Shown: positions 1 through 58,287, counted from the stretch's first letter. The stretch is 58,287 nucleotides of DNA from Rhodospirillaceae bacterium TMED23 (GCA_002168115.1 NHCC01000019.1:1-58287); one strand, 5' to 3'. Notes: generated from the sequence alone by a model not told the origin. A program made the numbers and translations.

Positions 1-528
1 CGTTGGAGTCGCGGTGTCGATATAGATTTATTCAAGCCGCGGAATAAAGATTTCTTGTCTGACCCACGACCGATTAGCCTCTTTGTCGGTCGCGTCGCAG
101 TGGAAAAAAATATCGAGGATTTTCTGTCATTAGATATTCCGGGAACCAAATATGTTGTTGGAGATGGTCCAGCGCTGACGGAGCTTCGAAAAAAATACCC
201 CGACGTTGTTTTTGCTGGGGTGAGGGAAGGTGAAGAATTAGCTCAATATATTGCCGCCGCCGATGTATTCGTGTTTCCTAGCCGGACAGATACCTTTGGC
301 CTGGTTTTACTTGAAGCATTGTCAAGTGGGGTTCCAGTCGCTGCCTATCCCGTTCCGGGTCCATTGGATGTCATAAACGGGTCACCTGCGGGTATCTTGG
401 ATGAAAATCTAAAAAGTGCTGTTGCTCGAGCCCTGGTCGTGCCACCATCGATATGTCGCGAACATGCATCCAAATTTTCATGGGACAATAGCATCGCCCA
501 ATTTGAGAGCAATCTTTCAGTCTTTTGA
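1..528 (+). CDS. GT-B fold glycosyltransferase (group 1/GT4-like), C-terminal portion; 5' end outside window
   Basis: Frame 1 is open from nt 1 to the stop at 526-528. FVFPSRTDTFGLVLLEALSSGVPVAAYP matches the E-x7-E C-terminal signature of retaining GT-B glycosyltransferases. Confidence 0.8.
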   Translation, partial: RWSRGVDIDLFKPRNKDFLSDPRPISLFVGRVAVEKNIEDFLSLDIPGTKYVVGDGPALTELRKKYPDVVFAGVREGEELAQYIAAADVFVFPSRTDTFGLVLLEALSSGVPVAAYPVPGPLDVINGSPAGILDENLKSAVARALVVPPSICREHASKFSWDNSIAQFESNLSVF

Positions 529-1125
529 CAGGTTCTGCGGCTCCTTAACTTCCGCAGGCGGCGTGCGTGAGGTTTTATTTCTAGATAATATTTTCTGTGC
601 CCCAAAATATCCTAGAGCACTCCCCACGACCGCGTAAGGCAAAAAACCAATTCCGACGGTGATCCCATAATTCGTGATGAGGAGCATTGCTGTTTCTTGG
701 GCGATCGAAAAGAATCTCCCCTCACCGAAATTAATAACACCCCATTGCGCTATGAAGGATTCATAACCCATGAGATCATCGCTACGGCCAAGCAGCAATT
801 GGCCGGTCAAATGAAATACAAAGTATACCGGCAGCATCGTCAAAGGGTTCGTGATCCAAACAAAAACGATCGCTACGGGAAAGCTGAACCGAAGCTCTCT
901 ATGTTGCCGAAAAATGAACCAATTAATGATGAGCAAATAGGTTTGGATGGGGAAAAAAGGCGTGAGCGACCAAAAAATCCCAATAGCAACAGCACGGGAA
1001 ATTTGATCAGCACTTTGTGACGATCTTAACATTGGGATAATTAGCTTGATATAGAACCAGCGCTTTAGCCGCTGTTTGAACGAACGTTGTGTTGTGGAAA
1101 CCTTGTTACTCGACACGTGAAACAA
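517..1125 (-). CDS. DUF2062-family membrane protein
   Basis: 202-aa ORF. ISRAVAIGIFWSLTPFFPIQTYLLIINWFIF...VWITNPLTMLPVYFVFHLTGQLLL fits the DUF2062 pattern (AiGvF.g..P..g.q........NP.T..P.y). It overlaps the convergent GT stop by 12 nt. Confidence 0.7.
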   Translation of the reverse strand: MFHVSSNKVSTTQRSFKQRLKRWFYIKLIIPMLRSSQSADQISRAVAIGIFWSLTPFFPIQTYLLIINWFIFRQHRELRFSFPVAIVFVWITNPLTMLPVYFVFHLTGQLLLGRSDDLMGYESFIAQWGVINFGEGRFFSIAQETAMLLITNYGITVGIGFLPYAVVGSALGYFGAQKILSRNKTSRTPPAEVKEPQNLSKD

Positions 1126-1126
1126 C

Positions 1127-1363
1127 TCAATTTCTCATGTGCGGGGGAATAAGGTTTTCTTCACTCTTGCGGAGCAAACGGCATTCATACTTTTTTACTT
1201 TGGCTTCAATAGGAATGCCATTTTCAACACTATGTTGAATAGGGTTTTCGGTAAATTTCTCTTTGGCAAAATTGCAATAGCTTTGTCTCGAAAACCACAT
1301 TCTGATTTTCAGATCGCTCTCCACTAAAGGGAGACTCAACCAAATTGTGAGTAACCAGCCCAT
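1127..1363 (-). CDS. hypothetical protein (coding status uncertain)
   Basis: 78-aa ORF that ends 1 nt before the DUF2062 start on the same strand (operon-like packing). No recognisable motif. An antisense ORF of similar size exists. Confidence 0.3.
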   Translation of the reverse strand: MGWLLTIWLSLPLVESDLKIRMWFSRQSYCNFAKEKFTENPIQHSVENGIPIEAKVKKYECRLLRKSEENLIPPHMRN

Positions 1364-1488
1364 ACTGACACTTTAGTTTGCGCTACACATGGTAAACCGC
1401 CGCAATGATCCATCTTATTATATTGAAAATAATCATTTTGCATGACGCTTTTGTTTCAAAAAAATGGCGTAATTGGGACAATTAAAAA

Positions 1489-1800
1489 ATGAATTATGTC
1501 TCCTTCGGGTTGCGACCTCAACCGATCAACGCAATACATTCGTTAAATTTCTCTGCCGGCGTTGCAAACTTTAGTGTCTTTCTGGGCCTTTCATTGAGCT
1601 GCCGTGGACTTGAGGTGCTGAACCAGCTCTTTCTTAAGCACACCACGGGCTTGGATAGACTATTCAAGACTTATCGTGCCACACCAGTGGAAGGTCATGA
1701 TGGGATGACAGTCGGCATTGAAGACTTTCGTACAGCAAGTGACTTGCGGCTTTATAAGATGCTCTTGCAACCTTTTCGCAAGCAAAATAACGATGAGTAA
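1489..1800 (+). CDS. hypothetical protein (coding status uncertain)
   Basis: It is the only ORF of 60 aa or more in this interval and lies 74 nt upstream of the aminotransferase gene. No motif recognised. Confidence 0.3.
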   Translation: MNYVSFGLRPQPINAIHSLNFSAGVANFSVFLGLSLSCRGLEVLNQLFLKHTTGLDRLFKTYRATPVEGHDGMTVGIEDFRTASDLRLYKMLLQPFRKQNNDE

Positions 1801-1874
1801 ACAACGTTATATAATCTAAAAACTGAAACACTAACGTCACTATTTTGTAACAATCACTTGCTATTAGCCTGTCT

Positions 1875-3599
1875 ATGAATAGTGATTACTTAATTTATAG
1901 TATAGCAGCAATCGTTGGGTTTCTTGTTGTAAGAAAAGTAATTATCAGGCTCAGACTTTCTCGGGCCAAACACCCTTCCATTCGTGGACATGCTAAATGG
2001 TCCCGCCGTATTGCAGCACTCATCCGTACATTCGACTATGATGAAGACCGTTACTACTGCAGTGATGGCGCACCGGAAAATGTTGCAAGTAGGCGCCGTG
2101 ATGCAATGATGCAGCTTGGTAATCGCCTGAGTCAGAATTCATCAAAAAGTATAGAATTCGGCGCTAGCCTCGAAGACAGTATTTCCGATGTGCGTTTTAC
2201 CAGCGCTTATCGCGTTCCCTTTCCCTACCGTAAATTGCTTGCTGAGGAATTTAAATTAGGCTCCATCGTTGAGGCGACGGATGGCGTTCAGGTTAGGGAT
2301 ATTGACGGTACCTGGCGCTACGATTTAACCGGCTCCTACGGCGTAAATGTCTTTGGTTACGATTTTTATAAAGATTGCATGGCAAAGGGCTTTGAAAAGG
2401 TAAAAGACTTAGGACCGGTTCTCGGACCTTATCACCCTTTAATCCGTGAAAATGTCGAGAAATTAAAGATAGTTTCGGGCCTGGATGAAGTGTCTTTTCA
2501 TATGTCTGGGACCGAAGCTGTTATGCAAGCGGTTAGGCTTGCGCGTTATCACACCAAAAAAACCCATCTTGTGCAATTTTGTGGCGCTTATCATGGTTGG
2601 TGGGATGGTGTTCAGCCCGGCGTTGGTAATCAGCGCAAGGTAAATGATGTTTACACGCTAAATGATATGAGCGAAGACACGGTTCGGGTGTTAGAGACGC
2701 GCAATGATATTGCATGTATTTTGATCAACCCGCTCCAAGCTCTTCACCCAAATTCAAACTCCGCGAGTGATGTATCCTTAATTGCGAGTGATCGATCAGC
2801 GCATTTTGACCGCGTAACTTACACCAAGTGGTTAAAGCAACTGCGTGAAATCTGCACGCGGCGTAACATCGTTCTTATTTTTGACGAAGTCTTTACTGGC
2901 TTTCGTTTGGGCCACCGGGGCGCGCAAGAATATTTTGGCGTTCAGGCTGATATGGTGACCTACGGCAAGACTCTAGGTGGCGGCCTGCCAATCGGTGTTG
3001 TTTGCGGGAAGCACGCTTTGATGAAGCGGTTCAAAGATGAGCAGCCCGCAAATGTGTCTTTCGCGCGGGGAACTTTTAACTCTCACCCTTATGTCATCGG
3101 TGCGATGAACGAGTTTCTGCACCGGATCGAAGCTGAAGAAATCCAGGAAATGTATCATGGCGTTGATACTCTTTGGACGACGCGGGTTGAGCAAATTAAC
3201 CTACTGTTGAAGCAAAATGATCTGCCGATTGAGTTTGCAAATATGCATTCGGTGCTAACTGTTCTTTACACCTTACCGAGTCGTTATAATTGGATGTTCC
3301 AATTCTATCTACGGGCCGAAGGATTGGAACTCAGTTGGATTGGCAGCGGTCGCATGATCATGAGCTTTAACTTCACTGATGAAGATTTTAATGAAGTGAG
3401 TAGACGCATCATTTTGGCTGCCCAAAATATGAAACGTGATGGTTGGTGGTGGCAAACATCGGGACTTAGCAACAAGTCGATAAAGCGCCTGATGTTGCGA
3501 GATTTGCTGGCGGCGCGGTTCCCTTTTTTACGCAGAAATACAAAACATGGGGCTGGCAGAAAAACCAATGCCATCGAACCAGTGGTCTCGGCTCAATGA
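1875..3599 (+). CDS. Class-III (GSA-aminomutase-like) PLP aminotransferase with N-terminal transmembrane helix and C-terminal extension
   Basis: HMSGTEAVMQAVRLARYHT, FDEVFTGFRLG and DMVTYGKTLGGGLPIGVVCG (PLP-lysine motif as in HemL DLTCLGKIIGGGLP). The N-terminus YLIYSIAAIVGFLVV is hydrophobic. At 574 aa it is about 140 aa longer than HemL. Confidence 0.85.
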   Translation: MNSDYLIYSIAAIVGFLVVRKVIIRLRLSRAKHPSIRGHAKWSRRIAALIRTFDYDEDRYYCSDGAPENVASRRRDAMMQLGNRLSQNSSKSIEFGASLEDSISDVRFTSAYRVPFPYRKLLAEEFKLGSIVEATDGVQVRDIDGTWRYDLTGSYGVNVFGYDFYKDCMAKGFEKVKDLGPVLGPYHPLIRENVEKLKIVSGLDEVSFHMSGTEAVMQAVRLARYHTKKTHLVQFCGAYHGWWDGVQPGVGNQRKVNDVYTLNDMSEDTVRVLETRNDIACILINPLQALHPNSNSASDVSLIASDRSAHFDRVTYTKWLKQLREICTRRNIVLIFDEVFTGFRLGHRGAQEYFGVQADMVTYGKTLGGGLPIGVVCGKHALMKRFKDEQPANVSFARGTFNSHPYVIGAMNEFLHRIEAEEIQEMYHGVDTLWTTRVEQINLLLKQNDLPIEFANMHSVLTVLYTLPSRYNWMFQFYLRAEGLELSWIGSGRMIMSFNFTDEDFNEVSRRIILAAQNMKRDGWWWQTSGLSNKSIKRLMLRDLLAARFPFLRRNTKHGAGRKTNAIEPVVSAQ

Positions 3600-3646
3600 T
3601 AAAAATAGATTGCGTTCAGATCACTTGCCGAGTTGAGGCATAGAAT

Positions 3647-4552
3647 ATGGCAAGTTTTATTCGCGCGCTTAGTCAACATGAGCAGATTAATTTCCTGCTG
3701 TCCAATCGCATTCCACGTCGATTGGTGACGCATTTAATGGGCTGGCTAAGCCGTATAGAAAACCCAGTTTTGGCAGAGTTTCTTATTCGGGGCTGGAAGT
3801 TTTTTGCTGATGATCTCGATTTTGAAGAATCAAAGAAAGACCGGTTTAATAGCCTACATGATTGCTTCATCAGAGAATTAAAGGAAGGTGCGCGGCCCAT
3901 TGACCCGCAGGAAGATGTTGTTACCAGCCCATGTGATGCGGTTATTGGCTGCAGTGGCAAAATCGATGGTACCACGATCTATCAGGCGAAAGGCTTCCCG
4001 TATGAACTTTCTGATTTAATGCCAAACGCCACGCACCAAGAAAAATATCATAATGGAACCTATGTCACGCTAAGACTTAAATCGAGTATGTATCATCGCT
4101 TCCATGCGCCCCTCGATTGTAACATTCGTCAAGTGACTTATATTTCTGGTGACACGTGGAATGTTAATCCAATCGCATTGAAGCGCATTAAAAAGCTTTT
4201 TTGCAAGAATGAGCGGGCGGTGATTGAACTTCTTTTGGATGGTAATGGATCCATCACCTTAGTCCCGGTGGCAGCTATTCTTGTTGCAAGTATGAAATTT
4301 CATTGTCTACCCCAGAGCCTTGATCTTACCTATGACGGGCCTAATTTATTGCCTTGCGATGCCTCCTATAAGAAGGGGGAGGAGATGGGGTACTTCCAAC
4401 ATGGCTCCACCATAATATTATTCGCGACGCCAGAATTTAAAATTTGTGATCACTTGAGAATTGGAGAAGTTATCCGTATGGGGCGACCGCTCCTAACACG
4501 AAATACATCAAACAAAATCAACGAAACGAACTGCGCGAAATCAACACTTTAG
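3647..4552 (+). CDS. psd: Phosphatidylserine decarboxylase family proenzyme
   Basis: 301 aa. YFQHGSTIILF carries the G-S-T self-cleavage/pyruvoyl motif. FHAPLDC and SGDTWNVNP are typical PSD core blocks. Confidence 0.85.
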   Translation: MASFIRALSQHEQINFLLSNRIPRRLVTHLMGWLSRIENPVLAEFLIRGWKFFADDLDFEESKKDRFNSLHDCFIRELKEGARPIDPQEDVVTSPCDAVIGCSGKIDGTTIYQAKGFPYELSDLMPNATHQEKYHNGTYVTLRLKSSMYHRFHAPLDCNIRQVTYISGDTWNVNPIALKRIKKLFCKNERAVIELLLDGNGSITLVPVAAILVASMKFHCLPQSLDLTYDGPNLLPCDASYKKGEEMGYFQHGSTIILFATPEFKICDHLRIGEVIRMGRPLLTRNTSNKINETNCAKSTL

Positions 4553-4607
4553 CTTAACAAACAATGAGGCGCTGATTGGTGTCGACATTGTTCAACAGGA
4601 GAAAAAC

Positions 4608-5222
4608 ATGACATTTCTTGAAGAACTACATCAACAGCGCTGGGACGATCATCGGTATTACCACCACAATCGGGTTAATCAATTTTTACATCTGCTAAGT
4701 GCCAGTTGTTTTTTAGCAAGTTATGTTTTGTTGTTTGTTGATCCCGTTAAGGCGGTTATGGTCGGCTGGTTGTTGGCAATGATCTTGCGTCAAATTGGTC
4801 ATTTCTTTTTCGAGCCAAAAACTTTTGACTCCGTCAACGATGCAAGCCATGAATATAAAGAAAGTATCAAAGTAGGCTATAACTTGAAGCGGAAAGTTGT
4901 CTTGCTGACGATCTGGATTCTAGCGCCAATCATGTTGTTTGATCCCTTCACAGCTAGCGTCATCGAAACGCTGACGGAACGTGCGAGTTTTGTTTACAAT
5001 ACCTCGATCATTTGGCTCATTATTGGCGTTGGTGCGGTGTTGTTCCGGACAGTGCATTTGTTCTTTTTGATGGGCATCCAATCCGGTTTGGTATGGTGTA
5101 GCAAAATCCTCACGGATCCATTCCACGACGTTAAAATATACAACAAATCACCATACTATATCCTTAAAGGGGAGATGTATGATGATATGTCTGATTGGTA
5201 CGATGATTCTGTAAAAGTTTAG
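4608..5222 (+). CDS. Mpo1-like/DUF962-like integral membrane protein
   Basis: 204 aa with 4-5 hydrophobic segments. The N-terminal YYHHNRVNQFLHLLSASCFL resembles the YH.N..N..iH motif of DUF962/Mpo1. A strong terminator follows. Confidence 0.5.
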   Translation: MTFLEELHQQRWDDHRYYHHNRVNQFLHLLSASCFLASYVLLFVDPVKAVMVGWLLAMILRQIGHFFFEPKTFDSVNDASHEYKESIKVGYNLKRKVVLLTIWILAPIMLFDPFTASVIETLTERASFVYNTSIIWLIIGVGAVLFRTVHLFFLMGIQSGLVWCSKILTDPFHDVKIYNKSPYYILKGEMYDDMSDWYDDSVKV

Positions 5223-5230
5223 GGGTTATA

Positions 5231-5270
5231 AAAAAAACGGCGACCCTTTTCATAGTGGTCGCCGTTTTTT
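5231..5270. terminator. Bidirectional rho-independent terminator
   Basis: The 8-bp GC-rich stem cggcgacc (5238-5245) / ggtcgccg (5257-5264) is flanked by A7 (5231-5237) and T6 (5265-5270). Confidence 0.85.
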
Positions 5271-5377
5271 AGAAAAATTGTGGTTTAATCGCCGTCAGCG
5301 GCGCCGCGATTTTTCCATTCGCTTAGTTTGCCTCGAATGGTTGGTAGGAAAATCAAAATGAATGAGAAAAGGATTAG

Positions 5378-5973
5378 AGCCGTTGTCATGGGGCGTTCCC
5401 ACATAAAGCTGACGCCATCTGTAAGGTTCATGGCTGGCAAGTAGTTGATGCTCTGCATGCTTATGATCACGCTGTCAAAAATGGAGCAACCCCGTATCAA
5501 GGTGATGGCAAGACTATGGATGCACCGGCAGTTATAGGTATCGGCGGGTCATTAATATACTTTTTAGATAACTACTTCGGTCAAAGCGCCTATGACGATG
5601 AATTTGACTGGATCACTAATGCTCATCCAGAGGGCGTCGGTTTCTACTATCTCGATCACCTGACCCACAATGTATTCAAGGGAAATATGGATAAGTGGTT
5701 CGCCTTCTATAGTAATCTATTCAACTTTAAAGAAATTCGCTTCTTCGATATCCAGGGCAAATTTACTGGGCTTTACAGCCGCGCACTGACCTCGACCTGT
5801 GGCCGTATCCGCATCCCGATTAATGAGGATCGTGGCGAGACAGGTCAGATTGTCAATTACCTTAAGAAATATAATGGTGAGGGAATTCAGCATATAGCTG
5901 TAGGGGCGAAGGACATCTATGCTTCGGTGGACGCCATTGCGAAAAAAGGTGTGAACTTCATGCCCGTTCCCAG
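5378..5973 (+). pseudogene. hppD: 4-hydroxyphenylpyruvate dioxygenase remnant, truncated at both ends (middle ~195 aa only)
   Basis: Frame 2 reads ...VVDALHAYDHAVKNGATPY...APAVIGIGGSLIYFLD...YLDHLTHNVFKGNMDKWFAFYSNLFNFKEIRFFDIQGKFTGLYSRAL...IRIPINED...GEGIQHIAVGAKDI...GVNFMP. This is colinear with residues ~90-265 of Pseudomonas HPPD (357 aa) as I recall it. The first ~90 and last ~95 aa are absent. The frame is closed by a stop at 5375-5377 and diverges after FMPVP. Confidence 0.75.
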
Positions 5974-6093
5974 TTCAATCTGGGTGCGATGTACTCAAAA
6001 GGAATAGGTGCTCTGCAGGATTACAAGACTGCAGTGAAGTGGTACAAACTTTCTGCAAAACAGGGGAATGCCAATGCCCAGTTCAATCTGGGT
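5969..6093 (+). repeat. One 108-bp Sel1-repeat unit bounded by identical 17-mers
   Basis: cccagttcaatctgggt occurs at 5969-5985 and again at 6077-6093. The spacing is exactly 108 bp, or 36 codons. Confidence 0.8.
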
Positions 6094-6098
6094 AATAC
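5971..6098 (+). pseudogene. Sel1/TPR-like repeat gene remnant (about one repeat), cut by the IS
   Basis: Frame 1 reads QFNLGAMYSKGIGALQDYKTAVKWYKLSAKQGNANAQFNLGN, the Sel1 consensus (LG.MY..G.GV..D...A..WY.KAA.QG). There is no start codon context. The remnant abuts the hppD remnant on the left and the IS terminus on the right. Confidence 0.6.
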
Positions 6099-6113
6099 TG
6101 TAAAGCCCCCTTG

Positions 6114-6923
6114 TTATGTACCACATTGTTGTAGAGTTTCTGGTACCGGTGGTCGCATGTTTAATGACTGGTGTGGCCGGACGTGATTGTACTGTTTGAG
6201 CCAGGTATTGATGACGACCTGGGCCTGTTTAATTGTTGAGAACCATTCAGCATTCAAAACCTCTCTTCTGAGCGTGCCATTGAAGCGTTCGTTATAGCCG
6301 TTCTCCCGTGGGCTGCCGGGATATATCTGAATGGGCATAATACCAACTTTCCTGAGCCAGGCCTGGAGATCACGGGCGATAAACTCTGAACCATTGTCGG
6401 ACCGGATGTAATGTGGCTTGCCATGTTTGAGGAAGAGAGGATAAAGCGCATCGAGCACTTCTGCATGACCCATTCTGGGCTTTGCGGTCACACATAAAGC
6501 TTCTCTGGTGTATTCATCGATGACCGTCAGCATCTTATAACTGCGACCATTGCTCAACTTGTCGTGGACAAAGTCAACGCTCCATATATGGCGGGGATAC
6601 CGGGGGCGTAATCGAATGACTGAACTGTCCTTGTGATACAGCCGTCTCTGCTTCTTATGCCAGTGGGGCAACTGCAACCCTTCTTCCCGCCACAGCCGTT
6701 CAATTCTCTTATGATTGACCTCCCAGCCTTCCATACGCAGCAACTGAGCAATCTTGCGATAGCCATAGCGACCATATTGCTTAGCCAGCCCGATCATTGC
6801 TAGACGCAAGTCTTCGTCGTCGTTCTTAACGGTGGCTTTATATCTTTGGGTGCTGCGGGATAAGCCAATCGTTTTGCAGGTCCGTCGTTCAGAGGTGTCC
6901 AGCTTTTGACGAACATAAACCAC
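6114..6923 (-). CDS. IS3-family transposase OrfB (DDE/rve core), normally made as OrfAB fusion
   Basis: The DDE triad context is WSVDFVHD, IRSDNGSEF and ENGYNERFNGTLRRE. The -1 frame stays open upstream to the slippery site at 6959-6965. Confidence 0.9.
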   Translation of the reverse strand: MVYVRQKLDTSERRTCKTIGLSRSTQRYKATVKNDDEDLRLAMIGLAKQYGRYGYRKIAQLLRMEGWEVNHKRIERLWREEGLQLPHWHKKQRRLYHKDSSVIRLRPRYPRHIWSVDFVHDKLSNGRSYKMLTVIDEYTREALCVTAKPRMGHAEVLDALYPLFLKHGKPHYIRSDNGSEFIARDLQAWLRKVGIMPIQIYPGSPRENGYNERFNGTLRREVLNAEWFSTIKQAQVVINTWLKQYNHVRPHQSLNMRPPVPETLQQCGT

Positions 6924-6924
6924 T

Positions 6925-6965
6925 GCCTGACGTAGATCGGCAACCGTCAGGCTTTGGGTTTTAAA
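6925..6965 (-). promoter_or_regulatory. Programmed -1 ribosomal frameshift signal of the IS
   Basis: On the minus strand the heptamer T TTA AAA (X XXY YYZ in the orfA frame ..TAT TTA AAA CCC..) is followed by a 6-nt spacer. Then comes a perfect 8-bp stem GCCTGACG / CGTCAGGC with a 12-nt loop. A slip to -1 reads FKTQSLTVADLRQAVVYVRQKL, running into OrfB. Confidence 0.75.
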
Positions 6966-7234
6966 TAATCGAGGCTTTCTTTAAGGATCAACTTATCTAA
7001 CTCTAGATCAGCAACAATGCGCTTCAATCGGGCGTTCTCTTTCTCCAATGCCTTGAACTCATGGAGCTTTGATTTACCCATGCCACCATAGGTCTTACGC
7101 CACTTATAATACGTCGCATCGCTGATGCCAGCGGACCGTATCGCTGTCTCAACGGTAGCTCCACCCGCCAATTCCAGTTCAATCTGGCGCAATATCCCCA
7201 ATATGTCTTCTTCTGAAAAGCGCTTCCGCGTCAT
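6947..7234 (-). CDS. IS3-family transposase OrfA (HTH)
   Basis: 95 aa. FSEEDILGILRQIE...SDATYYKWRKTYGGM...LEKENARLKRIVADLELDKLILKE shows the typical IS3 OrfA HTH plus leucine zipper. Confidence 0.88.
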   Translation of the reverse strand: MTRKRFSEEDILGILRQIELELAGGATVETAIRSAGISDATYYKWRKTYGGMGKSKLHEFKALEKENARLKRIVADLELDKLILKESLDYLKPKA

Positions 7235-7456
7235 TACAACCTCCCCAATTAACTAAAATATTCATACCACAAGTGGCTCAGTTATAGGGGGGCAGGACAA
7301 AATATTGAAGCCAGGTGCTTGCAGCATCGCAAACACGCTGCTTTAATGACAAGGAGCCGAGCTAAACTCCCCATTTGTTCGCTTGCAGGTCGGTTCCGCA
7401 AACCCTGATGGCGGACAGGACTTAAATTATTGAACAATTAAAACCAATGGACTGCC

Positions 7457-8158
7457 ATGAAAGAACCCGTCGAATACGAACTAGATGTACTTGCAGATTT
7501 GAACAATTATAATCGTTGGATTGCAGAGAGCTTTCATCCCTTTTCAAGTGGTTCTTTAATTGAATTTGGAGCCGGTATTGGCACGTTGTCCGCTCTTTTT
7601 TTACCGTATTCCAGAAAACTTACACTTGTAGAACCGTCGCCCGAACTTTTTAAAAAACTCGAAACTAAATTTGCTGCTGATAGTCAGATTACTTTAATAC
7701 AGAATTCCTTAGAACTTGCTTTTGAAAAAACCGCAGAAAAAGATTTTGATACGGCACTTTTGAGTAATGTTTTAGAGCACATTGAAGACGATCAAGCAGC
7801 ATTGCAGATGGTTTCAAAGCGCCTTCGTCCTGGCGGTCATCTCCTAGTTTTCGTACCCGCGCTTCAAGCCCTATACAGCGACTTAGACCGGGCTGTTGGT
7901 CATCATCGACGTTATCACCTACAAGATTTAAAACAAAAGGCCCAAGCTGCGGGTTTTGAAATCATAAAACTACAGTACTTTGACTGGATTGGTGCATTGC
8001 TATGGTGGCTGGCAAACATCATTTTAAAGCGAACTAATATTAACCCCAAATCTGCCAAACTCTACGACCAGGTCGGCATACCAATTACCCGTCAAATAGA
8101 ACGCCTTTTCCCACCTCCATTTGGCAAAAATATAATTCTGGTTGCGAGAAAAATATAG
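7457..8158 (+). CDS. Class I SAM-dependent methyltransferase
   Basis: Motif I is LIEFGAGIGTLS. Post-I/II blocks are LLSNVLEHIEDD and LRPGGHLLVFVPA (Methyltransf_11/23-like). Confidence 0.8.
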   Translation: MKEPVEYELDVLADLNNYNRWIAESFHPFSSGSLIEFGAGIGTLSALFLPYSRKLTLVEPSPELFKKLETKFAADSQITLIQNSLELAFEKTAEKDFDTALLSNVLEHIEDDQAALQMVSKRLRPGGHLLVFVPALQALYSDLDRAVGHHRRYHLQDLKQKAQAAGFEIIKLQYFDWIGALLWWLANIILKRTNINPKSAKLYDQVGIPITRQIERLFPPPFGKNIILVARKI

Positions 8159-8226
8159 TTAAATTTATTAAACAAATTCCAATCGAAGGTTTCTACCGTG
8201 GCGTTGATTTAAAGGAGTGCCCAAAT

Positions 8227-8916
8227 TTGATTAAAGTTAGTGTCATTGTGCCGGCTTACAATGAAGAAGTAACCATTATTGAACTACTCCGGTCAGTTGC
8301 TACCCAAAACGTCGAAGGGTTTGAATTTGAAGTTATCGTTATTGATGATGGTTCTACTGATTCTACACCGAGATTGTTGACGGAAAATGAGGAGCTTTAC
8401 GATATTTTGCTGTCCTTGCCGCAAAACTGCGGAAAAGGTGGTGCCGTGAAAATGGGATTGAAGGAGGCATCTGGCGACTTTATATTATTCCAAGACGCCG
8501 ACCTAGAATATGATCCGGAAGATTACCAAAAATTGCTTCTACCGATCAAAGACTTGTCTGCTGATCTGGTTATTGGTAGCCGTTTCTCTGCGCCACCCTA
8601 TACCCGAGTACATTATTTTTGGCATAAAATGGGTAATCGTTTAATTACATTATTCTTTAATTTGCTATACAATACGACATTTACCGATATATACAGTTGT
8701 TACCTTGTATATCAGCGGGAGTTGTTTGACGTGAGCAGCCTGAAAACCGACGGCTGGGGTCAACATGCGGAAGTATTATCGCGAGCGATTAAAAATGCAA
8801 AAAATATATATGAGGTGCCGATCCGGTATCGTGGGCGTCCGTATGATGAGGGGAAAAAAATAAAAGGATTAGACACCATTTCAGTTATATGGGCTATCTG
8901 TCGATTCCGCTTTTAG
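8227..8916 (+). CDS. GT2 glycosyltransferase, polyprenyl-phosphate sugar synthase type (DPM1/ArnC/GtrB-like)
   Basis: VSVIVPAYNEE, VIVIDDGSTDST and FQDADLEYDPED (DxD region). TTG start with AAGGAG upstream. Confidence 0.85.
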   Translation: MIKVSVIVPAYNEEVTIIELLRSVATQNVEGFEFEVIVIDDGSTDSTPRLLTENEELYDILLSLPQNCGKGGAVKMGLKEASGDFILFQDADLEYDPEDYQKLLLPIKDLSADLVIGSRFSAPPYTRVHYFWHKMGNRLITLFFNLLYNTTFTDIYSCYLVYQRELFDVSSLKTDGWGQHAEVLSRAIKNAKNIYEVPIRYRGRPYDEGKKIKGLDTISVIWAICRFRF

Positions 8917-8945
8917 TTTTGTTTTTTCGATTGCTGCACCATTAA

Positions 8946-10922
8946 TCAGTCTTTGGGTGCAAATTTTTTTTGGCAAATAAAGTGTCTTTTCCCCTCATTG
9001 GTATTAGCAACTATTACATTCTCTTGAATAAAAGACAGGCAATTTGTGCTAACACCTAATTCGGCTAACATTGACACGAGCGTAGTATCAACTCGAATGG
9101 GCCAAATCACGTCAGCCGATCTTAATTTACTTTTAAATTCTGCTATTTTTGCGAGATTACGATAATCGATTTGGGGGTCATTTGGCCAGCTTGATATAAT
9201 ATTGACGCGAAATCTAGAATATACTTTTCCTTCAGCATTTACAGAACGTGCAAAATATTTTGCATATGCACGTGAAGCGTGACCAAGAGGCTGAGACAAA
9301 ATAACTAAATTTGGAATAGTGGGAATTTTTGTCCCCTGAATTGATTTAATGAATTCATTGGCCTGTTTCATTTCAAGAATTCTTGTATCCATATTCTGGT
9401 AAATACGTGTCGTCGTATCCGCAACCGAGTGGTGGACTTGTCTAATTTGCCAACTGCCAAGGGCTAAAATAATAAACCCTCCAACAACTAACGTTGCTGT
9501 ATTTTTTAGATATTGCATTGCATGTATTAAATTTTGGTTCTTCAAAATTGAAATGGAATATTCTAGTAAAAGCAAAAGCCCTAAGGTGTGAAATAATTGA
9601 ACGGGGATACGAAGAAAACGCTGGATGGAATTTAAATGTTGGAAGTAGTAATCGCCGAAAATTGTCAAATGACTCCAGAATAAAGCAAGCACATATAGGA
9701 CAAACCAACCGACCCAGACAATCAATGCACCTTCCCGTCGTTTGATTAAAATTAGGACAGCACCAACGGCGGCAACTATACTGATAAAAATTTTATATCC
9801 GGAAAGATATTCCCAAATGGCCGAAAAATATCTGTCCGAAAAATTAAAAATTTCTTGATTGCTATAATTAAAGTTGCCGTTCACCAAAAGCTGCAATGTC
9901 ATAAAGGGCGAACTCAAGCCGGAGGTTGACGGGTTGAGGATGGACCAACTTATAACCATCAGTAAAATAGGCGCAAGCGTTAGAAAACAGAACTGAAGAC
10001 GGTATCGCCATATCGACTCTGCGAAAAAAGGGTAACTAATTTGGGGTACAACAGCAAATAAAAATATCACCGGAATGAATAATGCCGCAGCGATTTTTAA
10101 AAGATAACTTCCCGCCAATACCAAGCCTAAATATATATATGCGTGTCGCCTGGATGAATTTTCGGAATCAGTGATTTTGCCAGATAAATAGATAAACAAC
10201 AAAACCGCCACCATCGAATATATTTGTGGTTGCTCGACGAGAAGCGTGTAACTCCATAATTTTCCCATTCCTTCGACGCCAAGAAATAACAATAAAAAGA
10301 TCCAAGCTAGAAAAACAGCTAGAGCATTTTTAATTTGTCCCTGCGTTCTCATAAGAAATACGGCAATATCAAAAATCAATGCCACAACGGCGATGTGAAG
10401 AACAAACGGTGCCGCGGCGGATAAGCCTTCTTCAATTTCCCCGCCAATCTGCCAAGGAAGCAAGAGAAGAAGTCTCCATCCTGGGGTATATCCAGGTAAG
10501 TGAACGGTCTTTCGTATTGCTTCGTAACCACCGTGGAGATGAATTTCTCGAGAGATCCCCAACCAATTGGTAAACTCATCGATCGTAAAGGGAATATAAT
10601 CGATCCCTCCGTTAAAAAGGACGCTGATGACACCCATTCCAGACAACAGAATTGCGGGATGAATTAATATAGCGGGAAAATGACGCAGTTTTTCTCTGTA
10701 TAGTGCGAGGCCAAAACCGACGGTTCCAAACATCACTGCTGATAAAACGGTTAATCCGAGAGGGAGGCGTCCCAAAACGTGAATGACGTATACATATATC
10801 GTCAACATCGCATAACCGGCGGTGAATCTGGCACCTATATTCAGAAAATTTTGGACGCGTATGGCCGGTAGCAGCAACCCAAATCCAATAGCGACATAAG
10901 AATAGAAAAATATTCCGAGCAA
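8946..10922 (-). CDS. Large polytopic membrane protein, putative GT-C fold glycosyltransferase with C-terminal soluble domain
   Basis: 658 aa with at least 12 hydrophobic segments. An acidic motif lies in the first loop (IPFTIDEFTNW), as in the ArnT/PMT DE motif. A ~170-aa non-hydrophobic C-terminal domain follows. It is convergent with the GT2 gene. Function is inferred. Confidence 0.6.
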   Translation of the reverse strand: MLGIFFYSYVAIGFGLLLPAIRVQNFLNIGARFTAGYAMLTIYVYVIHVLGRLPLGLTVLSAVMFGTVGFGLALYREKLRHFPAILIHPAILLSGMGVISVLFNGGIDYIPFTIDEFTNWLGISREIHLHGGYEAIRKTVHLPGYTPGWRLLLLLPWQIGGEIEEGLSAAAPFVLHIAVVALIFDIAVFLMRTQGQIKNALAVFLAWIFLLLFLGVEGMGKLWSYTLLVEQPQIYSMVAVLLFIYLSGKITDSENSSRRHAYIYLGLVLAGSYLLKIAAALFIPVIFLFAVVPQISYPFFAESIWRYRLQFCFLTLAPILLMVISWSILNPSTSGLSSPFMTLQLLVNGNFNYSNQEIFNFSDRYFSAIWEYLSGYKIFISIVAAVGAVLILIKRREGALIVWVGWFVLYVLALFWSHLTIFGDYYFQHLNSIQRFLRIPVQLFHTLGLLLLLEYSISILKNQNLIHAMQYLKNTATLVVGGFIILALGSWQIRQVHHSVADTTTRIYQNMDTRILEMKQANEFIKSIQGTKIPTIPNLVILSQPLGHASRAYAKYFARSVNAEGKVYSRFRVNIISSWPNDPQIDYRNLAKIAEFKSKLRSADVIWPIRVDTTLVSMLAELGVSTNCLSFIQENVIVANTNEGKRHFICQKKFAPKD

Positions 10923-10982
10923 TTAAATTATTTAGCTCCCTTTTTATAAACAATTGTCATTATAGAAGAAGCTGGCTCATAG

Positions 10983-11210
10983 ACAACGGATTTTATTGAA
11001 ACTAACGTCCTACGGTTATGGGACGAAGCCGCATCTGACCGCCCAAAAATTGCTACCTTTAAAGATGAGATCATCGAAATCGCGATGGTGCCGATCACGT
11101 ATTATAATGATGGGCGTATTTTTGAAGTCCATGAAGCATACAATGAACTTCAGGAACCTAGCGAAGCAATTCCAGCGGTAATACAGCCTGTTGTAATCTT
11201 CGGCATTTGA
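10983..11210 (+). pseudogene. DnaQ-like 3'-5' exonuclease gene remnant (N-terminal ~75 codons, no start codon)
   Basis: Frame 3 reads ..FIETNVLRL...FKDEIIEIAMVPITYYNDGRIFEVHEAYNELQEPSEAIPAVI. It resembles the ExoI/ExoII region (D.ETTGL....D.IIEIA.V....G.I....F..L..P...IP..I..LTGI) but loses similarity after IPAVI and stops. Confidence 0.5.
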
Positions 11211-11320
11211 AAGAGTTATCTCTAGATATCAACCAAAAACTAGGAGATCACAGACAAATGAATAAGTAGTTATTTGGGTTTTGACTTGCGAGCTTTGCTC
11301 GCGTCATAGCCCCTCAAAAG

Positions 11321-11398
11321 TAAGAGAGGTTTGTCGCTAGTGATATAACATGTGCTAACGATAAACCTCTCTTAAATACTAAGTCACCACCCACTTAG
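11321..11398 (+). other. Two adjacent stable hairpins in non-coding DNA
   Basis: Hairpin 1 has a perfect 12-bp stem, taagagaggttt (11321-11332) / aaacctctctta (11363-11374), extended by 8 more pairs with one mismatch. Hairpin 2 is ctaagt-caccaccc-acttag (11379-11398). Confidence 0.6.
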
Positions 11399-11576
11399 CA
11401 GGGTTCAAATACTGATAATACATAACTCTTTCCAAACTATATATAATTCCTGTTTCTAGAATTAAAAAATTACTTCTTTTTCGTCTTCTGTACGACAAAC
11501 AACTTAAAGGTACAAGGTTATTAACATCAGAGTTCTGGGGATAAATGGGGAAAATCTAGGATTATTTATCAGAACA

Positions 11577-11626
11577 CGTTATTGGTAATGATGAGGCCGA
11601 TAGTTCGATTCTATCTAGCGGCACCA
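11577..11626 (+). other. tRNA-Thr(GGU) 3' half (anticodon arm to CCA) without a 5' half: att-like remnant
   Basis: The segment reads cgtta-ttGGTaa-tgatg-aggcc-gatag-ttcgatt-ctatc-tagcggc-a-cca. That covers the anticodon stem-loop, variable loop, a T arm with the TTCGATT loop, the 3' acceptor strand, the discriminator and CCA. No gccgcta 5' acceptor or D arm lies within 80 nt upstream. Confidence 0.65.
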
Positions 11627-11628
11627 TA

Positions 11629-12693
11629 TCAATAAATCTTATTAGCCCAACCCAAAAATCGTTTAAGGCCTTCATCTAACTGAACCAACGCCTGAAATTC
11701 TAATTGAACAGTGGCCTTCTTAATATCTGGAGCACGTCGGTTTGGCTCATCGCTTGGATAAGAATCAGGATATTCGACAATGTCATACTTAATAGATTTA
11801 CCCAATACGACTTCAATTTTCCGAACTAGATCAATGATAGAAATTTCCGGATTTGGATTGCCAATATTATAGGCTTCCCCCGGGACTCCATTGAGAATGA
11901 CCAAAAAGAAACCAACTATGGCATCATTAATATAACAAAAAGTCCGAGTCTGATTACCATTTCCGTATATTTGAAGGGGGAGATCTTCTTTAATTCGGTT
12001 AGCAAAATTAGGAAGAACCCTGTAATCAGTCTTCTGCATGCCTGGGCCGAAAACGTTGAACGGACGAATCGTATTAGTCTTTGTACCCTGATAATTATGA
12101 TAAATGTAGCATAGAGTTTCGCCAACCCGTTTAGACTCGTCGTAACAAGCGCGCGGCCCTTGACAAGATACATTACCACGATAACTTTCTGCCATGGGAA
12201 CGTGTTTTATATCTGGGTCACCATATATTTCGGAAGATGAAAAAAATGTAAAGTGAGCACCGTGATCATTGGCCAAGTTAAGCATATGACGTGTGCCAGA
12301 AATTGCAACATCAAGGGTCTCCAACGGGTAAGCTCTGTAATAGTAAGGGGATGCTATCCCCGCTGCATGTATCACATAATCAAGTGGCTTATCCCATTCA
12401 AACGGTTCAACAACATTATGCTCAATGAAGGTGACATTATCGAAATCAGGAATCGTTACACCTTCTTTTCCAGCTGTTATTAGGTTATCGAGTATCACTA
12501 ATTTTACAGGATTTTCCAGCACGGTTTCATTTAGACGCACGAAAACCTCTGTAAAATAGCGCCCAAGAAAACCACGTCCACCAGTTAATAAGATGGTTTT
12601 ACCTGAAAATTTATGCGCTAACGTAGCCAATCTATCAGTAATTTCTTGAATATCTGATTTCAATAAAAATTTAATCATACGATATAAGTCCAT
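11629..12693 (-). CDS. Extended-SDR NAD-dependent epimerase/dehydratase, UDP-glucuronate decarboxylase-like
   Basis: ILLTGGRGFLGRYF (GxxGxxG), YDESKRVGE (YxxxK) and RTFCYINDAIVGF. The stop codon lies 2 nt after the tRNA-fragment CCA. Confidence 0.85.
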   Translation of the reverse strand: MDLYRMIKFLLKSDIQEITDRLATLAHKFSGKTILLTGGRGFLGRYFTEVFVRLNETVLENPVKLVILDNLITAGKEGVTIPDFDNVTFIEHNVVEPFEWDKPLDYVIHAAGIASPYYYRAYPLETLDVAISGTRHMLNLANDHGAHFTFFSSSEIYGDPDIKHVPMAESYRGNVSCQGPRACYDESKRVGETLCYIYHNYQGTKTNTIRPFNVFGPGMQKTDYRVLPNFANRIKEDLPLQIYGNGNQTRTFCYINDAIVGFFLVILNGVPGEAYNIGNPNPEISIIDLVRKIEVVLGKSIKYDIVEYPDSYPSDEPNRRAPDIKKATVQLEFQALVQLDEGLKRFLGWANKIY

Positions 12694-13578
12694 TAAATAA
12701 TTTTTAAGTGCGGGAGGGGAACAACAAATTGGCCGCCGTTTAAGGTAAACTGTTTATGTTTTTTGATCCATCAGCCATACACATTACATTAATGTCATCG
12801 TTAAGAATGTAACGCCTGGCAACAAATCACCAATAATTTTTTCTGCAGTTACATGTTGCTCAAACTGTGAATGGAGCATTACTTGTTCCTGAATGCACTA
12901 ATACCATTAGCTCTTTTACTTACACATTATTGGTGGACTAACAAGATTATAGTTTCGGAGAGCACGCTTCATATAAAAAAAAATTATAGGTATATTATTC
13001 TTCTTCGGATTGAAATTTATTACTAATTAAGAATGAATTGGCAACTTTAATCCCAGGAAATATCTATGGTTGCATGGGAAAAGACCAGGAGAGGCCGATA
13101 GAGAGCCTTCTAAACCTTCAATAGCAATAACAACAACACTGGCCAGCGGCTAGTCTGGCATAAGCGGACTGTGGTTCCCCATCCACATGAACGGTGCGGG
13201 CTCCACACAAGCCGGCCACGTAACCAAACTTGGTACCTTTTTTAGCCCGATTTTTTCTCTAAGGGTCCATAACAAAGTTGCATCATCTATCACTGCAACC
13301 TTCTCAACTTTACCAGTTTTTTTTGACGTTTATACTATTCATTAAAACTAACTAGTTAAGTTATCTTTTTTTTAATTAATTATAAAATAACGGCACCAAT
13401 ATTTTTATACCTTTACAAGAGTTTAAAAATTATAACGTGCAGTTTTAGCTAAATTCAACTTTGGGTTTTCGAAACTGAGCACTCTCTTATATTAAAAAGT
13501 AAAAAAATTTAATCATACTGAAACTAATTTCACTTAGTTTCTTCGATAAGATTATGGGCAATAGATAGATTAAAATAG

Positions 13579-14469
13579 ATGTTTTCACTCATACAAATTT
13601 TGGGGTCATCTGCTCCCAACTTAGATATTCTTGATATTGGGGCAATGATTGAGGGGGCTCCTAGATATGCGTCGATTTACGATCCCGACGATAACAATCT
13701 AACTCTCGTCGAACCCAATAAAAAAGAAGCAAATAACCTCAAAAAAATTTTTAGCAAGAATATTCGAATACTTGAGGAGTACCTGGGAGATGGAAATTCA
13801 TGGCAATATTATACTACGCAATACCCTGGTTGTAGCTCACTTTATGAGCCTGACCCAGAGATGATTAATCAATTTCAATCAATTGGTACTGAACCCAACT
13901 CAAACTTTTCGGTAATTGATAAATCAACTGTTCAAACAGTCCGATTAGATAACCTTTTACCTTCAGTTGCGGCTGATTTAATTAAAATTGACGTACAGGG
14001 TGCTGAATTAGTAATTTTAGATAATGCGAAGAAAATATTGCGCGACACATGTGTGATAGAAACTGAGGTTGAATTCGTCCAATTATATAAAAAACAACCA
14101 CTTTTTGGGGACCTACAGGTTTTTCTTAAAGTTATGGGTTTTTCTTTTCACAAATTTATTGATGTTGGAAGTCGTTGTTTTCGACCCATGAGTTTTCATG
14201 ATAATCAATTCTCTGGTATGAGCCAAATGCTCTGGGCCGATGCTATTTTTGTTAGAGATTTTTCACGCTTTGATAATTATACCAATGATCAACTTTTAAA
14301 AACGGCATTTATCATGCACGATGTATATAGTTCTTTTGACTTTACCTATCGATTGCTTAACGAGTTTGATAGCCGCAATGATACCAGGTATACTCACAGC
14401 TACATGAAGAAACTTTTGCTTAATCAACCGCTACCTAGATTTATGTTGAATTTTAAAGAAACAATATAA
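13579..14469 (+). CDS. FkbM-family methyltransferase
   Basis: LIKIDVQGAELVILDNAKKIL...IETEVEF...LFGDLQVFLKVMGFSFHKF is the typical FkbM domain. Confidence 0.75.
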   Translation: MFSLIQILGSSAPNLDILDIGAMIEGAPRYASIYDPDDNNLTLVEPNKKEANNLKKIFSKNIRILEEYLGDGNSWQYYTTQYPGCSSLYEPDPEMINQFQSIGTEPNSNFSVIDKSTVQTVRLDNLLPSVAADLIKIDVQGAELVILDNAKKILRDTCVIETEVEFVQLYKKQPLFGDLQVFLKVMGFSFHKFIDVGSRCFRPMSFHDNQFSGMSQMLWADAIFVRDFSRFDNYTNDQLLKTAFIMHDVYSSFDFTYRLLNEFDSRNDTRYTHSYMKKLLLNQPLPRFMLNFKETI

Positions 14470-14579
14470 AGAAAAAATTGAAATTTTTCCCTCTTTGAGC
14501 GAACTACATTTGATCACCTTGGGACAAAACTACCAGAAAATAATATTATGATTATTATTACAAGAAACAGGTCCAATAA

Positions 14580-15680
14580 ATGAATAACATAAAAAAAATA
14601 ACGCATATTCGATCTAATTTTCAAAACGTACCCTTCTGGAACCCAACGAAAATATTTGATCATGAGATTGGTAAAAAAATACATAGAATGGACTTGAACG
14701 AATGCCCATACCCACCCTCTGAGAGGGTTGTAAAAGCTATTCAAGAGGCAGCGCGAGACCTTAACCGATATCCAGACGGTACTTGTCCTAAACTCACCCC
14801 AATGATTGCGAAAAATCTCAATATTCCAGAAGATACAATAACCTGGGGAGGTGGAAGTACTCAATTATTAACAGGTATTGCTGAAATCTCAGTTGCTCCA
14901 AACCAAAATATTGTTGCGCCAAAATTAGTTTGGAAGCGTTTCCAAGGTGTATATAAAATTGTTGATGCAAATGTGACTCACGTTGAGAATAATTCTGATG
15001 GATCAATCAACGTTAGATCCATGCTTGGTTCAATTAATTCTGATACAAAGCTAGTAATATGCGTTACCCCAAATAATCCAACTGGGTTAATGTTATCTAA
15101 GTCAGAAATGGTTGAGTTATGTGAAAAAACACCCGACGATGTTTTGCTTTTCATTGACGAGGCTTACTATGAATTTGCAATCCATGCAGGTGGACCAAAT
15201 GTACTAGAAATATTAAAAAACAGACGAGGACCGTGGGTCGTGACCAGAACCTTCTCAAAGGCTTATGCTCTTGCCGGAATTCGCCTTGGATACGCCATTT
15301 GTAGCTCGAACGAACTTGTAAATGCTATTAGAATGGTCTCTAGTACTTTCAATCTAAACGGAATGGCCGAAGCTGCAGCGATTGCAGCTTGGGAAGAGCC
15401 CGAATATTCTCAATTTATACTAGACAGAAATGCGGAAGAACGGCAAAGAGTAATAAAGGGTCTTAAAGCGCTTGGATTTGAACCAATGGACTCTGTTACA
15501 AATTTTGTGTCATGTAATATAGAACGTCCAGCTCAGGAAGTCGTAACAAAGATGCGTGAACGTGGTATTAGAATTTCAACAGTTGGCGGTGGTGAGTTCG
15601 AGAATTTTATACGCTTGTCTATGGGCCTACCTGAGGATACTGATGCGTTCCTCACCGCGATAAAAGAAATATTAGAGTAA
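14580..15680 (+). CDS. Class I/II PLP aminotransferase, histidinol-phosphate aminotransferase (HisC) family
   Basis: NECPYPPS, LNRYPD, TPNNPTG and RTFSKAYALAGIRLGYA (PLP lysine). Confidence 0.85.
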   Translation: MNNIKKITHIRSNFQNVPFWNPTKIFDHEIGKKIHRMDLNECPYPPSERVVKAIQEAARDLNRYPDGTCPKLTPMIAKNLNIPEDTITWGGGSTQLLTGIAEISVAPNQNIVAPKLVWKRFQGVYKIVDANVTHVENNSDGSINVRSMLGSINSDTKLVICVTPNNPTGLMLSKSEMVELCEKTPDDVLLFIDEAYYEFAIHAGGPNVLEILKNRRGPWVVTRTFSKAYALAGIRLGYAICSSNELVNAIRMVSSTFNLNGMAEAAAIAAWEEPEYSQFILDRNAEERQRVIKGLKALGFEPMDSVTNFVSCNIERPAQEVVTKMRERGIRISTVGGGEFENFIRLSMGLPEDTDAFLTAIKEILE

Positions 15681-15719
15681 ATATTACATCATATGATACC
15701 GACGAAAATTATTTAGTAA

Positions 15720-16199
15720 TCATGTAGCTTCCCGATTTCCAAGTTTTTTTTCGAGAGCATCTAATTTATTATAGAGATCTTCTAACTCAGATTCTCCGAA
15801 TGCTGCGGTCATTTCTTGATAAATTTTTTCTGAATTAGGACCAATTCTAACCACCAACTTTTCACCTCTCGGCATAATAGATACAATGGTTCTGCGGTTA
15901 TCAGAAACATCTGCGTTTTTTGCGACAAGGTCTCGTTTCTCCATGGACCTTATTATGCGAGTAATACTAGGCTTTAAAATGCAACATAGATCAGATAGCT
16001 CTCCCAAATCCTTTGCTCCATGGTCGAATAAAGCTCGTAGAACTCTCCACTGCTGATCCGTTAAATCGTATTTCCGTAAATTTGGACGAAACTTCTCCAT
16101 CATAATTTCTCGAGTTCTAAGCAGAATCATGGGCAACGATCTTGAAAAATCGCGTAGTTCACGATTAATATTAGTCTCAAATTTATTTTCAGGATTCAA
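15720..16199 (-). CDS. hpaR: MarR-family regulator, homoprotocatechuate operon repressor HpaR-like
   Basis: LLRTREIMMEKFRPNLRKYDLTDQQWRVLRAL...CILKPSITRIIRSMEKRDLV is colinear with E. coli HpaR (LLQAREAAMSYFRPIVKRHNLTEQQWRIVRIL...CILRPSLTGILTRMERDGLV) from memory. Confidence 0.85.
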   Translation of the reverse strand: MNPENKFETNINRELRDFSRSLPMILLRTREIMMEKFRPNLRKYDLTDQQWRVLRALFDHGAKDLGELSDLCCILKPSITRIIRSMEKRDLVAKNADVSDNRRTIVSIMPRGEKLVVRIGPNSEKIYQEMTAAFGESELEDLYNKLDALEKKLGNREAT

Positions 16200-17065
16200 A
16201 CCATTACACTTTCATCTTCAACACTATTTTTGAGAGTACCAATAGATGGAACGTGAATCTCGATAATATCGCCCGGTTTTAACCAAATAGGTGGATCAAA
16301 TCTAGCCCCCGCTCCGACCGGCGTTCCCGTAGCTATTATATCGCCTGGTTTTAAATCAAAAAAAGTTGATAGGTAACTCAACAAGTATGGGAATTTAAAA
16401 ATCATATTACTTATATTATCATTTTGCCTTATTTCCCCATTTACTCTAGTCTCGATTGATATATTATCATAGTTGTTAAATTCATCAGCAGTCATGATCC
16501 AAGGGCCAATTGACGCACTTTTTGCAAAATTCTTTCCCTGAGTTACATTAAACTTTGCATGACGAACCCAATCTCGAATTGTACCCTCATTCATTATTGT
16601 TAGGCCAAAAATATGCTCAGCAAAATTTTCTGGTTTTATTCGGCGACCACCCTTTCCAATGACAATGACGATCTCACCTTCATAATCTAATTGCTTAGAC
16701 TCAGGTGGTCTCAAAATATTTTGATTATGTCCCACAAATGAGCCTGGTGTTCTTAAAAAAAGGCTCGGATATTTTGGAGCTTCTGAACCATCTTTGTATT
16801 CTGCATTGCGGTTTCCATAGTTTACGCCAACACATATCATTTTATCTGGCATTTTTATTGGTATATTAAATTCTATATCTTCTAAATTGAGGTCTGGGGT
16901 AAGCGTTTCAGACATCTCACGAATTCTATCGTATTGGTTTTCGCGAATTACATCGATAATATCGGGTAGCTCGGACTTCAAGCGTGAGCCTAAATCTATT
17001 ATCTGGTCTCCAATTATACAGCCATAGCTCGTAAATTTTTTTGTTTTAAAATTAACTAATTTCAT
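16196..17065 (-). CDS. Fumarylacetoacetate hydrolase family protein (HpaG/HpcE-type isomerase/decarboxylase or hydratase)
   Basis: FAH-domain blocks are DYEGEIVIVIGK, QGKNFAKSASIGPW and PGDIIATGTPVGAG. It overlaps the hpaR start by 4 nt. Confidence 0.85.
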   Translation of the reverse strand: MKLVNFKTKKFTSYGCIIGDQIIDLGSRLKSELPDIIDVIRENQYDRIREMSETLTPDLNLEDIEFNIPIKMPDKMICVGVNYGNRNAEYKDGSEAPKYPSLFLRTPGSFVGHNQNILRPPESKQLDYEGEIVIVIGKGGRRIKPENFAEHIFGLTIMNEGTIRDWVRHAKFNVTQGKNFAKSASIGPWIMTADEFNNYDNISIETRVNGEIRQNDNISNMIFKFPYLLSYLSTFFDLKPGDIIATGTPVGAGARFDPPIWLKPGDIIEIHVPSIGTLKNSVEDESVMV

Positions 17066-17082
17066 TTTTCTACTCGCACTTT

Positions 17083-17976
17083 TTACATTAAGCCAGAACG
17101 TTCTAAAACACCATCAAGACGCTTTTCCAAATCTTTGTCAGCGGGCATCATTGGTAATCTATGGTGGTTTTCAGGAATTATACCAAGCCTTTTCATCATA
17201 TACTTGATGGGAATTGGATTGGTGTCATAAAATACACTTTGATTAAGCTCTAAGAGTCTTTGATGAATACTCTTGCCTTTTGCAAGATCATTATCCCAAA
17301 CTGCCTGACACATCTCCGATAGTAAATCTGGTCGAAGATTCCCAACAGCGTTCATTAAACCAACTGCCCCTATTGCCATTTCCGGAAAACTTAGTTCTTC
17401 AAGACCAACAAAAACATGAAAATTTGGAAATGCATCAATACATTCAGAGACAAAAGCAAGATCATTAACAGCGTGTTTCATTCCAATAAAATTGGGGGAT
17501 TTGTCTTTTAATTGCTTAACCGTTTCTAATGTTATAGAAACTGAGGCTCGGCCTGGAATATGATAAATCATCCATGGAGTGTCAATTCCATCCATTACTT
17601 CTAAGAAGTATTGAACCAATCCACGCTGGGGTGGCTTGATATAATATGGCGTTACAATCAATAATGCATCTGCACCAGCATCTGCTCCATGGCGTGTTAA
17701 TATTTTTGTTTCAGCTAAAGACTGTGATCCAGTTGCAGCAATAATGGGTAATCGACTGTTGTTCGCATCGATTGCAATATCAACGATCTTGTTGCGTTCC
17801 TCTGCGGTAAGTGTAGAAGGTTCAGCTGTTGTTCCATTAACTAAAATACCATGTGAACCATGTGAAATTTGAAACTCTACAAGTCTTGCATAAGCATCAT
17901 AATCCACCTCATTCCCATTAAACGGCGTGATTATTGGAGGGATAGATCCTTTTATTTTTGTTAAATCATATGTCAT
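17083..17976 (-). CDS. DapA/NAL-family class I aldolase (dihydrodipicolinate-synthase-like)
   Basis: SIPPIITPF, GILVNGTTAEPSTLTAEER, LLIVTPYY and YHIPGR. Start chosen at the ATG 17974-17976, preceded by AAGGAGGA; the track ORF extends 12 codons further. Confidence 0.85.
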   Translation of the reverse strand: MTYDLTKIKGSIPPIITPFNGNEVDYDAYARLVEFQISHGSHGILVNGTTAEPSTLTAEERNKIVDIAIDANNSRLPIIAATGSQSLAETKILTRHGADAGADALLIVTPYYIKPPQRGLVQYFLEVMDGIDTPWMIYHIPGRASVSITLETVKQLKDKSPNFIGMKHAVNDLAFVSECIDAFPNFHVFVGLEELSFPEMAIGAVGLMNAVGNLRPDLLSEMCQAVWDNDLAKGKSIHQRLLELNQSVFYDTNPIPIKYMMKRLGIIPENHHRLPMMPADKDLEKRLDGVLERSGLM

Positions 17977-18024
17977 TTTTTCCTCCTTTATATCCCGCAA
18001 GTATTGACACAATTTCTTATTTAG

Positions 18025-18036
18025 TTAACATGTTAA
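18025..18036. promoter_or_regulatory. Perfect 12-bp palindrome in the divergent hpa promoter region (candidate HpaR operator)
   Basis: ttaacatgttaa lies between the divergently transcribed DapA-family gene and hpaF. Confidence 0.4.
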
Positions 18037-18117
18037 GCAATAAATAATTGCTGTCAAATCAATTTTGGGTATCTAAATTGACCTCTAAACATAATTGAGT
18101 ATGAACGGATCTAAAAT

Positions 18118-18513
18118 ATGCCTCATATAATTATTGAATACTCCGAAAACTTAGAACAGAAAATAAATTTAGACACACTAATTGAAAAAATCCATATTTC
18201 CGCTCTGGATACTGGTATTTTTCCGCTTGGTGGCCTTCGGATTAGAGCAGCCAAAAGAGAGTACTATAAAATTGCTGATGGGCATCCAGATAATGTGTTT
18301 ATTCATATTGAACTTAAAATTGGTCCTGGCCGAGATAAAGAAACTAAAACATCGGCATTAAAGAAAATTTTCACTACAGCTGAGGCCTATCTGAAACCAA
18401 TATATGAAAATAGTCCGCTTGCCATGTCAGCAGAACTTAATGAATTTAACTCGGAGCTCCGAATCAACCAAAATAATATTCACAAGTATGTGGAGGAGCG
18501 AGCAAATGCTTGA
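18118..18513 (+). CDS. hpaF: 5-carboxymethyl-2-hydroxymuconate delta-isomerase
   Basis: MPHIIIEYSENL...TGIFPLGGLRIRA...FIHIELKIGPGR...NQNNIH is colinear with E. coli HpcD (MPHFIVECSDNI...TGIFPLAGIRSRV...FVHMTLKIGAGR...KQNNVH). Confidence 0.9.
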   Translation: MPHIIIEYSENLEQKINLDTLIEKIHISALDTGIFPLGGLRIRAAKREYYKIADGHPDNVFIHIELKIGPGRDKETKTSALKKIFTTAEAYLKPIYENSPLAMSAELNEFNSELRINQNNIHKYVEERANA

Positions 18514-20050
18514 CCGCACGGAAATATCAGAAGATTTAAAAGAAAATATAAATCTTGCTGAAAATTATTTAGAAAAATTTAAAGCTGATACTATGGGCCA
18601 TTTCATAAATGGTAAAAGAGTTGATGGCAAATCAAAAAAAAATTTCCAAAATACTTCTCCTTTAGGCCTTAATACTTTAAATCAAGTAAATAACGGTAGT
18701 CCTGATGATATTGATATGGCGGCTAAAGCTGCATTGAGAGCTTTTCCAGCATGGCGAGATATAAGCGGAAATGACCGATATGAAATTCTTCATAATATAG
18801 CAGACAATATTGTTAAACGCGCTAAAGAGATTGCTTTCATTGAATGTTTAGATACTGGTCAGCCACTTCGATTTATGAGTAAAGCTGCACTTAGAGGAGC
18901 AGAAAATTATAGATTTTTCGCTGATAAAGCAGCAGAGGCTGGAAGTGGTCGCTCTATGCCAGCAGCAGATCACATCAACTATTCAATCCGCCAACCAATA
19001 GGACCTGTAGGCGTAATTACACCGTGGAATACACCTTTTATGCTCTCAACTTGGAAAATAGCCCCTGCGCTCGCCGCAGGATGCACCGTAGTACATAAAC
19101 CAGCTGAATGGAGCCCTTTAACAGCCATGATATTAATGGAAATAATGCACGAATCAGGTGTGCCAGAGGGTGTTATAAACCTAGTAAATGGAAATGGTGA
19201 AATAACAGGTAAATCACTTACTGAGCATCCAGATATTAAGGCTATCTCTTTCGTTGGCGAGTCTCAGACTGGTGGAATGATAATGAGCCAGGGCTCCGAA
19301 ACATTAAAAAGAGTGCATTTTGAGCTCGGGGGTAAAAACCCCGTAATAGTATTTGAAGATACTGATCTTGAGCGTGCATTAGATGCAGTCGTTTTTATGA
19401 TTTATAGTCTTAATGGAGAACGCTGCACTTCATCAAGTAGGCTACTCATACAAAACTCTATACATGACGAATTTATTGAAAAACTATCAAAACGAATAAA
19501 AAATTTAAAAGTGGGTCATCCTCTTGACCCCAAAACTGAAGTTGGCCCACTTATTCATCAGCAACATTTTGATAAAGTATGCAGTTATTGGGATATAGCA
19601 AAAAAAGATGGAGCAGAAATAAAAGTCGGAGGACATGCCTCTAAAGAATTAGAAGGCGGATTATACGTTGAACCAACCCTCTTTACTCGAGCAAAAAATA
19701 ATATGCGTATAGCGCAAGAAGAAATATTTGGGCCTATGTTGACTGCGATACCTTTTAACAATGAAAAAGAAGCTATAGAGATTGCAAATGACGTAAAATA
19801 TGGATTGGCTGGCTATATCTGGACTAAAGATATTGGTAGAGCTCATCGCCTTGCCAGAGCCTTGGATGTAGGAATGATCTGGATAAACTCTGAAAATAAT
19901 CGCCATCTTCCAGCCCCATTTGGAGGTATGAAGTCAAGTGGTATAGGCCGTGATGGTGGTGATTATAGCTTTGATTTTTACATGGAAACAAAAAATATAT
20001 GTGTTGCATTAGATAACCATAAAGTTCCAATATTGGGAGCAAAAAAATGA
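18506..20050 (+). CDS. hpaE: 5-carboxymethyl-2-hydroxymuconate semialdehyde dehydrogenase (ALDH family)
   Basis: ALDH motifs are FELGGKNP and NGERCTSSSR (catalytic Cys), plus ITPWNTPF. Start set at the ATG 18506 with GGAGGAG 7 nt upstream; the ATGcTTGA region overlaps the hpaF stop. A later ATG at 18593 (MGHFINGK) is an alternative. Confidence 0.88.
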   Translation: MLDRTEISEDLKENINLAENYLEKFKADTMGHFINGKRVDGKSKKNFQNTSPLGLNTLNQVNNGSPDDIDMAAKAALRAFPAWRDISGNDRYEILHNIADNIVKRAKEIAFIECLDTGQPLRFMSKAALRGAENYRFFADKAAEAGSGRSMPAADHINYSIRQPIGPVGVITPWNTPFMLSTWKIAPALAAGCTVVHKPAEWSPLTAMILMEIMHESGVPEGVINLVNGNGEITGKSLTEHPDIKAISFVGESQTGGMIMSQGSETLKRVHFELGGKNPVIVFEDTDLERALDAVVFMIYSLNGERCTSSSRLLIQNSIHDEFIEKLSKRIKNLKVGHPLDPKTEVGPLIHQQHFDKVCSYWDIAKKDGAEIKVGGHASKELEGGLYVEPTLFTRAKNNMRIAQEEIFGPMLTAIPFNNEKEAIEIANDVKYGLAGYIWTKDIGRAHRLARALDVGMIWINSENNRHLPAPFGGMKSSGIGRDGGDYSFDFYMETKNICVALDNHKVPILGAKK

Positions 20051-20358
20051 GCCTCTATTATGTGCAAAAATTAATTTATGAATTAAATCGCAATCCAGAT
20101 ACTACTAAACGTTTTGAAGAAAATAGAGAGGCGTTACTAGCCAGTTATGATTTAACAGATGAAGAATTAACTGCCATACGTAAACCTGATATTGGGCTTC
20201 TCTATGTTTTGGGCGTAAATGGCCAAATTCTTATGCATTATGCAGCTCTTTGGAAAATACCATGGGATGACTACCTTAAATCGATGGAGGATGGCGTAAA
20301 AGAGCATGGCCCCGTCAGGACCGGATTGTACGCTCGAACGGAAGGGAAACTATCATGA
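20047..20358 (+). CDS. LigA-like small subunit of a class III extradiol dioxygenase
   Basis: 103 aa. YVQKLIYELNRNPDTTKRFEENREALLASYDLTDEELTAI fits the LigA/aromatic-ring-opening dioxygenase alpha-subunit pattern. Starts and stops overlap both neighbours by 4 nt. Confidence 0.7.
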   Translation: MSLYYVQKLIYELNRNPDTTKRFEENREALLASYDLTDEELTAIRKPDIGLLYVLGVNGQILMHYAALWKIPWDDYLKSMEDGVKEHGPVRTGLYARTEGKLS

Positions 20359-21182
20359 CGTTAGTATTTGCTGGAGCTTGCTCCCACGCACCTGGTATCA
20401 CCGGTAGGGCTAACCGCGGCGATCCGGAGCAGCGAAAAAATTTACTGGAAAGTTACGATAAAATGAGATTAGCAATTAAATCTTCTGGTGCTGAAGCATT
20501 AATTGTTATTGCTGCGGAACATTTTGCTAATTTTTTTATGAATAATATGCCTGCGTACTGTATTGGAATGGCAGACTATTATGAGGGGCCAATTGAAGAT
20601 GAAGAATGGTTGGGAATAAAACGGGTCAAAGTGCCCGGTAATTCAGAATTGTCAGAAGAAATAATACAAATCGTTATGAATGATATAGACGTCTCTTATG
20701 CCCAGGAATGGAAATTTGATCATGGAATTAGCGTACCATTAAATTTTCTAACGCCAAATTATGATATAGATGTCATTCCTGTAAACATAAACTGTCAAGG
20801 TCCACCTCTGACACCGCTCAACCGCGCCTATGAGTTTGGAAAATCTATTCGAAAAGCATGTGACAGCATAAATACAAAAATTGCAATTATTGGCACGGGG
20901 GGCATATCTCATTGGCCATGTACTCCTGACTCAGGAAAAATTAACGAAGACTTCGATAAAACGTTCTTAAATAGTTTTATATTCAATGATAAAAAAGCTT
21001 TGCTCTCATACTCTGATAAGGAAACTTACGAAAAAGCTGGGCAAGGAGGGTTTGAAATTAGAACATGGATAGCTGTAGCTGGGGCTTGTGAAGGCTCGAA
21101 AGGAGAACTTTGGTGCTATGAGCCAATTCCCAATTATGCCGTAGGTTGCACCGTGGCAAATATGGAGATCAATTATAAATGA
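20355..21182 (+). CDS. LigB-family class III extradiol ring-cleavage dioxygenase (homoprotocatechuate 2,3-dioxygenase-like)
   Basis: CSHAPGITG, AAEHFANFF, DHGISVPL and GTGGISHW (His-rich LigB blocks). Confidence 0.85.
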   Translation: MTLVFAGACSHAPGITGRANRGDPEQRKNLLESYDKMRLAIKSSGAEALIVIAAEHFANFFMNNMPAYCIGMADYYEGPIEDEEWLGIKRVKVPGNSELSEEIIQIVMNDIDVSYAQEWKFDHGISVPLNFLTPNYDIDVIPVNINCQGPPLTPLNRAYEFGKSIRKACDSINTKIAIIGTGGISHWPCTPDSGKINEDFDKTFLNSFIFNDKKALLSYSDKETYEKAGQGGFEIRTWIAVAGACEGSKGELWCYEPIPNYAVGCTVANMEINYK

Positions 21183-21928
21183 ATAAAGAATTAGAGGGTA
21201 AATTAGCTTTTATAACCGGGGGCAGTAACGGCATTGGAGCAGCTACAGTTCGCATGCTGGCTAATTTAGGGGCCAATGTTATTATTGGTTATAATAAAGG
21301 AAAAGATAGGGCTGAGCATCTTTTATCCGAAATCGAAGGTAACGGACATTCAATACTGCAAATGACTCTTGAAGACGGCTTATCTGTCGAGAGAGCGGCT
21401 AAAACAATAAAAGCTAATTATAAAAAATTAGATATTCTTGTTAATTCTGCTGGTTTTACGAAACCAATTCCGCACAACGACTTAGATGCTCTAGATGACG
21501 AGTTAATGGATAGAATGCTCATAACAAATATACGGGGTCCCTTTGCCGTAATTAGAGCGTTAAGGCCTTTATTAAGTTCTGGCGATGACAGCGTAATTAT
21601 AAATTTATCCTCAGTGTCCGGTTTTAAAGGCAGTGGTAGTAGCATTGCTTATGTAGCCTGCAAAGCAGCAATTGACACAATGAGCTTGGCACTCGCGCGT
21701 GTTCTCGGACCAGAAATACGAGTGAATTGCGTATCCCCAGGAGCTGTTGCCACAGATTTTGTTAAAGGAAGAGATCGAAAAAAATTGGAACAACAAGCTA
21801 TATCTGCGCCGCTTCAGAAGGTCGTCGAACCGGAAGACGTAGCTAAAGCTATAATCGCATATATTACGCACCTTAAACATTCAACAGGCGCTAGAATTAT
21901 TGTGGATAGTGGAAAATTTCTTAAATAA
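21179..21928 (+). CDS. SDR-family oxidoreductase (FabG-like)
   Basis: ITGGSNGIGAAT (TGxxxGxG), NSAG and YVACKAA (YxxxK). Confidence 0.85.
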   Translation: MNKELEGKLAFITGGSNGIGAATVRMLANLGANVIIGYNKGKDRAEHLLSEIEGNGHSILQMTLEDGLSVERAAKTIKANYKKLDILVNSAGFTKPIPHNDLDALDDELMDRMLITNIRGPFAVIRALRPLLSSGDDSVIINLSSVSGFKGSGSSIAYVACKAAIDTMSLALARVLGPEIRVNCVSPGAVATDFVKGRDRKKLEQQAISAPLQKVVEPEDVAKAIIAYITHLKHSTGARIIVDSGKFLK

Positions 21929-21952
21929 TATTTTTATACTAAAAATCTAAGT

Positions 21953-22885
21953 CTATTTCTTTGATATTGCAAAAACACCCATCATTATAATTGCAAAAGC
22001 GACAAAATGATATAACTTAAGGCTCTCATCTAACACTATAATCGCCATAACAGTAATAGCGATTAATCTTAAATGAATAGTTCCACTAGCCTTATTAGCG
22101 CCGAGCTTTTTATTTGTATAATTCCACAAACCAAGAGCACCGATGGCAACAAAAACTGCGGCCCATATTATAGAAAAAAGGGTAATCTGATTAAATTCAA
22201 TGGCCTGAATATAATAAGTTTCCCAAATATAAAGTGGAGCCAATAAAATTATTCCCAAAAACTGAATAACATTCAGAGTTATTATTGCTGGCACTTGATC
22301 GGGAATTCTTTTTAGAAGAATCGCATATAACGAAAATCCTAATACAGATATTACCATCCAAACGTCTCCTGGATTAGGTGATAGGTTAAAAAGAACGTTA
22401 ATGTCACCTTTTGAAATTATGAATAAAACACCTAGCGTCGCAACTACCGCACCCGCAATCTGGTTTTTAGAAACAAATTCTCTATAGAAAAGCCATGAAA
22501 GAGCAAAAGTAAACGCTGGCTGAACTGAAGAGACAATCGCACCATTAATCGCCGTGGTATAATTCAAGGCTATGTAAATAGTAGTATTACCGAGAACGAT
22601 CAAACAAAATGCAGATGCAAGATAGACTTTCCATTCCTCATAGAGAGTGGGTAAACAACTAAAAATTCTTTTATACGTAAAAGGCAGAATTATAAGGGTG
22701 GCAAGCACCCATCGCCAAAAAGATAATCCTATAGGTGGAACCTCACCTTGGATAAATCGTGCCATTATTTGATTACTACCAAACAAGATTTGCGATAAAA
22801 TTAGTAAAAAAAAGATCCAGGCAAAATTAAAATCTTTTGAGTTAACTCCCTTACTATCCTTAAATAGTTTTATTTTTTTTAACAC
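21953..22885 (-). CDS. DMT-superfamily (EamA) transporter
   Basis: 310 aa with ten hydrophobic segments and two EamA-like halves. Confidence 0.85.
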   Translation of the reverse strand: MLKKIKLFKDSKGVNSKDFNFAWIFFLLILSQILFGSNQIMARFIQGEVPPIGLSFWRWVLATLIILPFTYKRIFSCLPTLYEEWKVYLASAFCLIVLGNTTIYIALNYTTAINGAIVSSVQPAFTFALSWLFYREFVSKNQIAGAVVATLGVLFIISKGDINVLFNLSPNPGDVWMVISVLGFSLYAILLKRIPDQVPAIITLNVIQFLGIILLAPLYIWETYYIQAIEFNQITLFSIIWAAVFVAIGALGLWNYTNKKLGANKASGTIHLRLIAITVMAIIVLDESLKLYHFVAFAIIMMGVFAISKK

Positions 22886-22902
22886 AATCGGTTCTGAGAA
22901 CT

Positions 22903-23883
22903 CTATTTAACTTTTGCCAAGTAAATTCGGAAAAGTTCTTCCGGATCACTCCATGATTTTACCAAACTAAAGCCACTTTGGTTTAATAGGTTGGAAAACT
23001 CACCTTCTGTGTATTTATAAGAGCTTTCAGTATGGATGCTCTCGCCCTTTTTAAACGAAAATACCATATCATCAATTGTAATATTCTGTACTTCCTTACT
23101 ATCGAGATGCATTTCTATTTTTCCTTCATTTTCGTTATAAAAAGCTTTGTGTTGGAAATTTGTTATATCAAGGTCAGCCTGAAGCTCCCTTTTAATGCGC
23201 GTTAACAGATTTAAATTAAATTGTGCCGTATAGCCGAGTTTATCGTTATAAGCCTGATTAAGAAGATCAGTATCCTTCTTTGTATCAACTCCAATTAAGA
23301 GTTGGCCATTGGAGCCAAGTGTTGCACTCATTCTCTCAAGTAAAATTTTTGCCAAATCGGGTGTTTGGTTTCCGATAGTCGAACCTGGGAAAAATCCGAG
23401 CCGATTAATCGAACTTGGGCCCTTTGATTGGTCTAAAACTATTTTGTCAGAAAAGTCGGCACATATCCCACCCACCCTTAAACTTGGGTAATCTTTTGCT
23501 ATCTCGCGAACAGTTTTAATTAAATATAATTTTGAGATATCAATTGCAAAATACTCAGAAGGGCTCTTAAGTATGGATAATAATGCTCTGATTTTAAGAC
23601 TAGACCCGCATCCATATTCGATAATACTCGAATTTGAACCAATTAATGGTTGCAAATCGGAGCCAATAGATGTGATCAGTGCTATCTCTGTGCGGGTAAC
23701 GTAATACTCTTTTGTTGCACAAATTTTATCAAATAATTCTGAGCCTTTAGTATCATAAAAGAATTTTGGAGGGACATACTTTATATCATGTCCAAGACCT
23801 TGAATTACGGCGTCTTTAAAATTTTCAAGTTTTGGTTGAAGGTCTAAAAAAAAATCTATTCCCTCAATGTTCTGCTCCAACAT
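22903..23883 (-). CDS. egtD: EgtD-type SAM-dependent amino-acid N-alpha-trimethyltransferase (histidine betaine synthase-like)
   Basis: PPKFFYDTKGSELFDKICATKEYYVTRTE, EYGCGSS, FFPGSTIGN, QLLIGVD and ESSYKY are colinear with M. smegmatis EgtD blocks ([50 protein letters not shown], VSCKF). Confidence 0.85.
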   Translation of the reverse strand: MLEQNIEGIDFFLDLQPKLENFKDAVIQGLGHDIKYVPPKFFYDTKGSELFDKICATKEYYVTRTEIALITSIGSDLQPLIGSNSSIIEYGCGSSLKIRALLSILKSPSEYFAIDISKLYLIKTVREIAKDYPSLRVGGICADFSDKIVLDQSKGPSSINRLGFFPGSTIGNQTPDLAKILLERMSATLGSNGQLLIGVDTKKDTDLLNQAYNDKLGYTAQFNLNLLTRIKRELQADLDITNFQHKAFYNENEGKIEMHLDSKEVQNITIDDMVFSFKKGESIHTESSYKYTEGEFSNLLNQSGFSLVKSWSDPEELFRIYLAKVK

Positions 23884-24534
23884 TGCACTCCACTCCGTAA
23901 ATCATATAAAATAAAGCGCCAAACTCCACTAGGGTCCTGTTACTGTCAAGCATTGCTTGGAAATATTATGAAGAGTGAGCTAATTTGGTATCAATGAGAT
24001 TGAATTAGCGTAATTTTTTTAGATTAAAATTTTTACCAACGGAATTAATCTATAAAGCCGTTGGATAAGTAATTATAAGTATCTAAAATGAGAATAGTAA
24101 CAATTCTAATTAATGAATAAAAAAGATAATACAAATTATAGATTAAGATCCTTTAAGCGACTTTCGGATGATGAACCAAGTGGAAATTATGATGGAACTC
24201 TCACAGCTGACTATCAATATGTCAAAGTTTGGGTATTTTTTTTGAATGTACTGGAATCAAAGTTGTAACGCCAGAATTTCCAGAGGATTCTCATGACTAT
24301 TTTCTGACGCAAGATTGGCTGACCGTCCCAAGATGTTGGGTGGGAGAGTCAGATATTAGCTTCAAACAAAAGTGCAGAGGCCTAGCTAAAAGAAGTTTGC
24401 GGCTAGCAGATTTCCCAAAGAGAGAAAAGGTAAATATGGCATTTAGACTTCCTAATACAACGTTTTTCTTCGCAGAGATTATTATTCTCTAAAATCAGGT
24501 TGATTAACCTCCAATCTGCTAATAAATAGTTAGA

Positions 24535-25317
24535 ATGGATCAACATTTTAGAATTATAAATAGCCACAGCAATAGTCCTCTTTTATTGATCTGTGACCAT
24601 GCGAGCAATTACATTCCCGCCAAATACAAAGATCTTGGTCTTACCTCAAACCAGCTACAAGAACATATCGCATGGGATATCGGAGCTGCAGAGATTACTT
24701 TACAGATATCCAAAATGTTAGATTCTGTTGCTATTTTATGCGGAATCTCTCGTCTTATTATTGATACCAATCGTGATCCATCGGATCCAAATGCTACTCC
24801 AGAGATAAGCGATAATATTTCCATTACAGGTAACAAAAACCTCACAAAAATTAATCGGGAGAACCGACTTAAAAACTACTTTTGGCCCTATCATAATGCA
24901 ATTAGAAAGCAGATTGATTATCTTAAGGGAAAATTAAATCCATTGAATAAAACCCCTATTATCTTTTCGATCCATACTTTTACTCAAATCATGAGGTCGG
25001 TTGGGGGGGTGAGAAGACTCTGGGATGTTGGCGTTCTGTGGGATCGTGACCCAAGGGTTGCAGGCATTTTGATAAGAGAATTAACCAATCATAAAGACAA
25101 CTTAATCGTTGGAGATAATAAACCATATTCAGGAAAAGAATTCTATTATACTTTAGACTATCATGCTGGAAGCCGCGGATTACCTCATTGTGCAATCGAA
25201 ATACGGCAAGATTTAGTTGATACTCCTGAGCAAACAATCTATTGGGCCACACTAATCTCGAAGATTTTAAATAATATTATCAATAATTCGGAAATTCATA
25301 AAATACAGCAATATTGA
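24535..25317 (+). CDS. N-formylglutamate amidohydrolase (FGase) family protein, paralog 1
   Basis: LLLICDHASNYIP, IDTNRDP and SIHTF are the typical FGase family blocks. Confidence 0.8.
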   Translation: MDQHFRIINSHSNSPLLLICDHASNYIPAKYKDLGLTSNQLQEHIAWDIGAAEITLQISKMLDSVAILCGISRLIIDTNRDPSDPNATPEISDNISITGNKNLTKINRENRLKNYFWPYHNAIRKQIDYLKGKLNPLNKTPIIFSIHTFTQIMRSVGGVRRLWDVGVLWDRDPRVAGILIRELTNHKDNLIVGDNKPYSGKEFYYTLDYHAGSRGLPHCAIEIRQDLVDTPEQTIYWATLISKILNNIINNSEIHKIQQY

Positions 25318-25409
25318 GATAAGATATAACTTTTCGAACGAACTTGTAGTATGGCCAATTGGTATATAGAAATATAATAAACTTAAATCCAATTTTAAAC
25401 GAGGAAATT

Positions 25410-25655
25410 ATGGCTGATGTTGCGGGAATCCATAGTGACAGATTAAGAACAATTATTGAGCGGATAGAAAATCTCGAAGAGGAAAAGAGAGCTTTGTCCG
25501 ACGATATTCGAGAAATATATTTAGAAGCCAAATCGGCTGGTTTTGATGTCAAAATTCTGCGGCAGCTAATCAACCTCAGAAAACTTGACGTTAATGATCG
25601 ACAGGAACAAGAGGTTATGCTGGATCTTTATAAGCGTGCTATGGATATGAGCTAA
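25410..25655 (+). CDS. gapR: GapR/DUF2312 (UPF0335) DNA-binding protein
   Basis: MADVAGIHSDRLRTIIERIENLEEEKRALSDDIREIYLEAKSAGFDVKILRQLINLRK matches Caulobacter GapR ([47 protein letters not shown]). Start is at the ATG 25410 after GAGGA; the track ORF begins 17 codons earlier. Confidence 0.88.
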   Translation: MADVAGIHSDRLRTIIERIENLEEEKRALSDDIREIYLEAKSAGFDVKILRQLINLRKLDVNDRQEQEVMLDLYKRAMDMS

Positions 25656-25667
25656 TTGTTTCAACTT

Positions 25668-26363
25668 TTAGAATTTCTCTACCCAAGGGCGCACTTCTAT
25701 TTCCCAAGTCCAAGATGAACGATGTTGTTGATACAAATGATAATATGTATCGGCGATGGATTCAGGCAACAAGAGACTATCTTCATTACCCTCAAAAACT
25801 CTACCCTTTTCCATTGAAGATATCCCGCCATCAACTATGACGTGAACGACATGTATATTTTGAGGATGCAGTTCACGCGCCATACTTTGCGCCAAACCAC
25901 GCAAACCAAACTTTCCCATAGCGAACGTAGCCGACTGAGCAAAACCCTTTACGCCAGCAGATGCTCCCGTGAACATAATTGTACCTTTACCTGACTTGAG
26001 CATTAGTCTCGCGGCCTCTTGTCCAACCAAGAAGCCGCCATAACAGGTAGTTAATAAAGCAGACTTCACTTCATCTGAATTAATATCGGTAATTGGCCCT
26101 CGCACTCTTTGACTGGCGTTAAATATTACTACCTCTGGGCTGCCAAAATCATTTTCAACATTCGCAAATAAATTTTTAACGTCTCCTGGCTCTGAGGCAT
26201 CGCATTCATAAACATTTGAGTTGGTCTCACTCTTTAATTTACTCAACTTATTAATATTTCTAGCGGCCAAAATGCATTTCATTCCAGCACTATTAAATCT
26301 CTTTGCTAAAGATGCACTTAAACCTAGTCCCGCACCAACAATTAAAGCTATATTATCTGACAT
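25668..26363 (-). CDS. SDR-family oxidoreductase (variant with FxxxK in place of YxxxK)
   Basis: IVGAGLGLSASLA and FNAS. The active-site region reads ATFAMGKFGLRGLAQSMAREL. Confidence 0.8.
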   Translation of the reverse strand: MSDNIALIVGAGLGLSASLAKRFNSAGMKCILAARNINKLSKLKSETNSNVYECDASEPGDVKNLFANVENDFGSPEVVIFNASQRVRGPITDINSDEVKSALLTTCYGGFLVGQEAARLMLKSGKGTIMFTGASAGVKGFAQSATFAMGKFGLRGLAQSMARELHPQNIHVVHVIVDGGISSMEKGRVFEGNEDSLLLPESIADTYYHLYQQHRSSWTWEIEVRPWVEKF

Positions 26364-26565
26364 TCTGCACCTATCAAAGTAAAAGACCCACTATTTCACG
26401 GTACAATCTTTTTAGAGAGATTCAAACTAAAAGATCTAAACTTGGTTTTATATTTAGAGAAAAAACTCAATTTAAATTATTTACTGAAAAGTAACTAGTT
26501 TACACTAAAGTTAACATTAGGAAATTTAATGGGTTATAGAATTAAAATAAGGTTTAGATAATAAA

Positions 26566-27684
26566 ATGGCATCCAGTATTGGAGAAGTTACTAACGCTCA
26601 GGTAGCAAAAAATGATGTATCAGGCCAAAGCTCTATTATAACTATTACCCAGCAATTAGTTAAACGCCTAGAAGAACAAAAAGCAAATACCGCCGTAGAC
26701 TTTGAAAATAACGGCGAGCTTATAAGAACTCGACAGAAAATCGCCCGATTACAAAATTTCAAAAATAGAATCTCAGAAAATGTCTCTGCAGCAACTAAGG
26801 CAAAAAACGCGTCAAGTTTTATAGAATTACATTTAGACTCTATGAAAGCGAAACTACAAACGCAACTAGGCTCGAATTCTCCCGAAGAAAGAGTAACTTT
26901 ATCCACTGAATTTAACGAGTTACTGGAGAAAATAAATTCTAGGGCCAACGGCGCTAATCAACTTATTCAGAGTAGGCTTATCAATTTAATAGGCAATACA
27001 ACTGGTCCTGAATGGAAGACACAAGATCTTTATACTTCGACCAATCAAACCGGCGGTTTCACAAAGATTGAAGGCTCCTACTTAGGTAGTCAATTTGAGA
27101 TTATTGACCAAGACGGCTTCGCGTGGCGCCTAGATGCAAATCAACGTCTGTATTCACAGCACTTAAATGACGGCACAGGGTCTCCTACAGGAAAACACGT
27201 TTCAGCAATCGACTTAAATATATCTAGTTTTAACAGTTCAACTGATGAAGTCTCACTTACCAATGGTACTGAAACATTAAATGGGATACTTAATCGAGGA
27301 GGCCTTGAGGTTCTAACCTCAGAATTTTATAATAATTTTACAGATGATATTTCTATACAAAACGCAATTAATGATATTGATAAAGCCATTACCTACTTCG
27401 ACTCTAATTCTACTCGGTTCAAAGCCAACACCTCACTACTTCAAGGGAATAATAATTTAATCAATGAAAAAATAAATTTATTAGAAAAAAATGTATCCAC
27501 TATTATCAGTAAAGAGATTTCAGAAAATGCTGCCCGCGATAAAGCGGCAAATCTCAAGTTTAATCTTGCAATTAATAATATAAATATTATCTCACAAAAT
27601 AGCCAGGGGTTAATTCAAAACATGTTATCAGGGGCCCAAGGACCTGGGCCAGCAATAGGTGTTTTTGGCTTACTAGGATTTTAA
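26566..27684 (+). CDS. Divergent flagellin/FlgL-like protein (orphan)
   Basis: 372 aa. The N-terminal helical region (NRISENVSAATKAKNASSFIELHLDSMKAKL...SPEERVTLSTEFNELLEKINSRANGANQLI) and the C-terminal region (FKANTSLLQGNNNLINEKINLLEKNVSTIISKEISENAARDKAANLKFNLAINNINIISQNSQGLIQNML) follow the heptad pattern of flagellin D0/D1. The middle is Ser/Thr/Asn-rich. Confidence 0.5.
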   Translation: MASSIGEVTNAQVAKNDVSGQSSIITITQQLVKRLEEQKANTAVDFENNGELIRTRQKIARLQNFKNRISENVSAATKAKNASSFIELHLDSMKAKLQTQLGSNSPEERVTLSTEFNELLEKINSRANGANQLIQSRLINLIGNTTGPEWKTQDLYTSTNQTGGFTKIEGSYLGSQFEIIDQDGFAWRLDANQRLYSQHLNDGTGSPTGKHVSAIDLNISSFNSSTDEVSLTNGTETLNGILNRGGLEVLTSEFYNNFTDDISIQNAINDIDKAITYFDSNSTRFKANTSLLQGNNNLINEKINLLEKNVSTIISKEISENAARDKAANLKFNLAINNINIISQNSQGLIQNMLSGAQGPGPAIGVFGLLGF

Positions 27685-27709
27685 ATTCGTATTTATCAAA
27701 TAAATAACG

Positions 27710-29002
27710 TTAAGAAATTGGGCGAGGTCCCCCTGTTGCCCAATCTAATAATTCAACCGTGTGAACTGTCGGAATTGAGATCTCACTAGCCATTTGAGTT
27801 ATACAACCAATATTTCCAGTAACTAAAAATTGAATAGATTGGTTTTTTATAAGTGAGTTTATTTTATTTACTCTCTCAAATTTTAGTTTTCTAGCTAAAT
27901 CAATCTGAATTAAATTGAAAGTACCAGCAGATCCGCAACAAAAGTGATTGCCAGGAATTTCAATAATCTGAAACCCAAATTTTTTAAGTAATGCTCTTGG
28001 AGCTTTTTTAATCTTTTGGCCATGCAATAAAGAGCAGGCATCGTGGTAGACAATCAAAGGCTCTTCAGAAATTTTTGAATTTGGTGCCCTCAGCGTAGAT
28101 AAAACCTCTGTAATATCTCTCGTAATTCTAGAAATACGCTCTGACTTTTCTAAATATATTGGGTCGTTTTTGAACAGAGAAAAATAATCTTTTAAATGTG
28201 TACCGCACCCTGCCGAGTTACTAATAATATAATTAAGTCCATCACTTTCTATTTCATTAATCAATACATCAATATTTGATCGTGCCTTCGTCAGAGCGGC
28301 ACTTTCCGCTCCAAGATGATAATTTATTGCTCCACAACAATTAATATTTTTTGGAATAATAATTGTTGCCCCCATTCTGTTGAGTAATCTAATAGATGCC
28401 TCGTTTATTGAGGGTCTGAGCGTGCGCTGCGCACAACCAGGGAGCAGTGCGACACGTATTACTTCTTTGCCCTCGGCCATGAAAGAGGCATCATGATCAG
28501 AAATTTTCTTTTTTGTTAATTGTCTCGGTACAAGATTAACGAGATTATTTATTTTTTTACCAAATATTTTTAATATTGGTTTAAAAATTATAGATGCAGT
28601 AATTGCTACAACAAAGATCCTTTGATTAGTAATCACAGTCGTTATTAACCAACGAAATAATTTATCAATTAATGGACGGCGGTGGGTGTTATCAATATAC
28701 GATCGCGCATGATCGATATAATGTTGATAATCTACACCTGACGGACATGCCGTCATGCATGCTAAACACGACAAACACCTGTCTACATGCTTAACGATTT
28801 GGCTACTTGGTTCACCGCCTTTCTCAAGCATATTCTTGATTGAGTAAATACGCCCCCGGGGACTATCTCGCTCGTCACCTAGAATAGAATAAGTCGGGCA
28901 AACAGGAAGGCAGAAACCGCAATGCACGCACTTACGGAGATTGTCCTCCATAATTTGAATCATAGGTTGGTCTCTTTGTTCACTAGTAAATTTTGTTTTC
29001 AT
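27710..29002 (-). CDS. glcF: Glycolate oxidase iron-sulfur subunit
   Basis: CVHCGFCLPVCPTY and CLSCLACMTACPSGV (2x4Fe-4S). There are two CCG-type Cys-rich domains (CCGAINY, CCGSAGTF). Confidence 0.88.
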   Translation of the reverse strand: MKTKFTSEQRDQPMIQIMEDNLRKCVHCGFCLPVCPTYSILGDERDSPRGRIYSIKNMLEKGGEPSSQIVKHVDRCLSCLACMTACPSGVDYQHYIDHARSYIDNTHRRPLIDKLFRWLITTVITNQRIFVVAITASIIFKPILKIFGKKINNLVNLVPRQLTKKKISDHDASFMAEGKEVIRVALLPGCAQRTLRPSINEASIRLLNRMGATIIIPKNINCCGAINYHLGAESAALTKARSNIDVLINEIESDGLNYIISNSAGCGTHLKDYFSLFKNDPIYLEKSERISRITRDITEVLSTLRAPNSKISEEPLIVYHDACSLLHGQKIKKAPRALLKKFGFQIIEIPGNHFCCGSAGTFNLIQIDLARKLKFERVNKINSLIKNQSIQFLVTGNIGCITQMASEISIPTVHTVELLDWATGGPRPIS

Positions 29003-30222
29003 ACGCCTTCATACATTCGTTCAGGGTTAAGAACACCATAAGGATCAAAGTTTTTTTTAATTTTTCGAGTAATATTCATTAATGCATTTGACTGAGGGTT
29101 GAATACATCAAAATTCTTTCTATCTTTATTGCTAGCTCTGAATAGAGTTGCGTGACCGCTCTGTTCACTCATGACTTGACGAATTATCCTTTCTGAGTAT
29201 TTAGTCTCATTACTCTCTGATAACCAGATTAGTCCACCACCCCAATCAAAAAATGCATCAAATTTGAGTTTTTCTTTAAGCTTAAACAATAAATCAGCGC
29301 CCTGTGATGGAGGGACAGAAATACGCCAAATTTGATCAGTTTCTTGGTCTAAGAATGTTACTATTCCTGAAATTTCTTTCCAGAGTTTTTCTGTATTATG
29401 AGTGTGAAGTTCTTCAATATCTCCATACTGCCGCCATACTTCTTTTGCTATCTTACAGCGAGCCGCAACCGAAGGTGCGTGTCCTTCTAATCTAATCACT
29501 GTGGCAGAAGAGTTGCTAGATGATATATAAGGAACACTCGACTTACTTGCAATTCCGGCTGGGAGGTGGGCTGCTCCACTAACCTCAAGAGATAAAGATA
29601 AACTTTCACACAGTGTATTTATTGCGACTTTGTTCTCAAGTCCCCTGACTAAAAGCGTTCTACTTTTATTAGGGTGAGGCAAAACCTTTACTGTAATTGA
29701 GGTCATTGCCGCTAGCGTTCCAAAAGAACCGGCAAGTAATTTAGATAGGTCAAATCCAGTAACATTCTTTACCACACGTCCGCCGGATTTAAAATATTCA
29801 CCAGCCCCACTAACTGCTTCAAATCCCAATAAGTGGTCGCGAGCGGCTCCAACACTTAATCTCCGGGGACCAGAAAGATTGGTCGCAATAACTCCACCTA
29901 TTGTTCCATGATTATCAGGCTCTCCATAAAGAAATGATAAATTTGGGGGCTCAAAGGCTAAATATTGATTATTATCTTTTAGTGTTTCTGTAATGTTTTT
30001 CATAGGGGTGCCGGCAATAGCAGACAAAACCAATTCTCTCGGCTCGTAAAATAATATTCCAGATAATTTACTTAGATCGAGAATACTGCAATTCTGAACA
30101 GGCCTACCCCAACTCCGTTTAGACCCTTGGCCACGAATCTCGAATTTGTCTCCCTTATCACAAGCTAACTTGATACAGTCTAATAATTCCTTAAGAGTAT
30201 TTGGACTGAACACTGAACTCAT
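28999..30222 (-). CDS. glcE: Glycolate oxidase FAD-binding subunit
   Basis: It has a PCMH-type FAD-binding domain (IRGQGSKRSWG, GGVIATNLSGPRR) and sits between glcD and glcF with a 4-nt overlap. Confidence 0.85.
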   Translation of the reverse strand: MSSVFSPNTLKELLDCIKLACDKGDKFEIRGQGSKRSWGRPVQNCSILDLSKLSGILFYEPRELVLSAIAGTPMKNITETLKDNNQYLAFEPPNLSFLYGEPDNHGTIGGVIATNLSGPRRLSVGAARDHLLGFEAVSGAGEYFKSGGRVVKNVTGFDLSKLLAGSFGTLAAMTSITVKVLPHPNKSRTLLVRGLENKVAINTLCESLSLSLEVSGAAHLPAGIASKSSVPYISSSNSSATVIRLEGHAPSVAARCKIAKEVWRQYGDIEELHTHNTEKLWKEISGIVTFLDQETDQIWRISVPPSQGADLLFKLKEKLKFDAFFDWGGGLIWLSESNETKYSERIIRQVMSEQSGHATLFRASNKDRKNFDVFNPQSNALMNITRKIKKNFDPYGVLNPERMYEGV

Positions 30223-30231
30223 GGTTATCCT

Positions 30232-31737
30232 CTAAAAATGTGGAATATCTGGAAACCGTGTTTTTCCCTGATGGACATGAACACGACCAAGCTCAGAACA
30301 TCTATGTAATGTTGGAAATACTTTACCTGGATTTAGCAAACCTTCAGGATCAAATACACATTTTACCCTTTGTTGCTGCTTTAAATCTTCTTCTGTGAAC
30401 ATTGTTGACATGAGGTCACGCTTTTCGACCCCAACACCATGCTCCCCTGTTAGAACTCCACCTACTTCAACACATAACTTTAGGATCTCCGAGCCAAAAT
30501 CTTCAGCACGTTCTAATTCGCCATCTTTATTGGCATCATACATGATTAAAGGGTGCAGATTCCCATCACCTGCGTGAAAAACATTGGCTACACGAAGATT
30601 ATATTTTTCTGACATTTCATTCATACTTTTCAGAACCTCTGGTAACTTTGATCGGGGAATCGTTCCATCCATACAGTAATAGTCTGGTGTAATACGGCCC
30701 ACTGCCGGAAATGCGGCCTTCCGACCTGCCCAAAATATTTCTCTCTCACTATCATTATTACTAATCCGAATATACCTCGCACCATGATCTTTGGAAATAT
30801 CTTCAACAATATTGATTAGATAATCTATCTCTGATTTAGGACCGTCTAACTCCACAATTAATAAAGCCTCAACGTCAAGGGGATACCCCGCTTGAATAAA
30901 ATCTTCTGCTGCTTTTATTGCAAGTTTATCCATCATCTCCATACCCGCGGGTATTATCCCCGCACCTATGATAGAGGCTACACAATCTCCCGCGGCAACA
31001 ATGTCATCAAAACCTACTAACATTGCGCGAGCCAAGTCCGGCTTTCTAAGAATTCTCACTGTTACTTCAGTAATTATACCGAGCAATCCTTCTGACCCCG
31101 CTAATATGCCCAAGAAATCATAACCGTCAGCATCCAGATATTTACCTCCCAGTGTTATTACATCACCATTCATTAAAACCATTTCAATTCCCAGAATATT
31201 ATTGGTAGTAAGCCCGTATTTTAAACAGTGAACACCCCCAGAATTCTCGGCAACATTTCCTCCAATTGAACATGCGATTTGGCTGGAAGGATCCGGGGCG
31301 TAATAAAAATTATTGTGCGTTACAGCTTCTGTAATCGAGAGATTAGTTACACCCGGCTGCGCGACTACTGTTCGATTGTTATAGTCTATATCGACGATCT
31401 TATTAAATTTCCCGAGACCGAGTAAAACAGCATCAGCTAGCGGTAATGCACCCCCCGATAATGATGTCCCTGAGCCACGGGCTACTACTTTAATGTCGTT
31501 GTCGCTACAATATTTTAAGATATGTGAGATTTGCTTTGTGGTTTCCGGTAAAACTACTAGCATGGGCAATTGACGGTATGCAGAGAGCCCATCACATTCA
31601 TAAACTTTTAAACCATCTTCATCTTCAATAATATTATCACCACGGTTTTCTTCAGGTATTATTTTTCTGAGAGCCTTAATTATTTTTGGACGTTTTTTAA
31701 TAGTCTCGAGATTGAGATCAGGCATTTTCATAGTCAA
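30232..31737 (-). CDS. glcD: Glycolate oxidase subunit GlcD (FAD-linked oxidase)
   Basis: VVARGSGTSLSGGALP, GGNVAENSGG, HAGDGNLHP and GVLTGEHGVG. Confidence 0.9.
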   Translation of the reverse strand: MTMKMPDLNLETIKKRPKIIKALRKIIPEENRGDNIIEDEDGLKVYECDGLSAYRQLPMLVVLPETTKQISHILKYCSDNDIKVVARGSGTSLSGGALPLADAVLLGLGKFNKIVDIDYNNRTVVAQPGVTNLSITEAVTHNNFYYAPDPSSQIACSIGGNVAENSGGVHCLKYGLTTNNILGIEMVLMNGDVITLGGKYLDADGYDFLGILAGSEGLLGIITEVTVRILRKPDLARAMLVGFDDIVAAGDCVASIIGAGIIPAGMEMMDKLAIKAAEDFIQAGYPLDVEALLIVELDGPKSEIDYLINIVEDISKDHGARYIRISNNDSEREIFWAGRKAAFPAVGRITPDYYCMDGTIPRSKLPEVLKSMNEMSEKYNLRVANVFHAGDGNLHPLIMYDANKDGELERAEDFGSEILKLCVEVGGVLTGEHGVGVEKRDLMSTMFTEEDLKQQQRVKCVFDPEGLLNPGKVFPTLHRCSELGRVHVHQGKTRFPDIPHF

Positions 31738-31785
31738 TCACCCCTTACTGAAGCTTTCGTTTAACCATAAAGTAAAGCACCCACC

Positions 31786-31820
31786 AAAAAAAGTAAAACC
31801 GCACTAAAACAGCACGGTTT
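31786..31820 (-). terminator. Rho-independent terminator downstream of rpmJ
   Basis: On the minus strand the stem aaaccg / cggttt (31796-31801 / 31815-31820) is followed by tac and T7 (31792-31786). Confidence 0.55.
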
Positions 31821-31858
31821 GTAAACTTATAAGGTTAAATGAAACCTATAAATTCGAG

Positions 31859-31984
31859 TTAACCTTGACGAGCCTTAAATCTTGGATTTTGCTTATTAAT
31901 CACATATAAACGACCTCTTCGCCTAACAACCCGGCAATTTTTGTCACGTATTTTTGCTGATTTAAGAGAGCTAAGCACTTTCAT
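31859..31984 (-). CDS. rpmJ: 50S ribosomal protein L36 (Cys-poor YkgO-type)
   Basis: A 41-aa ORF, too short for the ORF track: [41 protein letters not shown]. This is near-consensus L36. Confidence 0.9.
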
Positions 31985-32159
31985 CGTAATACCCCATAAA
32001 AATCTAATGACAGAGTCTAAATTCTGAGTGTGGGAAAATAGGTGCCATTTTAACGAATGTCAACGCCAAGGCCAAATTTATTTAAGTGAGACCATTAATT
32101 TATTAAATCAGAACTCAGAAATATTTGATTTTGAATACCATAACAATTTTGTATTAAAA

Positions 32160-32234
32160 TGGTGGGCGTGGTAGGGATTGAACCTACGACCCCCTCGATG
32201 TCACCGAGGTGCTCTCCCGCTGAGCTACACGCCC
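32160..32234 (-). tRNA. tRNA-Val (anticodon GAC)
   Basis: The reverse complement folds as a cloverleaf: GGGCGTG-TA-GCTC-AGCGGGA-GAGC-A-CCTCG-GTGACAT-CGAGG-GGGTC-GTAGG-TTCAATC-CCTAC-CACGCCC-A-CCA (75 nt, CCA encoded). Confidence 0.9.
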
Positions 32235-32419
32235 AATTCAATAGTAAAGTGAACGTATAAACTTTTTTTAGCACTTGCAAGCTTAGCATGAAACGTCAAG
32301 AGTAGTTATATAATCAACATGGATACGTTACCTCAAGCTAGTATTAGTTAGGGACAAATGTAAACAAAAAAGCGTATGTTAAATTTAAAAATGTAAATAA
32401 TCACTTATGAGGGGGTATT

Positions 32420-33316
32420 TTGGTTGATTCTGCGACTAATAAAAAAAATACAGCATCCGAACTCAATTTACCTATTGAGATTATACGACCTAAAATACAA
32501 ACAATTCCTTTTATATTCACCTCACCACACAGTGGAACAAATTATACTAACGACTTTATCAAGACATCCGCATTAGATGCTTCCTATTTGAGAAAATCAG
32601 AAGACAGTTTTATTGATAACTTATATGACCATGCTCCAAGATCAGGTGCACCACTTTTAAAAGCCATATATCCACGCGCCTATATTGACGTAAATAGGGA
32701 AGCTTACGAGCTTGACCCAACCATGTTCGAAGATATTTTGCCAGATTTTGTAATAACAGCTAGTCCCCGTATTTCGGCGGGGCTTGGCACTATTCCCAGA
32801 ATTGTCTCAAGTGATTATGAGATTTATAGCACAAAATTAAGATTCAAAGATGCAGAGGAACGAATTAATAAGTATTATTTTCCTTATCACACTGCACTCA
32901 AAAACTTAATATCTAATACAAAAGATAAATTTAATCAATGTTTCTTGATTGACTGTCATTCAATGCCATCCAAAGTCTCCAAGTCATTAAATTCTGGATA
33001 TAATAATAATAATAAAGCGGATATTATAATTGGTGATCAATTTGGGAAAAGCTGTTCAAACCAATTAACCGATTTTATCCAAGATTATTTTGAGAACGAA
33101 GGATTAATTGTATATCGAAATGATCCGTACGCTGGCGGGTTTACAACTCGCCATTATGGAGTCCCAAAATTAAAGGTTCATGCGATCCAAATAGAGATTA
33201 ATAGAGCCTTATATATGCATGAGTCCCTTTTTACTCGCTCAAAAGGTTTCAAAAAATTAAAGACGATTATTTCTAATTTAATAAATAGCCTCTCAAAGGA
33301 AATATTTAATACCTAA
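32420..33316 (+). CDS. N-formylglutamate amidohydrolase (FGase) family protein, paralog 2
   Basis: FIFTSPHSGTNY, YIDVNRE and FLIDCHSM are FGase blocks. It is strongly diverged from paralog 1. Confidence 0.8.
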   Translation: MVDSATNKKNTASELNLPIEIIRPKIQTIPFIFTSPHSGTNYTNDFIKTSALDASYLRKSEDSFIDNLYDHAPRSGAPLLKAIYPRAYIDVNREAYELDPTMFEDILPDFVITASPRISAGLGTIPRIVSSDYEIYSTKLRFKDAEERINKYYFPYHTALKNLISNTKDKFNQCFLIDCHSMPSKVSKSLNSGYNNNNKADIIIGDQFGKSCSNQLTDFIQDYFENEGLIVYRNDPYAGGFTTRHYGVPKLKVHAIQIEINRALYMHESLFTRSKGFKKLKTIISNLINSLSKEIFNT

Positions 33317-33394
33317 TTATTAAATAAAATAATGGCACATTATTTGCTTAGATTATAGCAAAAGATTAAAAATATAATAAAATTTAGGTGTGCA

Positions 33395-34333
33395 ATGATA
33401 CCAGTTAAATCAGTAATTATGATTACAACAACAGTTTGCTTATGTATTTGTCTATATTCCCAAGCCGTAAGTGCTTCAAATTCTCCCAATAAATATAACA
33501 ATAACAGTAATTTAAAATCGGCTGATGCATCCATTTGCGAAAAACAAACTCACGGGTTTGAAACCGCACTGGGCATCCCCAGACATTTACTTACTGCTAT
33601 TTCGTTAACCGAGTCTGGTAAATGGGATAAAAAAAATAAGGTATTAGTTGCCTGGCCATGGACAATAATGGCAGTGGGAAAAGGCCATTATTTGCGAACA
33701 AAGCAGGCTGCAATTAAAAAAGTTATGGCCTTAAAGGCCCAAGGCATTAAAAATATTGATGTTGGATGCATGCAAATAAATCTTTTTTACCATCCAAACG
33801 CTTTTGAAAACTTAGAGGCAGCTTTTGACCCTGAGCGTAATGTAGGATATGCCGCAAATTTCTTAGCAGCACTTAACCAATCTACACGCTCTTGGTCACA
33901 GGCAACCGCTAACTATCATTCGACGCGGGTGTCAAAGAATAGAAAATATCTAAATAAAGTTCTAACTCTTTGGAAAAAAGTTAATAAAAGAAAGCTAAAA
34001 GGTTCGATTTTTCGGGCTTCACCTGATCCAGTTTATTCAGAACCGAAGGCACGTTCAGCACAAATGGCAGTTTTAAAATCACGCTTTCGGGCAAGATTGC
34101 AGGCTGAACGGAGCACGAAGAAACCAGAGAAGAAAAAATATAACTTAGACGCATGGAGAAATGGGAAGTTTGATACAGGCTTACTTAAAGCAGCAATTGC
34201 CAAGCAAAGAGGCGACCGTGTTAGGGCGGATAAAGAATATTTAAATAAGGGAAAGAGAAGTTTTAAAAACCGGCGAAAATCACAGTTAGCGCGATGGCGT
34301 AGAACTAGAGAAGGCTCATCTTTTCGAAATTAA
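33395..34333 (+). CDS. Lytic transglycosylase (SLT domain) with signal peptide and basic C-terminal tail
   Basis: LLTAISLTESGKW (catalytic Glu), VGCMQIN and ANYHS. The N-terminus is hydrophobic. The C-terminal 100 aa are rich in Lys/Arg. Confidence 0.8.
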   Translation: MIPVKSVIMITTTVCLCICLYSQAVSASNSPNKYNNNSNLKSADASICEKQTHGFETALGIPRHLLTAISLTESGKWDKKNKVLVAWPWTIMAVGKGHYLRTKQAAIKKVMALKAQGIKNIDVGCMQINLFYHPNAFENLEAAFDPERNVGYAANFLAALNQSTRSWSQATANYHSTRVSKNRKYLNKVLTLWKKVNKRKLKGSIFRASPDPVYSEPKARSAQMAVLKSRFRARLQAERSTKKPEKKKYNLDAWRNGKFDTGLLKAAIAKQRGDRVRADKEYLNKGKRSFKNRRKSQLARWRRTREGSSFRN

Positions 34334-34423
34334 TCTCATATTTAATGGGAATTATTCCATTGTATAATAATTTTTAGATCTTAGTATGCTCTACAAATTA
34401 ATTAAAATTAAAAAGGTGAAATT

Positions 34424-34891
34424 ATGACAGATCCGAAAACCGGTCCCCTGACTGCTAAGATGAAAATGAGCGCATCATGCCCAAGTCACTCACGTTCCGA
34501 TATCTTGATTGGTGACCATGAGTTAATAATTGATGAGCCAGTAGCAAGAGGTGGTACAGATTTAGGCCCTTCACCTACTCAGACATTTATGGCTGCTTTG
34601 ATGGGTTGCACAAATGTAATTACAAATAAATGTGCTCATGATTTAGGCGTCGAAATCGACTCAATGGAAATTGATATGGAAGTCGATATGGATAGAAGAG
34701 GCGTTATGTTAACAGAAGCTATTGATATTCCTTTCCCCTCAATTACCATGAATATTGATGTAAAAACTAATGCGACTGATGAAGAGTGGAATAAAGTCAC
34801 TGACTATCTTCGTAAATTTTGTCCTATTGCCATAGCCTTGCGTGCTGGTGGAACAGAGATTACGGAAAATTGGAATCTAATTCGAAACTAG
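34424..34891 (+). CDS. OsmC/Ohr-family protein
   Basis: 155 aa. GGTDLGPSPTQTFMAALMGCT and FCPIAIAL are the two conserved Cys blocks of OsmC. Confidence 0.8.
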   Translation: MTDPKTGPLTAKMKMSASCPSHSRSDILIGDHELIIDEPVARGGTDLGPSPTQTFMAALMGCTNVITNKCAHDLGVEIDSMEIDMEVDMDRRGVMLTEAIDIPFPSITMNIDVKTNATDEEWNKVTDYLRKFCPIAIALRAGGTEITENWNLIRN

Positions 34892-34905
34892 TCGAAAAAT
34901 CATAA

Positions 34906-35607
34906 ATGTTACCCATTTGGCAAAATAGCACTATAAGATCGCATTTAGACGTAATAATTGACTTACTTAGTCCTGAAGGACTAAAAATTGTTGATATTGG
35001 ATGCGGTGCTGGAAAAATAACACGAGCCCTCTCTCAAATAGGCGCTTATGTAACTGGCATAGACCCTGGAGAGAGACAATTAAAGCTTGCTCGGTCAGCA
35101 GAAGTTATCGGTAATGAGCGTTTCTTAGAGGGCACCGCTGAAAAACTTCCATTAGATGACAAGTCCATGGACATTGCACTTTTCTGTAATAGTTTTCATC
35201 ACGTACCTCGAGATAATTTTGATATAGCTATAGAAGAAGCCCATAGAGTACTTAAACCTGGAGGAAACCTTTACTTTTCTGAACCCATTGCAGACGGGCC
35301 CCAATTTGAGTTAAGTCGATTAATTAATGATGAAACCGAAGTCCGTGCTTTAGCATATAAAAAGATTATCAATATCCAACAGACGGACTTTCAGGCGATT
35401 TCTGAAGTGACTTATATAACAGAAAACAAATATAAAAACTTTGATTCTTTTAGGGCAAACTCTACTTCGATTAACCCCGCACGCGATCTTATATTTAAAG
35501 ACAACTTGGATGCAATCAAAGCAGCTTTTGAGGAAAATGCCATTCAAGCTGATAGCCACTACGTCTTTAAGAATCCCGTGAGGGGAAACCTTTTTGAACG
35601 ATTATAG
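34906..35607 (+). CDS. Class I SAM-dependent methyltransferase
   Basis: IVDIGCGAGKIT (motif I), DIALFCNSFHHV and LKPGGNLYFSEP. Confidence 0.8.
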   Translation: MLPIWQNSTIRSHLDVIIDLLSPEGLKIVDIGCGAGKITRALSQIGAYVTGIDPGERQLKLARSAEVIGNERFLEGTAEKLPLDDKSMDIALFCNSFHHVPRDNFDIAIEEAHRVLKPGGNLYFSEPIADGPQFELSRLINDETEVRALAYKKIINIQQTDFQAISEVTYITENKYKNFDSFRANSTSINPARDLIFKDNLDAIKAAFEENAIQADSHYVFKNPVRGNLFERL

Positions 35608-35619
35608 CTTTATTTATCA

Positions 35620-37719
35620 TTACAACTGGAAATCTTTAAAACCTTTACCTTCTCTGACGAGCTGTTCAATTAATTCTGCAGGACGAACCCAATCACCATA
35701 TTTTTCATTTAGTTCGCAGATTCCATCATAAACTTTGTGCAAACCAATAAGATCAGCATAAAACATTGGACCACCTTTATAACGAGGAAAACCATAGCCA
35801 TAATGCCAAATAACATCAATGTCACTTGCCCGAATCGCTAACTTTTCCTCAAGAACTTTAGCTCCTGTATTAATCATAGAATAAATATAAGTCTCTAAAA
35901 TCTCTTGGTCAGAAAAAGTACGCCGTTTGATTCCCAGTTGAGTTGAGGTTTGAATAATTAAATCTTCAATAAGCGGACTTGGCTTACCTTTCCTGCTGCC
36001 GACTTCATAATCATACCAACCTGCATTTGTCTTTTGCCCATATCTGCCGGTATTATAGACATTATCAATTATGACCGACTGCCTGCGCTCCCCATATAGT
36101 TTTTTCTGTTCTTGACGAATTAAATATCTAACATCAACCCCAGCAAGATCATTCATTGAAAAAGGGCCCATTGGAAAACCAAAATCGTAAATCACTTTAT
36201 CAATCTGCCAAGGCAATGCTCCCTCCTCAACCATGAATTCCGCAATACGCGCTGAAATATGCAACATACGATTACCCACGAATCCGTCACCCACTCCAAC
36301 TAAGACACCAGTTTTCTTTATTTTTTTTGCTAAACCCATTACAGTGGCAATAGTTTCTTTGGAGCTTTTTTCAGTTCTTACATTTTCCAACAACTTCATA
36401 ATATTTGCGGGACTAAAAAAATGTGTCCCGCAAACCTTATCGGGCCGATTTGTTGAATCTGCGATCTCATTGATATCTAAAGTAGAAGTATTACTGGCCA
36501 ATATCGTTTCCGGCTTACATACCTGATCAAGCTCCTTAAAAATTTTCTTCTTTAAATCCATATCTTCAAAAACAGCTTCAATCACTATATCAGAATCGGC
36601 GATTTCAGAATAATTAGTCGCGCCCGATATCAAGTTCATAGTCTGATCCATTTTCTCTTGGCTCATCCGACCCTTAGCGACAGAACTTAAATAATTATTC
36701 TTAACTCTATCCAGACCGATTTTAAGTGCATCTTCGTTGATATCAACAACAACAGCGGGAATGCCTACATTTGCGAAATTCATGGCAATACCGCCTCCCA
36801 TGGTTCCGCTTCCAATAATAGCCACTTTATTAATATTCTGTGTTTTCGTTTCTTTGGGTATATCCGGAATTTTAGCAACACCCCTCTCCGCAAAAAACAT
36901 ATGGCGCATGGATTTACCTTCGTCACTATCGCGAAGTTCAATAAAAACCTCACGCTCATATGCCAATCCGGCGTCAAAACCTATTTTTGTTGCGGCTTCA
37001 ACAGTATTAATACACTCAAATGGTGATCTCATATTTCGTGATTTAGAGGATATTTTTTGTCGCCAATTATCAAAAACTTTGGGGTCTACATCTTTTATTT
37101 TTTCATTTAGGTCTCCCGTTCTCCTGAGCTCATCTGGTTTTTTTGCTTGCGATAAGGCTAATTGTATAGCTGACTCAACTAAATCTTCATCAATAATTTC
37201 GTCAATAGCTCCCGCCTCAAAGGCCTTAGTAGCATTAATCGGCTTGCCGGTAACAATCATTTCTAATGCTAACTCTGGCCCCACTAATCGCGGCAACCTC
37301 TGGGTGCCGCCGCCACCCGGAATAAACCCAAGATTAACTTCCGGCTGGCCAACGGTGACACTGGGGTCAGCTAATCTATAATGACATCCCATAGCTAATT
37401 CCATGCCACCACCCAGAGCCATGCCATTTAGCGCGGCAATAACTGGTTTTGGTGCTAATTCTATTTTTCGGATAACATCTTCTAATTCAGGTATGCCTTC
37501 AGGCGTCTCAATACCGAATTCGCTAATATCAGCTCCTGCGATAAACATTCTGCCTTCGCTGGTAATCACTAACCCCTTGCATTCTGAATTGGACATACAG
37601 AAATCAAAATTTTCTGAAATATGTTTTTTAACTTCGAAATTTAAAGCGTTCGCGGGGGGATTGTTTATTGTTATAACACCCACATTATTTCTCATCTCGA
37701 ACGTAATAATATTGCTCAT
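35620..37719 (-). CDS. Bifunctional enoyl-CoA hydratase / 3-hydroxyacyl-CoA dehydrogenase (FadB/FadJ-like)
   Basis: The N-terminal crotonase fold shows FIAGADISEF and GGGMELAMGCHYR. The central Rossmann motif is VAIIGSGTMGGGIA. 3HCDH C-terminal domains follow. Confidence 0.9.
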   Translation of the reverse strand: MSNIITFEMRNNVGVITINNPPANALNFEVKKHISENFDFCMSNSECKGLVITSEGRMFIAGADISEFGIETPEGIPELEDVIRKIELAPKPVIAALNGMALGGGMELAMGCHYRLADPSVTVGQPEVNLGFIPGGGGTQRLPRLVGPELALEMIVTGKPINATKAFEAGAIDEIIDEDLVESAIQLALSQAKKPDELRRTGDLNEKIKDVDPKVFDNWRQKISSKSRNMRSPFECINTVEAATKIGFDAGLAYEREVFIELRDSDEGKSMRHMFFAERGVAKIPDIPKETKTQNINKVAIIGSGTMGGGIAMNFANVGIPAVVVDINEDALKIGLDRVKNNYLSSVAKGRMSQEKMDQTMNLISGATNYSEIADSDIVIEAVFEDMDLKKKIFKELDQVCKPETILASNTSTLDINEIADSTNRPDKVCGTHFFSPANIMKLLENVRTEKSSKETIATVMGLAKKIKKTGVLVGVGDGFVGNRMLHISARIAEFMVEEGALPWQIDKVIYDFGFPMGPFSMNDLAGVDVRYLIRQEQKKLYGERRQSVIIDNVYNTGRYGQKTNAGWYDYEVGSRKGKPSPLIEDLIIQTSTQLGIKRRTFSDQEILETYIYSMINTGAKVLEEKLAIRASDIDVIWHYGYGFPRYKGGPMFYADLIGLHKVYDGICELNEKYGDWVRPAELIEQLVREGKGFKDFQL

Positions 37720-37744
37720 TATAATTTCTCTCTAATACTAAAGT

Positions 37745-38728
37745 TTATGATATGGCAAATTTGCCGCGGTCATGGGGCTGGTTAAAATCAATATCTGGAC
37801 CTTTTGCAACTATTTCACTGGGGTTTATTTTAGGCATAAGCCCATAATATCCACGCTTTATATGCTCAAAATTTGTTAAACTGGATATACCAGGATACTG
37901 ATATAATTCTAAAGTAAAGTTCCATAAATTGGGGTAATCAAAAATATGCCTCTTATTACATTTAAAATGAGTATAATAAACAACGTCAAACCTAATAAGA
38001 GTTGAAAATAAACGCCAATCTGCCTCCGTTAATTTTTCTCCTGTCAAATATCTACGTTCACCCAACCTCTCTTCTAATTTATCTAGTGTCATGAACAAGT
38101 TATTGTATGCCTCTTCATAAGCATTTTGGGTCGTCGCGAAACCCGCACGATAAACACCGTTATTAATATTCTTGTAAACAATGGCGTTTATCTCATCAAT
38201 TTGATTTCTCAAAGACTCGGGATAAAAATCCAACTTATTATGCGTAATCTTATCAAATGCAGAGTTGAACATTCTAATAATTTCAGATGACTCATTATTT
38301 ACTATCGTTTCACTTTTTTTATCCCATAAAACCGGAACAGTTACCCTGCCGGTATATTTAGGGTCGGCCTTAGTATATAATTCATGTAAATAATAAATGT
38401 TATTTACAGCATCTGGTAGCGCGCCGGGTTCTTCATTAAATGTCCAACCCTGATCCTTAAAGCTAGCGCCACCTATAGATATGCTAATAATATCTTCTAG
38501 GCCTTTGACTCTGCGGAACATCGCAGTGCGATAAGCCCATGGGCAATTATGAGTTATATATAAATGATAACGCCCAGCTTCAGCAGCAAACCCAAGTTCA
38601 CCTGTTGGACCAGGCCCACCATCACTAGTTATCCAATTTCTAAAACTACTTTCTGGCCTTATAAATTTTCCTTCTTCATTCCGTATATTATCGTCATCAG
38701 ACCAGTGCCCGTCTACCAAAAGTCCCAT
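37745..38728 (-). CDS. yqjG: Xi-class glutathione transferase / glutathionyl-hydroquinone reductase (YqjG-like)
   Basis: GRYHLYITHNCPWAYRT (CPWA active site), RVTVPVLWDK, NNGVYRAGFATTQ and YLTGEKLTEADWRLF are colinear with E. coli YqjG from memory. Confidence 0.85.
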   Translation of the reverse strand: MGLLVDGHWSDDDNIRNEEGKFIRPESSFRNWITSDGGPGPTGELGFAAEAGRYHLYITHNCPWAYRTAMFRRVKGLEDIISISIGGASFKDQGWTFNEEPGALPDAVNNIYYLHELYTKADPKYTGRVTVPVLWDKKSETIVNNESSEIIRMFNSAFDKITHNKLDFYPESLRNQIDEINAIVYKNINNGVYRAGFATTQNAYEEAYNNLFMTLDKLEERLGERRYLTGEKLTEADWRLFSTLIRFDVVYYTHFKCNKRHIFDYPNLWNFTLELYQYPGISSLTNFEHIKRGYYGLMPKINPSEIVAKGPDIDFNQPHDRGKFAIS

Positions 38729-38757
38729 GATACTATGACCGATATATTTTCATCAAA

Positions 38758-39135
38758 TTACAAGTGCTCATTAGCAAAAACTTCCTGAGCCCAGTGATAT
38801 GCAGAATTAGCCGCTGGGACGCCAGCATAAATAGCTGTCTGCAATATAACTTCCTTAATCTCATCTTTTGATAGACCATTATTCAAACCTGCCTTAATAT
38901 GTAATTTAAATTCATCTTCCCGGTTAAGAGCAATCATCATAGCCAAAGTAATGCAGCTTCTTGTCTTTCGTTCTAATCCGGGCCTCGTCCAAATTTCACC
39001 CCAAGCATAGCGCGTAATCAACTCCTGAAATTCCTCGGTAAAGCTATCTTTCTTAGCCTCCGCGGAATCAACATGTTTATTTCCGAGAACTTCTCGCCGA
39101 ACTTTCATACCGGCGTCAAATATATTCTTCATCAC
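38758..39135 (-). CDS. pcaC: 4-carboxymuconolactone decarboxylase
   Basis: CMD domain: ITRYAWGEIWTRPGL, SCITLAMMIALNR and LQTAIYAGVPAA. Confidence 0.85.
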   Translation of the reverse strand: MMKNIFDAGMKVRREVLGNKHVDSAEAKKDSFTEEFQELITRYAWGEIWTRPGLERKTRSCITLAMMIALNREDEFKLHIKAGLNNGLSKDEIKEVILQTAIYAGVPAANSAYHWAQEVFANEHL

Positions 39136-39144
39136 CTTATTCCT

Positions 39145-39927
39145 TTAATTCAAAAGAAAATCCAAAACATTTTTATTAAATTCTTTTGGTTTCTCGATAT
39201 TTGATAGATGAGCTACTCCATCGATTATGATCAATCTAGACTCCTCTATTTCTTTCTTAATTATCTCACTGTGTGATACGGGCGTCGATGGATCGAATTC
39301 GCCCGCAATAATTAATGTCGGTATCTTTATCTTTTCTAAATGAGCGCTTAAATTCAAATCACGAACTGCAGCACAGCAACCAACATAACCTGGCACGTCA
39401 CATGAATTCATCATTTCTTTTAAAAAATTAATCTTTGGCGAGCCAGTTTTTCTAAAATTATCTGATAGAAATCTTTGTAATCCAGCATCAATAATTGAGC
39501 TCATTCCGTGAGCTTTAACAGTATTAATTCTATCCTGCCAGGGCGCTGGGGGACTTAAATTAGAAGACGTATTACAAATAACTAATTTTTCTAGCCGTTG
39601 AGGTTGATTTATCCCCATCCACATACCGACCATCCCACCGAGCGAAATTCCGCACAAATTGGCTTTTTCAATTCCTAAAAAATTCATAAGGGATAATAAA
39701 TCCCGCCCGATATCATCAATACTATATTCACCTTCCGGCGAGGAAGATCCGCCGTGTCCTCTATTATCATATCTCAAAACTCGAAAAAATTTTGCGAATT
39801 CAGCAACTTGCTCATCCCATACATGCATATTTGTTGTGAGGGAATTGGATAATATTAATATAGGTAAACTTTTATCTCCCTCACATTCATATTTAATATG
39901 AGTGCCATTTAAATCTGCAACAGGCAT
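39145..39927 (-). CDS. pcaD: 3-oxoadipate enol-lactonase (alpha/beta hydrolase)
   Basis: ILILSNSLTT and the nucleophile elbow GISLGGMVG. It sits between pcaB and pcaC. Confidence 0.8.
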   Translation of the reverse strand: MPVADLNGTHIKYECEGDKSLPILILSNSLTTNMHVWDEQVAEFAKFFRVLRYDNRGHGGSSSPEGEYSIDDIGRDLLSLMNFLGIEKANLCGISLGGMVGMWMGINQPQRLEKLVICNTSSNLSPPAPWQDRINTVKAHGMSSIIDAGLQRFLSDNFRKTGSPKINFLKEMMNSCDVPGYVGCCAAVRDLNLSAHLEKIKIPTLIIAGEFDPSTPVSHSEIIKKEIEESRLIIIDGVAHLSNIEKPKEFNKNVLDFLLN

Positions 39928-39964
39928 TTATTTCCCCTAATTTTCATGCATCTTGCGCAGGTTC

Positions 39965-41251
39965 TTACTCAAGAAGCATCAGTTTGTCTAATGTTGACTG
40001 ATCGATTAATCGCATAAACCTTATATCTTCTTGAAGAACATCTTTCAAATGTTGGTTTTTAGATATCGAGGCACTGCAAGCTTCTGAAATAATCTGACTT
40101 GCCTGCTCTTTTCCTATTTTTTTAGATAGCTCAAGCATTAACTTTTCTGACATAAATAAACCATTTAAAGAGTCCAGATTATTTTTCATTTTTTCTTGAT
40201 CAATTTTTAAATTCTCGAATAATCCAGCAATAGCTGCCAAAGATCCAGCGGTTGTTTCAACAATATCTGGAATAGTAACCCATTCCACTTGCCATCCCCC
40301 CAGAGCCCTCTCATGTTCATGAGGCATGGCATCAACCAGAGTAGCTAATAAGTGCGGAACTCGTTTTGCGGCTGATAACGCAATCAAACAGCCAATAGAG
40401 TTTCGTTTATGCGGCATTGCCGACGATCTTCCACTGTCTAAATTTGTTTTTTCAAAAACTTCAGAAACTTCGAATTGCATTAACAAAGACAGATCTAAAG
40501 CAGTCTTACCAAGGGTACCAACAAGTATAGATAGGGATGAACATAAAGCAACAAATCGATCACGGTGCACATGCCAAACTTCATTGCTCATATCCAAATT
40601 GAGTAAGTTTGATAGAACTTTTCTAACTTTTTCTCCGTCAACACCCAAAGCAGACAAATTACCTGCTGCTCCCCCAAATTGTAATAACATAGCTTCGGAT
40701 GCACTCTTTTCAACTCGATCCCAACTCCTCGAAATTGCTGATCGCCAGCCTAGTAGTTTTTGTTCAAATTTAATGGGCACGGATGGTTGTAGAAGTGTTC
40801 GCCCAATCATGACTTGATCACCATATTTCTCTATTAATGTTGATAGTGCACTATCAATCCGCAGTATATCCTTTTTCAGTACTTTAATGGCTTTTTTCAG
40901 CTGCATGACCATTGCAGTGTCAATGACGTCTTGACTAGTAGCCCCAAAATGAATCCAGCCTGATGCTGACTTATCTGAACTCGCAACTAATTGAATAAGA
41001 CGCCTAACAAGAGGAACAACAATGGTTCCATGATCCACAGACTTATCTGATAAGTCCGCAATAGAAAATTTCTCTACTTTACAGTTGCTGCCAATTATTT
41101 CCGCAAAACCCTCATCAAATATTTTGCATTTAGCTTCTGAAAACGCTAACGCCTTTTCAAAGTCCAGCATGGCTTGAACCATTGCAGCATCACTAAATAT
41201 TTTCATAACATCAGGGGTGGTTGTTAGTCGCCTAAAAATCTGGCTTGTCAT
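39965..41251 (-). CDS. pcaB: 3-carboxy-cis,cis-muconate cycloisomerase
   Basis: The fumarate-lyase superfamily signature is SSAMPHKRNS; GATSQDVIDTA is also present. Start set at the ATG 41251 (MTSQIF); the track start at 41281 is a TTG. Confidence 0.85.
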   Translation of the reverse strand: MTSQIFRRLTTTPDVMKIFSDAAMVQAMLDFEKALAFSEAKCKIFDEGFAEIIGSNCKVEKFSIADLSDKSVDHGTIVVPLVRRLIQLVASSDKSASGWIHFGATSQDVIDTAMVMQLKKAIKVLKKDILRIDSALSTLIEKYGDQVMIGRTLLQPSVPIKFEQKLLGWRSAISRSWDRVEKSASEAMLLQFGGAAGNLSALGVDGEKVRKVLSNLLNLDMSNEVWHVHRDRFVALCSSLSILVGTLGKTALDLSLLMQFEVSEVFEKTNLDSGRSSAMPHKRNSIGCLIALSAAKRVPHLLATLVDAMPHEHERALGGWQVEWVTIPDIVETTAGSLAAIAGLFENLKIDQEKMKNNLDSLNGLFMSEKLMLELSKKIGKEQASQIISEACSASISKNQHLKDVLQEDIRFMRLIDQSTLDKLMLLE

Positions 41252-41292
41252 TGTCTTTTTGTTCCAAAGGGTGCATTGCAAATATTATTGGT

Positions 41293-41874
41293 TTAGACAT
41301 CAAAAAAAATAGTTTCGTTTTCACCTTGAAGATATATGTGGAATTCATATTCATCAATTAATCCACCATTAGGATTAAAATTGGCGATAAGAGTTTTTCT
41401 TTCTAACTCATCATCAATTTGGTTTAAAACAGGGTCCTCAGCATTTGATTGCACCTCATCTGAGAAGTATATTCGTGTCACCTGCTGTTTTAACATTCCC
41501 CGAGCCAGAATATTAACAGCTAAATGAGGAGCCTGAAGCGAATTTCCTCTCCCGTTTACCCTCCCAGGTTTTTGTGTGACAAAAAAGAATTGCCCTTCAT
41601 TATTAGTGCAAGAACGACCGAAACCAGAAAATCCTTTGATAAGTTCATTGTCAGAGTTATCCTCAGGATGATCATATTTTCCATTAATATTTGCTTGCCA
41701 AATTTCAATAACGGCATCTGGAACTGGCGTTCCTTCACCATCATAAACAATACCATGAATTTTTATTGCATTTTTACTATTTTTTGGAACAAGGTATTCT
41801 TGACCCTCCGATCTCATAGCTATTGATAGAAAAGGCCCCACTGTTTGGGAGGCCGTAACACCCATTTTACTCAT
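41293..41874 (-). CDS. pcaG: Protocatechuate 3,4-dioxygenase alpha subunit
   Basis: TASQTVGPF, IEIWQANINGKY and APHLAVNILARG. Confidence 0.88.
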   Translation of the reverse strand: MSKMGVTASQTVGPFLSIAMRSEGQEYLVPKNSKNAIKIHGIVYDGEGTPVPDAVIEIWQANINGKYDHPEDNSDNELIKGFSGFGRSCTNNEGQFFFVTQKPGRVNGRGNSLQAPHLAVNILARGMLKQQVTRIYFSDEVQSNAEDPVLNQIDDELERKTLIANFNPNGGLIDEYEFHIYLQGENETIFFDV

Positions 41875-41876
41875 AT

Positions 41877-42587
41877 TTAAGCCCCATTCTCAAAAGGTGT
41901 GGCTTGCCTGCCACGTAGAACGAAATCAAATTTAAAACTTAATGCAAAATCTGGTTCAGTTGTATCTAAATCAAACTCCGAGATCATCCTTTTACGTGCA
42001 GATTCCGAGGGAATTGAGTTAAAAATTGGATCAAAGGCGAATAGCGGGTCTTCTGGGAAATACATTTGGGTCACTAAACGTGTAACAAAAGCCGGACCAA
42101 AAAGAGAAAAATGTATGTGAGCAGGTCTCCAGGCATTAAAATGATTACCCCAAGGATATGCACCTGGCTTAATGGTCGTGAATTTATACTCACCCTTTTC
42201 GTTTGATATCATTCGGCCTCTGCCAACAAAATTTGGATCAAGGGGTGCAGGATGTTGGTCATTAGGATGGAGGTATCTGCCCGCTGCATTACATTGCCAT
42301 ATTTCAATTAAAGTATTAGGGACCGGTCTGCCACCCTCATCCAGCACACGCCCACTTACAAAAATTCTTTGGCCTTGTGCTTCTTTTCCATTTTCAATAG
42401 AGAGATCACCTTCACCAGGCTCTAATTTAACTGAACTAAATAATGGGCCTGTCACCTCTGTGACTGTATGATCAATTTTTATAGCTCGATTTTTTGGATG
42501 CCTAAAGGTAGTACTTTTATAGTCTCTGTAAAATGCGGGTGGATGATCTTTTTTACTCTCTCTTGAATAGCTCTCTGGCTCAGTCAT
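41877..42587 (-). CDS. pcaH: Protocatechuate 3,4-dioxygenase beta subunit
   Basis: IEIWQCNAAGRYLHPND and RPAHIHFSLFG carry the intradiol dioxygenase Fe ligands. Confidence 0.9.
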   Translation of the reverse strand: MTEPESYSRESKKDHPPAFYRDYKSTTFRHPKNRAIKIDHTVTEVTGPLFSSVKLEPGEGDLSIENGKEAQGQRIFVSGRVLDEGGRPVPNTLIEIWQCNAAGRYLHPNDQHPAPLDPNFVGRGRMISNEKGEYKFTTIKPGAYPWGNHFNAWRPAHIHFSLFGPAFVTRLVTQMYFPEDPLFAFDPIFNSIPSESARKRMISEFDLDTTEPDFALSFKFDFVLRGRQATPFENGA

Positions 42588-42640
42588 ATTAATTCCCTAA
42601 ATTTTCAATGAATCTTCGATAAAAATAAATTAACCACCTA

Positions 42641-42667
42641 AAAAATGCCAGCGAATTTAAGCTCGCT
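42641..42667 (-). terminator. Weak stem-loop plus T-tract between tauE-like gene and pcaH
   Basis: On the minus strand agcga-gcttaaat-tcgct is followed by ggcattttt. The stem is only 5 bp. Confidence 0.35.
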
Positions 42668-42690
42668 TTCTAAACTATAATGATAAAAAT

Positions 42691-43467
42691 CTAAATTAAT
42701 CCAGTTATCCCGTCGTAACACAGTTTTAAACCTGTCATAAACAATATTGTCATAATTGTCCTATAGAACACAATATCATTTATTTTTCGCTGTATCCATA
42801 ATCCAATAAAAATGCCAATGGGTACAGCTAATATCAATAGGAACGATGTAGACAAATTAGTTATATTAAATTGCCCTAGCCACCAATATGGCCCGATCTT
42901 AGCATAATTAACGTAAGTATAAAATACTGCCAAGGTTCCCATGTAAATTGTTTTATCCATCCTTTGTGGAATTAAATAGACATTCAAGGGGGGGCCACCA
43001 GAATGGGCAACAAAACTAGTGAAACCACAAATAGAACTCCACAAGCCACCTTTAAAGATATTTGCCTTGGTTGGAGCGGGTGGTATTTTTTGCCTCAAAT
43101 AATCAATAAAACGTGAGAATGAAAAAACAACGGCAATTGTGCCGATAATAAGCTTGATCATTGAAGAATCTAAATATTTAAAACCTAAAGTTCCAACAAT
43201 TATTCCAATTGTAGCACCGGGAATCATAATTTTTAGATTAGTCTTATCCCAAGTTTTTCTGTAGGCCCACATAGCAAAAACATCAGCAATACATATACTT
43301 GGGAGCAATACTGCGGCTGCCTGCGGAACTGATACAACCAAGGCCATTAGAGGGGTAGCGAGACTACCTGTTCCACCTAAACCAGCTTTAGAAATACCGA
43401 TTGTTATAATTGCTGGGATCGCAACTAGATAAAATAAAGGATCACTTATTAATGAAAATTGTTCCAT
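42691..43467 (-). CDS. TauE/SafE-family anion (sulfite/organosulfonate) exporter
   Basis: 258 aa with 7-8 hydrophobic segments and the internal-repeat architecture typical of TauE/SafE (..GGTGSLATPL.. / ..HSGGPPLNVYL..). Confidence 0.78.
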   Translation of the reverse strand: MEQFSLISDPLFYLVAIPAIITIGISKAGLGGTGSLATPLMALVVSVPQAAAVLLPSICIADVFAMWAYRKTWDKTNLKIMIPGATIGIIVGTLGFKYLDSSMIKLIIGTIAVVFSFSRFIDYLRQKIPPAPTKANIFKGGLWSSICGFTSFVAHSGGPPLNVYLIPQRMDKTIYMGTLAVFYTYVNYAKIGPYWWLGQFNITNLSTSFLLILAVPIGIFIGLWIQRKINDIVFYRTIMTILFMTGLKLCYDGITGLI

Positions 43468-43541
43468 AACAAAATTACCACAATATTACGGAGACAATAA
43501 AATACTCCAATATTCCCAGCTTTAGTTCCTATAATGCAAAA

Positions 43542-44882
43542 TTAGAATAATACCCTAGGCAGATAAGTTGCTATCTCCGGAAATGTAATAATCAGCACCA
43601 TTCCGATTAGCATAATAATCCAATACGGGGTTGCGCTTTTGAATATCGTCATAACGTTAACATCTGGGTCAATAGATGTAATTGCAGATTTTACCGTATA
43701 AACAAGCAATCCAAAAGGAGGTGTAAGCAAGCCAGCTTCTATTGCTATGATTCCTATAATGGCAAAAGCAATGGGATCATATCCAAGTTTCACAGCGATT
43801 GGAGCAAAAATAGCGGCAGTTAGCAACATAATAGAAATTGAGTCTATAATCATACCCAACAAAAACCAAATGAATACCATTACACCTATTATAGCCCAAC
43901 TCGGCATGCCCGACTCTAAGAAAAGGCTCTCTATCGCATTAGCCAAACCCGTCATTGCTAGGGTATTCGAATATAAAGCAGCTGTGACAAGAAGAAGTAA
44001 AATTGGACCAGACGTTCTTCCAACGGATAATATTGAGTCTATAATCTCTTTATATCTCATCCCTTTAATAACGCCAAGAACAAGTCCAAGTAGAGCCCCA
44101 ACACCAGCTCCTTCGGTCGGACTAAACAACCCAAACCAAATACCACCTAACACTGCAACGACAACAATGACAATACCCGCCAAACTTGTATAAAACTGCT
44201 TTCTTGGAACAATTTCCTCTGCCTCTACATTTGACTCAGAGCCACTACCAACTGCTTCAGGTTTAAATAGGGCCATTCCTAGAACATAAGTACAAAACAA
44301 AGTTGTCAGAAGTAAACCGGGAAGCACGCCAGCTAAAAATATTTTACCAATTGAATTTTCGGTAAGAATACCCCAAACAATCATCAGAACACTTGGTGGT
44401 ATCAACATACCTAGACAACTCGAACCCGCAACCGTACCCAACGCAAATCCCTTATGGTATCCGTGCCGTTTCATCTCTGGATAGGCAATACGAGAAAAAG
44501 CGGCCGCAGACGCTATGCTTACACCAGTAACAAATGAAAAAAGTGCGTTCCCAAATACAGTTGCAATTGCCAATCTACCGGGCAATTTGGACAGCATGGA
44601 ATTGATTCCACGATAAACATCGGTTATAGCGCCCGATTTACCAATAAATTCTCCCATCAACATGAATAATGGTATCACAGCAAAAACATAGTCTCTAATT
44701 CCTTCATATGCTTTTGCAGCAAGCATCACTTTCACCGTATTAAATGCATTCCAGTCTTGGCCCGTCACCAGCCAGATTCCCAGGGCACTAGTCATACCAA
44801 GAGCAATAGCAATATGAACACCGATAACGACTAAACCAACTAAGCTTACGATAAGTATGATTGCAGTACTTACATCAAACAC
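43542..44882 (-). CDS. dctM: TRAP transporter large permease (DctM family)
   Basis: 446 aa and polytopic. It lies directly downstream of the DctQ- and DctP-type genes. Confidence 0.9.
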   Translation of the reverse strand: MFDVSTAIILIVSLVGLVVIGVHIAIALGMTSALGIWLVTGQDWNAFNTVKVMLAAKAYEGIRDYVFAVIPLFMLMGEFIGKSGAITDVYRGINSMLSKLPGRLAIATVFGNALFSFVTGVSIASAAAFSRIAYPEMKRHGYHKGFALGTVAGSSCLGMLIPPSVLMIVWGILTENSIGKIFLAGVLPGLLLTTLFCTYVLGMALFKPEAVGSGSESNVEAEEIVPRKQFYTSLAGIVIVVVAVLGGIWFGLFSPTEGAGVGALLGLVLGVIKGMRYKEIIDSILSVGRTSGPILLLLVTAALYSNTLAMTGLANAIESLFLESGMPSWAIIGVMVFIWFLLGMIIDSISIMLLTAAIFAPIAVKLGYDPIAFAIIGIIAIEAGLLTPPFGLLVYTVKSAITSIDPDVNVMTIFKSATPYWIIMLIGMVLIITFPEIATYLPRVLF

Positions 44883-44911
44883 GTGTTTATCCTCACTATT
44901 TTGTTTCTTGA

Positions 44912-45430
44912 TTAATGTTCAGAACCTGTATTTGCATCGAGCTCTGCATCAACATAATCCGGCATAAAAACATCAATGTATGCAAGGACCAAATAATTCA
45001 ATAAAGCTATCGCACTTCCCCCCATTACTGCCCACCTTGCTGGCCAAGCTGGGACACGAAGAGCACCCTCACCCTCAAATTCATTCTCCACCCAAGATAA
45101 GACACTCTCATCCCATCCACCAAAAATGATCATGAGAAAAAAAATGGCACCAAGAATATAACCAAATGCCAAGAAAAACTTTTGTAAGCCATCCGGGAAC
45201 CGTGAGACTAAAAAATCAGCCCTAAGCATCGAACGGCTGCGGATTGCATATCCCGCTTGCAAAAATACGATTATTACAATCGACGCAGTGACAATCTCAG
45301 CCATTCCATCAAAAATCCCCCTAAAACTTATATTTAACATAATAAAAAAAGTTAAACAAAAGGCCCAGGCTGCGGCCAATACCATTAAAAGTTTAGAGAG
45401 CTTATCGCTAAATGTAACTATCAAGTTCAT
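44912..45430 (-). CDS. dctQ: TRAP transporter small permease (DctQ family)
   Basis: 172 aa with four hydrophobic segments. It lies between dctP and dctM. Confidence 0.8.
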   Translation of the reverse strand: MNLIVTFSDKLSKLLMVLAAAWAFCLTFFIMLNISFRGIFDGMAEIVTASIVIIVFLQAGYAIRSRSMLRADFLVSRFPDGLQKFFLAFGYILGAIFFLMIIFGGWDESVLSWVENEFEGEGALRVPAWPARWAVMGGSAIALLNYLVLAYIDVFMPDYVDAELDANTGSEH

Positions 45431-45524
45431 GCCTGTCTGTGCTCCAACAGCATATTCAAAGCCAAAAAAATTATACTATCAAAATTCTTTTACTTAAATT
45501 TTATCAAAGATTATCCCAAATAGA

Positions 45525-45561
45525 TTACCGGCTGGAAGCTATAAAAGCAACCAGCCGGTAA
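45525..45561 (-). other. Intercistronic 11-bp perfect stem-loop between dctP and dctQ
   Basis: ttaccggctgg (45525-45535) pairs with ccagccggtaa (45551-45561) around a 15-nt loop. No clean T-run follows on the minus strand, so it is more likely an mRNA stabiliser or attenuator than a full terminator. Confidence 0.55.
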
Positions 45562-45589
45562 GATATTTACTAAGTATTCTAAACAATAA

Positions 45590-46675
45590 TTATTTTACAA
45601 CGTATCGAACCGGCCATTTATAGCCTTGTTTCTCCGCCGCATCTAAAGTTGCATTTAGAATTGCTTTAGCTGGGTAGCCCTCTTTTTCCAACTGATTGGC
45701 ATATTTTTGTGGCCAATGAGCAAGTTTTTTAGCCCAATCTAAGCGAACACTAGCTGGTAAATCAGATACTGTAATGTTTTTACGAAGCCAATCAATATCC
45801 TTTTTGTAGCCAACTTTGTTAAATTCACCAACTTTCAATTCAAAACGTGCAGCTACCTCTTTAAATATTGGCTTAACTTCAGATGGAAGGCTATTCCAAA
45901 AGCGATTATTAACATTTAATGCATGCCAAGTAATGGAGCCAAAACCAATTGTTGTATAGTATTTCCCAACTTCATGAAGTTTAAATACTGGACCCCAAGC
46001 ACTAGGGAACATAATTCCACCTTCAGCGACGCCATTTTGTATTTTCTTATACCAACCAGGCAAACCGTCAGTTACAGCTATAATACCAACGCCCGCTTCC
46101 TTCATCCAATTTAAGTTGAGGCCAGCACCAAGAATTTTACGGCCCTTAAGATCTGAAACTTTTTTCCAAGGAAAATTAGTTCCGATGTTGTAGCCACCGT
46201 CACCAATGCGAGCCAACATTGTCTGATTAAATTTTTGGAAACGCTTCTCTAAGCTTGGAAATTGCTTGTATATAGATGCAGCAATCGCAACTGATTTTAC
46301 TGGATCCATGGTTCCAAAAGGTAACATAATTTGAAATGCATGCATTTTTAATTTTGAAGCCTCAAAACAAAAGCAAAATCCACCTACGTCAACGATTCCG
46401 TTTTGAATGCCTTCAAACGTATCAAAAACTTTAACTATAGATCCACTATAACCTTCAATAAACTTGATTTTATGGCTGGTTTTAGCTTCTACAGCTTTTT
46501 TTAATTCAGTCTGAAAATAGCTTTTCATTAGCCCTGCATAAACAACGGTAGGCGGATGCCCAGACGCAATTCGAACAGTAATATTCTTAGCATCTGCGGG
46601 TACCGCAACGGCTAGTGATCCCGCAACAAACCCTGCAGCAGCTAAACTCAATAGAGATTTTTTAAATAATTTCAT
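45590..46675 (-). CDS. dctP: TRAP transporter substrate-binding protein (DctP family)
   Basis: Start set at the ATG 46675 (MKLFKKSLLSLAAAGFVAGSLAVAVPADA, a signal peptide), preceded by GGGAGGT. The track ORF begins 18 codons upstream. Confidence 0.85.
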   Translation of the reverse strand: MKLFKKSLLSLAAAGFVAGSLAVAVPADAKNITVRIASGHPPTVVYAGLMKSYFQTELKKAVEAKTSHKIKFIEGYSGSIVKVFDTFEGIQNGIVDVGGFCFCFEASKLKMHAFQIMLPFGTMDPVKSVAIAASIYKQFPSLEKRFQKFNQTMLARIGDGGYNIGTNFPWKKVSDLKGRKILGAGLNLNWMKEAGVGIIAVTDGLPGWYKKIQNGVAEGGIMFPSAWGPVFKLHEVGKYYTTIGFGSITWHALNVNNRFWNSLPSEVKPIFKEVAARFELKVGEFNKVGYKKDIDWLRKNITVSDLPASVRLDWAKKLAHWPQKYANQLEKEGYPAKAILNATLDAAEKQGYKWPVRYVVK

Positions 46676-47005
46676 TAAATACCTCCCATAGGTATAGAAA
46701 AAAATAAAAAGTGGAAAACCACTTCCCACTAAAACACTATTTTGTTACCACATTTTTTTACTCTTATAAAAGACTTAATTTTATTTTTAAGGAAATTAGA
46801 AAAATCCAATATTAAACTTTTTTGATTGGATTATGAAATCTTTGATCGAAGAACCTTTTCAGTAGCTTTAAAATAAGTTATCCCATTATTGATTTAGAAG
46901 TTGATTGTCAAATATAGTGAATTAAGTTGGGACCTTTTATTCAACCGAAAACCCTATTGTTTATGAAAGAGGCCAATCGCTGAGTAATTCTAATTGGAGG
47001 GGATT

Positions 47006-47509
47006 ATGAATAAATTCGAGAGCATTTCTCAGGACCAGTTTAAAAACGGGATGAGAAAGTTGGCAGCAGCAGTAAACGTTATTACTGTCGAACATGAAGG
47101 GTTTAGAGATGGTTTAACAGCTACAGCCGTATGTTCGGTATCAGCTGAACCCCCTCAATTATTAATTTGTGTTAATTCTCAAACCCACGGGCATAAACTG
47201 ATACGTCAAAGCAAGTGTTTTGCGCTTAACATAATGGCACGTGACCAAGAAGAAATTGCTATGCGCTTTGCGGGAATGGATGGAACGGAGAGATCCCAGC
47301 GATTTGATAAAGGCTCATGGTCTAAAATAATCACGGGCGCGCCTTGCCTTAATGGCGCATTAGTTAATTTTGATTGCGAAGTAATTAATGAGATTGAGGC
47401 TGGGACCCATTCAATATTTATTGGCCACATTGTCGGAAGCAGAATATCTGGCGACGATAACGCACCCCTAATTTATGGAGAAGGAAAATTCACAGGACTG
47501 ATGAATTAG
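47006..47509 (+). CDS. Flavin reductase domain protein (HpaC/NtaB-like NAD(P)H:flavin oxidoreductase)
   Basis: MRKLAAAVNVITV, GLTATAVCSVSAEPPQLLICVN and FDKGSW. Start is at the ATG 47006, 5 nt after GGAGG. Confidence 0.85.
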   Translation: MNKFESISQDQFKNGMRKLAAAVNVITVEHEGFRDGLTATAVCSVSAEPPQLLICVNSQTHGHKLIRQSKCFALNIMARDQEEIAMRFAGMDGTERSQRFDKGSWSKIITGAPCLNGALVNFDCEVINEIEAGTHSIFIGHIVGSRISGDDNAPLIYGEGKFTGLMN

Positions 47510-47567
47510 GAAAAGAATTAACATTATATTTCCCACTTTAGAACAAAACTCAGATCACTAAAACGAA

Positions 47568-48017
47568 TTATTTTAGAACTAAACTTTGGAGAAGCTTTTT
47601 TAAAAGCCTTGACTCTTTTAAACCAATATTTTTTGCTATCCGAGAATCCATTTTACGAGCGTGGAGCAAAAGTGGAATAGCTTGCTTGATACCTGCACTC
47701 GTCAACTTTATATTCACCGAACGTCTATCCTCCGCCACAACATCGCGGTATAACCATCCTGACCGGACCATTGAATCCACAATTCGGCTTAGTGTTGGCT
47801 GCTTGATAATCATTAGGCCTGCAAGCTCATTTAGAGTTACACCTTCTTTGTTGGAAAGAGTAATTAATACCTTACACTCATTACGTGATAAGCCTTCAGC
47901 TAACGCTATTTCATCAATTTGCCTTGAGATTAGAGTAGATGCATGAGCCAGAAGATATGGCAAAAACTCATCAATTCCCATATCATTGGTTTTACGATTA
48001 TTGTTACCCAATACCAT
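47568..48017 (-). CDS. MarR-family transcriptional regulator
   Basis: The winged-HTH region reads LSRNECKVLITLSNKEGVTLNELAGLMIIKQPTLSRIVDSMVRSGWLYR...EDRRSV. Start set at the ATG 48017 (MVLGNN). Confidence 0.8.
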   Translation of the reverse strand: MVLGNNNRKTNDMGIDEFLPYLLAHASTLISRQIDEIALAEGLSRNECKVLITLSNKEGVTLNELAGLMIIKQPTLSRIVDSMVRSGWLYRDVVAEDRRSVNIKLTSAGIKQAIPLLLHARKMDSRIAKNIGLKESRLLKKLLQSLVLK

Positions 48018-48063
48018 TCTCTTTTCAAAATTAGAGGTTATACAGACGAGAAAAGCATAATTT

Positions 48064-48094
48064 ATATGTAAAAACAATATATGTATTTACATAT
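48064..48094. promoter_or_regulatory. Candidate MarR operator: three ATATGTA half-sites including a 7-2-7 perfect inverted repeat
   Basis: atatgta lies at 48064-48070. atatgta-tt-tacatat lies at 48079-48094. A tataat hexamer lies at 48107-48112. All are in the divergent region between the MarR gene and the NicX-like gene. Confidence 0.45.
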
Positions 48095-48201
48095 AAATTG
48101 TATCTGTATAATCTTAGAGAGAAAAACACCTTAAGAGTGAAATGTTGTGTATACTAGAAATCTGGTTAACCATATTAAACAAAAGACAGGGGTGATAAAC
48201 A

Positions 48202-49245
48202 ATGTTTGCAGATCGCATCGAAGCTAAATGGATTGATACTTTTGAGAAGGCTTTTGAACTTTGCAAAGTCCAAAAAGGAGAAGAGATTGCCATTCTCTCT
48301 GAAACACAGTCACGCGCTTTAAATGTTAACCTTGCTGAACTGGCCCTCTTAAGAATGGGCGCGCGGCCTTTTCATGTGGTTGTACCCACCCCACCTCAGG
48401 AAGCTCCGGTCCCCGTTAGATCAACTGGAGCCTCAAATTCAGTTCAACAATTAGGGCCAGCGGTAAAAGCATTAGCTGCCAGCGGTATGGTAGTTGATCT
48501 AACGGTCGATGGAATGCTACATGCCCCAGAATTACCAGATATAATAAAAGATGGAGCCCGATTTTTAATGATTTCGGATGAACATCCGGAAGCATTAGAG
48601 CGACTTTTGCCAGACCCTGAATTAACACCGAGGATCAAAGAGGCTGTAAAATTTACAAGATCTTCAAAACTAATGCATGTCACTTCAAGCGCAGGAACAG
48701 ATCTTCAAATAAAAATGGAGAAATCGCCGACCGTTGGAGTATGGGGTTACTGTGATAGACCCGGTACGGTTGCTCATTGGCCTGGTGGCATCATAGTGTC
48801 GTTTCCCCTCAAAGCTGCTGTAAACGGGAAATTAGTTATGGACACGGGCGATATTAACCTCACATTTAAGCGTTACCTCGAAAGTCCAATTGCGATGACG
48901 ATTAAGAATGACTTTATAACTGATATATCGGGTTGTGGCACTGACGCAAATATGTTTCGCCGCTACATGGAGGCTTGGGGAGACAAAAACGCTTACGGGA
49001 CTTCGCATGTAGGTTGGGGAATGAATGAAAGAGCACGTTACGAAGCACTTACATTTTACGATAAAAACGATACCAACGGGACAGAAATACGGGCTTATGC
49101 AGGTAATTTTTTATATTCAACAGGAGCCAATGAATTCGCAAAACGTTTTACCCTTGGTCATTTTGACCTACCTATTGGCAACTGTTCAATAAAAATCGAC
49201 GATACACTAGTAGTTGAAGAGGGCACCTTAACAGATGCGTTCTAA
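48202..49245 (+). CDS. NicX-like 2,5-dihydroxypyridine 5,6-dioxygenase family protein (aminopeptidase-T/M29 fold)
   Basis: HWPGGIIVSFP, LVMDTGDINLTFKRY, FITDISG, YGTSHVGWGMN, RAYAGNFLYSTGAN and LGHFDLPIGNCSIKIDD are colinear with P. putida NicX (HWPSGFLFTWP, LVLDVGDIILPFKNY, FITGIHG, YGISHIGWGLQ, RAFYGNFLFSTGPN, CHLDIPLRNCDIYLDD) from memory. Confidence 0.8.
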   Translation: MFADRIEAKWIDTFEKAFELCKVQKGEEIAILSETQSRALNVNLAELALLRMGARPFHVVVPTPPQEAPVPVRSTGASNSVQQLGPAVKALAASGMVVDLTVDGMLHAPELPDIIKDGARFLMISDEHPEALERLLPDPELTPRIKEAVKFTRSSKLMHVTSSAGTDLQIKMEKSPTVGVWGYCDRPGTVAHWPGGIIVSFPLKAAVNGKLVMDTGDINLTFKRYLESPIAMTIKNDFITDISGCGTDANMFRRYMEAWGDKNAYGTSHVGWGMNERARYEALTFYDKNDTNGTEIRAYAGNFLYSTGANEFAKRFTLGHFDLPIGNCSIKIDDTLVVEEGTLTDAF

Positions 49246-50024
49246 TGGAAAATAATATAAATTTTATTATAGAAGGCTCACCAAATAAAGAGCCTATAAT
49301 ATTTTTGCATGGCATAGGGGGAGATAGTCATTCTTGGGATTTCCAATTAGAATATTTTTCTAAAGAATATAGAGCGGTCGCATGGGATATGCCCGGATAT
49401 GGTAGTTCGAAATTACAAAAAGACATGACATTTGAATACCTGAGCGAGAGCTTGTTAACCATGATGGATAGATTAGAAATTGAAAAATGTCATTTAGTTG
49501 GACATTCAATGGGCGGTATGGTTGCGCAACAAGCAATTGCGGCAGACTCTAATAGATTTAAAAGTTTAATACTTTCCGCAACATCGCCAGCATTTGGCAA
49601 ACCTGACGGGGACTTTCAGAAAAAATTTATATCGGCAAGGTTAAAGCCTCTGGATGATGGATTGAGCATGGCTCGCCTTGCTAAAAAACAAGTGCCTACG
49701 ATGATAGGAGATGAGCCAAATTCTAAAGGCGTAGAGATTGCACTTAAATCAATGTCAAATTTGAGTAAGGAAACATACGTTGCTTCAATGCATTGCCTGG
49801 TCACTTTTGATAGACGTGATAATCTTGGCCTAATAAATCTTCCAACGCTTTTAATTGCTGGAGAAAAGGATAAAAATGCGCCCGCCCCAATGATGGAAAA
49901 AATGGGTACTAAAATATCTAATGCAGAGTATGTATGCATTCCAGGGGCCGGGCATCTTGCTAATATGGAAAGACCCGAACAATTTAATAATATTATTTAT
50001 AACTTTATTGCTAATATCAGTTAA
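49245..50024 (+). CDS. Alpha/beta-fold hydrolase (NicD-like deformylase candidate)
   Basis: IIFLHGIGGDSHSW, the nucleophile elbow GHSMGG and PGAGHLANME. The ATG overlaps the NicX-like stop (TAATG). Confidence 0.82.
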   Translation: MENNINFIIEGSPNKEPIIFLHGIGGDSHSWDFQLEYFSKEYRAVAWDMPGYGSSKLQKDMTFEYLSESLLTMMDRLEIEKCHLVGHSMGGMVAQQAIAADSNRFKSLILSATSPAFGKPDGDFQKKFISARLKPLDDGLSMARLAKKQVPTMIGDEPNSKGVEIALKSMSNLSKETYVASMHCLVTFDRRDNLGLINLPTLLIAGEKDKNAPAPMMEKMGTKISNAEYVCIPGAGHLANMERPEQFNNIIYNFIANIS

Positions 50025-50068
50025 GGAGAAAGACCATAGCTAATCAATCTTTTGAACTCGACAAACCA

Positions 50069-51292
50069 ATGTTTGAACCCAGCTCTTGGGGTTTGACAAA
50101 ACAACAAACCGAACTAACCACCTTGGCAAGAAAAATCGGGCAGGAGAAATTTGCTAAACGAGCAGAAAAATGGGACCGTGAAGCAATATTTCCAATGGTT
50201 AATTATAAAGATATGCACAAAGTTGGATTATTGGGCATTTGCATCCCAAAGAGATATAAAGGTTTAGGCGCTGATCAAAAAACCTATGCCCTTACAGCTG
50301 CTGAGATAGGACGTTATTGCGGTGCAACGGCTTTAACATACAATATGCATGTAAGTTCCTGCCTCTGGACTGGAACGCTAGTAGATGATTTACCCATGAG
50401 CGCTAAAGATAGGAAAGAACATAATCGAAGAAGAGCTGTTCATTATGAACGCATTTTAAAAAAAGGGGCTATTTACGCACAACCATTCTCGGAAGGCGGT
50501 GCAGCGGCAGCTGGTTTTAGACCATTTGGGACGATGGCAACGCGGAGTGATGGTGGCTGGATTATAAATGGGAAAAAGATATTTGCATCTTTATCTGGCT
50601 CAGCAAATTATTACGGAATCTTGTGTACAGAAGATAAAGAGAACTTAAGTAGAAGAGATACAATGTACCTCGCTGTGCCAGCTAAATCTAAAGGAGTTAG
50701 CATTGAAGGAGATTGGAATCCACTAGGAATGCGGGGAACTGTATCCAGAAATCTAATTTTTAAAGATGTTTTTGTTCCTGATGATGCAGCGTTGATGCCA
50801 AAAGGTATTTATTTTGAGGCCGCTATCAGATGGCCGCATATGTTTACCACGCTTACTCCAAGTTATATGGGAATAGCTCAGGCAGCCTACGATTTTACCA
50901 TCAAATATCTGCGAGGTGAGATAAAAGGCACCGCACCTGTGAAACGGAGAATGTATCCTACTAAACAACACGCTGTCGCGGAAATGCGTATAATGTTGGA
51001 ACAAACGAAGGCTATTTGGTTTCAAATGTTAAATGATGCCAAACCCAATCCAAATAAAGATGAAATTCTGCGTGCCTATTGTGCACAATACTCTGTAATG
51101 GAGAATTCTAACAAATTAGCTCAGCTTGCGATACGAACGTGTGGAGGCCAATCAATGCTCAAGTCGCTGCCTCTCGAGAGATTATATCGAGATAGCCGTT
51201 GCGGCAGCTTGATGTTGCCTTGGACCTCGGAGCTCTGCTTGGATAAACTGGGGAGAGAAAGCTTGTATGAAAGAGGTGAAGACGACAGCTAA
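50069..51292 (+). CDS. Acyl-CoA-dehydrogenase-fold flavoprotein lacking the canonical C-terminal catalytic Glu (possible group-D flavin monooxygenase)
   Basis: The ACAD N/M/C architecture is present. The C-terminal block reads ERLYRDSRCGSLMLPWTSE where MCAD-type enzymes have R..R.....YEGT.EI. It resembles the DszC-type SLHDPVSYK region. Confidence 0.8.
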   Translation: MFEPSSWGLTKQQTELTTLARKIGQEKFAKRAEKWDREAIFPMVNYKDMHKVGLLGICIPKRYKGLGADQKTYALTAAEIGRYCGATALTYNMHVSSCLWTGTLVDDLPMSAKDRKEHNRRRAVHYERILKKGAIYAQPFSEGGAAAAGFRPFGTMATRSDGGWIINGKKIFASLSGSANYYGILCTEDKENLSRRDTMYLAVPAKSKGVSIEGDWNPLGMRGTVSRNLIFKDVFVPDDAALMPKGIYFEAAIRWPHMFTTLTPSYMGIAQAAYDFTIKYLRGEIKGTAPVKRRMYPTKQHAVAEMRIMLEQTKAIWFQMLNDAKPNPNKDEILRAYCAQYSVMENSNKLAQLAIRTCGGQSMLKSLPLERLYRDSRCGSLMLPWTSELCLDKLGRESLYERGEDDS

Positions 51293-51314
51293 TTAGCAAG
51301 AGGGGATTAATATA

Positions 51315-52835
51315 TTGACAAACAATATATCTTTTTGGGTGGAAAAGAATGCTGCTTTCACGCCGAAAAAGGTTGCTATAAATTTTGAAGGAGATGCACT
51401 AACATACTCAGACTTTGCAATAAGGATTAGCAAACATGCGAGAACTTTAAAACATACGTATGGTGTAGGTAGAGGAGACAGAGTTTCATATTTGGGAATG
51501 AATCATCCCGATTTATTATATTTATTTTTTGCCTGTGCAAGACTAGGTGCAATATTCCTACCTTTAAATTGGAGGTTAGCGATACCAGAACACCTTTTTA
51601 TTTTAAAGGATGCATCTGTAAAAGTTTTATTTTGCGATCCTGAATTTGAAAACCATGCAAAATTGTTGGAAAAGGATTTACCAGATTGTGAATTTGTAGC
51701 AAGTAACTTTTCTTGTGACGAATGGAGTAATTTGCAAAACGAATTAGTATCCTCGGTGGGAGATGACAATAATCCTCATGTAAGCATGGCTACTCCCTTT
51801 TTACTTGTTTATACTTCCGGCACAACTGGACGACCAAAAGGTGCAGTTTTAACACAGGAAGGCATCCAAACAAATGCACACAATTCTGTTCATTATAGTG
51901 GAATGACATCTACAGATCATGTCCTCACAGCACTACCCATGTTTCACGTTGGTGGATTAAACATTCAAACAACGCCGGCATTTTATGTTGGAGCGACGGT
52001 TACCATCCATCGGCGATTTAATCCTGAAGATGTTTTAATGAGTATTAATAAGGACAAACCCTCGTTATTAGTTCTTGTCCCAGCGACTATTCAGGCCGTA
52101 ATAACGCAGCCAAAATGGTCAGAGACAAATTTGTCGAGCCTTCGTTTAGTAAATTCAGGATCTTCAATGGTACCAATGCACCACATAATGGCGTTCCATG
52201 ATCGTGGTATTCCAGTTGGGCAAGTATATGGATCCACGGAAACTGGGCCAGTAGCAATATATCAAAGGGTAGAAAATGCTTGGGCTAAGCCCGGATCAGC
52301 TGGCAAACCAGCAATGCATTGCGAAATGCGTATTGTGAACGATAAAAGCGAAGAAGTTCCAAAGGGTACTTCAGGTGAAATACTTCTGAAAGGCGGTAAT
52401 ATCTTATTTGAATACTGGGGCAATGAAATAGCAACTAAAGACTCAATTCGTGATGGTTGGTTTTATACTGGCGACATCGGTTATGAAGATGAAGATGGTG
52501 ATGTTTGGATTAATGACCGGAAAAAAGATGTTATAATTTCTGGTGGTGAAAATATCTACCCCGCTGAAATTGAAGCTTTTATTTTAGAAATGTCGGATGT
52601 CATTGATGCAGTTGTTGTTGGCAGAGAAGATAATAAGTGGGGAGAAGTTCCAGTAGCTGTTATTATAGTAGAAAATCATATTAGCTTAGAAAAAAATATT
52701 TTTCTTAACCGATTCCAAAATAATCTGGCTCGGTTTAAACATCCAAAAGATGTTATTTTTCTAAAAGAATTGCCGAGAAATGCCATGGGTAAAGTGCTAA
52801 AATACGAAGTAAGAAAACTCGTTAACGAGCAATAA
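51315..52835 (+). CDS. AMP-dependent synthetase/ligase (acyl/aryl-CoA ligase)
   Basis: LLVYTSGTTGRPKGAVLT (AMP-binding motif), YGSTETG, YTGDIGYEDEDG and NAMGKVLK. TTG start. Confidence 0.9.
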   Translation: MTNNISFWVEKNAAFTPKKVAINFEGDALTYSDFAIRISKHARTLKHTYGVGRGDRVSYLGMNHPDLLYLFFACARLGAIFLPLNWRLAIPEHLFILKDASVKVLFCDPEFENHAKLLEKDLPDCEFVASNFSCDEWSNLQNELVSSVGDDNNPHVSMATPFLLVYTSGTTGRPKGAVLTQEGIQTNAHNSVHYSGMTSTDHVLTALPMFHVGGLNIQTTPAFYVGATVTIHRRFNPEDVLMSINKDKPSLLVLVPATIQAVITQPKWSETNLSSLRLVNSGSSMVPMHHIMAFHDRGIPVGQVYGSTETGPVAIYQRVENAWAKPGSAGKPAMHCEMRIVNDKSEEVPKGTSGEILLKGGNILFEYWGNEIATKDSIRDGWFYTGDIGYEDEDGDVWINDRKKDVIISGGENIYPAEIEAFILEMSDVIDAVVVGREDNKWGEVPVAVIIVENHISLEKNIFLNRFQNNLARFKHPKDVIFLKELPRNAMGKVLKYEVRKLVNEQ

Positions 52836-52854
52836 TACAATTAGTGAAAATATC

Positions 52855-52907
52855 TTGCACATATTGCTAGTCAATACGATATATTATATCGTAAATTCTT
52901 TGTGCAA
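52855..52907. promoter_or_regulatory. Nested palindrome between CoA-ligase stop and CmcJ-like start
   Basis: The perfect 9-1-9 palindrome tacgatata-t-tatatcgta lies at 52875-52893. It is flanked by ttgcaca (52855-52861) and tgtgcaa (52901-52907). Confidence 0.45.
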
Positions 52908-52940
52908 ATTCTATATAAAAAAACATAAATAAGGAATTAT

Positions 52941-53759
52941 ATGAACGACAGGCCTTTAAATACAGTAGATGGTGAACTCCTTTATTGCGTAGATGACGGT
53001 ATCATGCCTGTAAATGAAACTTCAAACTCAATTACAAAAATACCTCAATATTCGGGAAATTTTGATCGCCACCTTGTCCGCATCAATAACGGACGCATGT
53101 GGAATAAACCTTTTAATATAGACGTTCATGGTTTTGAATTAATTACACATAAAACTAATGTAACAGATTTTATGAATACCAACACTCTAATCTCAGAGTA
53201 TTATTTGGAAATAGAGGGCGTTGTTAAGAAACATATCGGTGCGAAGAATATTCATATTTTTGACCATACTATTCGAACGGGAGACGATGAGAAGCGTAAA
53301 AAATTATTACTCCGAGAGCCAGTAAAACGTGTACATAATGATTATACAGATTGGTCCGGGCCACAACGTGTTCGCGATCTTTTACCTAAAGAAGCAGACA
53401 ACCTCTTATCTAAACGCTTTTCGATTATCCAAATATGGCGACCGTTACAAAGTATATTAGAAAAAGATCCTCTCGCAATATGTGATGCGCGTTCAATAAA
53501 AAATAATGACTTAATAATCGCTGAGAGAAGATATCCAGACCGAGTTGGTCAGACCTATCAAATTAAATTTAATAAAAATCATGAATGGTTCTACTTTCCA
53601 AAAATGACACGCGACGAGGCAATTATATTTAAAGTTTACGACTCCGAGACAGACGGACGCTCTAGATTCACACCCCATACTTCATTTGTTGACCCGAACT
53701 CGGACTTTAATAGCCCCGAACGCGAGAGTATTGAAGTTCGTATGCTTGCTTTTTATTAA
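52941..53759 (+). CDS. CmcJ/NvfI/AsaB-family non-heme oxygenase-like protein
   Basis: VKRVHNDYTDWSG, IIQIWRPL...DPLAICDARS and EWFYFPKMTRDEAIIFKVYDS match the H.D / N.WRP / W.y...M...E...FK.yDS blocks of this family as I remember them. Confidence 0.65.
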   Translation: MNDRPLNTVDGELLYCVDDGIMPVNETSNSITKIPQYSGNFDRHLVRINNGRMWNKPFNIDVHGFELITHKTNVTDFMNTNTLISEYYLEIEGVVKKHIGAKNIHIFDHTIRTGDDEKRKKLLLREPVKRVHNDYTDWSGPQRVRDLLPKEADNLLSKRFSIIQIWRPLQSILEKDPLAICDARSIKNNDLIIAERRYPDRVGQTYQIKFNKNHEWFYFPKMTRDEAIIFKVYDSETDGRSRFTPHTSFVDPNSDFNSPERESIEVRMLAFY

Positions 53760-53781
53760 AAAAATACTTTTAAAATAATGG

Positions 53782-55008
53782 TTAAGCAATAGTGACTGGC
53801 AATACGTCCAGACCTCTGAAGCGGGCTCGCCCATGAAAGCGCTTTTCGCCATTAGCTTTTAATTTAGGAAACCGTTTGATAAACTTTCCAATTGCGACAT
53901 CACCCTCAATTCGACCAAGTGTATTGCCCAAACAGATATGTTTACCAATCCCAAATGCTATCTGAGGGTTTGGTTTCCGACCAATATCCACTTCCTCTGG
54001 ATTATCAAAGATTTCAGGATCACGATTAGCAGACCCAATTCCCGTATGAATAAAAGCACCGGCTGGAATCACAACTTTTTTATTAGAGATGCCAAATTCA
54101 ACATTCTCAGTTGCCTTTCGATTGCCGATCTGAAGTGGCGACTGAAATCTCAGAAACTCCTCAACTGCTGTTTTTATTAAACTTGGATCATTTCTAAGCC
54201 TATTCATTTCATTCGGATAATCGAGTAATATACTAATACCATTACCCACTAAATTTGCAGTTGTTTCATGTCCAGCATTTAATAAAAAAATACAGTTCTG
54301 AACGAGTTCCACAGATGATAGCCTTTCTCCCTCAATTTTACCAAAAATAAGTGAAGCCAGCACCTCGCCCATTTCCCCTGCCTCAGGTTTTTCTCGACGT
54401 TTAGCTATCAGTTCCTCAAGTAATGATCCAAATTCCTCCACGGCAGAATGACCTTCCTTTATTTTCTCTGGCGGCACCACGGGATCTAACGCCCCCAAGA
54501 TTAAATTTGAATAATTATGAAGCTTATGGCGATGCTCTTCTGGTACCCCGAGCATGTCGGCAATAATTTCTGTAGGCAGTGCCAAAGCATAATCCGATAC
54601 AACATCAAATGAGCCCAAATCAGCTAACCTATCCAATAAACGATCAATAATCTGCTCAATTACTGGTTCTAATTCGGCGAGTTTTCGCGGAGTAAAAGCC
54701 TCAGAAAGTAATTTTCTGACACGTGTATGAGCAGGAGGATCGTTAAATACCAAGCTCGAGGTATGATGTGTATAAAGGGGCCCATCACCAAACTTGGGTC
54801 TAAAATTCTCTTTCTTATCAGAACTCATGCTTGGATGCTTGAACGATAAAACAACATCTTCATAACGCGTTAAAAAATAAGAGCCATCTTCATTCAGATG
54901 CACGGGATCATAATTTCGAAGACTTTTATAAGTGGGAAAAGGATCATCAAGAAAATCTTGCCCTATTCTTTTGATATCAAAATTCTCGGCCAGTTCTTTA
55001 TCATTCAT
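53782..55008 (-). CDS. Cytochrome P450
   Basis: The heme-thiolate loop is FGIGKHICLGNTLGR, the I-helix is LLNAGHETTANL and the ExxR motif is VEEFLRF. Confidence 0.92.
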   Translation of the reverse strand: MNDKELAENFDIKRIGQDFLDDPFPTYKSLRNYDPVHLNEDGSYFLTRYEDVVLSFKHPSMSSDKKENFRPKFGDGPLYTHHTSSLVFNDPPAHTRVRKLLSEAFTPRKLAELEPVIEQIIDRLLDRLADLGSFDVVSDYALALPTEIIADMLGVPEEHRHKLHNYSNLILGALDPVVPPEKIKEGHSAVEEFGSLLEELIAKRREKPEAGEMGEVLASLIFGKIEGERLSSVELVQNCIFLLNAGHETTANLVGNGISILLDYPNEMNRLRNDPSLIKTAVEEFLRFQSPLQIGNRKATENVEFGISNKKVVIPAGAFIHTGIGSANRDPEIFDNPEEVDIGRKPNPQIAFGIGKHICLGNTLGRIEGDVAIGKFIKRFPKLKANGEKRFHGRARFRGLDVLPVTIA

Positions 55009-55025
55009 AATACTAACACTCTATA

Positions 55026-57992
55026 CTATGCTGAAGCAGACAACTCAGTGTCGCCACTCCAAACCTCAACCTCAACCAAAGCAGAGGACGTCGCCATCGA
55101 GTGGGCTTGCTTAATTTGCGTGCGTTTTGGAGTTAGTTGATTTAAACACCCTCCTCGATCTACGGAGTTGCCAGGCTCCCCCATCGGGTCATAAATAGCA
55201 CAAGACTCATATCCGTGAATAACTCCGCGGGCTAGTCGACTTGTAGGAAATGCGGCACAAACGACTGCGCCTCTATCATTGTAGACTTTGACCAAATCAA
55301 ATTTTTTAATGCCTCTAGCTATGGAGTCCTTATCATTGATACGAAGTGTCCAGTAATATCTCCCATCAACCTTAATACGCTGGTCAATGATATCATTTAG
55401 AAAAGTATCCTTGCCGTCACCTTGACTATGATAACTATATCTTGAATGTGGCGTCATCATCAAAAGAGGAAACTTATCAAAGAGTTTTTTATTATTTGGG
55501 CCCTCCCAGCTTGCTGCATACCTAGCAATGGTTGGCCTCTCCGGATCATCCGGATCAAAACGTTTGAGACTATTACAGTCAAATTCAATTTTTCCAGATT
55601 GAGTCTGCAATCCTTTTAAAAATTCTTCAGTATAATCAGCTGGTAAGGGATGGGGCTCCGGAACATCTTTCTTTCTGCCCTCTGCGAACCAGCGAAAAGA
55701 AACAGGAGGGCGCAGTTCTTCTTTTAATGGAGGAACCACAAAATAACCTTTTTTGATGAATTGTTTCCAAGTGATATGTTGGGGAAGATCTGACGCGTCA
55801 AACTGTCGCTTTACCCAATCAAGTTCACTCATACCTTCAGAAAACAACAAACCTAGACCGAGCCTTTGTGATATCTCGAGAAAAATCTGATAGTCAGACT
55901 TTGACTCGCCAAGAGGTTCAATACATTTATGCTGGAATGTAATTACACGGTGATTGAGTTGATTTTGACCATGATGGGTATAACCACCTATGCCGGCCCA
56001 CTCACTTATATCCGTCCGTTCTAAATGAGTACATGCAGGAAGAATGATATCAGCGTAGGGTGCATCACCTTCCATCCAGATAGACTGATTAACTACAAAT
56101 TCAAGGTTTTCCGAATTATACATTTTAACATAGCGATTTGTTTCGCTCATGGTACCAAATAATGATGATCCATACTTATAAAGCATTTTTACAGGGGCCT
56201 GGCCCGTTTTAGGATAGGCAATTTTATTGAATTGGCCTTCTATTGTTTTGCCATCCCATGCATAACCTTCTACACGCTCACCTGCAATTGCCTCGGGCAA
56301 ATGTAAGCGAGGAATCTTTTGGCTCGTTGTATTTATGGTGGGAAGTTGAGGCATCCGCTGATAAAGCGAGACCGCTAATGCAGTACCTGTTAAATCACCA
56401 GAGATTCCTCCATCCGCGTAACCTGGAAAATAAAAATGAAGGTCAAGCGGTGTCGCTCTCTGCATATTACCTAGATTCACTCCAGGCTTACCTATTCCTT
56501 GCATCGCCATTAAGCAAATCATCATTCTGGACCACTGTATCCCGGTTGCATTTCTGCATGCACCCCCATACCCATTCCCCGCTCCACCCGCCGAGAGATA
56601 GACTTTTTTATTTCCCCAAGCGCGCGCTAATGCCCTTATTTCTTTGGAACCAACACCTGTCTCCTTTTCCTGCCATTCAGGTGTTTTAGGAATTCCATCA
56701 TCTTCTCCTAGGACATAAGATTTCCAAACGTCAAAACCCTCAGTGCGCTTCGATACATATTCTTGATCATATAATTCTTCAGTAATCCAAACATAAGCAA
56801 TAGCTAATGCCAGGGCAGGATCGCTTTGAGGCTTTGGAGATAACCATTTCCCGCCAAGAAATTGAGCGGTATCATTGTAATAAGGGTCTATGTGCACATA
56901 ATCGATATCTAATTCTTTTAACCATTTCCTTCTTATCGAGCCCTCATGCGACCCATAATTGCCACTTGTTGCCTCTGGATTACTTGACCAAAAAACAATC
57001 ATCTCACAATGTTTTAACAAATCTTCGACAGTACCGTAATTCTCAGACATACCGACTCTTAAACTGTGTCCCCAATGATGCAGACCACCCCAATACCAAC
57101 CCTCCCAACTATCGGGGTTATGATGAATTTCTGTATGCCCTACTAAATTCATAAATCTAAAATTTGCGCTCAGGTAATAGCCAATATTTCCAAACGTATG
57201 ATGGGAGCCGTGACTAGAAGCCATGGCTCCTGGTCCATATTGACGCTTCACTCGTTTTATTTCGCCAGCAACTATGTCTAGTGCCTCATCCCAGCTTATT
57301 TTTTCATAACCACTTTTTCCACGGTTTTTTATATTCCGATCACCCTTAGGATCAAAATCCACTCTTTTCATGGGATGCAAAATGCGGTCAGGAGAGTAAA
57401 CCATAGACTTCCAGTTTTGGCCATGAGGCGATAATGAGGTTTGCCGGGGAGGCGTGAACTCTTTTCCTCTAGCTTTCACATTCCATGTTTTAGGGTCACT
57501 TTCATCAAATTCTATGGGCGTAATTCTAATAATTTTATCGTTCTTGACATATACCCTTATTGGCCCACCATTCGTGTTACTGGTGTAGACTATTGTTCCA
57601 TCTGTTTGGTGGGTACCAAATTTCCAGTTAATCGTTTGCGTTAACATAATTGTTTGCGCAAACCAGAAAGCATCCTCATCCCTACCAGTCATAGTAAGAT
57701 TAAATTCTTTTTGTGCATCAATTTGTTGTTGATAGTTAACGGGCGGCATCAAAAGTCTAACAGCAATATTTTCATCCTTGAAAGCCATACAAATATCTGG
57801 ATTGTCATGTATGCCCGCCTTCGACTTTATTTTACCGCTAGAAAAAATAAAAAATCGCCCTCGACTGTCATCAGCTATTTTTATCTGTGCAATTAAATTT
57901 CTTTGTTTGCAACGTTTACGGAACGATGGGTAAAAAAATGAAGTGATTGTTAATACGCAATACAGTCCAAAAAGAATTATAGAAAATTTCAT
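55026..57992 (-). CDS. Molybdopterin (bis-MGD, DMSO-reductase family) enzyme, pyrogallol hydroxytransferase large-subunit-like, with N-terminal membrane anchor plus extra domain
   Basis: [93 protein letters not shown] and [11 protein letters not shown] are colinear with Pelobacter AthL from memory. Start preferred at the ATG 57992 ([13 protein letters not shown] 11 nt upstream). The track's GTG at 58034 would overlap fahA by 37 nt. Confidence 0.85.
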
Positions 57993-57997
57993 TCTTC

Positions 57998-58287
57998 TTA
58001 AATCTCCAGAGCCGATAGTATGATTGACCGACACTCGCCAAAACCAATCTTTATTAAATCATCACCTCCACCACACCACGCCTTCATTATCACCTCATCC
58101 CCATCTTTAAGAAATTTACGCTTCTCGCCTGAAGGAAAAACGATGTCAGTTTTGCCACCTTCTGTCACTTCAAGCAGACTGCCCAGCTGATTCTTCTCAC
58201 TACCAGAGATAGTTCCTGAGCCATAAAAGTCTCCTGATCTCAAATTACAACCATTTATGGTGTGATGCGTAAGCATTTGAGAAATCG
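57998..58287 (-). CDS. fahA: Fumarylacetoacetase, C-terminal part (5' end outside window)
   Basis: [24 protein letters not shown]...GSLLE...[13 protein letters not shown]...IGFGEC is colinear with the C-terminus of human/bacterial FAH (LTVNGCNLRPGDLLASGTISG...GSMLE...TRKFLLDGDEVII...IGFGQC). The frame is open to the window edge. Confidence 0.88.

Follow-up and report, generated by a model that had tools for sequence, protein, structure and literature searches.

What might a molybdenum enzyme of the transhydroxylase type be doing in an aerobic setting, between the genes for a fumarylacetoacetase and a cytochrome P450? AthL, RhL and DbhL, known enzymes of this type, are the textbook cases of phenols being hydroxylated without O2, and their hosts are strict or facultative anaerobes. 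The gene that raises the question lies near one end of the window (the whole stretch of 58,287 nt that was analysed), and an earlier note on this DNA had described it as a membrane-anchored relative of AthL with a lipid-binding N-terminal extension and no small-subunit gene, perhaps acting on algal polyphenols.

The catalytic subunit and its active site

The gene encodes the alpha (catalytic) subunit of an AthL/DbhL-type Mo-bisPGD phenol hydroxylase/transhydroxylase and occupies 55026..57992 on the minus strand, giving 988 aa from an ATG. A longer frame, 55026..58034 (-), gives 1002 aa from an in-frame GTG at 58034 that overlaps fahA, but the ATG at 57992 is the likelier start: the closest homologues begin at MKFS, matching this ATG, and GGAG sits 11 nt 5' of it. 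A TAT signal in the RRMKFS following the GTG was considered and rejected: its register does not fit the consensus, and it precedes the likely ATG, in the part of the frame that overlaps fahA. The TAA stop of fahA (57998-58000) is separated from the alpha ATG by 5 nt (GAAGA), and the TAG stop of alpha (55026-55028) from the P450 ATG at 55008 by 17 nt. Both neighbours, their strand and both gaps are exactly as given earlier.

The kinship with AthL was confirmed. AthL is a member of the DMSO-reductase superfamily and the large subunit of the Pelobacter acidigallici pyrogallol-phloroglucinol transhydroxylase (PDB 4v4c, EC 1.97.1.2), which acts on pyrogallol and uses tetrahydroxybenzene as its cosubstrate. 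Residues 150-996 (1002-aa numbering) align by phmmer with residues 7-871 of 4v4c_A at E 3.7e-295, and Foldseek superposes the AlphaFold2 model on the same chain with TM 0.82/0.93 and an rmsd of 2.2, identity being about 50% over 865 residues. Pfam recognizes three domains in alpha: AhtL-like_1st (PF21423; 57402..57566 (-), E 6.4e-25), Molybdopterin (PF00384; 55866..57386 (-)) and Molydop_binding (PF01568; 55113..55466 (-)). The first is a Cys-free counterpart of the FS0-binding domain; there is no cysteine in residues 123-215 and, as in AthL, no FS0 cluster. Inspection of the sequence gives alpha no Fe-S cluster of its own.

Messerschmidt et al. in 2004 reportedly identified Ser175 of AthL as the Mo ligand and His144, Asp174, Tyr404 and Tyr560 as catalytic. 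These five residues, H144, D174, S175, Y404 and Y560, align with H264, D294, S295, Y525 and Y671 of alpha, all within the Molybdopterin domain, and the counterparts are kept in nearly all of 121 family sequences, three of them being invariant and that of Y560 being Tyr in 120 of the 121. Taking AthL Ser175 to be the Mo-ligand serine, we regard S295 in NPDSWEGW (codon 57108-57110 (-); 988-aa numbering) as the probable Mo ligand of alpha. The serine first named for this role is probably the wrong one, and the 13-aa segment in which it lies carries instead the counterpart of His144.

The N-terminal SCP2-fold domain

AthL has no equivalent of the N-terminal extension. Residues 1-122 (57627..57992 (-), from AlphaFold2 and Foldseek) form an SCP2-fold domain with the predicted topology alpha-alpha-beta4-alpha-alpha-beta-alpha, the pLDDT being at least ~90 over most of residues 1-120. 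The top PDB match is the UbiJ-SCP2 structure 6h6o (E 1.4e-5, TM 0.55/0.65); against UbiJ-SCP2 (6h6o/6h6p) the probability is 1.00 with TM up to 0.69. The top 38 matches comprise UbiJ-SCP2, SCP2-like alkylsulfatase domains and SCP2/sterol carrier proteins, 29 matches lie at E <= 1e-3, and the alignments take in 112-119 columns of the 120-residue domain. The fold proposed earlier is thus borne out by structure comparison, which was the only informative approach: neither Pfam nor NCBIfam gave a significant match in the N-terminal ~135-150 aa, PF02036 staying below its gathering threshold. Weak Pfam SCP2 matches were seen in 8 of 41 family N-termini scanned (best E 0.0056), and hhalign against an approximate sequence of human SCP2 was not significant (probability 1.8%). 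The domain therefore shares the fold of UbiJ, UbiT and SCP2, but not a significant sequence similarity.

In the model the supposed membrane anchor is helix alpha-1 of this fold (residues 2-20), and the basic cluster RKRCKQR is carried by helix 2 (residues 22-29). Helix 1 of the window protein counts 22 uncharged residues and reaches a Kyte-Doolittle hydropathy of 1.94 over 19 residues. Across the family, however, uncharged runs have a median length of 12, and a run of transmembrane length (at least 19) is found in only 2 of 121 members, the window protein included; even an orthologue 95% identical to it has a Lys inside the stretch. The activities of RhLS and DbhLS are membrane-associated, and an extension of UbiJ-like SCP2 type may explain this association; in the literature searched we found no mention of such a domain in these enzymes.

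Conservation of the extension in all of the best 120 homologues and in all 80 genome loci, together with its dN/dS of 0.077, makes it real coding sequence. A pseudogene or a mis-called upstream region was ruled out by dN/dS and conservation. A profile of the domain was run against 1.84 billion representatives, and the best 150 matches all fall within the first ~275 residues of their sequences; the nine inspected are N-termini, or contig-end or frameshift fragments, of the same alpha family. No stand-alone relative and no other fusion was found among these nine, so that here the domain, in contrast to UbiJ, UbiT and SCP2, is found only in fusion with the molybdoenzyme.

Nor is the extension special to this protein. 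The SCP2-extended alpha family gave 5152 matches at E <= 1e-10 among 8000 candidates scored, the best 120 being 972-1027 aa long with 95-100% query coverage. The extension marks a family numbering thousands of ~1000-aa proteins. Within this very large family a linked beta gene is the rule: of 76 informative genome loci, 74 have a BthL-like gene (match to 4v4c_B, E 1.2e-74) no more than ~2.5 kb from alpha, and in 72 of these it lies within ~1 kb downstream. The beta gene aside, the neighbours across the 80 loci vary (TctC, SDR, 2-hydroxyacid dehydrogenase, CoA ligase, enoyl-CoA hydratase, amidohydrolase_2, LysR, FAA-hydrolase family), with carboxylate transporters (TctC, TRAP) and soluble-acid catabolism dominating. 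These variable neighbourhoods indicate a catabolic use but no single pathway.

The family also includes a described relative, which the earlier note had not known. Thauera chlorobenzoica WP_075147811, named '3,5-dihydroxybenzoate hydroxylase large subunit' (DbhL) by UniRef annotation, is colinear with the window protein over its full length, extension included (61% identity over residues 1-984), and shares with it all three Pfam domains and the catalytic His/Asp/Ser/Tyr residues. DbhLS of Thauera and RhLS/RehLS of Azoarcus/Aromatoleum anaerobium are enzymes of denitrifiers that depend on Mo and hydroxylate resorcinol-type phenols with water. The chemistry of the family adds a hydroxyl para to an existing one and so yields a hydroquinone.

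A beta-less marine subclade linked to a P450

The Thauera gene has its small Fe-S beta gene directly downstream, and AthL is part of a soluble alpha-beta heterodimer of a strict anaerobe, whereas the window gene has no adjacent gene for a small subunit with three [4Fe-4S] clusters. By tblastn no BthL-like gene was found anywhere in the 58-kb window. The absence noted earlier therefore holds, and it extends to all close orthologues; a beta gene beside most orthologues is the rule family-wide but not among the close orthologues of the window gene. Nine distinct beta-less alpha genes were recognized, that of the window and those of L001, L009, L089, L090, L092, L093, L094 and L095, with 58 kb searched in the case of the window and, in the relatives, flanks of up to 10 kb to either side of alpha.

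In the position where relatives of alpha carry the beta gene, the window has a class I, CYP107-like cytochrome P450 of 408 aa (53782..55008 (-)). Each of the nine beta-less alpha genes has an orthologue of this P450 linked to it (54-93% identity), against 0 of 79 other genome loci. The P450 occupies the slot directly 3' of alpha in five of the nine, and the contig of a sixth ends inside the downstream P450; in the window, L001, L002, L089 and L093 it starts 9-17 nt beyond the end of alpha. An antisense UbiD-family gene separates the two in L090 and L092, and in L094 the P450 gene is divergent from alpha. Sequence divergence runs in parallel in alpha and the P450 (78% versus 73% identity). Convergent with the P450 is a gene for a CmcJ/NvfI-family oxidoreductase (52941..53759 (+)), which recurs in L001, L002 and L089.

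On the other side of alpha lies the 3' end of fahA (57998..58287 (-)), cut by the end of the window; in relatives hmgA and a divergent MarR gene follow further upstream. Eight of the nine beta-less genes are found in such MarR/hmgA-fahA-alpha-P450 operons, and since hmgA and fahA pass the NCBIfam equivalog cut-offs these are bona fide homogentisate operons. The island in the window also holds protocatechuate (pca) and homoprotocatechuate-type (hpa-type) ring-cleavage clusters, a TRAP transporter and an HpaC-like flavin reductase, and CoA ligase and acyl-CoA-dehydrogenase-fold genes lie near alpha. Nothing in this conserved context, a homogentisate operon in a ring-cleavage island, points to the algal phloroglucinol or quinol substrate suggested earlier. 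The host is marine and low-GC, and hmgA, fahA and the P450 make the setting aerobic, in contrast to the anaerobic hydroxyhydroquinone pathway of DbhLS and RhLS.

The subclade also has a remodelled pocket (56454..56582 (-)). Compared with the beta-containing family, and with Thauera DbhL, which have W, H, W and G at these sites, the window protein has A471 (56580-56582), Y475 (56568-56570), R512 and A513 (56454-56459), that is, W471A, H475Y, W512R and G513A. The family-typical motifs GGWGNGHGGACR and LQWGTP are absent from it, the counterpart of the latter being MQRATP, and AthL R153 and W354, presumably pocket residues, are both replaced by Tyr (Y273 and Y475). The window protein and P0001-P0009 are monophyletic in an NJ tree and share these clade-specific residues. 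P0020 has the new pocket, yet has retained its beta gene. The pocket was probably remodelled first and the linked BthL-like gene lost after, with the CYP107-like P450 becoming a constant neighbour, mostly within the MarR-controlled hmgA-fahA-alpha-P450 operon.

Selection on alpha is strongly purifying. Compared with the 95%-identical orthologue (dS 0.59), alpha as a whole has a dN/dS of 0.038, its catalytic part 0.033 and its SCP2 part 0.077; in 11 clade members the frame is unbroken and the catalytic residues do not vary, and 90%-identity clusters of the clade reach 198 member sequences. That the gene for the partner subunit has been lost might suggest that alpha has become a non-functional, decaying remnant, but with dN/dS so low this is essentially refuted. 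What is new here is the marine alphaproteobacterial subclade to which the window belongs, with no beta gene, a constant P450, mostly a homogentisate operon, and a new pocket. In the literature searched on this transhydroxylase in connection with SCP2 domains, homogentisate, P450s or marine bacteria, no such arrangement was found described.

Possible role in homogentisate formation

The reading that we favour, and to which we would give about an even chance, is that alpha, as the catalytic subunit of an AthL/DbhL-type Mo-bisPGD enzyme, forms together with the P450 a peripheral hydroxylation module that feeds homogentisate cleavage. Judging from the context, the two would convert a phenolic, probably carboxylated aryl substrate (hydroxyphenylacetate, for example) to homogentisate or a close analogue, which HmgA and FahA would then cleave. 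The P450 step would be an O2-dependent hydroxylation, and that of alpha the addition or relocation of a hydroxyl para to an existing one, as is known for the family and as would suit a homogentisate-type product. A hydroxylase mode without beta has no evident electron outlet, because the known hydroxylases depend on a chain of electron acceptors and alpha itself lacks Fe-S clusters. Perhaps alpha works in the redox-neutral transhydroxylase mode of AthL/BthL, the one mechanism of the family that does not need the clusters of beta and would thus require no Fe-S chain. The SCP2 domain could serve as a built-in module for ligand binding or membrane association.

Bacterial P450s that form homogentisate from 2-hydroxyphenylacetate beside hmg genes are documented (PMC8449657, PMC11889516). 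These CYP116B 2-hydroxyphenylacetate 5-hydroxylases of Cupriavidus and Rhodococcus resemble the present case in having a P450 gene in a homogentisate-pathway cluster; they are self-sufficient and reductase-fused, whereas the window P450 stands alone and is coupled to a molybdoenzyme gene. Some observations do not sit easily with this reading: the nearest solved relatives of the P450 act on lipid-like substrates (vitamin D3, acyl-ACP, steroids) and not on small aryl acids, L094 has neither hmgA nor fahA within its 10-kb contig, and there are no Moco biosynthesis genes in the 58-kb window.

Alpha might instead belong to an ordinary alpha-beta hydroxylase like DbhLS or RhLS with its beta encoded elsewhere, water donating the oxygen, electrons leaving via three [4Fe-4S] clusters and the P450 being a mere pathway neighbour. 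Every catalytic residue is indeed retained, P0020 keeps a beta gene with the same pocket, and a shared beta subunit is conceivable given that one MAG has an alpha-beta pair (L065) plus a second alpha without beta (L087). We nevertheless consider this rather unlikely, as beta lies close to alpha in the great majority of other informative loci yet is missing from all nine beta-less ones, the full window among them, and as the P450 so often fills the slot right after alpha. The strict co-occurrence of beta loss and P450 gain could also mean that the P450 has replaced beta as redox partner, the Mo centre oxidising a phenol with water and passing two electrons directly to the P450 haem for a second, O2-based hydroxylation. 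The activation of O2 by a P450 takes exactly two electrons, the hmgA-fahA-alpha-P450 operons showed no ferredoxin or reductase gene, and the short spacing and parallel divergence of the two genes are in keeping with such a partnership. If true, two ring hydroxylations (for example, phenylacetate + O2 to homogentisate) would proceed with O2 as sole co-substrate, without NAD(P)H, ferredoxin or reductase. The divergent P450 of L094 and the intervening UbiD-family gene of L090 and L092 speak against it, however, as does the unremarkable class I nature of the P450; to our knowledge no Mo-bisPGD centre has been described that passes electrons directly to a P450 haem, and we regard the idea as very improbable.

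A further view, close to that of the earlier note, takes alpha as a membrane-tethered transhydroxylase whose substrate is hydrophobic, a polyphenol or quinol such as a phlorotannin-type compound, an alkylresorcinol or a prenylquinol; the SCP2 domain would hold the lipid tail. The closest fold, UbiJ, is a carrier of polyprenyl-quinone intermediates, and the long hydrophobic helix 1, the lipid-like substrates of the P450's relatives, the nearby CoA ligase and acyl-CoA-dehydrogenase-fold genes and the membrane association of RhLS and DbhLS would all be compatible with it. That helix, however, is part of the SCP2 fold, is of such length in hardly any other family member and is interrupted by Lys in the close orthologue; family neighbourhoods are those of carboxylate transport and soluble-acid catabolism, and the same domain is present in the relative named DbhL, whose substrate is a small soluble acid. 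We find this view distinctly doubtful.

The SCP2-extended form of these enzymes has a very wide distribution that takes in aerobic Alphaproteobacteria as well as other phyla, and in an abundant marine lineage the Fe-S subunit gene has been dropped, the pocket rebuilt and the molybdoenzyme coupled to a P450 inside a homogentisate operon. If the alpha/P450 pair does feed homogentisate cleavage, aromatic carbon in the ocean would have a new peripheral route by which it is turned over. The pair would also offer a natural test of whether alpha alone is catalytically competent, a matter that touches on the unexplained part played by the Fe-S clusters of the transhydroxylase.

The catalytic subunit and its N-terminal domain

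The six-frame listing of the window gave a 1002-aa ORF with a GTG start (55026..58034, minus strand) for the molybdoenzyme catalytic subunit, here called alpha. Its closest homologues (95-84% identical) have 988 residues and the N-terminus MKFS, and the equivalent start in the window is the ATG at 57992, which comes 5 nt (GAAGA) after the stop codon (TAA) of the fumarylacetoacetase gene; a GGAG precedes this ATG by 11 nt. Residue numbers here refer to the 988-aa form; those of the earlier note are higher by 14. At the other end, 17 nt separate the alpha TAG from the ATG of a P450 gene, and both gap sizes noted earlier were exact.

Pfam searches of alpha returned AhtL-like_1st (E 6.4e-25), Molybdopterin (9.3e-29) and Molydop_binding (5.4e-10). 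The top solved relative was AthL, the large subunit of pyrogallol-phloroglucinol transhydroxylase (4v4c_A), of which residues 7-871 were aligned (E 3.7e-295), bearing out the colinearity with AthL noted earlier; DMSO and TMAO reductases came next, at ~1e-69. An AlphaFold2 model built from 121 sequences (mean pLDDT 84, pTM 0.85) superposed on 4v4c_A with TM 0.82/0.93, rmsd 2.2 A and 50% identity.

The AthL sequence was rebuilt from the printed alignment and then aligned to the 121-sequence family. AthL residues H144, D174, S175, W176 and Y404 were invariant (121/121), the counterparts of Y560 and of R153 were each Tyr in 120/121 sequences, and that of W354 was His in 106/110 distant members and Tyr in the clade of the window. 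Catalytic roles for these AthL residues were reportedly worked out by Messerschmidt and co-workers in 2004, with Ser175 as the Mo ligand. From this role and the AthL alignment we take S295 in NPDSWEGW (codon 57108-57110) to be the Mo-ligand serine of alpha, in place of a serine in another 13-residue segment proposed previously. A review describes PgtL and RhL as Ser-coordinated and confirms nothing beyond that on the AthL residues (PMC10100899). Residues 123-215 of alpha contain no cysteine, and alpha therefore lacks an FS0 cluster.

The N-terminal extension had no significant match in Pfam or NCBIfam. However short of annotation, it is shared throughout: the best 120 database homologues are 972-1027 aa long with 95-100% query coverage, in all 80 fetched genome loci the match begins near residue 1 and never beyond residue 21, and the mean column identity of the extension alignment is 62-65%. 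By these alignments the extension clearly belongs to the protein. Compared with the 95%-identical orthologue, dN/dS is 0.033 in the catalytic part and 0.077 in the extension, so the concern that these residues are a mis-called upstream region is answered both by selection and by conservation. AlphaFold2 predicted for residues 1-120 the elements H2-20, H22-29, E33-39, E45-51, E54-59, E67-71, H74-81, H87-95, E99-103 and H105-120, with confidence of ~90 or higher across most of the domain, both in isolation and in the full-length model. The best Foldseek matches of the extension in the PDB were UbiJ-SCP2 structures (6h6o/6h6p/6h6n; E 1.4e-5, probability 1.00, TM up to 0.56/0.69, 112-119 aligned columns), followed by the SCP2-like C-terminal domains of alkylsulfatases and classical sterol carrier proteins, with 29 matches at E <= 1e-3. 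The suggestion of an SCP2/UbiT-type domain was thus right at the level of the predicted fold. With UbiJ/SCP2 carriers the fold is alike but the sequence link is weak: Pfam SCP2 was touched by only 8/41 family members, weakly (best E 0.0056), and hhalign against human SCP2 was not significant.

A domain profile searched against 1.84 billion representatives found 683 proteins at E <= 1e-3. In the best 150 of these the match always fell within the first ~275 residues, and the nine that were inspected all came from the same molybdoenzyme family, as N-termini or as fragments at contig ends. Judged by these matches, the domain seems to be a specialised branch of SCP2 that occurs only in this molybdoenzyme fusion, and its presence throughout the family seems to have gone unremarked so far. 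Together these analyses show that alpha is an AthL/DbhL-type Mo-bisPGD subunit with a built-in SCP2 domain.

A membrane anchor had also been proposed, from a hydrophobic helix and a following basic cluster. Both are present, as helices alpha-1 and alpha-2 (RKRCKQR) of the SCP2 fold; helix 1 counts as part of that fold because the Foldseek alignments span 112-119 of the 120 domain residues. Helix 1 of the window protein contains 22 uncharged residues, and its Kyte-Doolittle mean over 19 residues is 1.94. Across the 121 family members the uncharged run has a median of 12 and reaches at least 19 in two, while 17/121 reach a 19-residue mean of 1.6. Since a run of transmembrane length is this rare and the 95%-identical orthologue carries a Lys in mid-helix 1, a dedicated transmembrane anchor does not characterise the family. 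Peripheral contact with the membrane could still be made by the first 12 residues (FSLILFGLxxLL), which are very hydrophobic; the activities of RhLS and DbhLS are associated with the membrane.

A further search for homologues, started from a betaproteobacterial member, found Thauera chlorobenzoica WP_075147811 (1002 aa), which carries the UniRef name '3,5-dihydroxybenzoate hydroxylase large subunit' (DbhL) and is 61% identical to alpha over residues 1-984, SCP2 region included. The extended family is therefore already described, contrary to the earlier note, which knew of no described example. Unlike alpha, the Thauera gene is directly followed by a 288-aa Fer4_11 gene; LysR regulator and TRAP transporter genes flank the locus. 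Genetic work in T. aromatica AR-1 defined DbhLS, according to PMC7028382, which cites Molina-Fuentes et al. 2015; its sister enzyme is resorcinol hydroxylase (rehLS/rhLS; PMC10084136). Our literature search found nothing tying AthL/DbhL-type enzymes to an SCP2 domain, P450s or homogentisate.

The beta subunit and the remodelled pocket

A one-genome-per-species scan found at least 587 relatives, of which the best 80 loci were fetched. The 79 of these at 69% identity or below were searched by tblastn with a family beta, the Fe-S small subunit (279 aa, Fer4_11 + CarboxypepD_reg; E 1.2e-74 against BthL, 4v4c_B). Among these 79, beta lay within ~1 kb downstream of alpha in 72 and upstream in two, both Actinomycetota; three loci end too early to judge, and L076 and L087 showed no beta in the available flank. 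The loci of the alpha homologues P0120, P0011 and P0020 and the Thauera locus are further beta-positive cases. Alpha-beta is clearly the rule for the family overall. In L087 an alpha outside the clade of the window (569-3622) is followed by three ORFs which, from their sizes, may encode a TRAP transporter, and the same MAG (JAZDGZ01) holds a second alpha, with beta, at L065. The alpha of L076 (4313-7351) is also outside that clade and keeps the ancestral pocket.

By tblastn no beta-like sequence was found in the 58-kb window, and none was found in the readable contexts of its close relatives L001/L002 (alpha 95% identical), L089 (84%), L090 (79%), L009, L092, L093 and L095 (78% each) and L094 (72%). 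The missing beta neighbour remarked on earlier is thus true of the window and its close relatives, but the family typically has one (74 of 76 informative loci). In a neighbour-joining tree rooted on AthL, the window alpha and P0001-P0009 formed one clade, with P0010 (beta-less) and P0020 (beta-positive) as immediate relatives.

Fifteen positions set the beta-less clade apart from the rest of the family, and several of them cluster in the region of AthL W354. GGWGNGHGG has become GGAGNGYGG (W471A, H475Y) and NLQWGTP has become NMQRATP (W512R, G513A), with A303G and Q315M as further changes; the new arginine would suit a carboxylated substrate. Ancestral pocket residues are found in P0011, P0012 and the protein named DbhL. 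P0020 has the remodelled residues (A471, Y475, R512, A513) and has kept beta, the two genes overlapping beside a transposase gene (L096, 778-4661). P0020 looks like a transitional form linking the alpha-beta family to the beta-less clade, and its new pocket together with beta indicates that specificity changed before beta was lost and the P450 acquired.

The P450, the homogentisate operon and the surrounding island

An orthologue of the window P450 lies near all nine beta-less alpha genes (93, 82, about 73 in five loci, and 54% identity) and near none of the alpha genes in the other 79 genome loci (fetched flanks up to 10 kb). In the window, L001, L002, L089 and L093 the P450 starts 9-17 nt past alpha, in the slot held elsewhere by beta. 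It starts ~150 nt past alpha in L009, is cut by the contig end in L095, and is divergent and upstream of alpha in L094, where it adjoins a 487-aa Pro/Ala-rich ORF (1114-2577, minus) that ends in ~50 Ser-Gln repeats and matched no Pfam family. In L090 (13079-14404) and L092 (9020-10342) an antisense gene for a UbiD-family, VdcC-like hydroxyarylic acid decarboxylase is inserted between alpha and the P450, which hints at a phenolic carboxylic acid being handled in the pathway. The order MarR (divergent) - hmgA - fahA - alpha is common to 8/9 beta-less loci, and hmgA (665.9 vs 510.75 bits) and fahA (522.4 vs 375.3 bits) pass the NCBIfam equivalog cut-offs. These comparisons show that the lineage of alpha has lost the linked beta, changed its pocket and become tied to a P450 and homogentisate cleavage.

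The last 43 kb of the window are an aromatic-catabolism island. A homoprotocatechuate (hpa)-type meta-cleavage cluster (15720-21928) encodes MarR, an FAA-hydrolase family protein (HpaG-like), a DHDPS-like aldolase, CHMI isomerase, aldehyde dehydrogenase, a LigB-type extradiol dioxygenase and an SDR. The pcaGH, pcaB, pcaD and pcaC genes (38758-42587; PcaGH-like subunits, Lyase_1, alpha/beta hydrolase and CMD-family proteins respectively) represent the protocatechuate branch of the beta-ketoadipate pathway and adjoin a GST-family gene (37745-38728). Counting hmgA/fahA, the window therefore holds three different routes for cleaving aromatic rings. A TRAP transporter (43542-46729), an HpaC/RutF-like flavin reductase (46994-47509) and a MarR gene also belong to the island, as do genes at 48202-53759 for NicX-like, alpha/beta hydrolase, acyl-CoA-dehydrogenase-fold, CoA ligase and CmcJ/NvfI-family proteins, after which come the P450, alpha and fahA. 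The 48202-49245 protein had no match in the Pfam copy used; precomputed data assign its orthologue to PF26233 NicX (2,5-dihydroxypyridine dioxygenase-like). The CmcJ/NvfI-family oxidoreductase (52941-53759; 278.7 bits vs a cut-off of 80) adjoins the P450 again in L001, L002 and L089. The acyl-CoA-dehydrogenase-fold protein (50069-51292) weakly matches the two-component oxygenases HsaA, DszC and p-hydroxyphenylacetate hydroxylase C2, and may form with the flavin reductase a two-component aromatic monooxygenase rather than being a true acyl-CoA dehydrogenase. The chemistry of the island is O2-dependent throughout and acts on soluble aromatic acids.

The first 8 kb of the window have a GC content of 0.43-0.47, vs 0.34-0.41 after, and contain an IS3-type transposase gene (rve, HTH_21; 6114-6923); this stretch may have been inserted, or may mark a junction of different origin. 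At 22903-23883 a gene for an EgtD-like histidine-specific SAM methyltransferase (Methyltransf_33, E 6.8e-99) adjoins one for an EamA transporter; two genes of the N-formylglutamate amidohydrolase family lie nearby (24535-25317 and 32420-33316).

Possible roles of alpha and the P450

Alpha and the P450 would jointly convert a phenolic aryl acid to homogentisate or a hydroxylated analogue. In the known reactions of the family a hydroxyl group is added at, or shifted to, the position para to one already present (resorcinol to hydroxyhydroquinone, 3,5-dihydroxybenzoate to 2,3,5-trihydroxybenzoate, pyrogallol to phloroglucinol), and this chemistry fits the formation of a 2,5-dihydroxy ring from 3-hydroxy- or 3,5-dihydroxy-phenylacetate. 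For P450s that form homogentisate from 2-hydroxyphenylacetate beside hmg genes there is precedent (PMC8449657, PMC11889516). Lacking beta, alpha might work as a redox-neutral transhydroxylase, use an unlinked beta or pass electrons to the P450. We give about an even chance to the conservative reading of the module, that alpha and the P450 feed the homogentisate pathway.

An unlinked beta might serve alpha from elsewhere in the genome, the P450 then being simply a neighbour in the pathway; we consider this rather unlikely. The interpretation in the earlier note, a hydrophobic substrate, has the SCP2-like fold on its side; we hold it to be improbable. Overall, the observation made in the note is confirmed and its interpretation is supported in part. 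Electron transfer from alpha to the P450 is a little more doubtful still. In its favour, no ferredoxin or reductase gene was found within the alpha-P450 operon; against it, the P450 is of the ordinary class I type (Cys-ligand motif FGIGKHICLG). The nearest solved relatives of the P450 are Vdh, BioI, CYP125-type enzymes and PksS. That alpha is a dead gene is hardly credible, as the dN/dS of 0.038 against the 95%-identical orthologue (dS 0.59) argues against it; the 90%-identity clusters of the clade hold up to 198 member sequences each, and by its substitution pattern alpha is evidently a functional, selected gene.

Molybdenum phenol hydroxylases of the AthL/RhL/DbhL kind are known; what is new is a beta-less, P450-coupled form within a homogentisate operon. 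If the P450 were indeed the redox partner of alpha, the interest of this system would be high.
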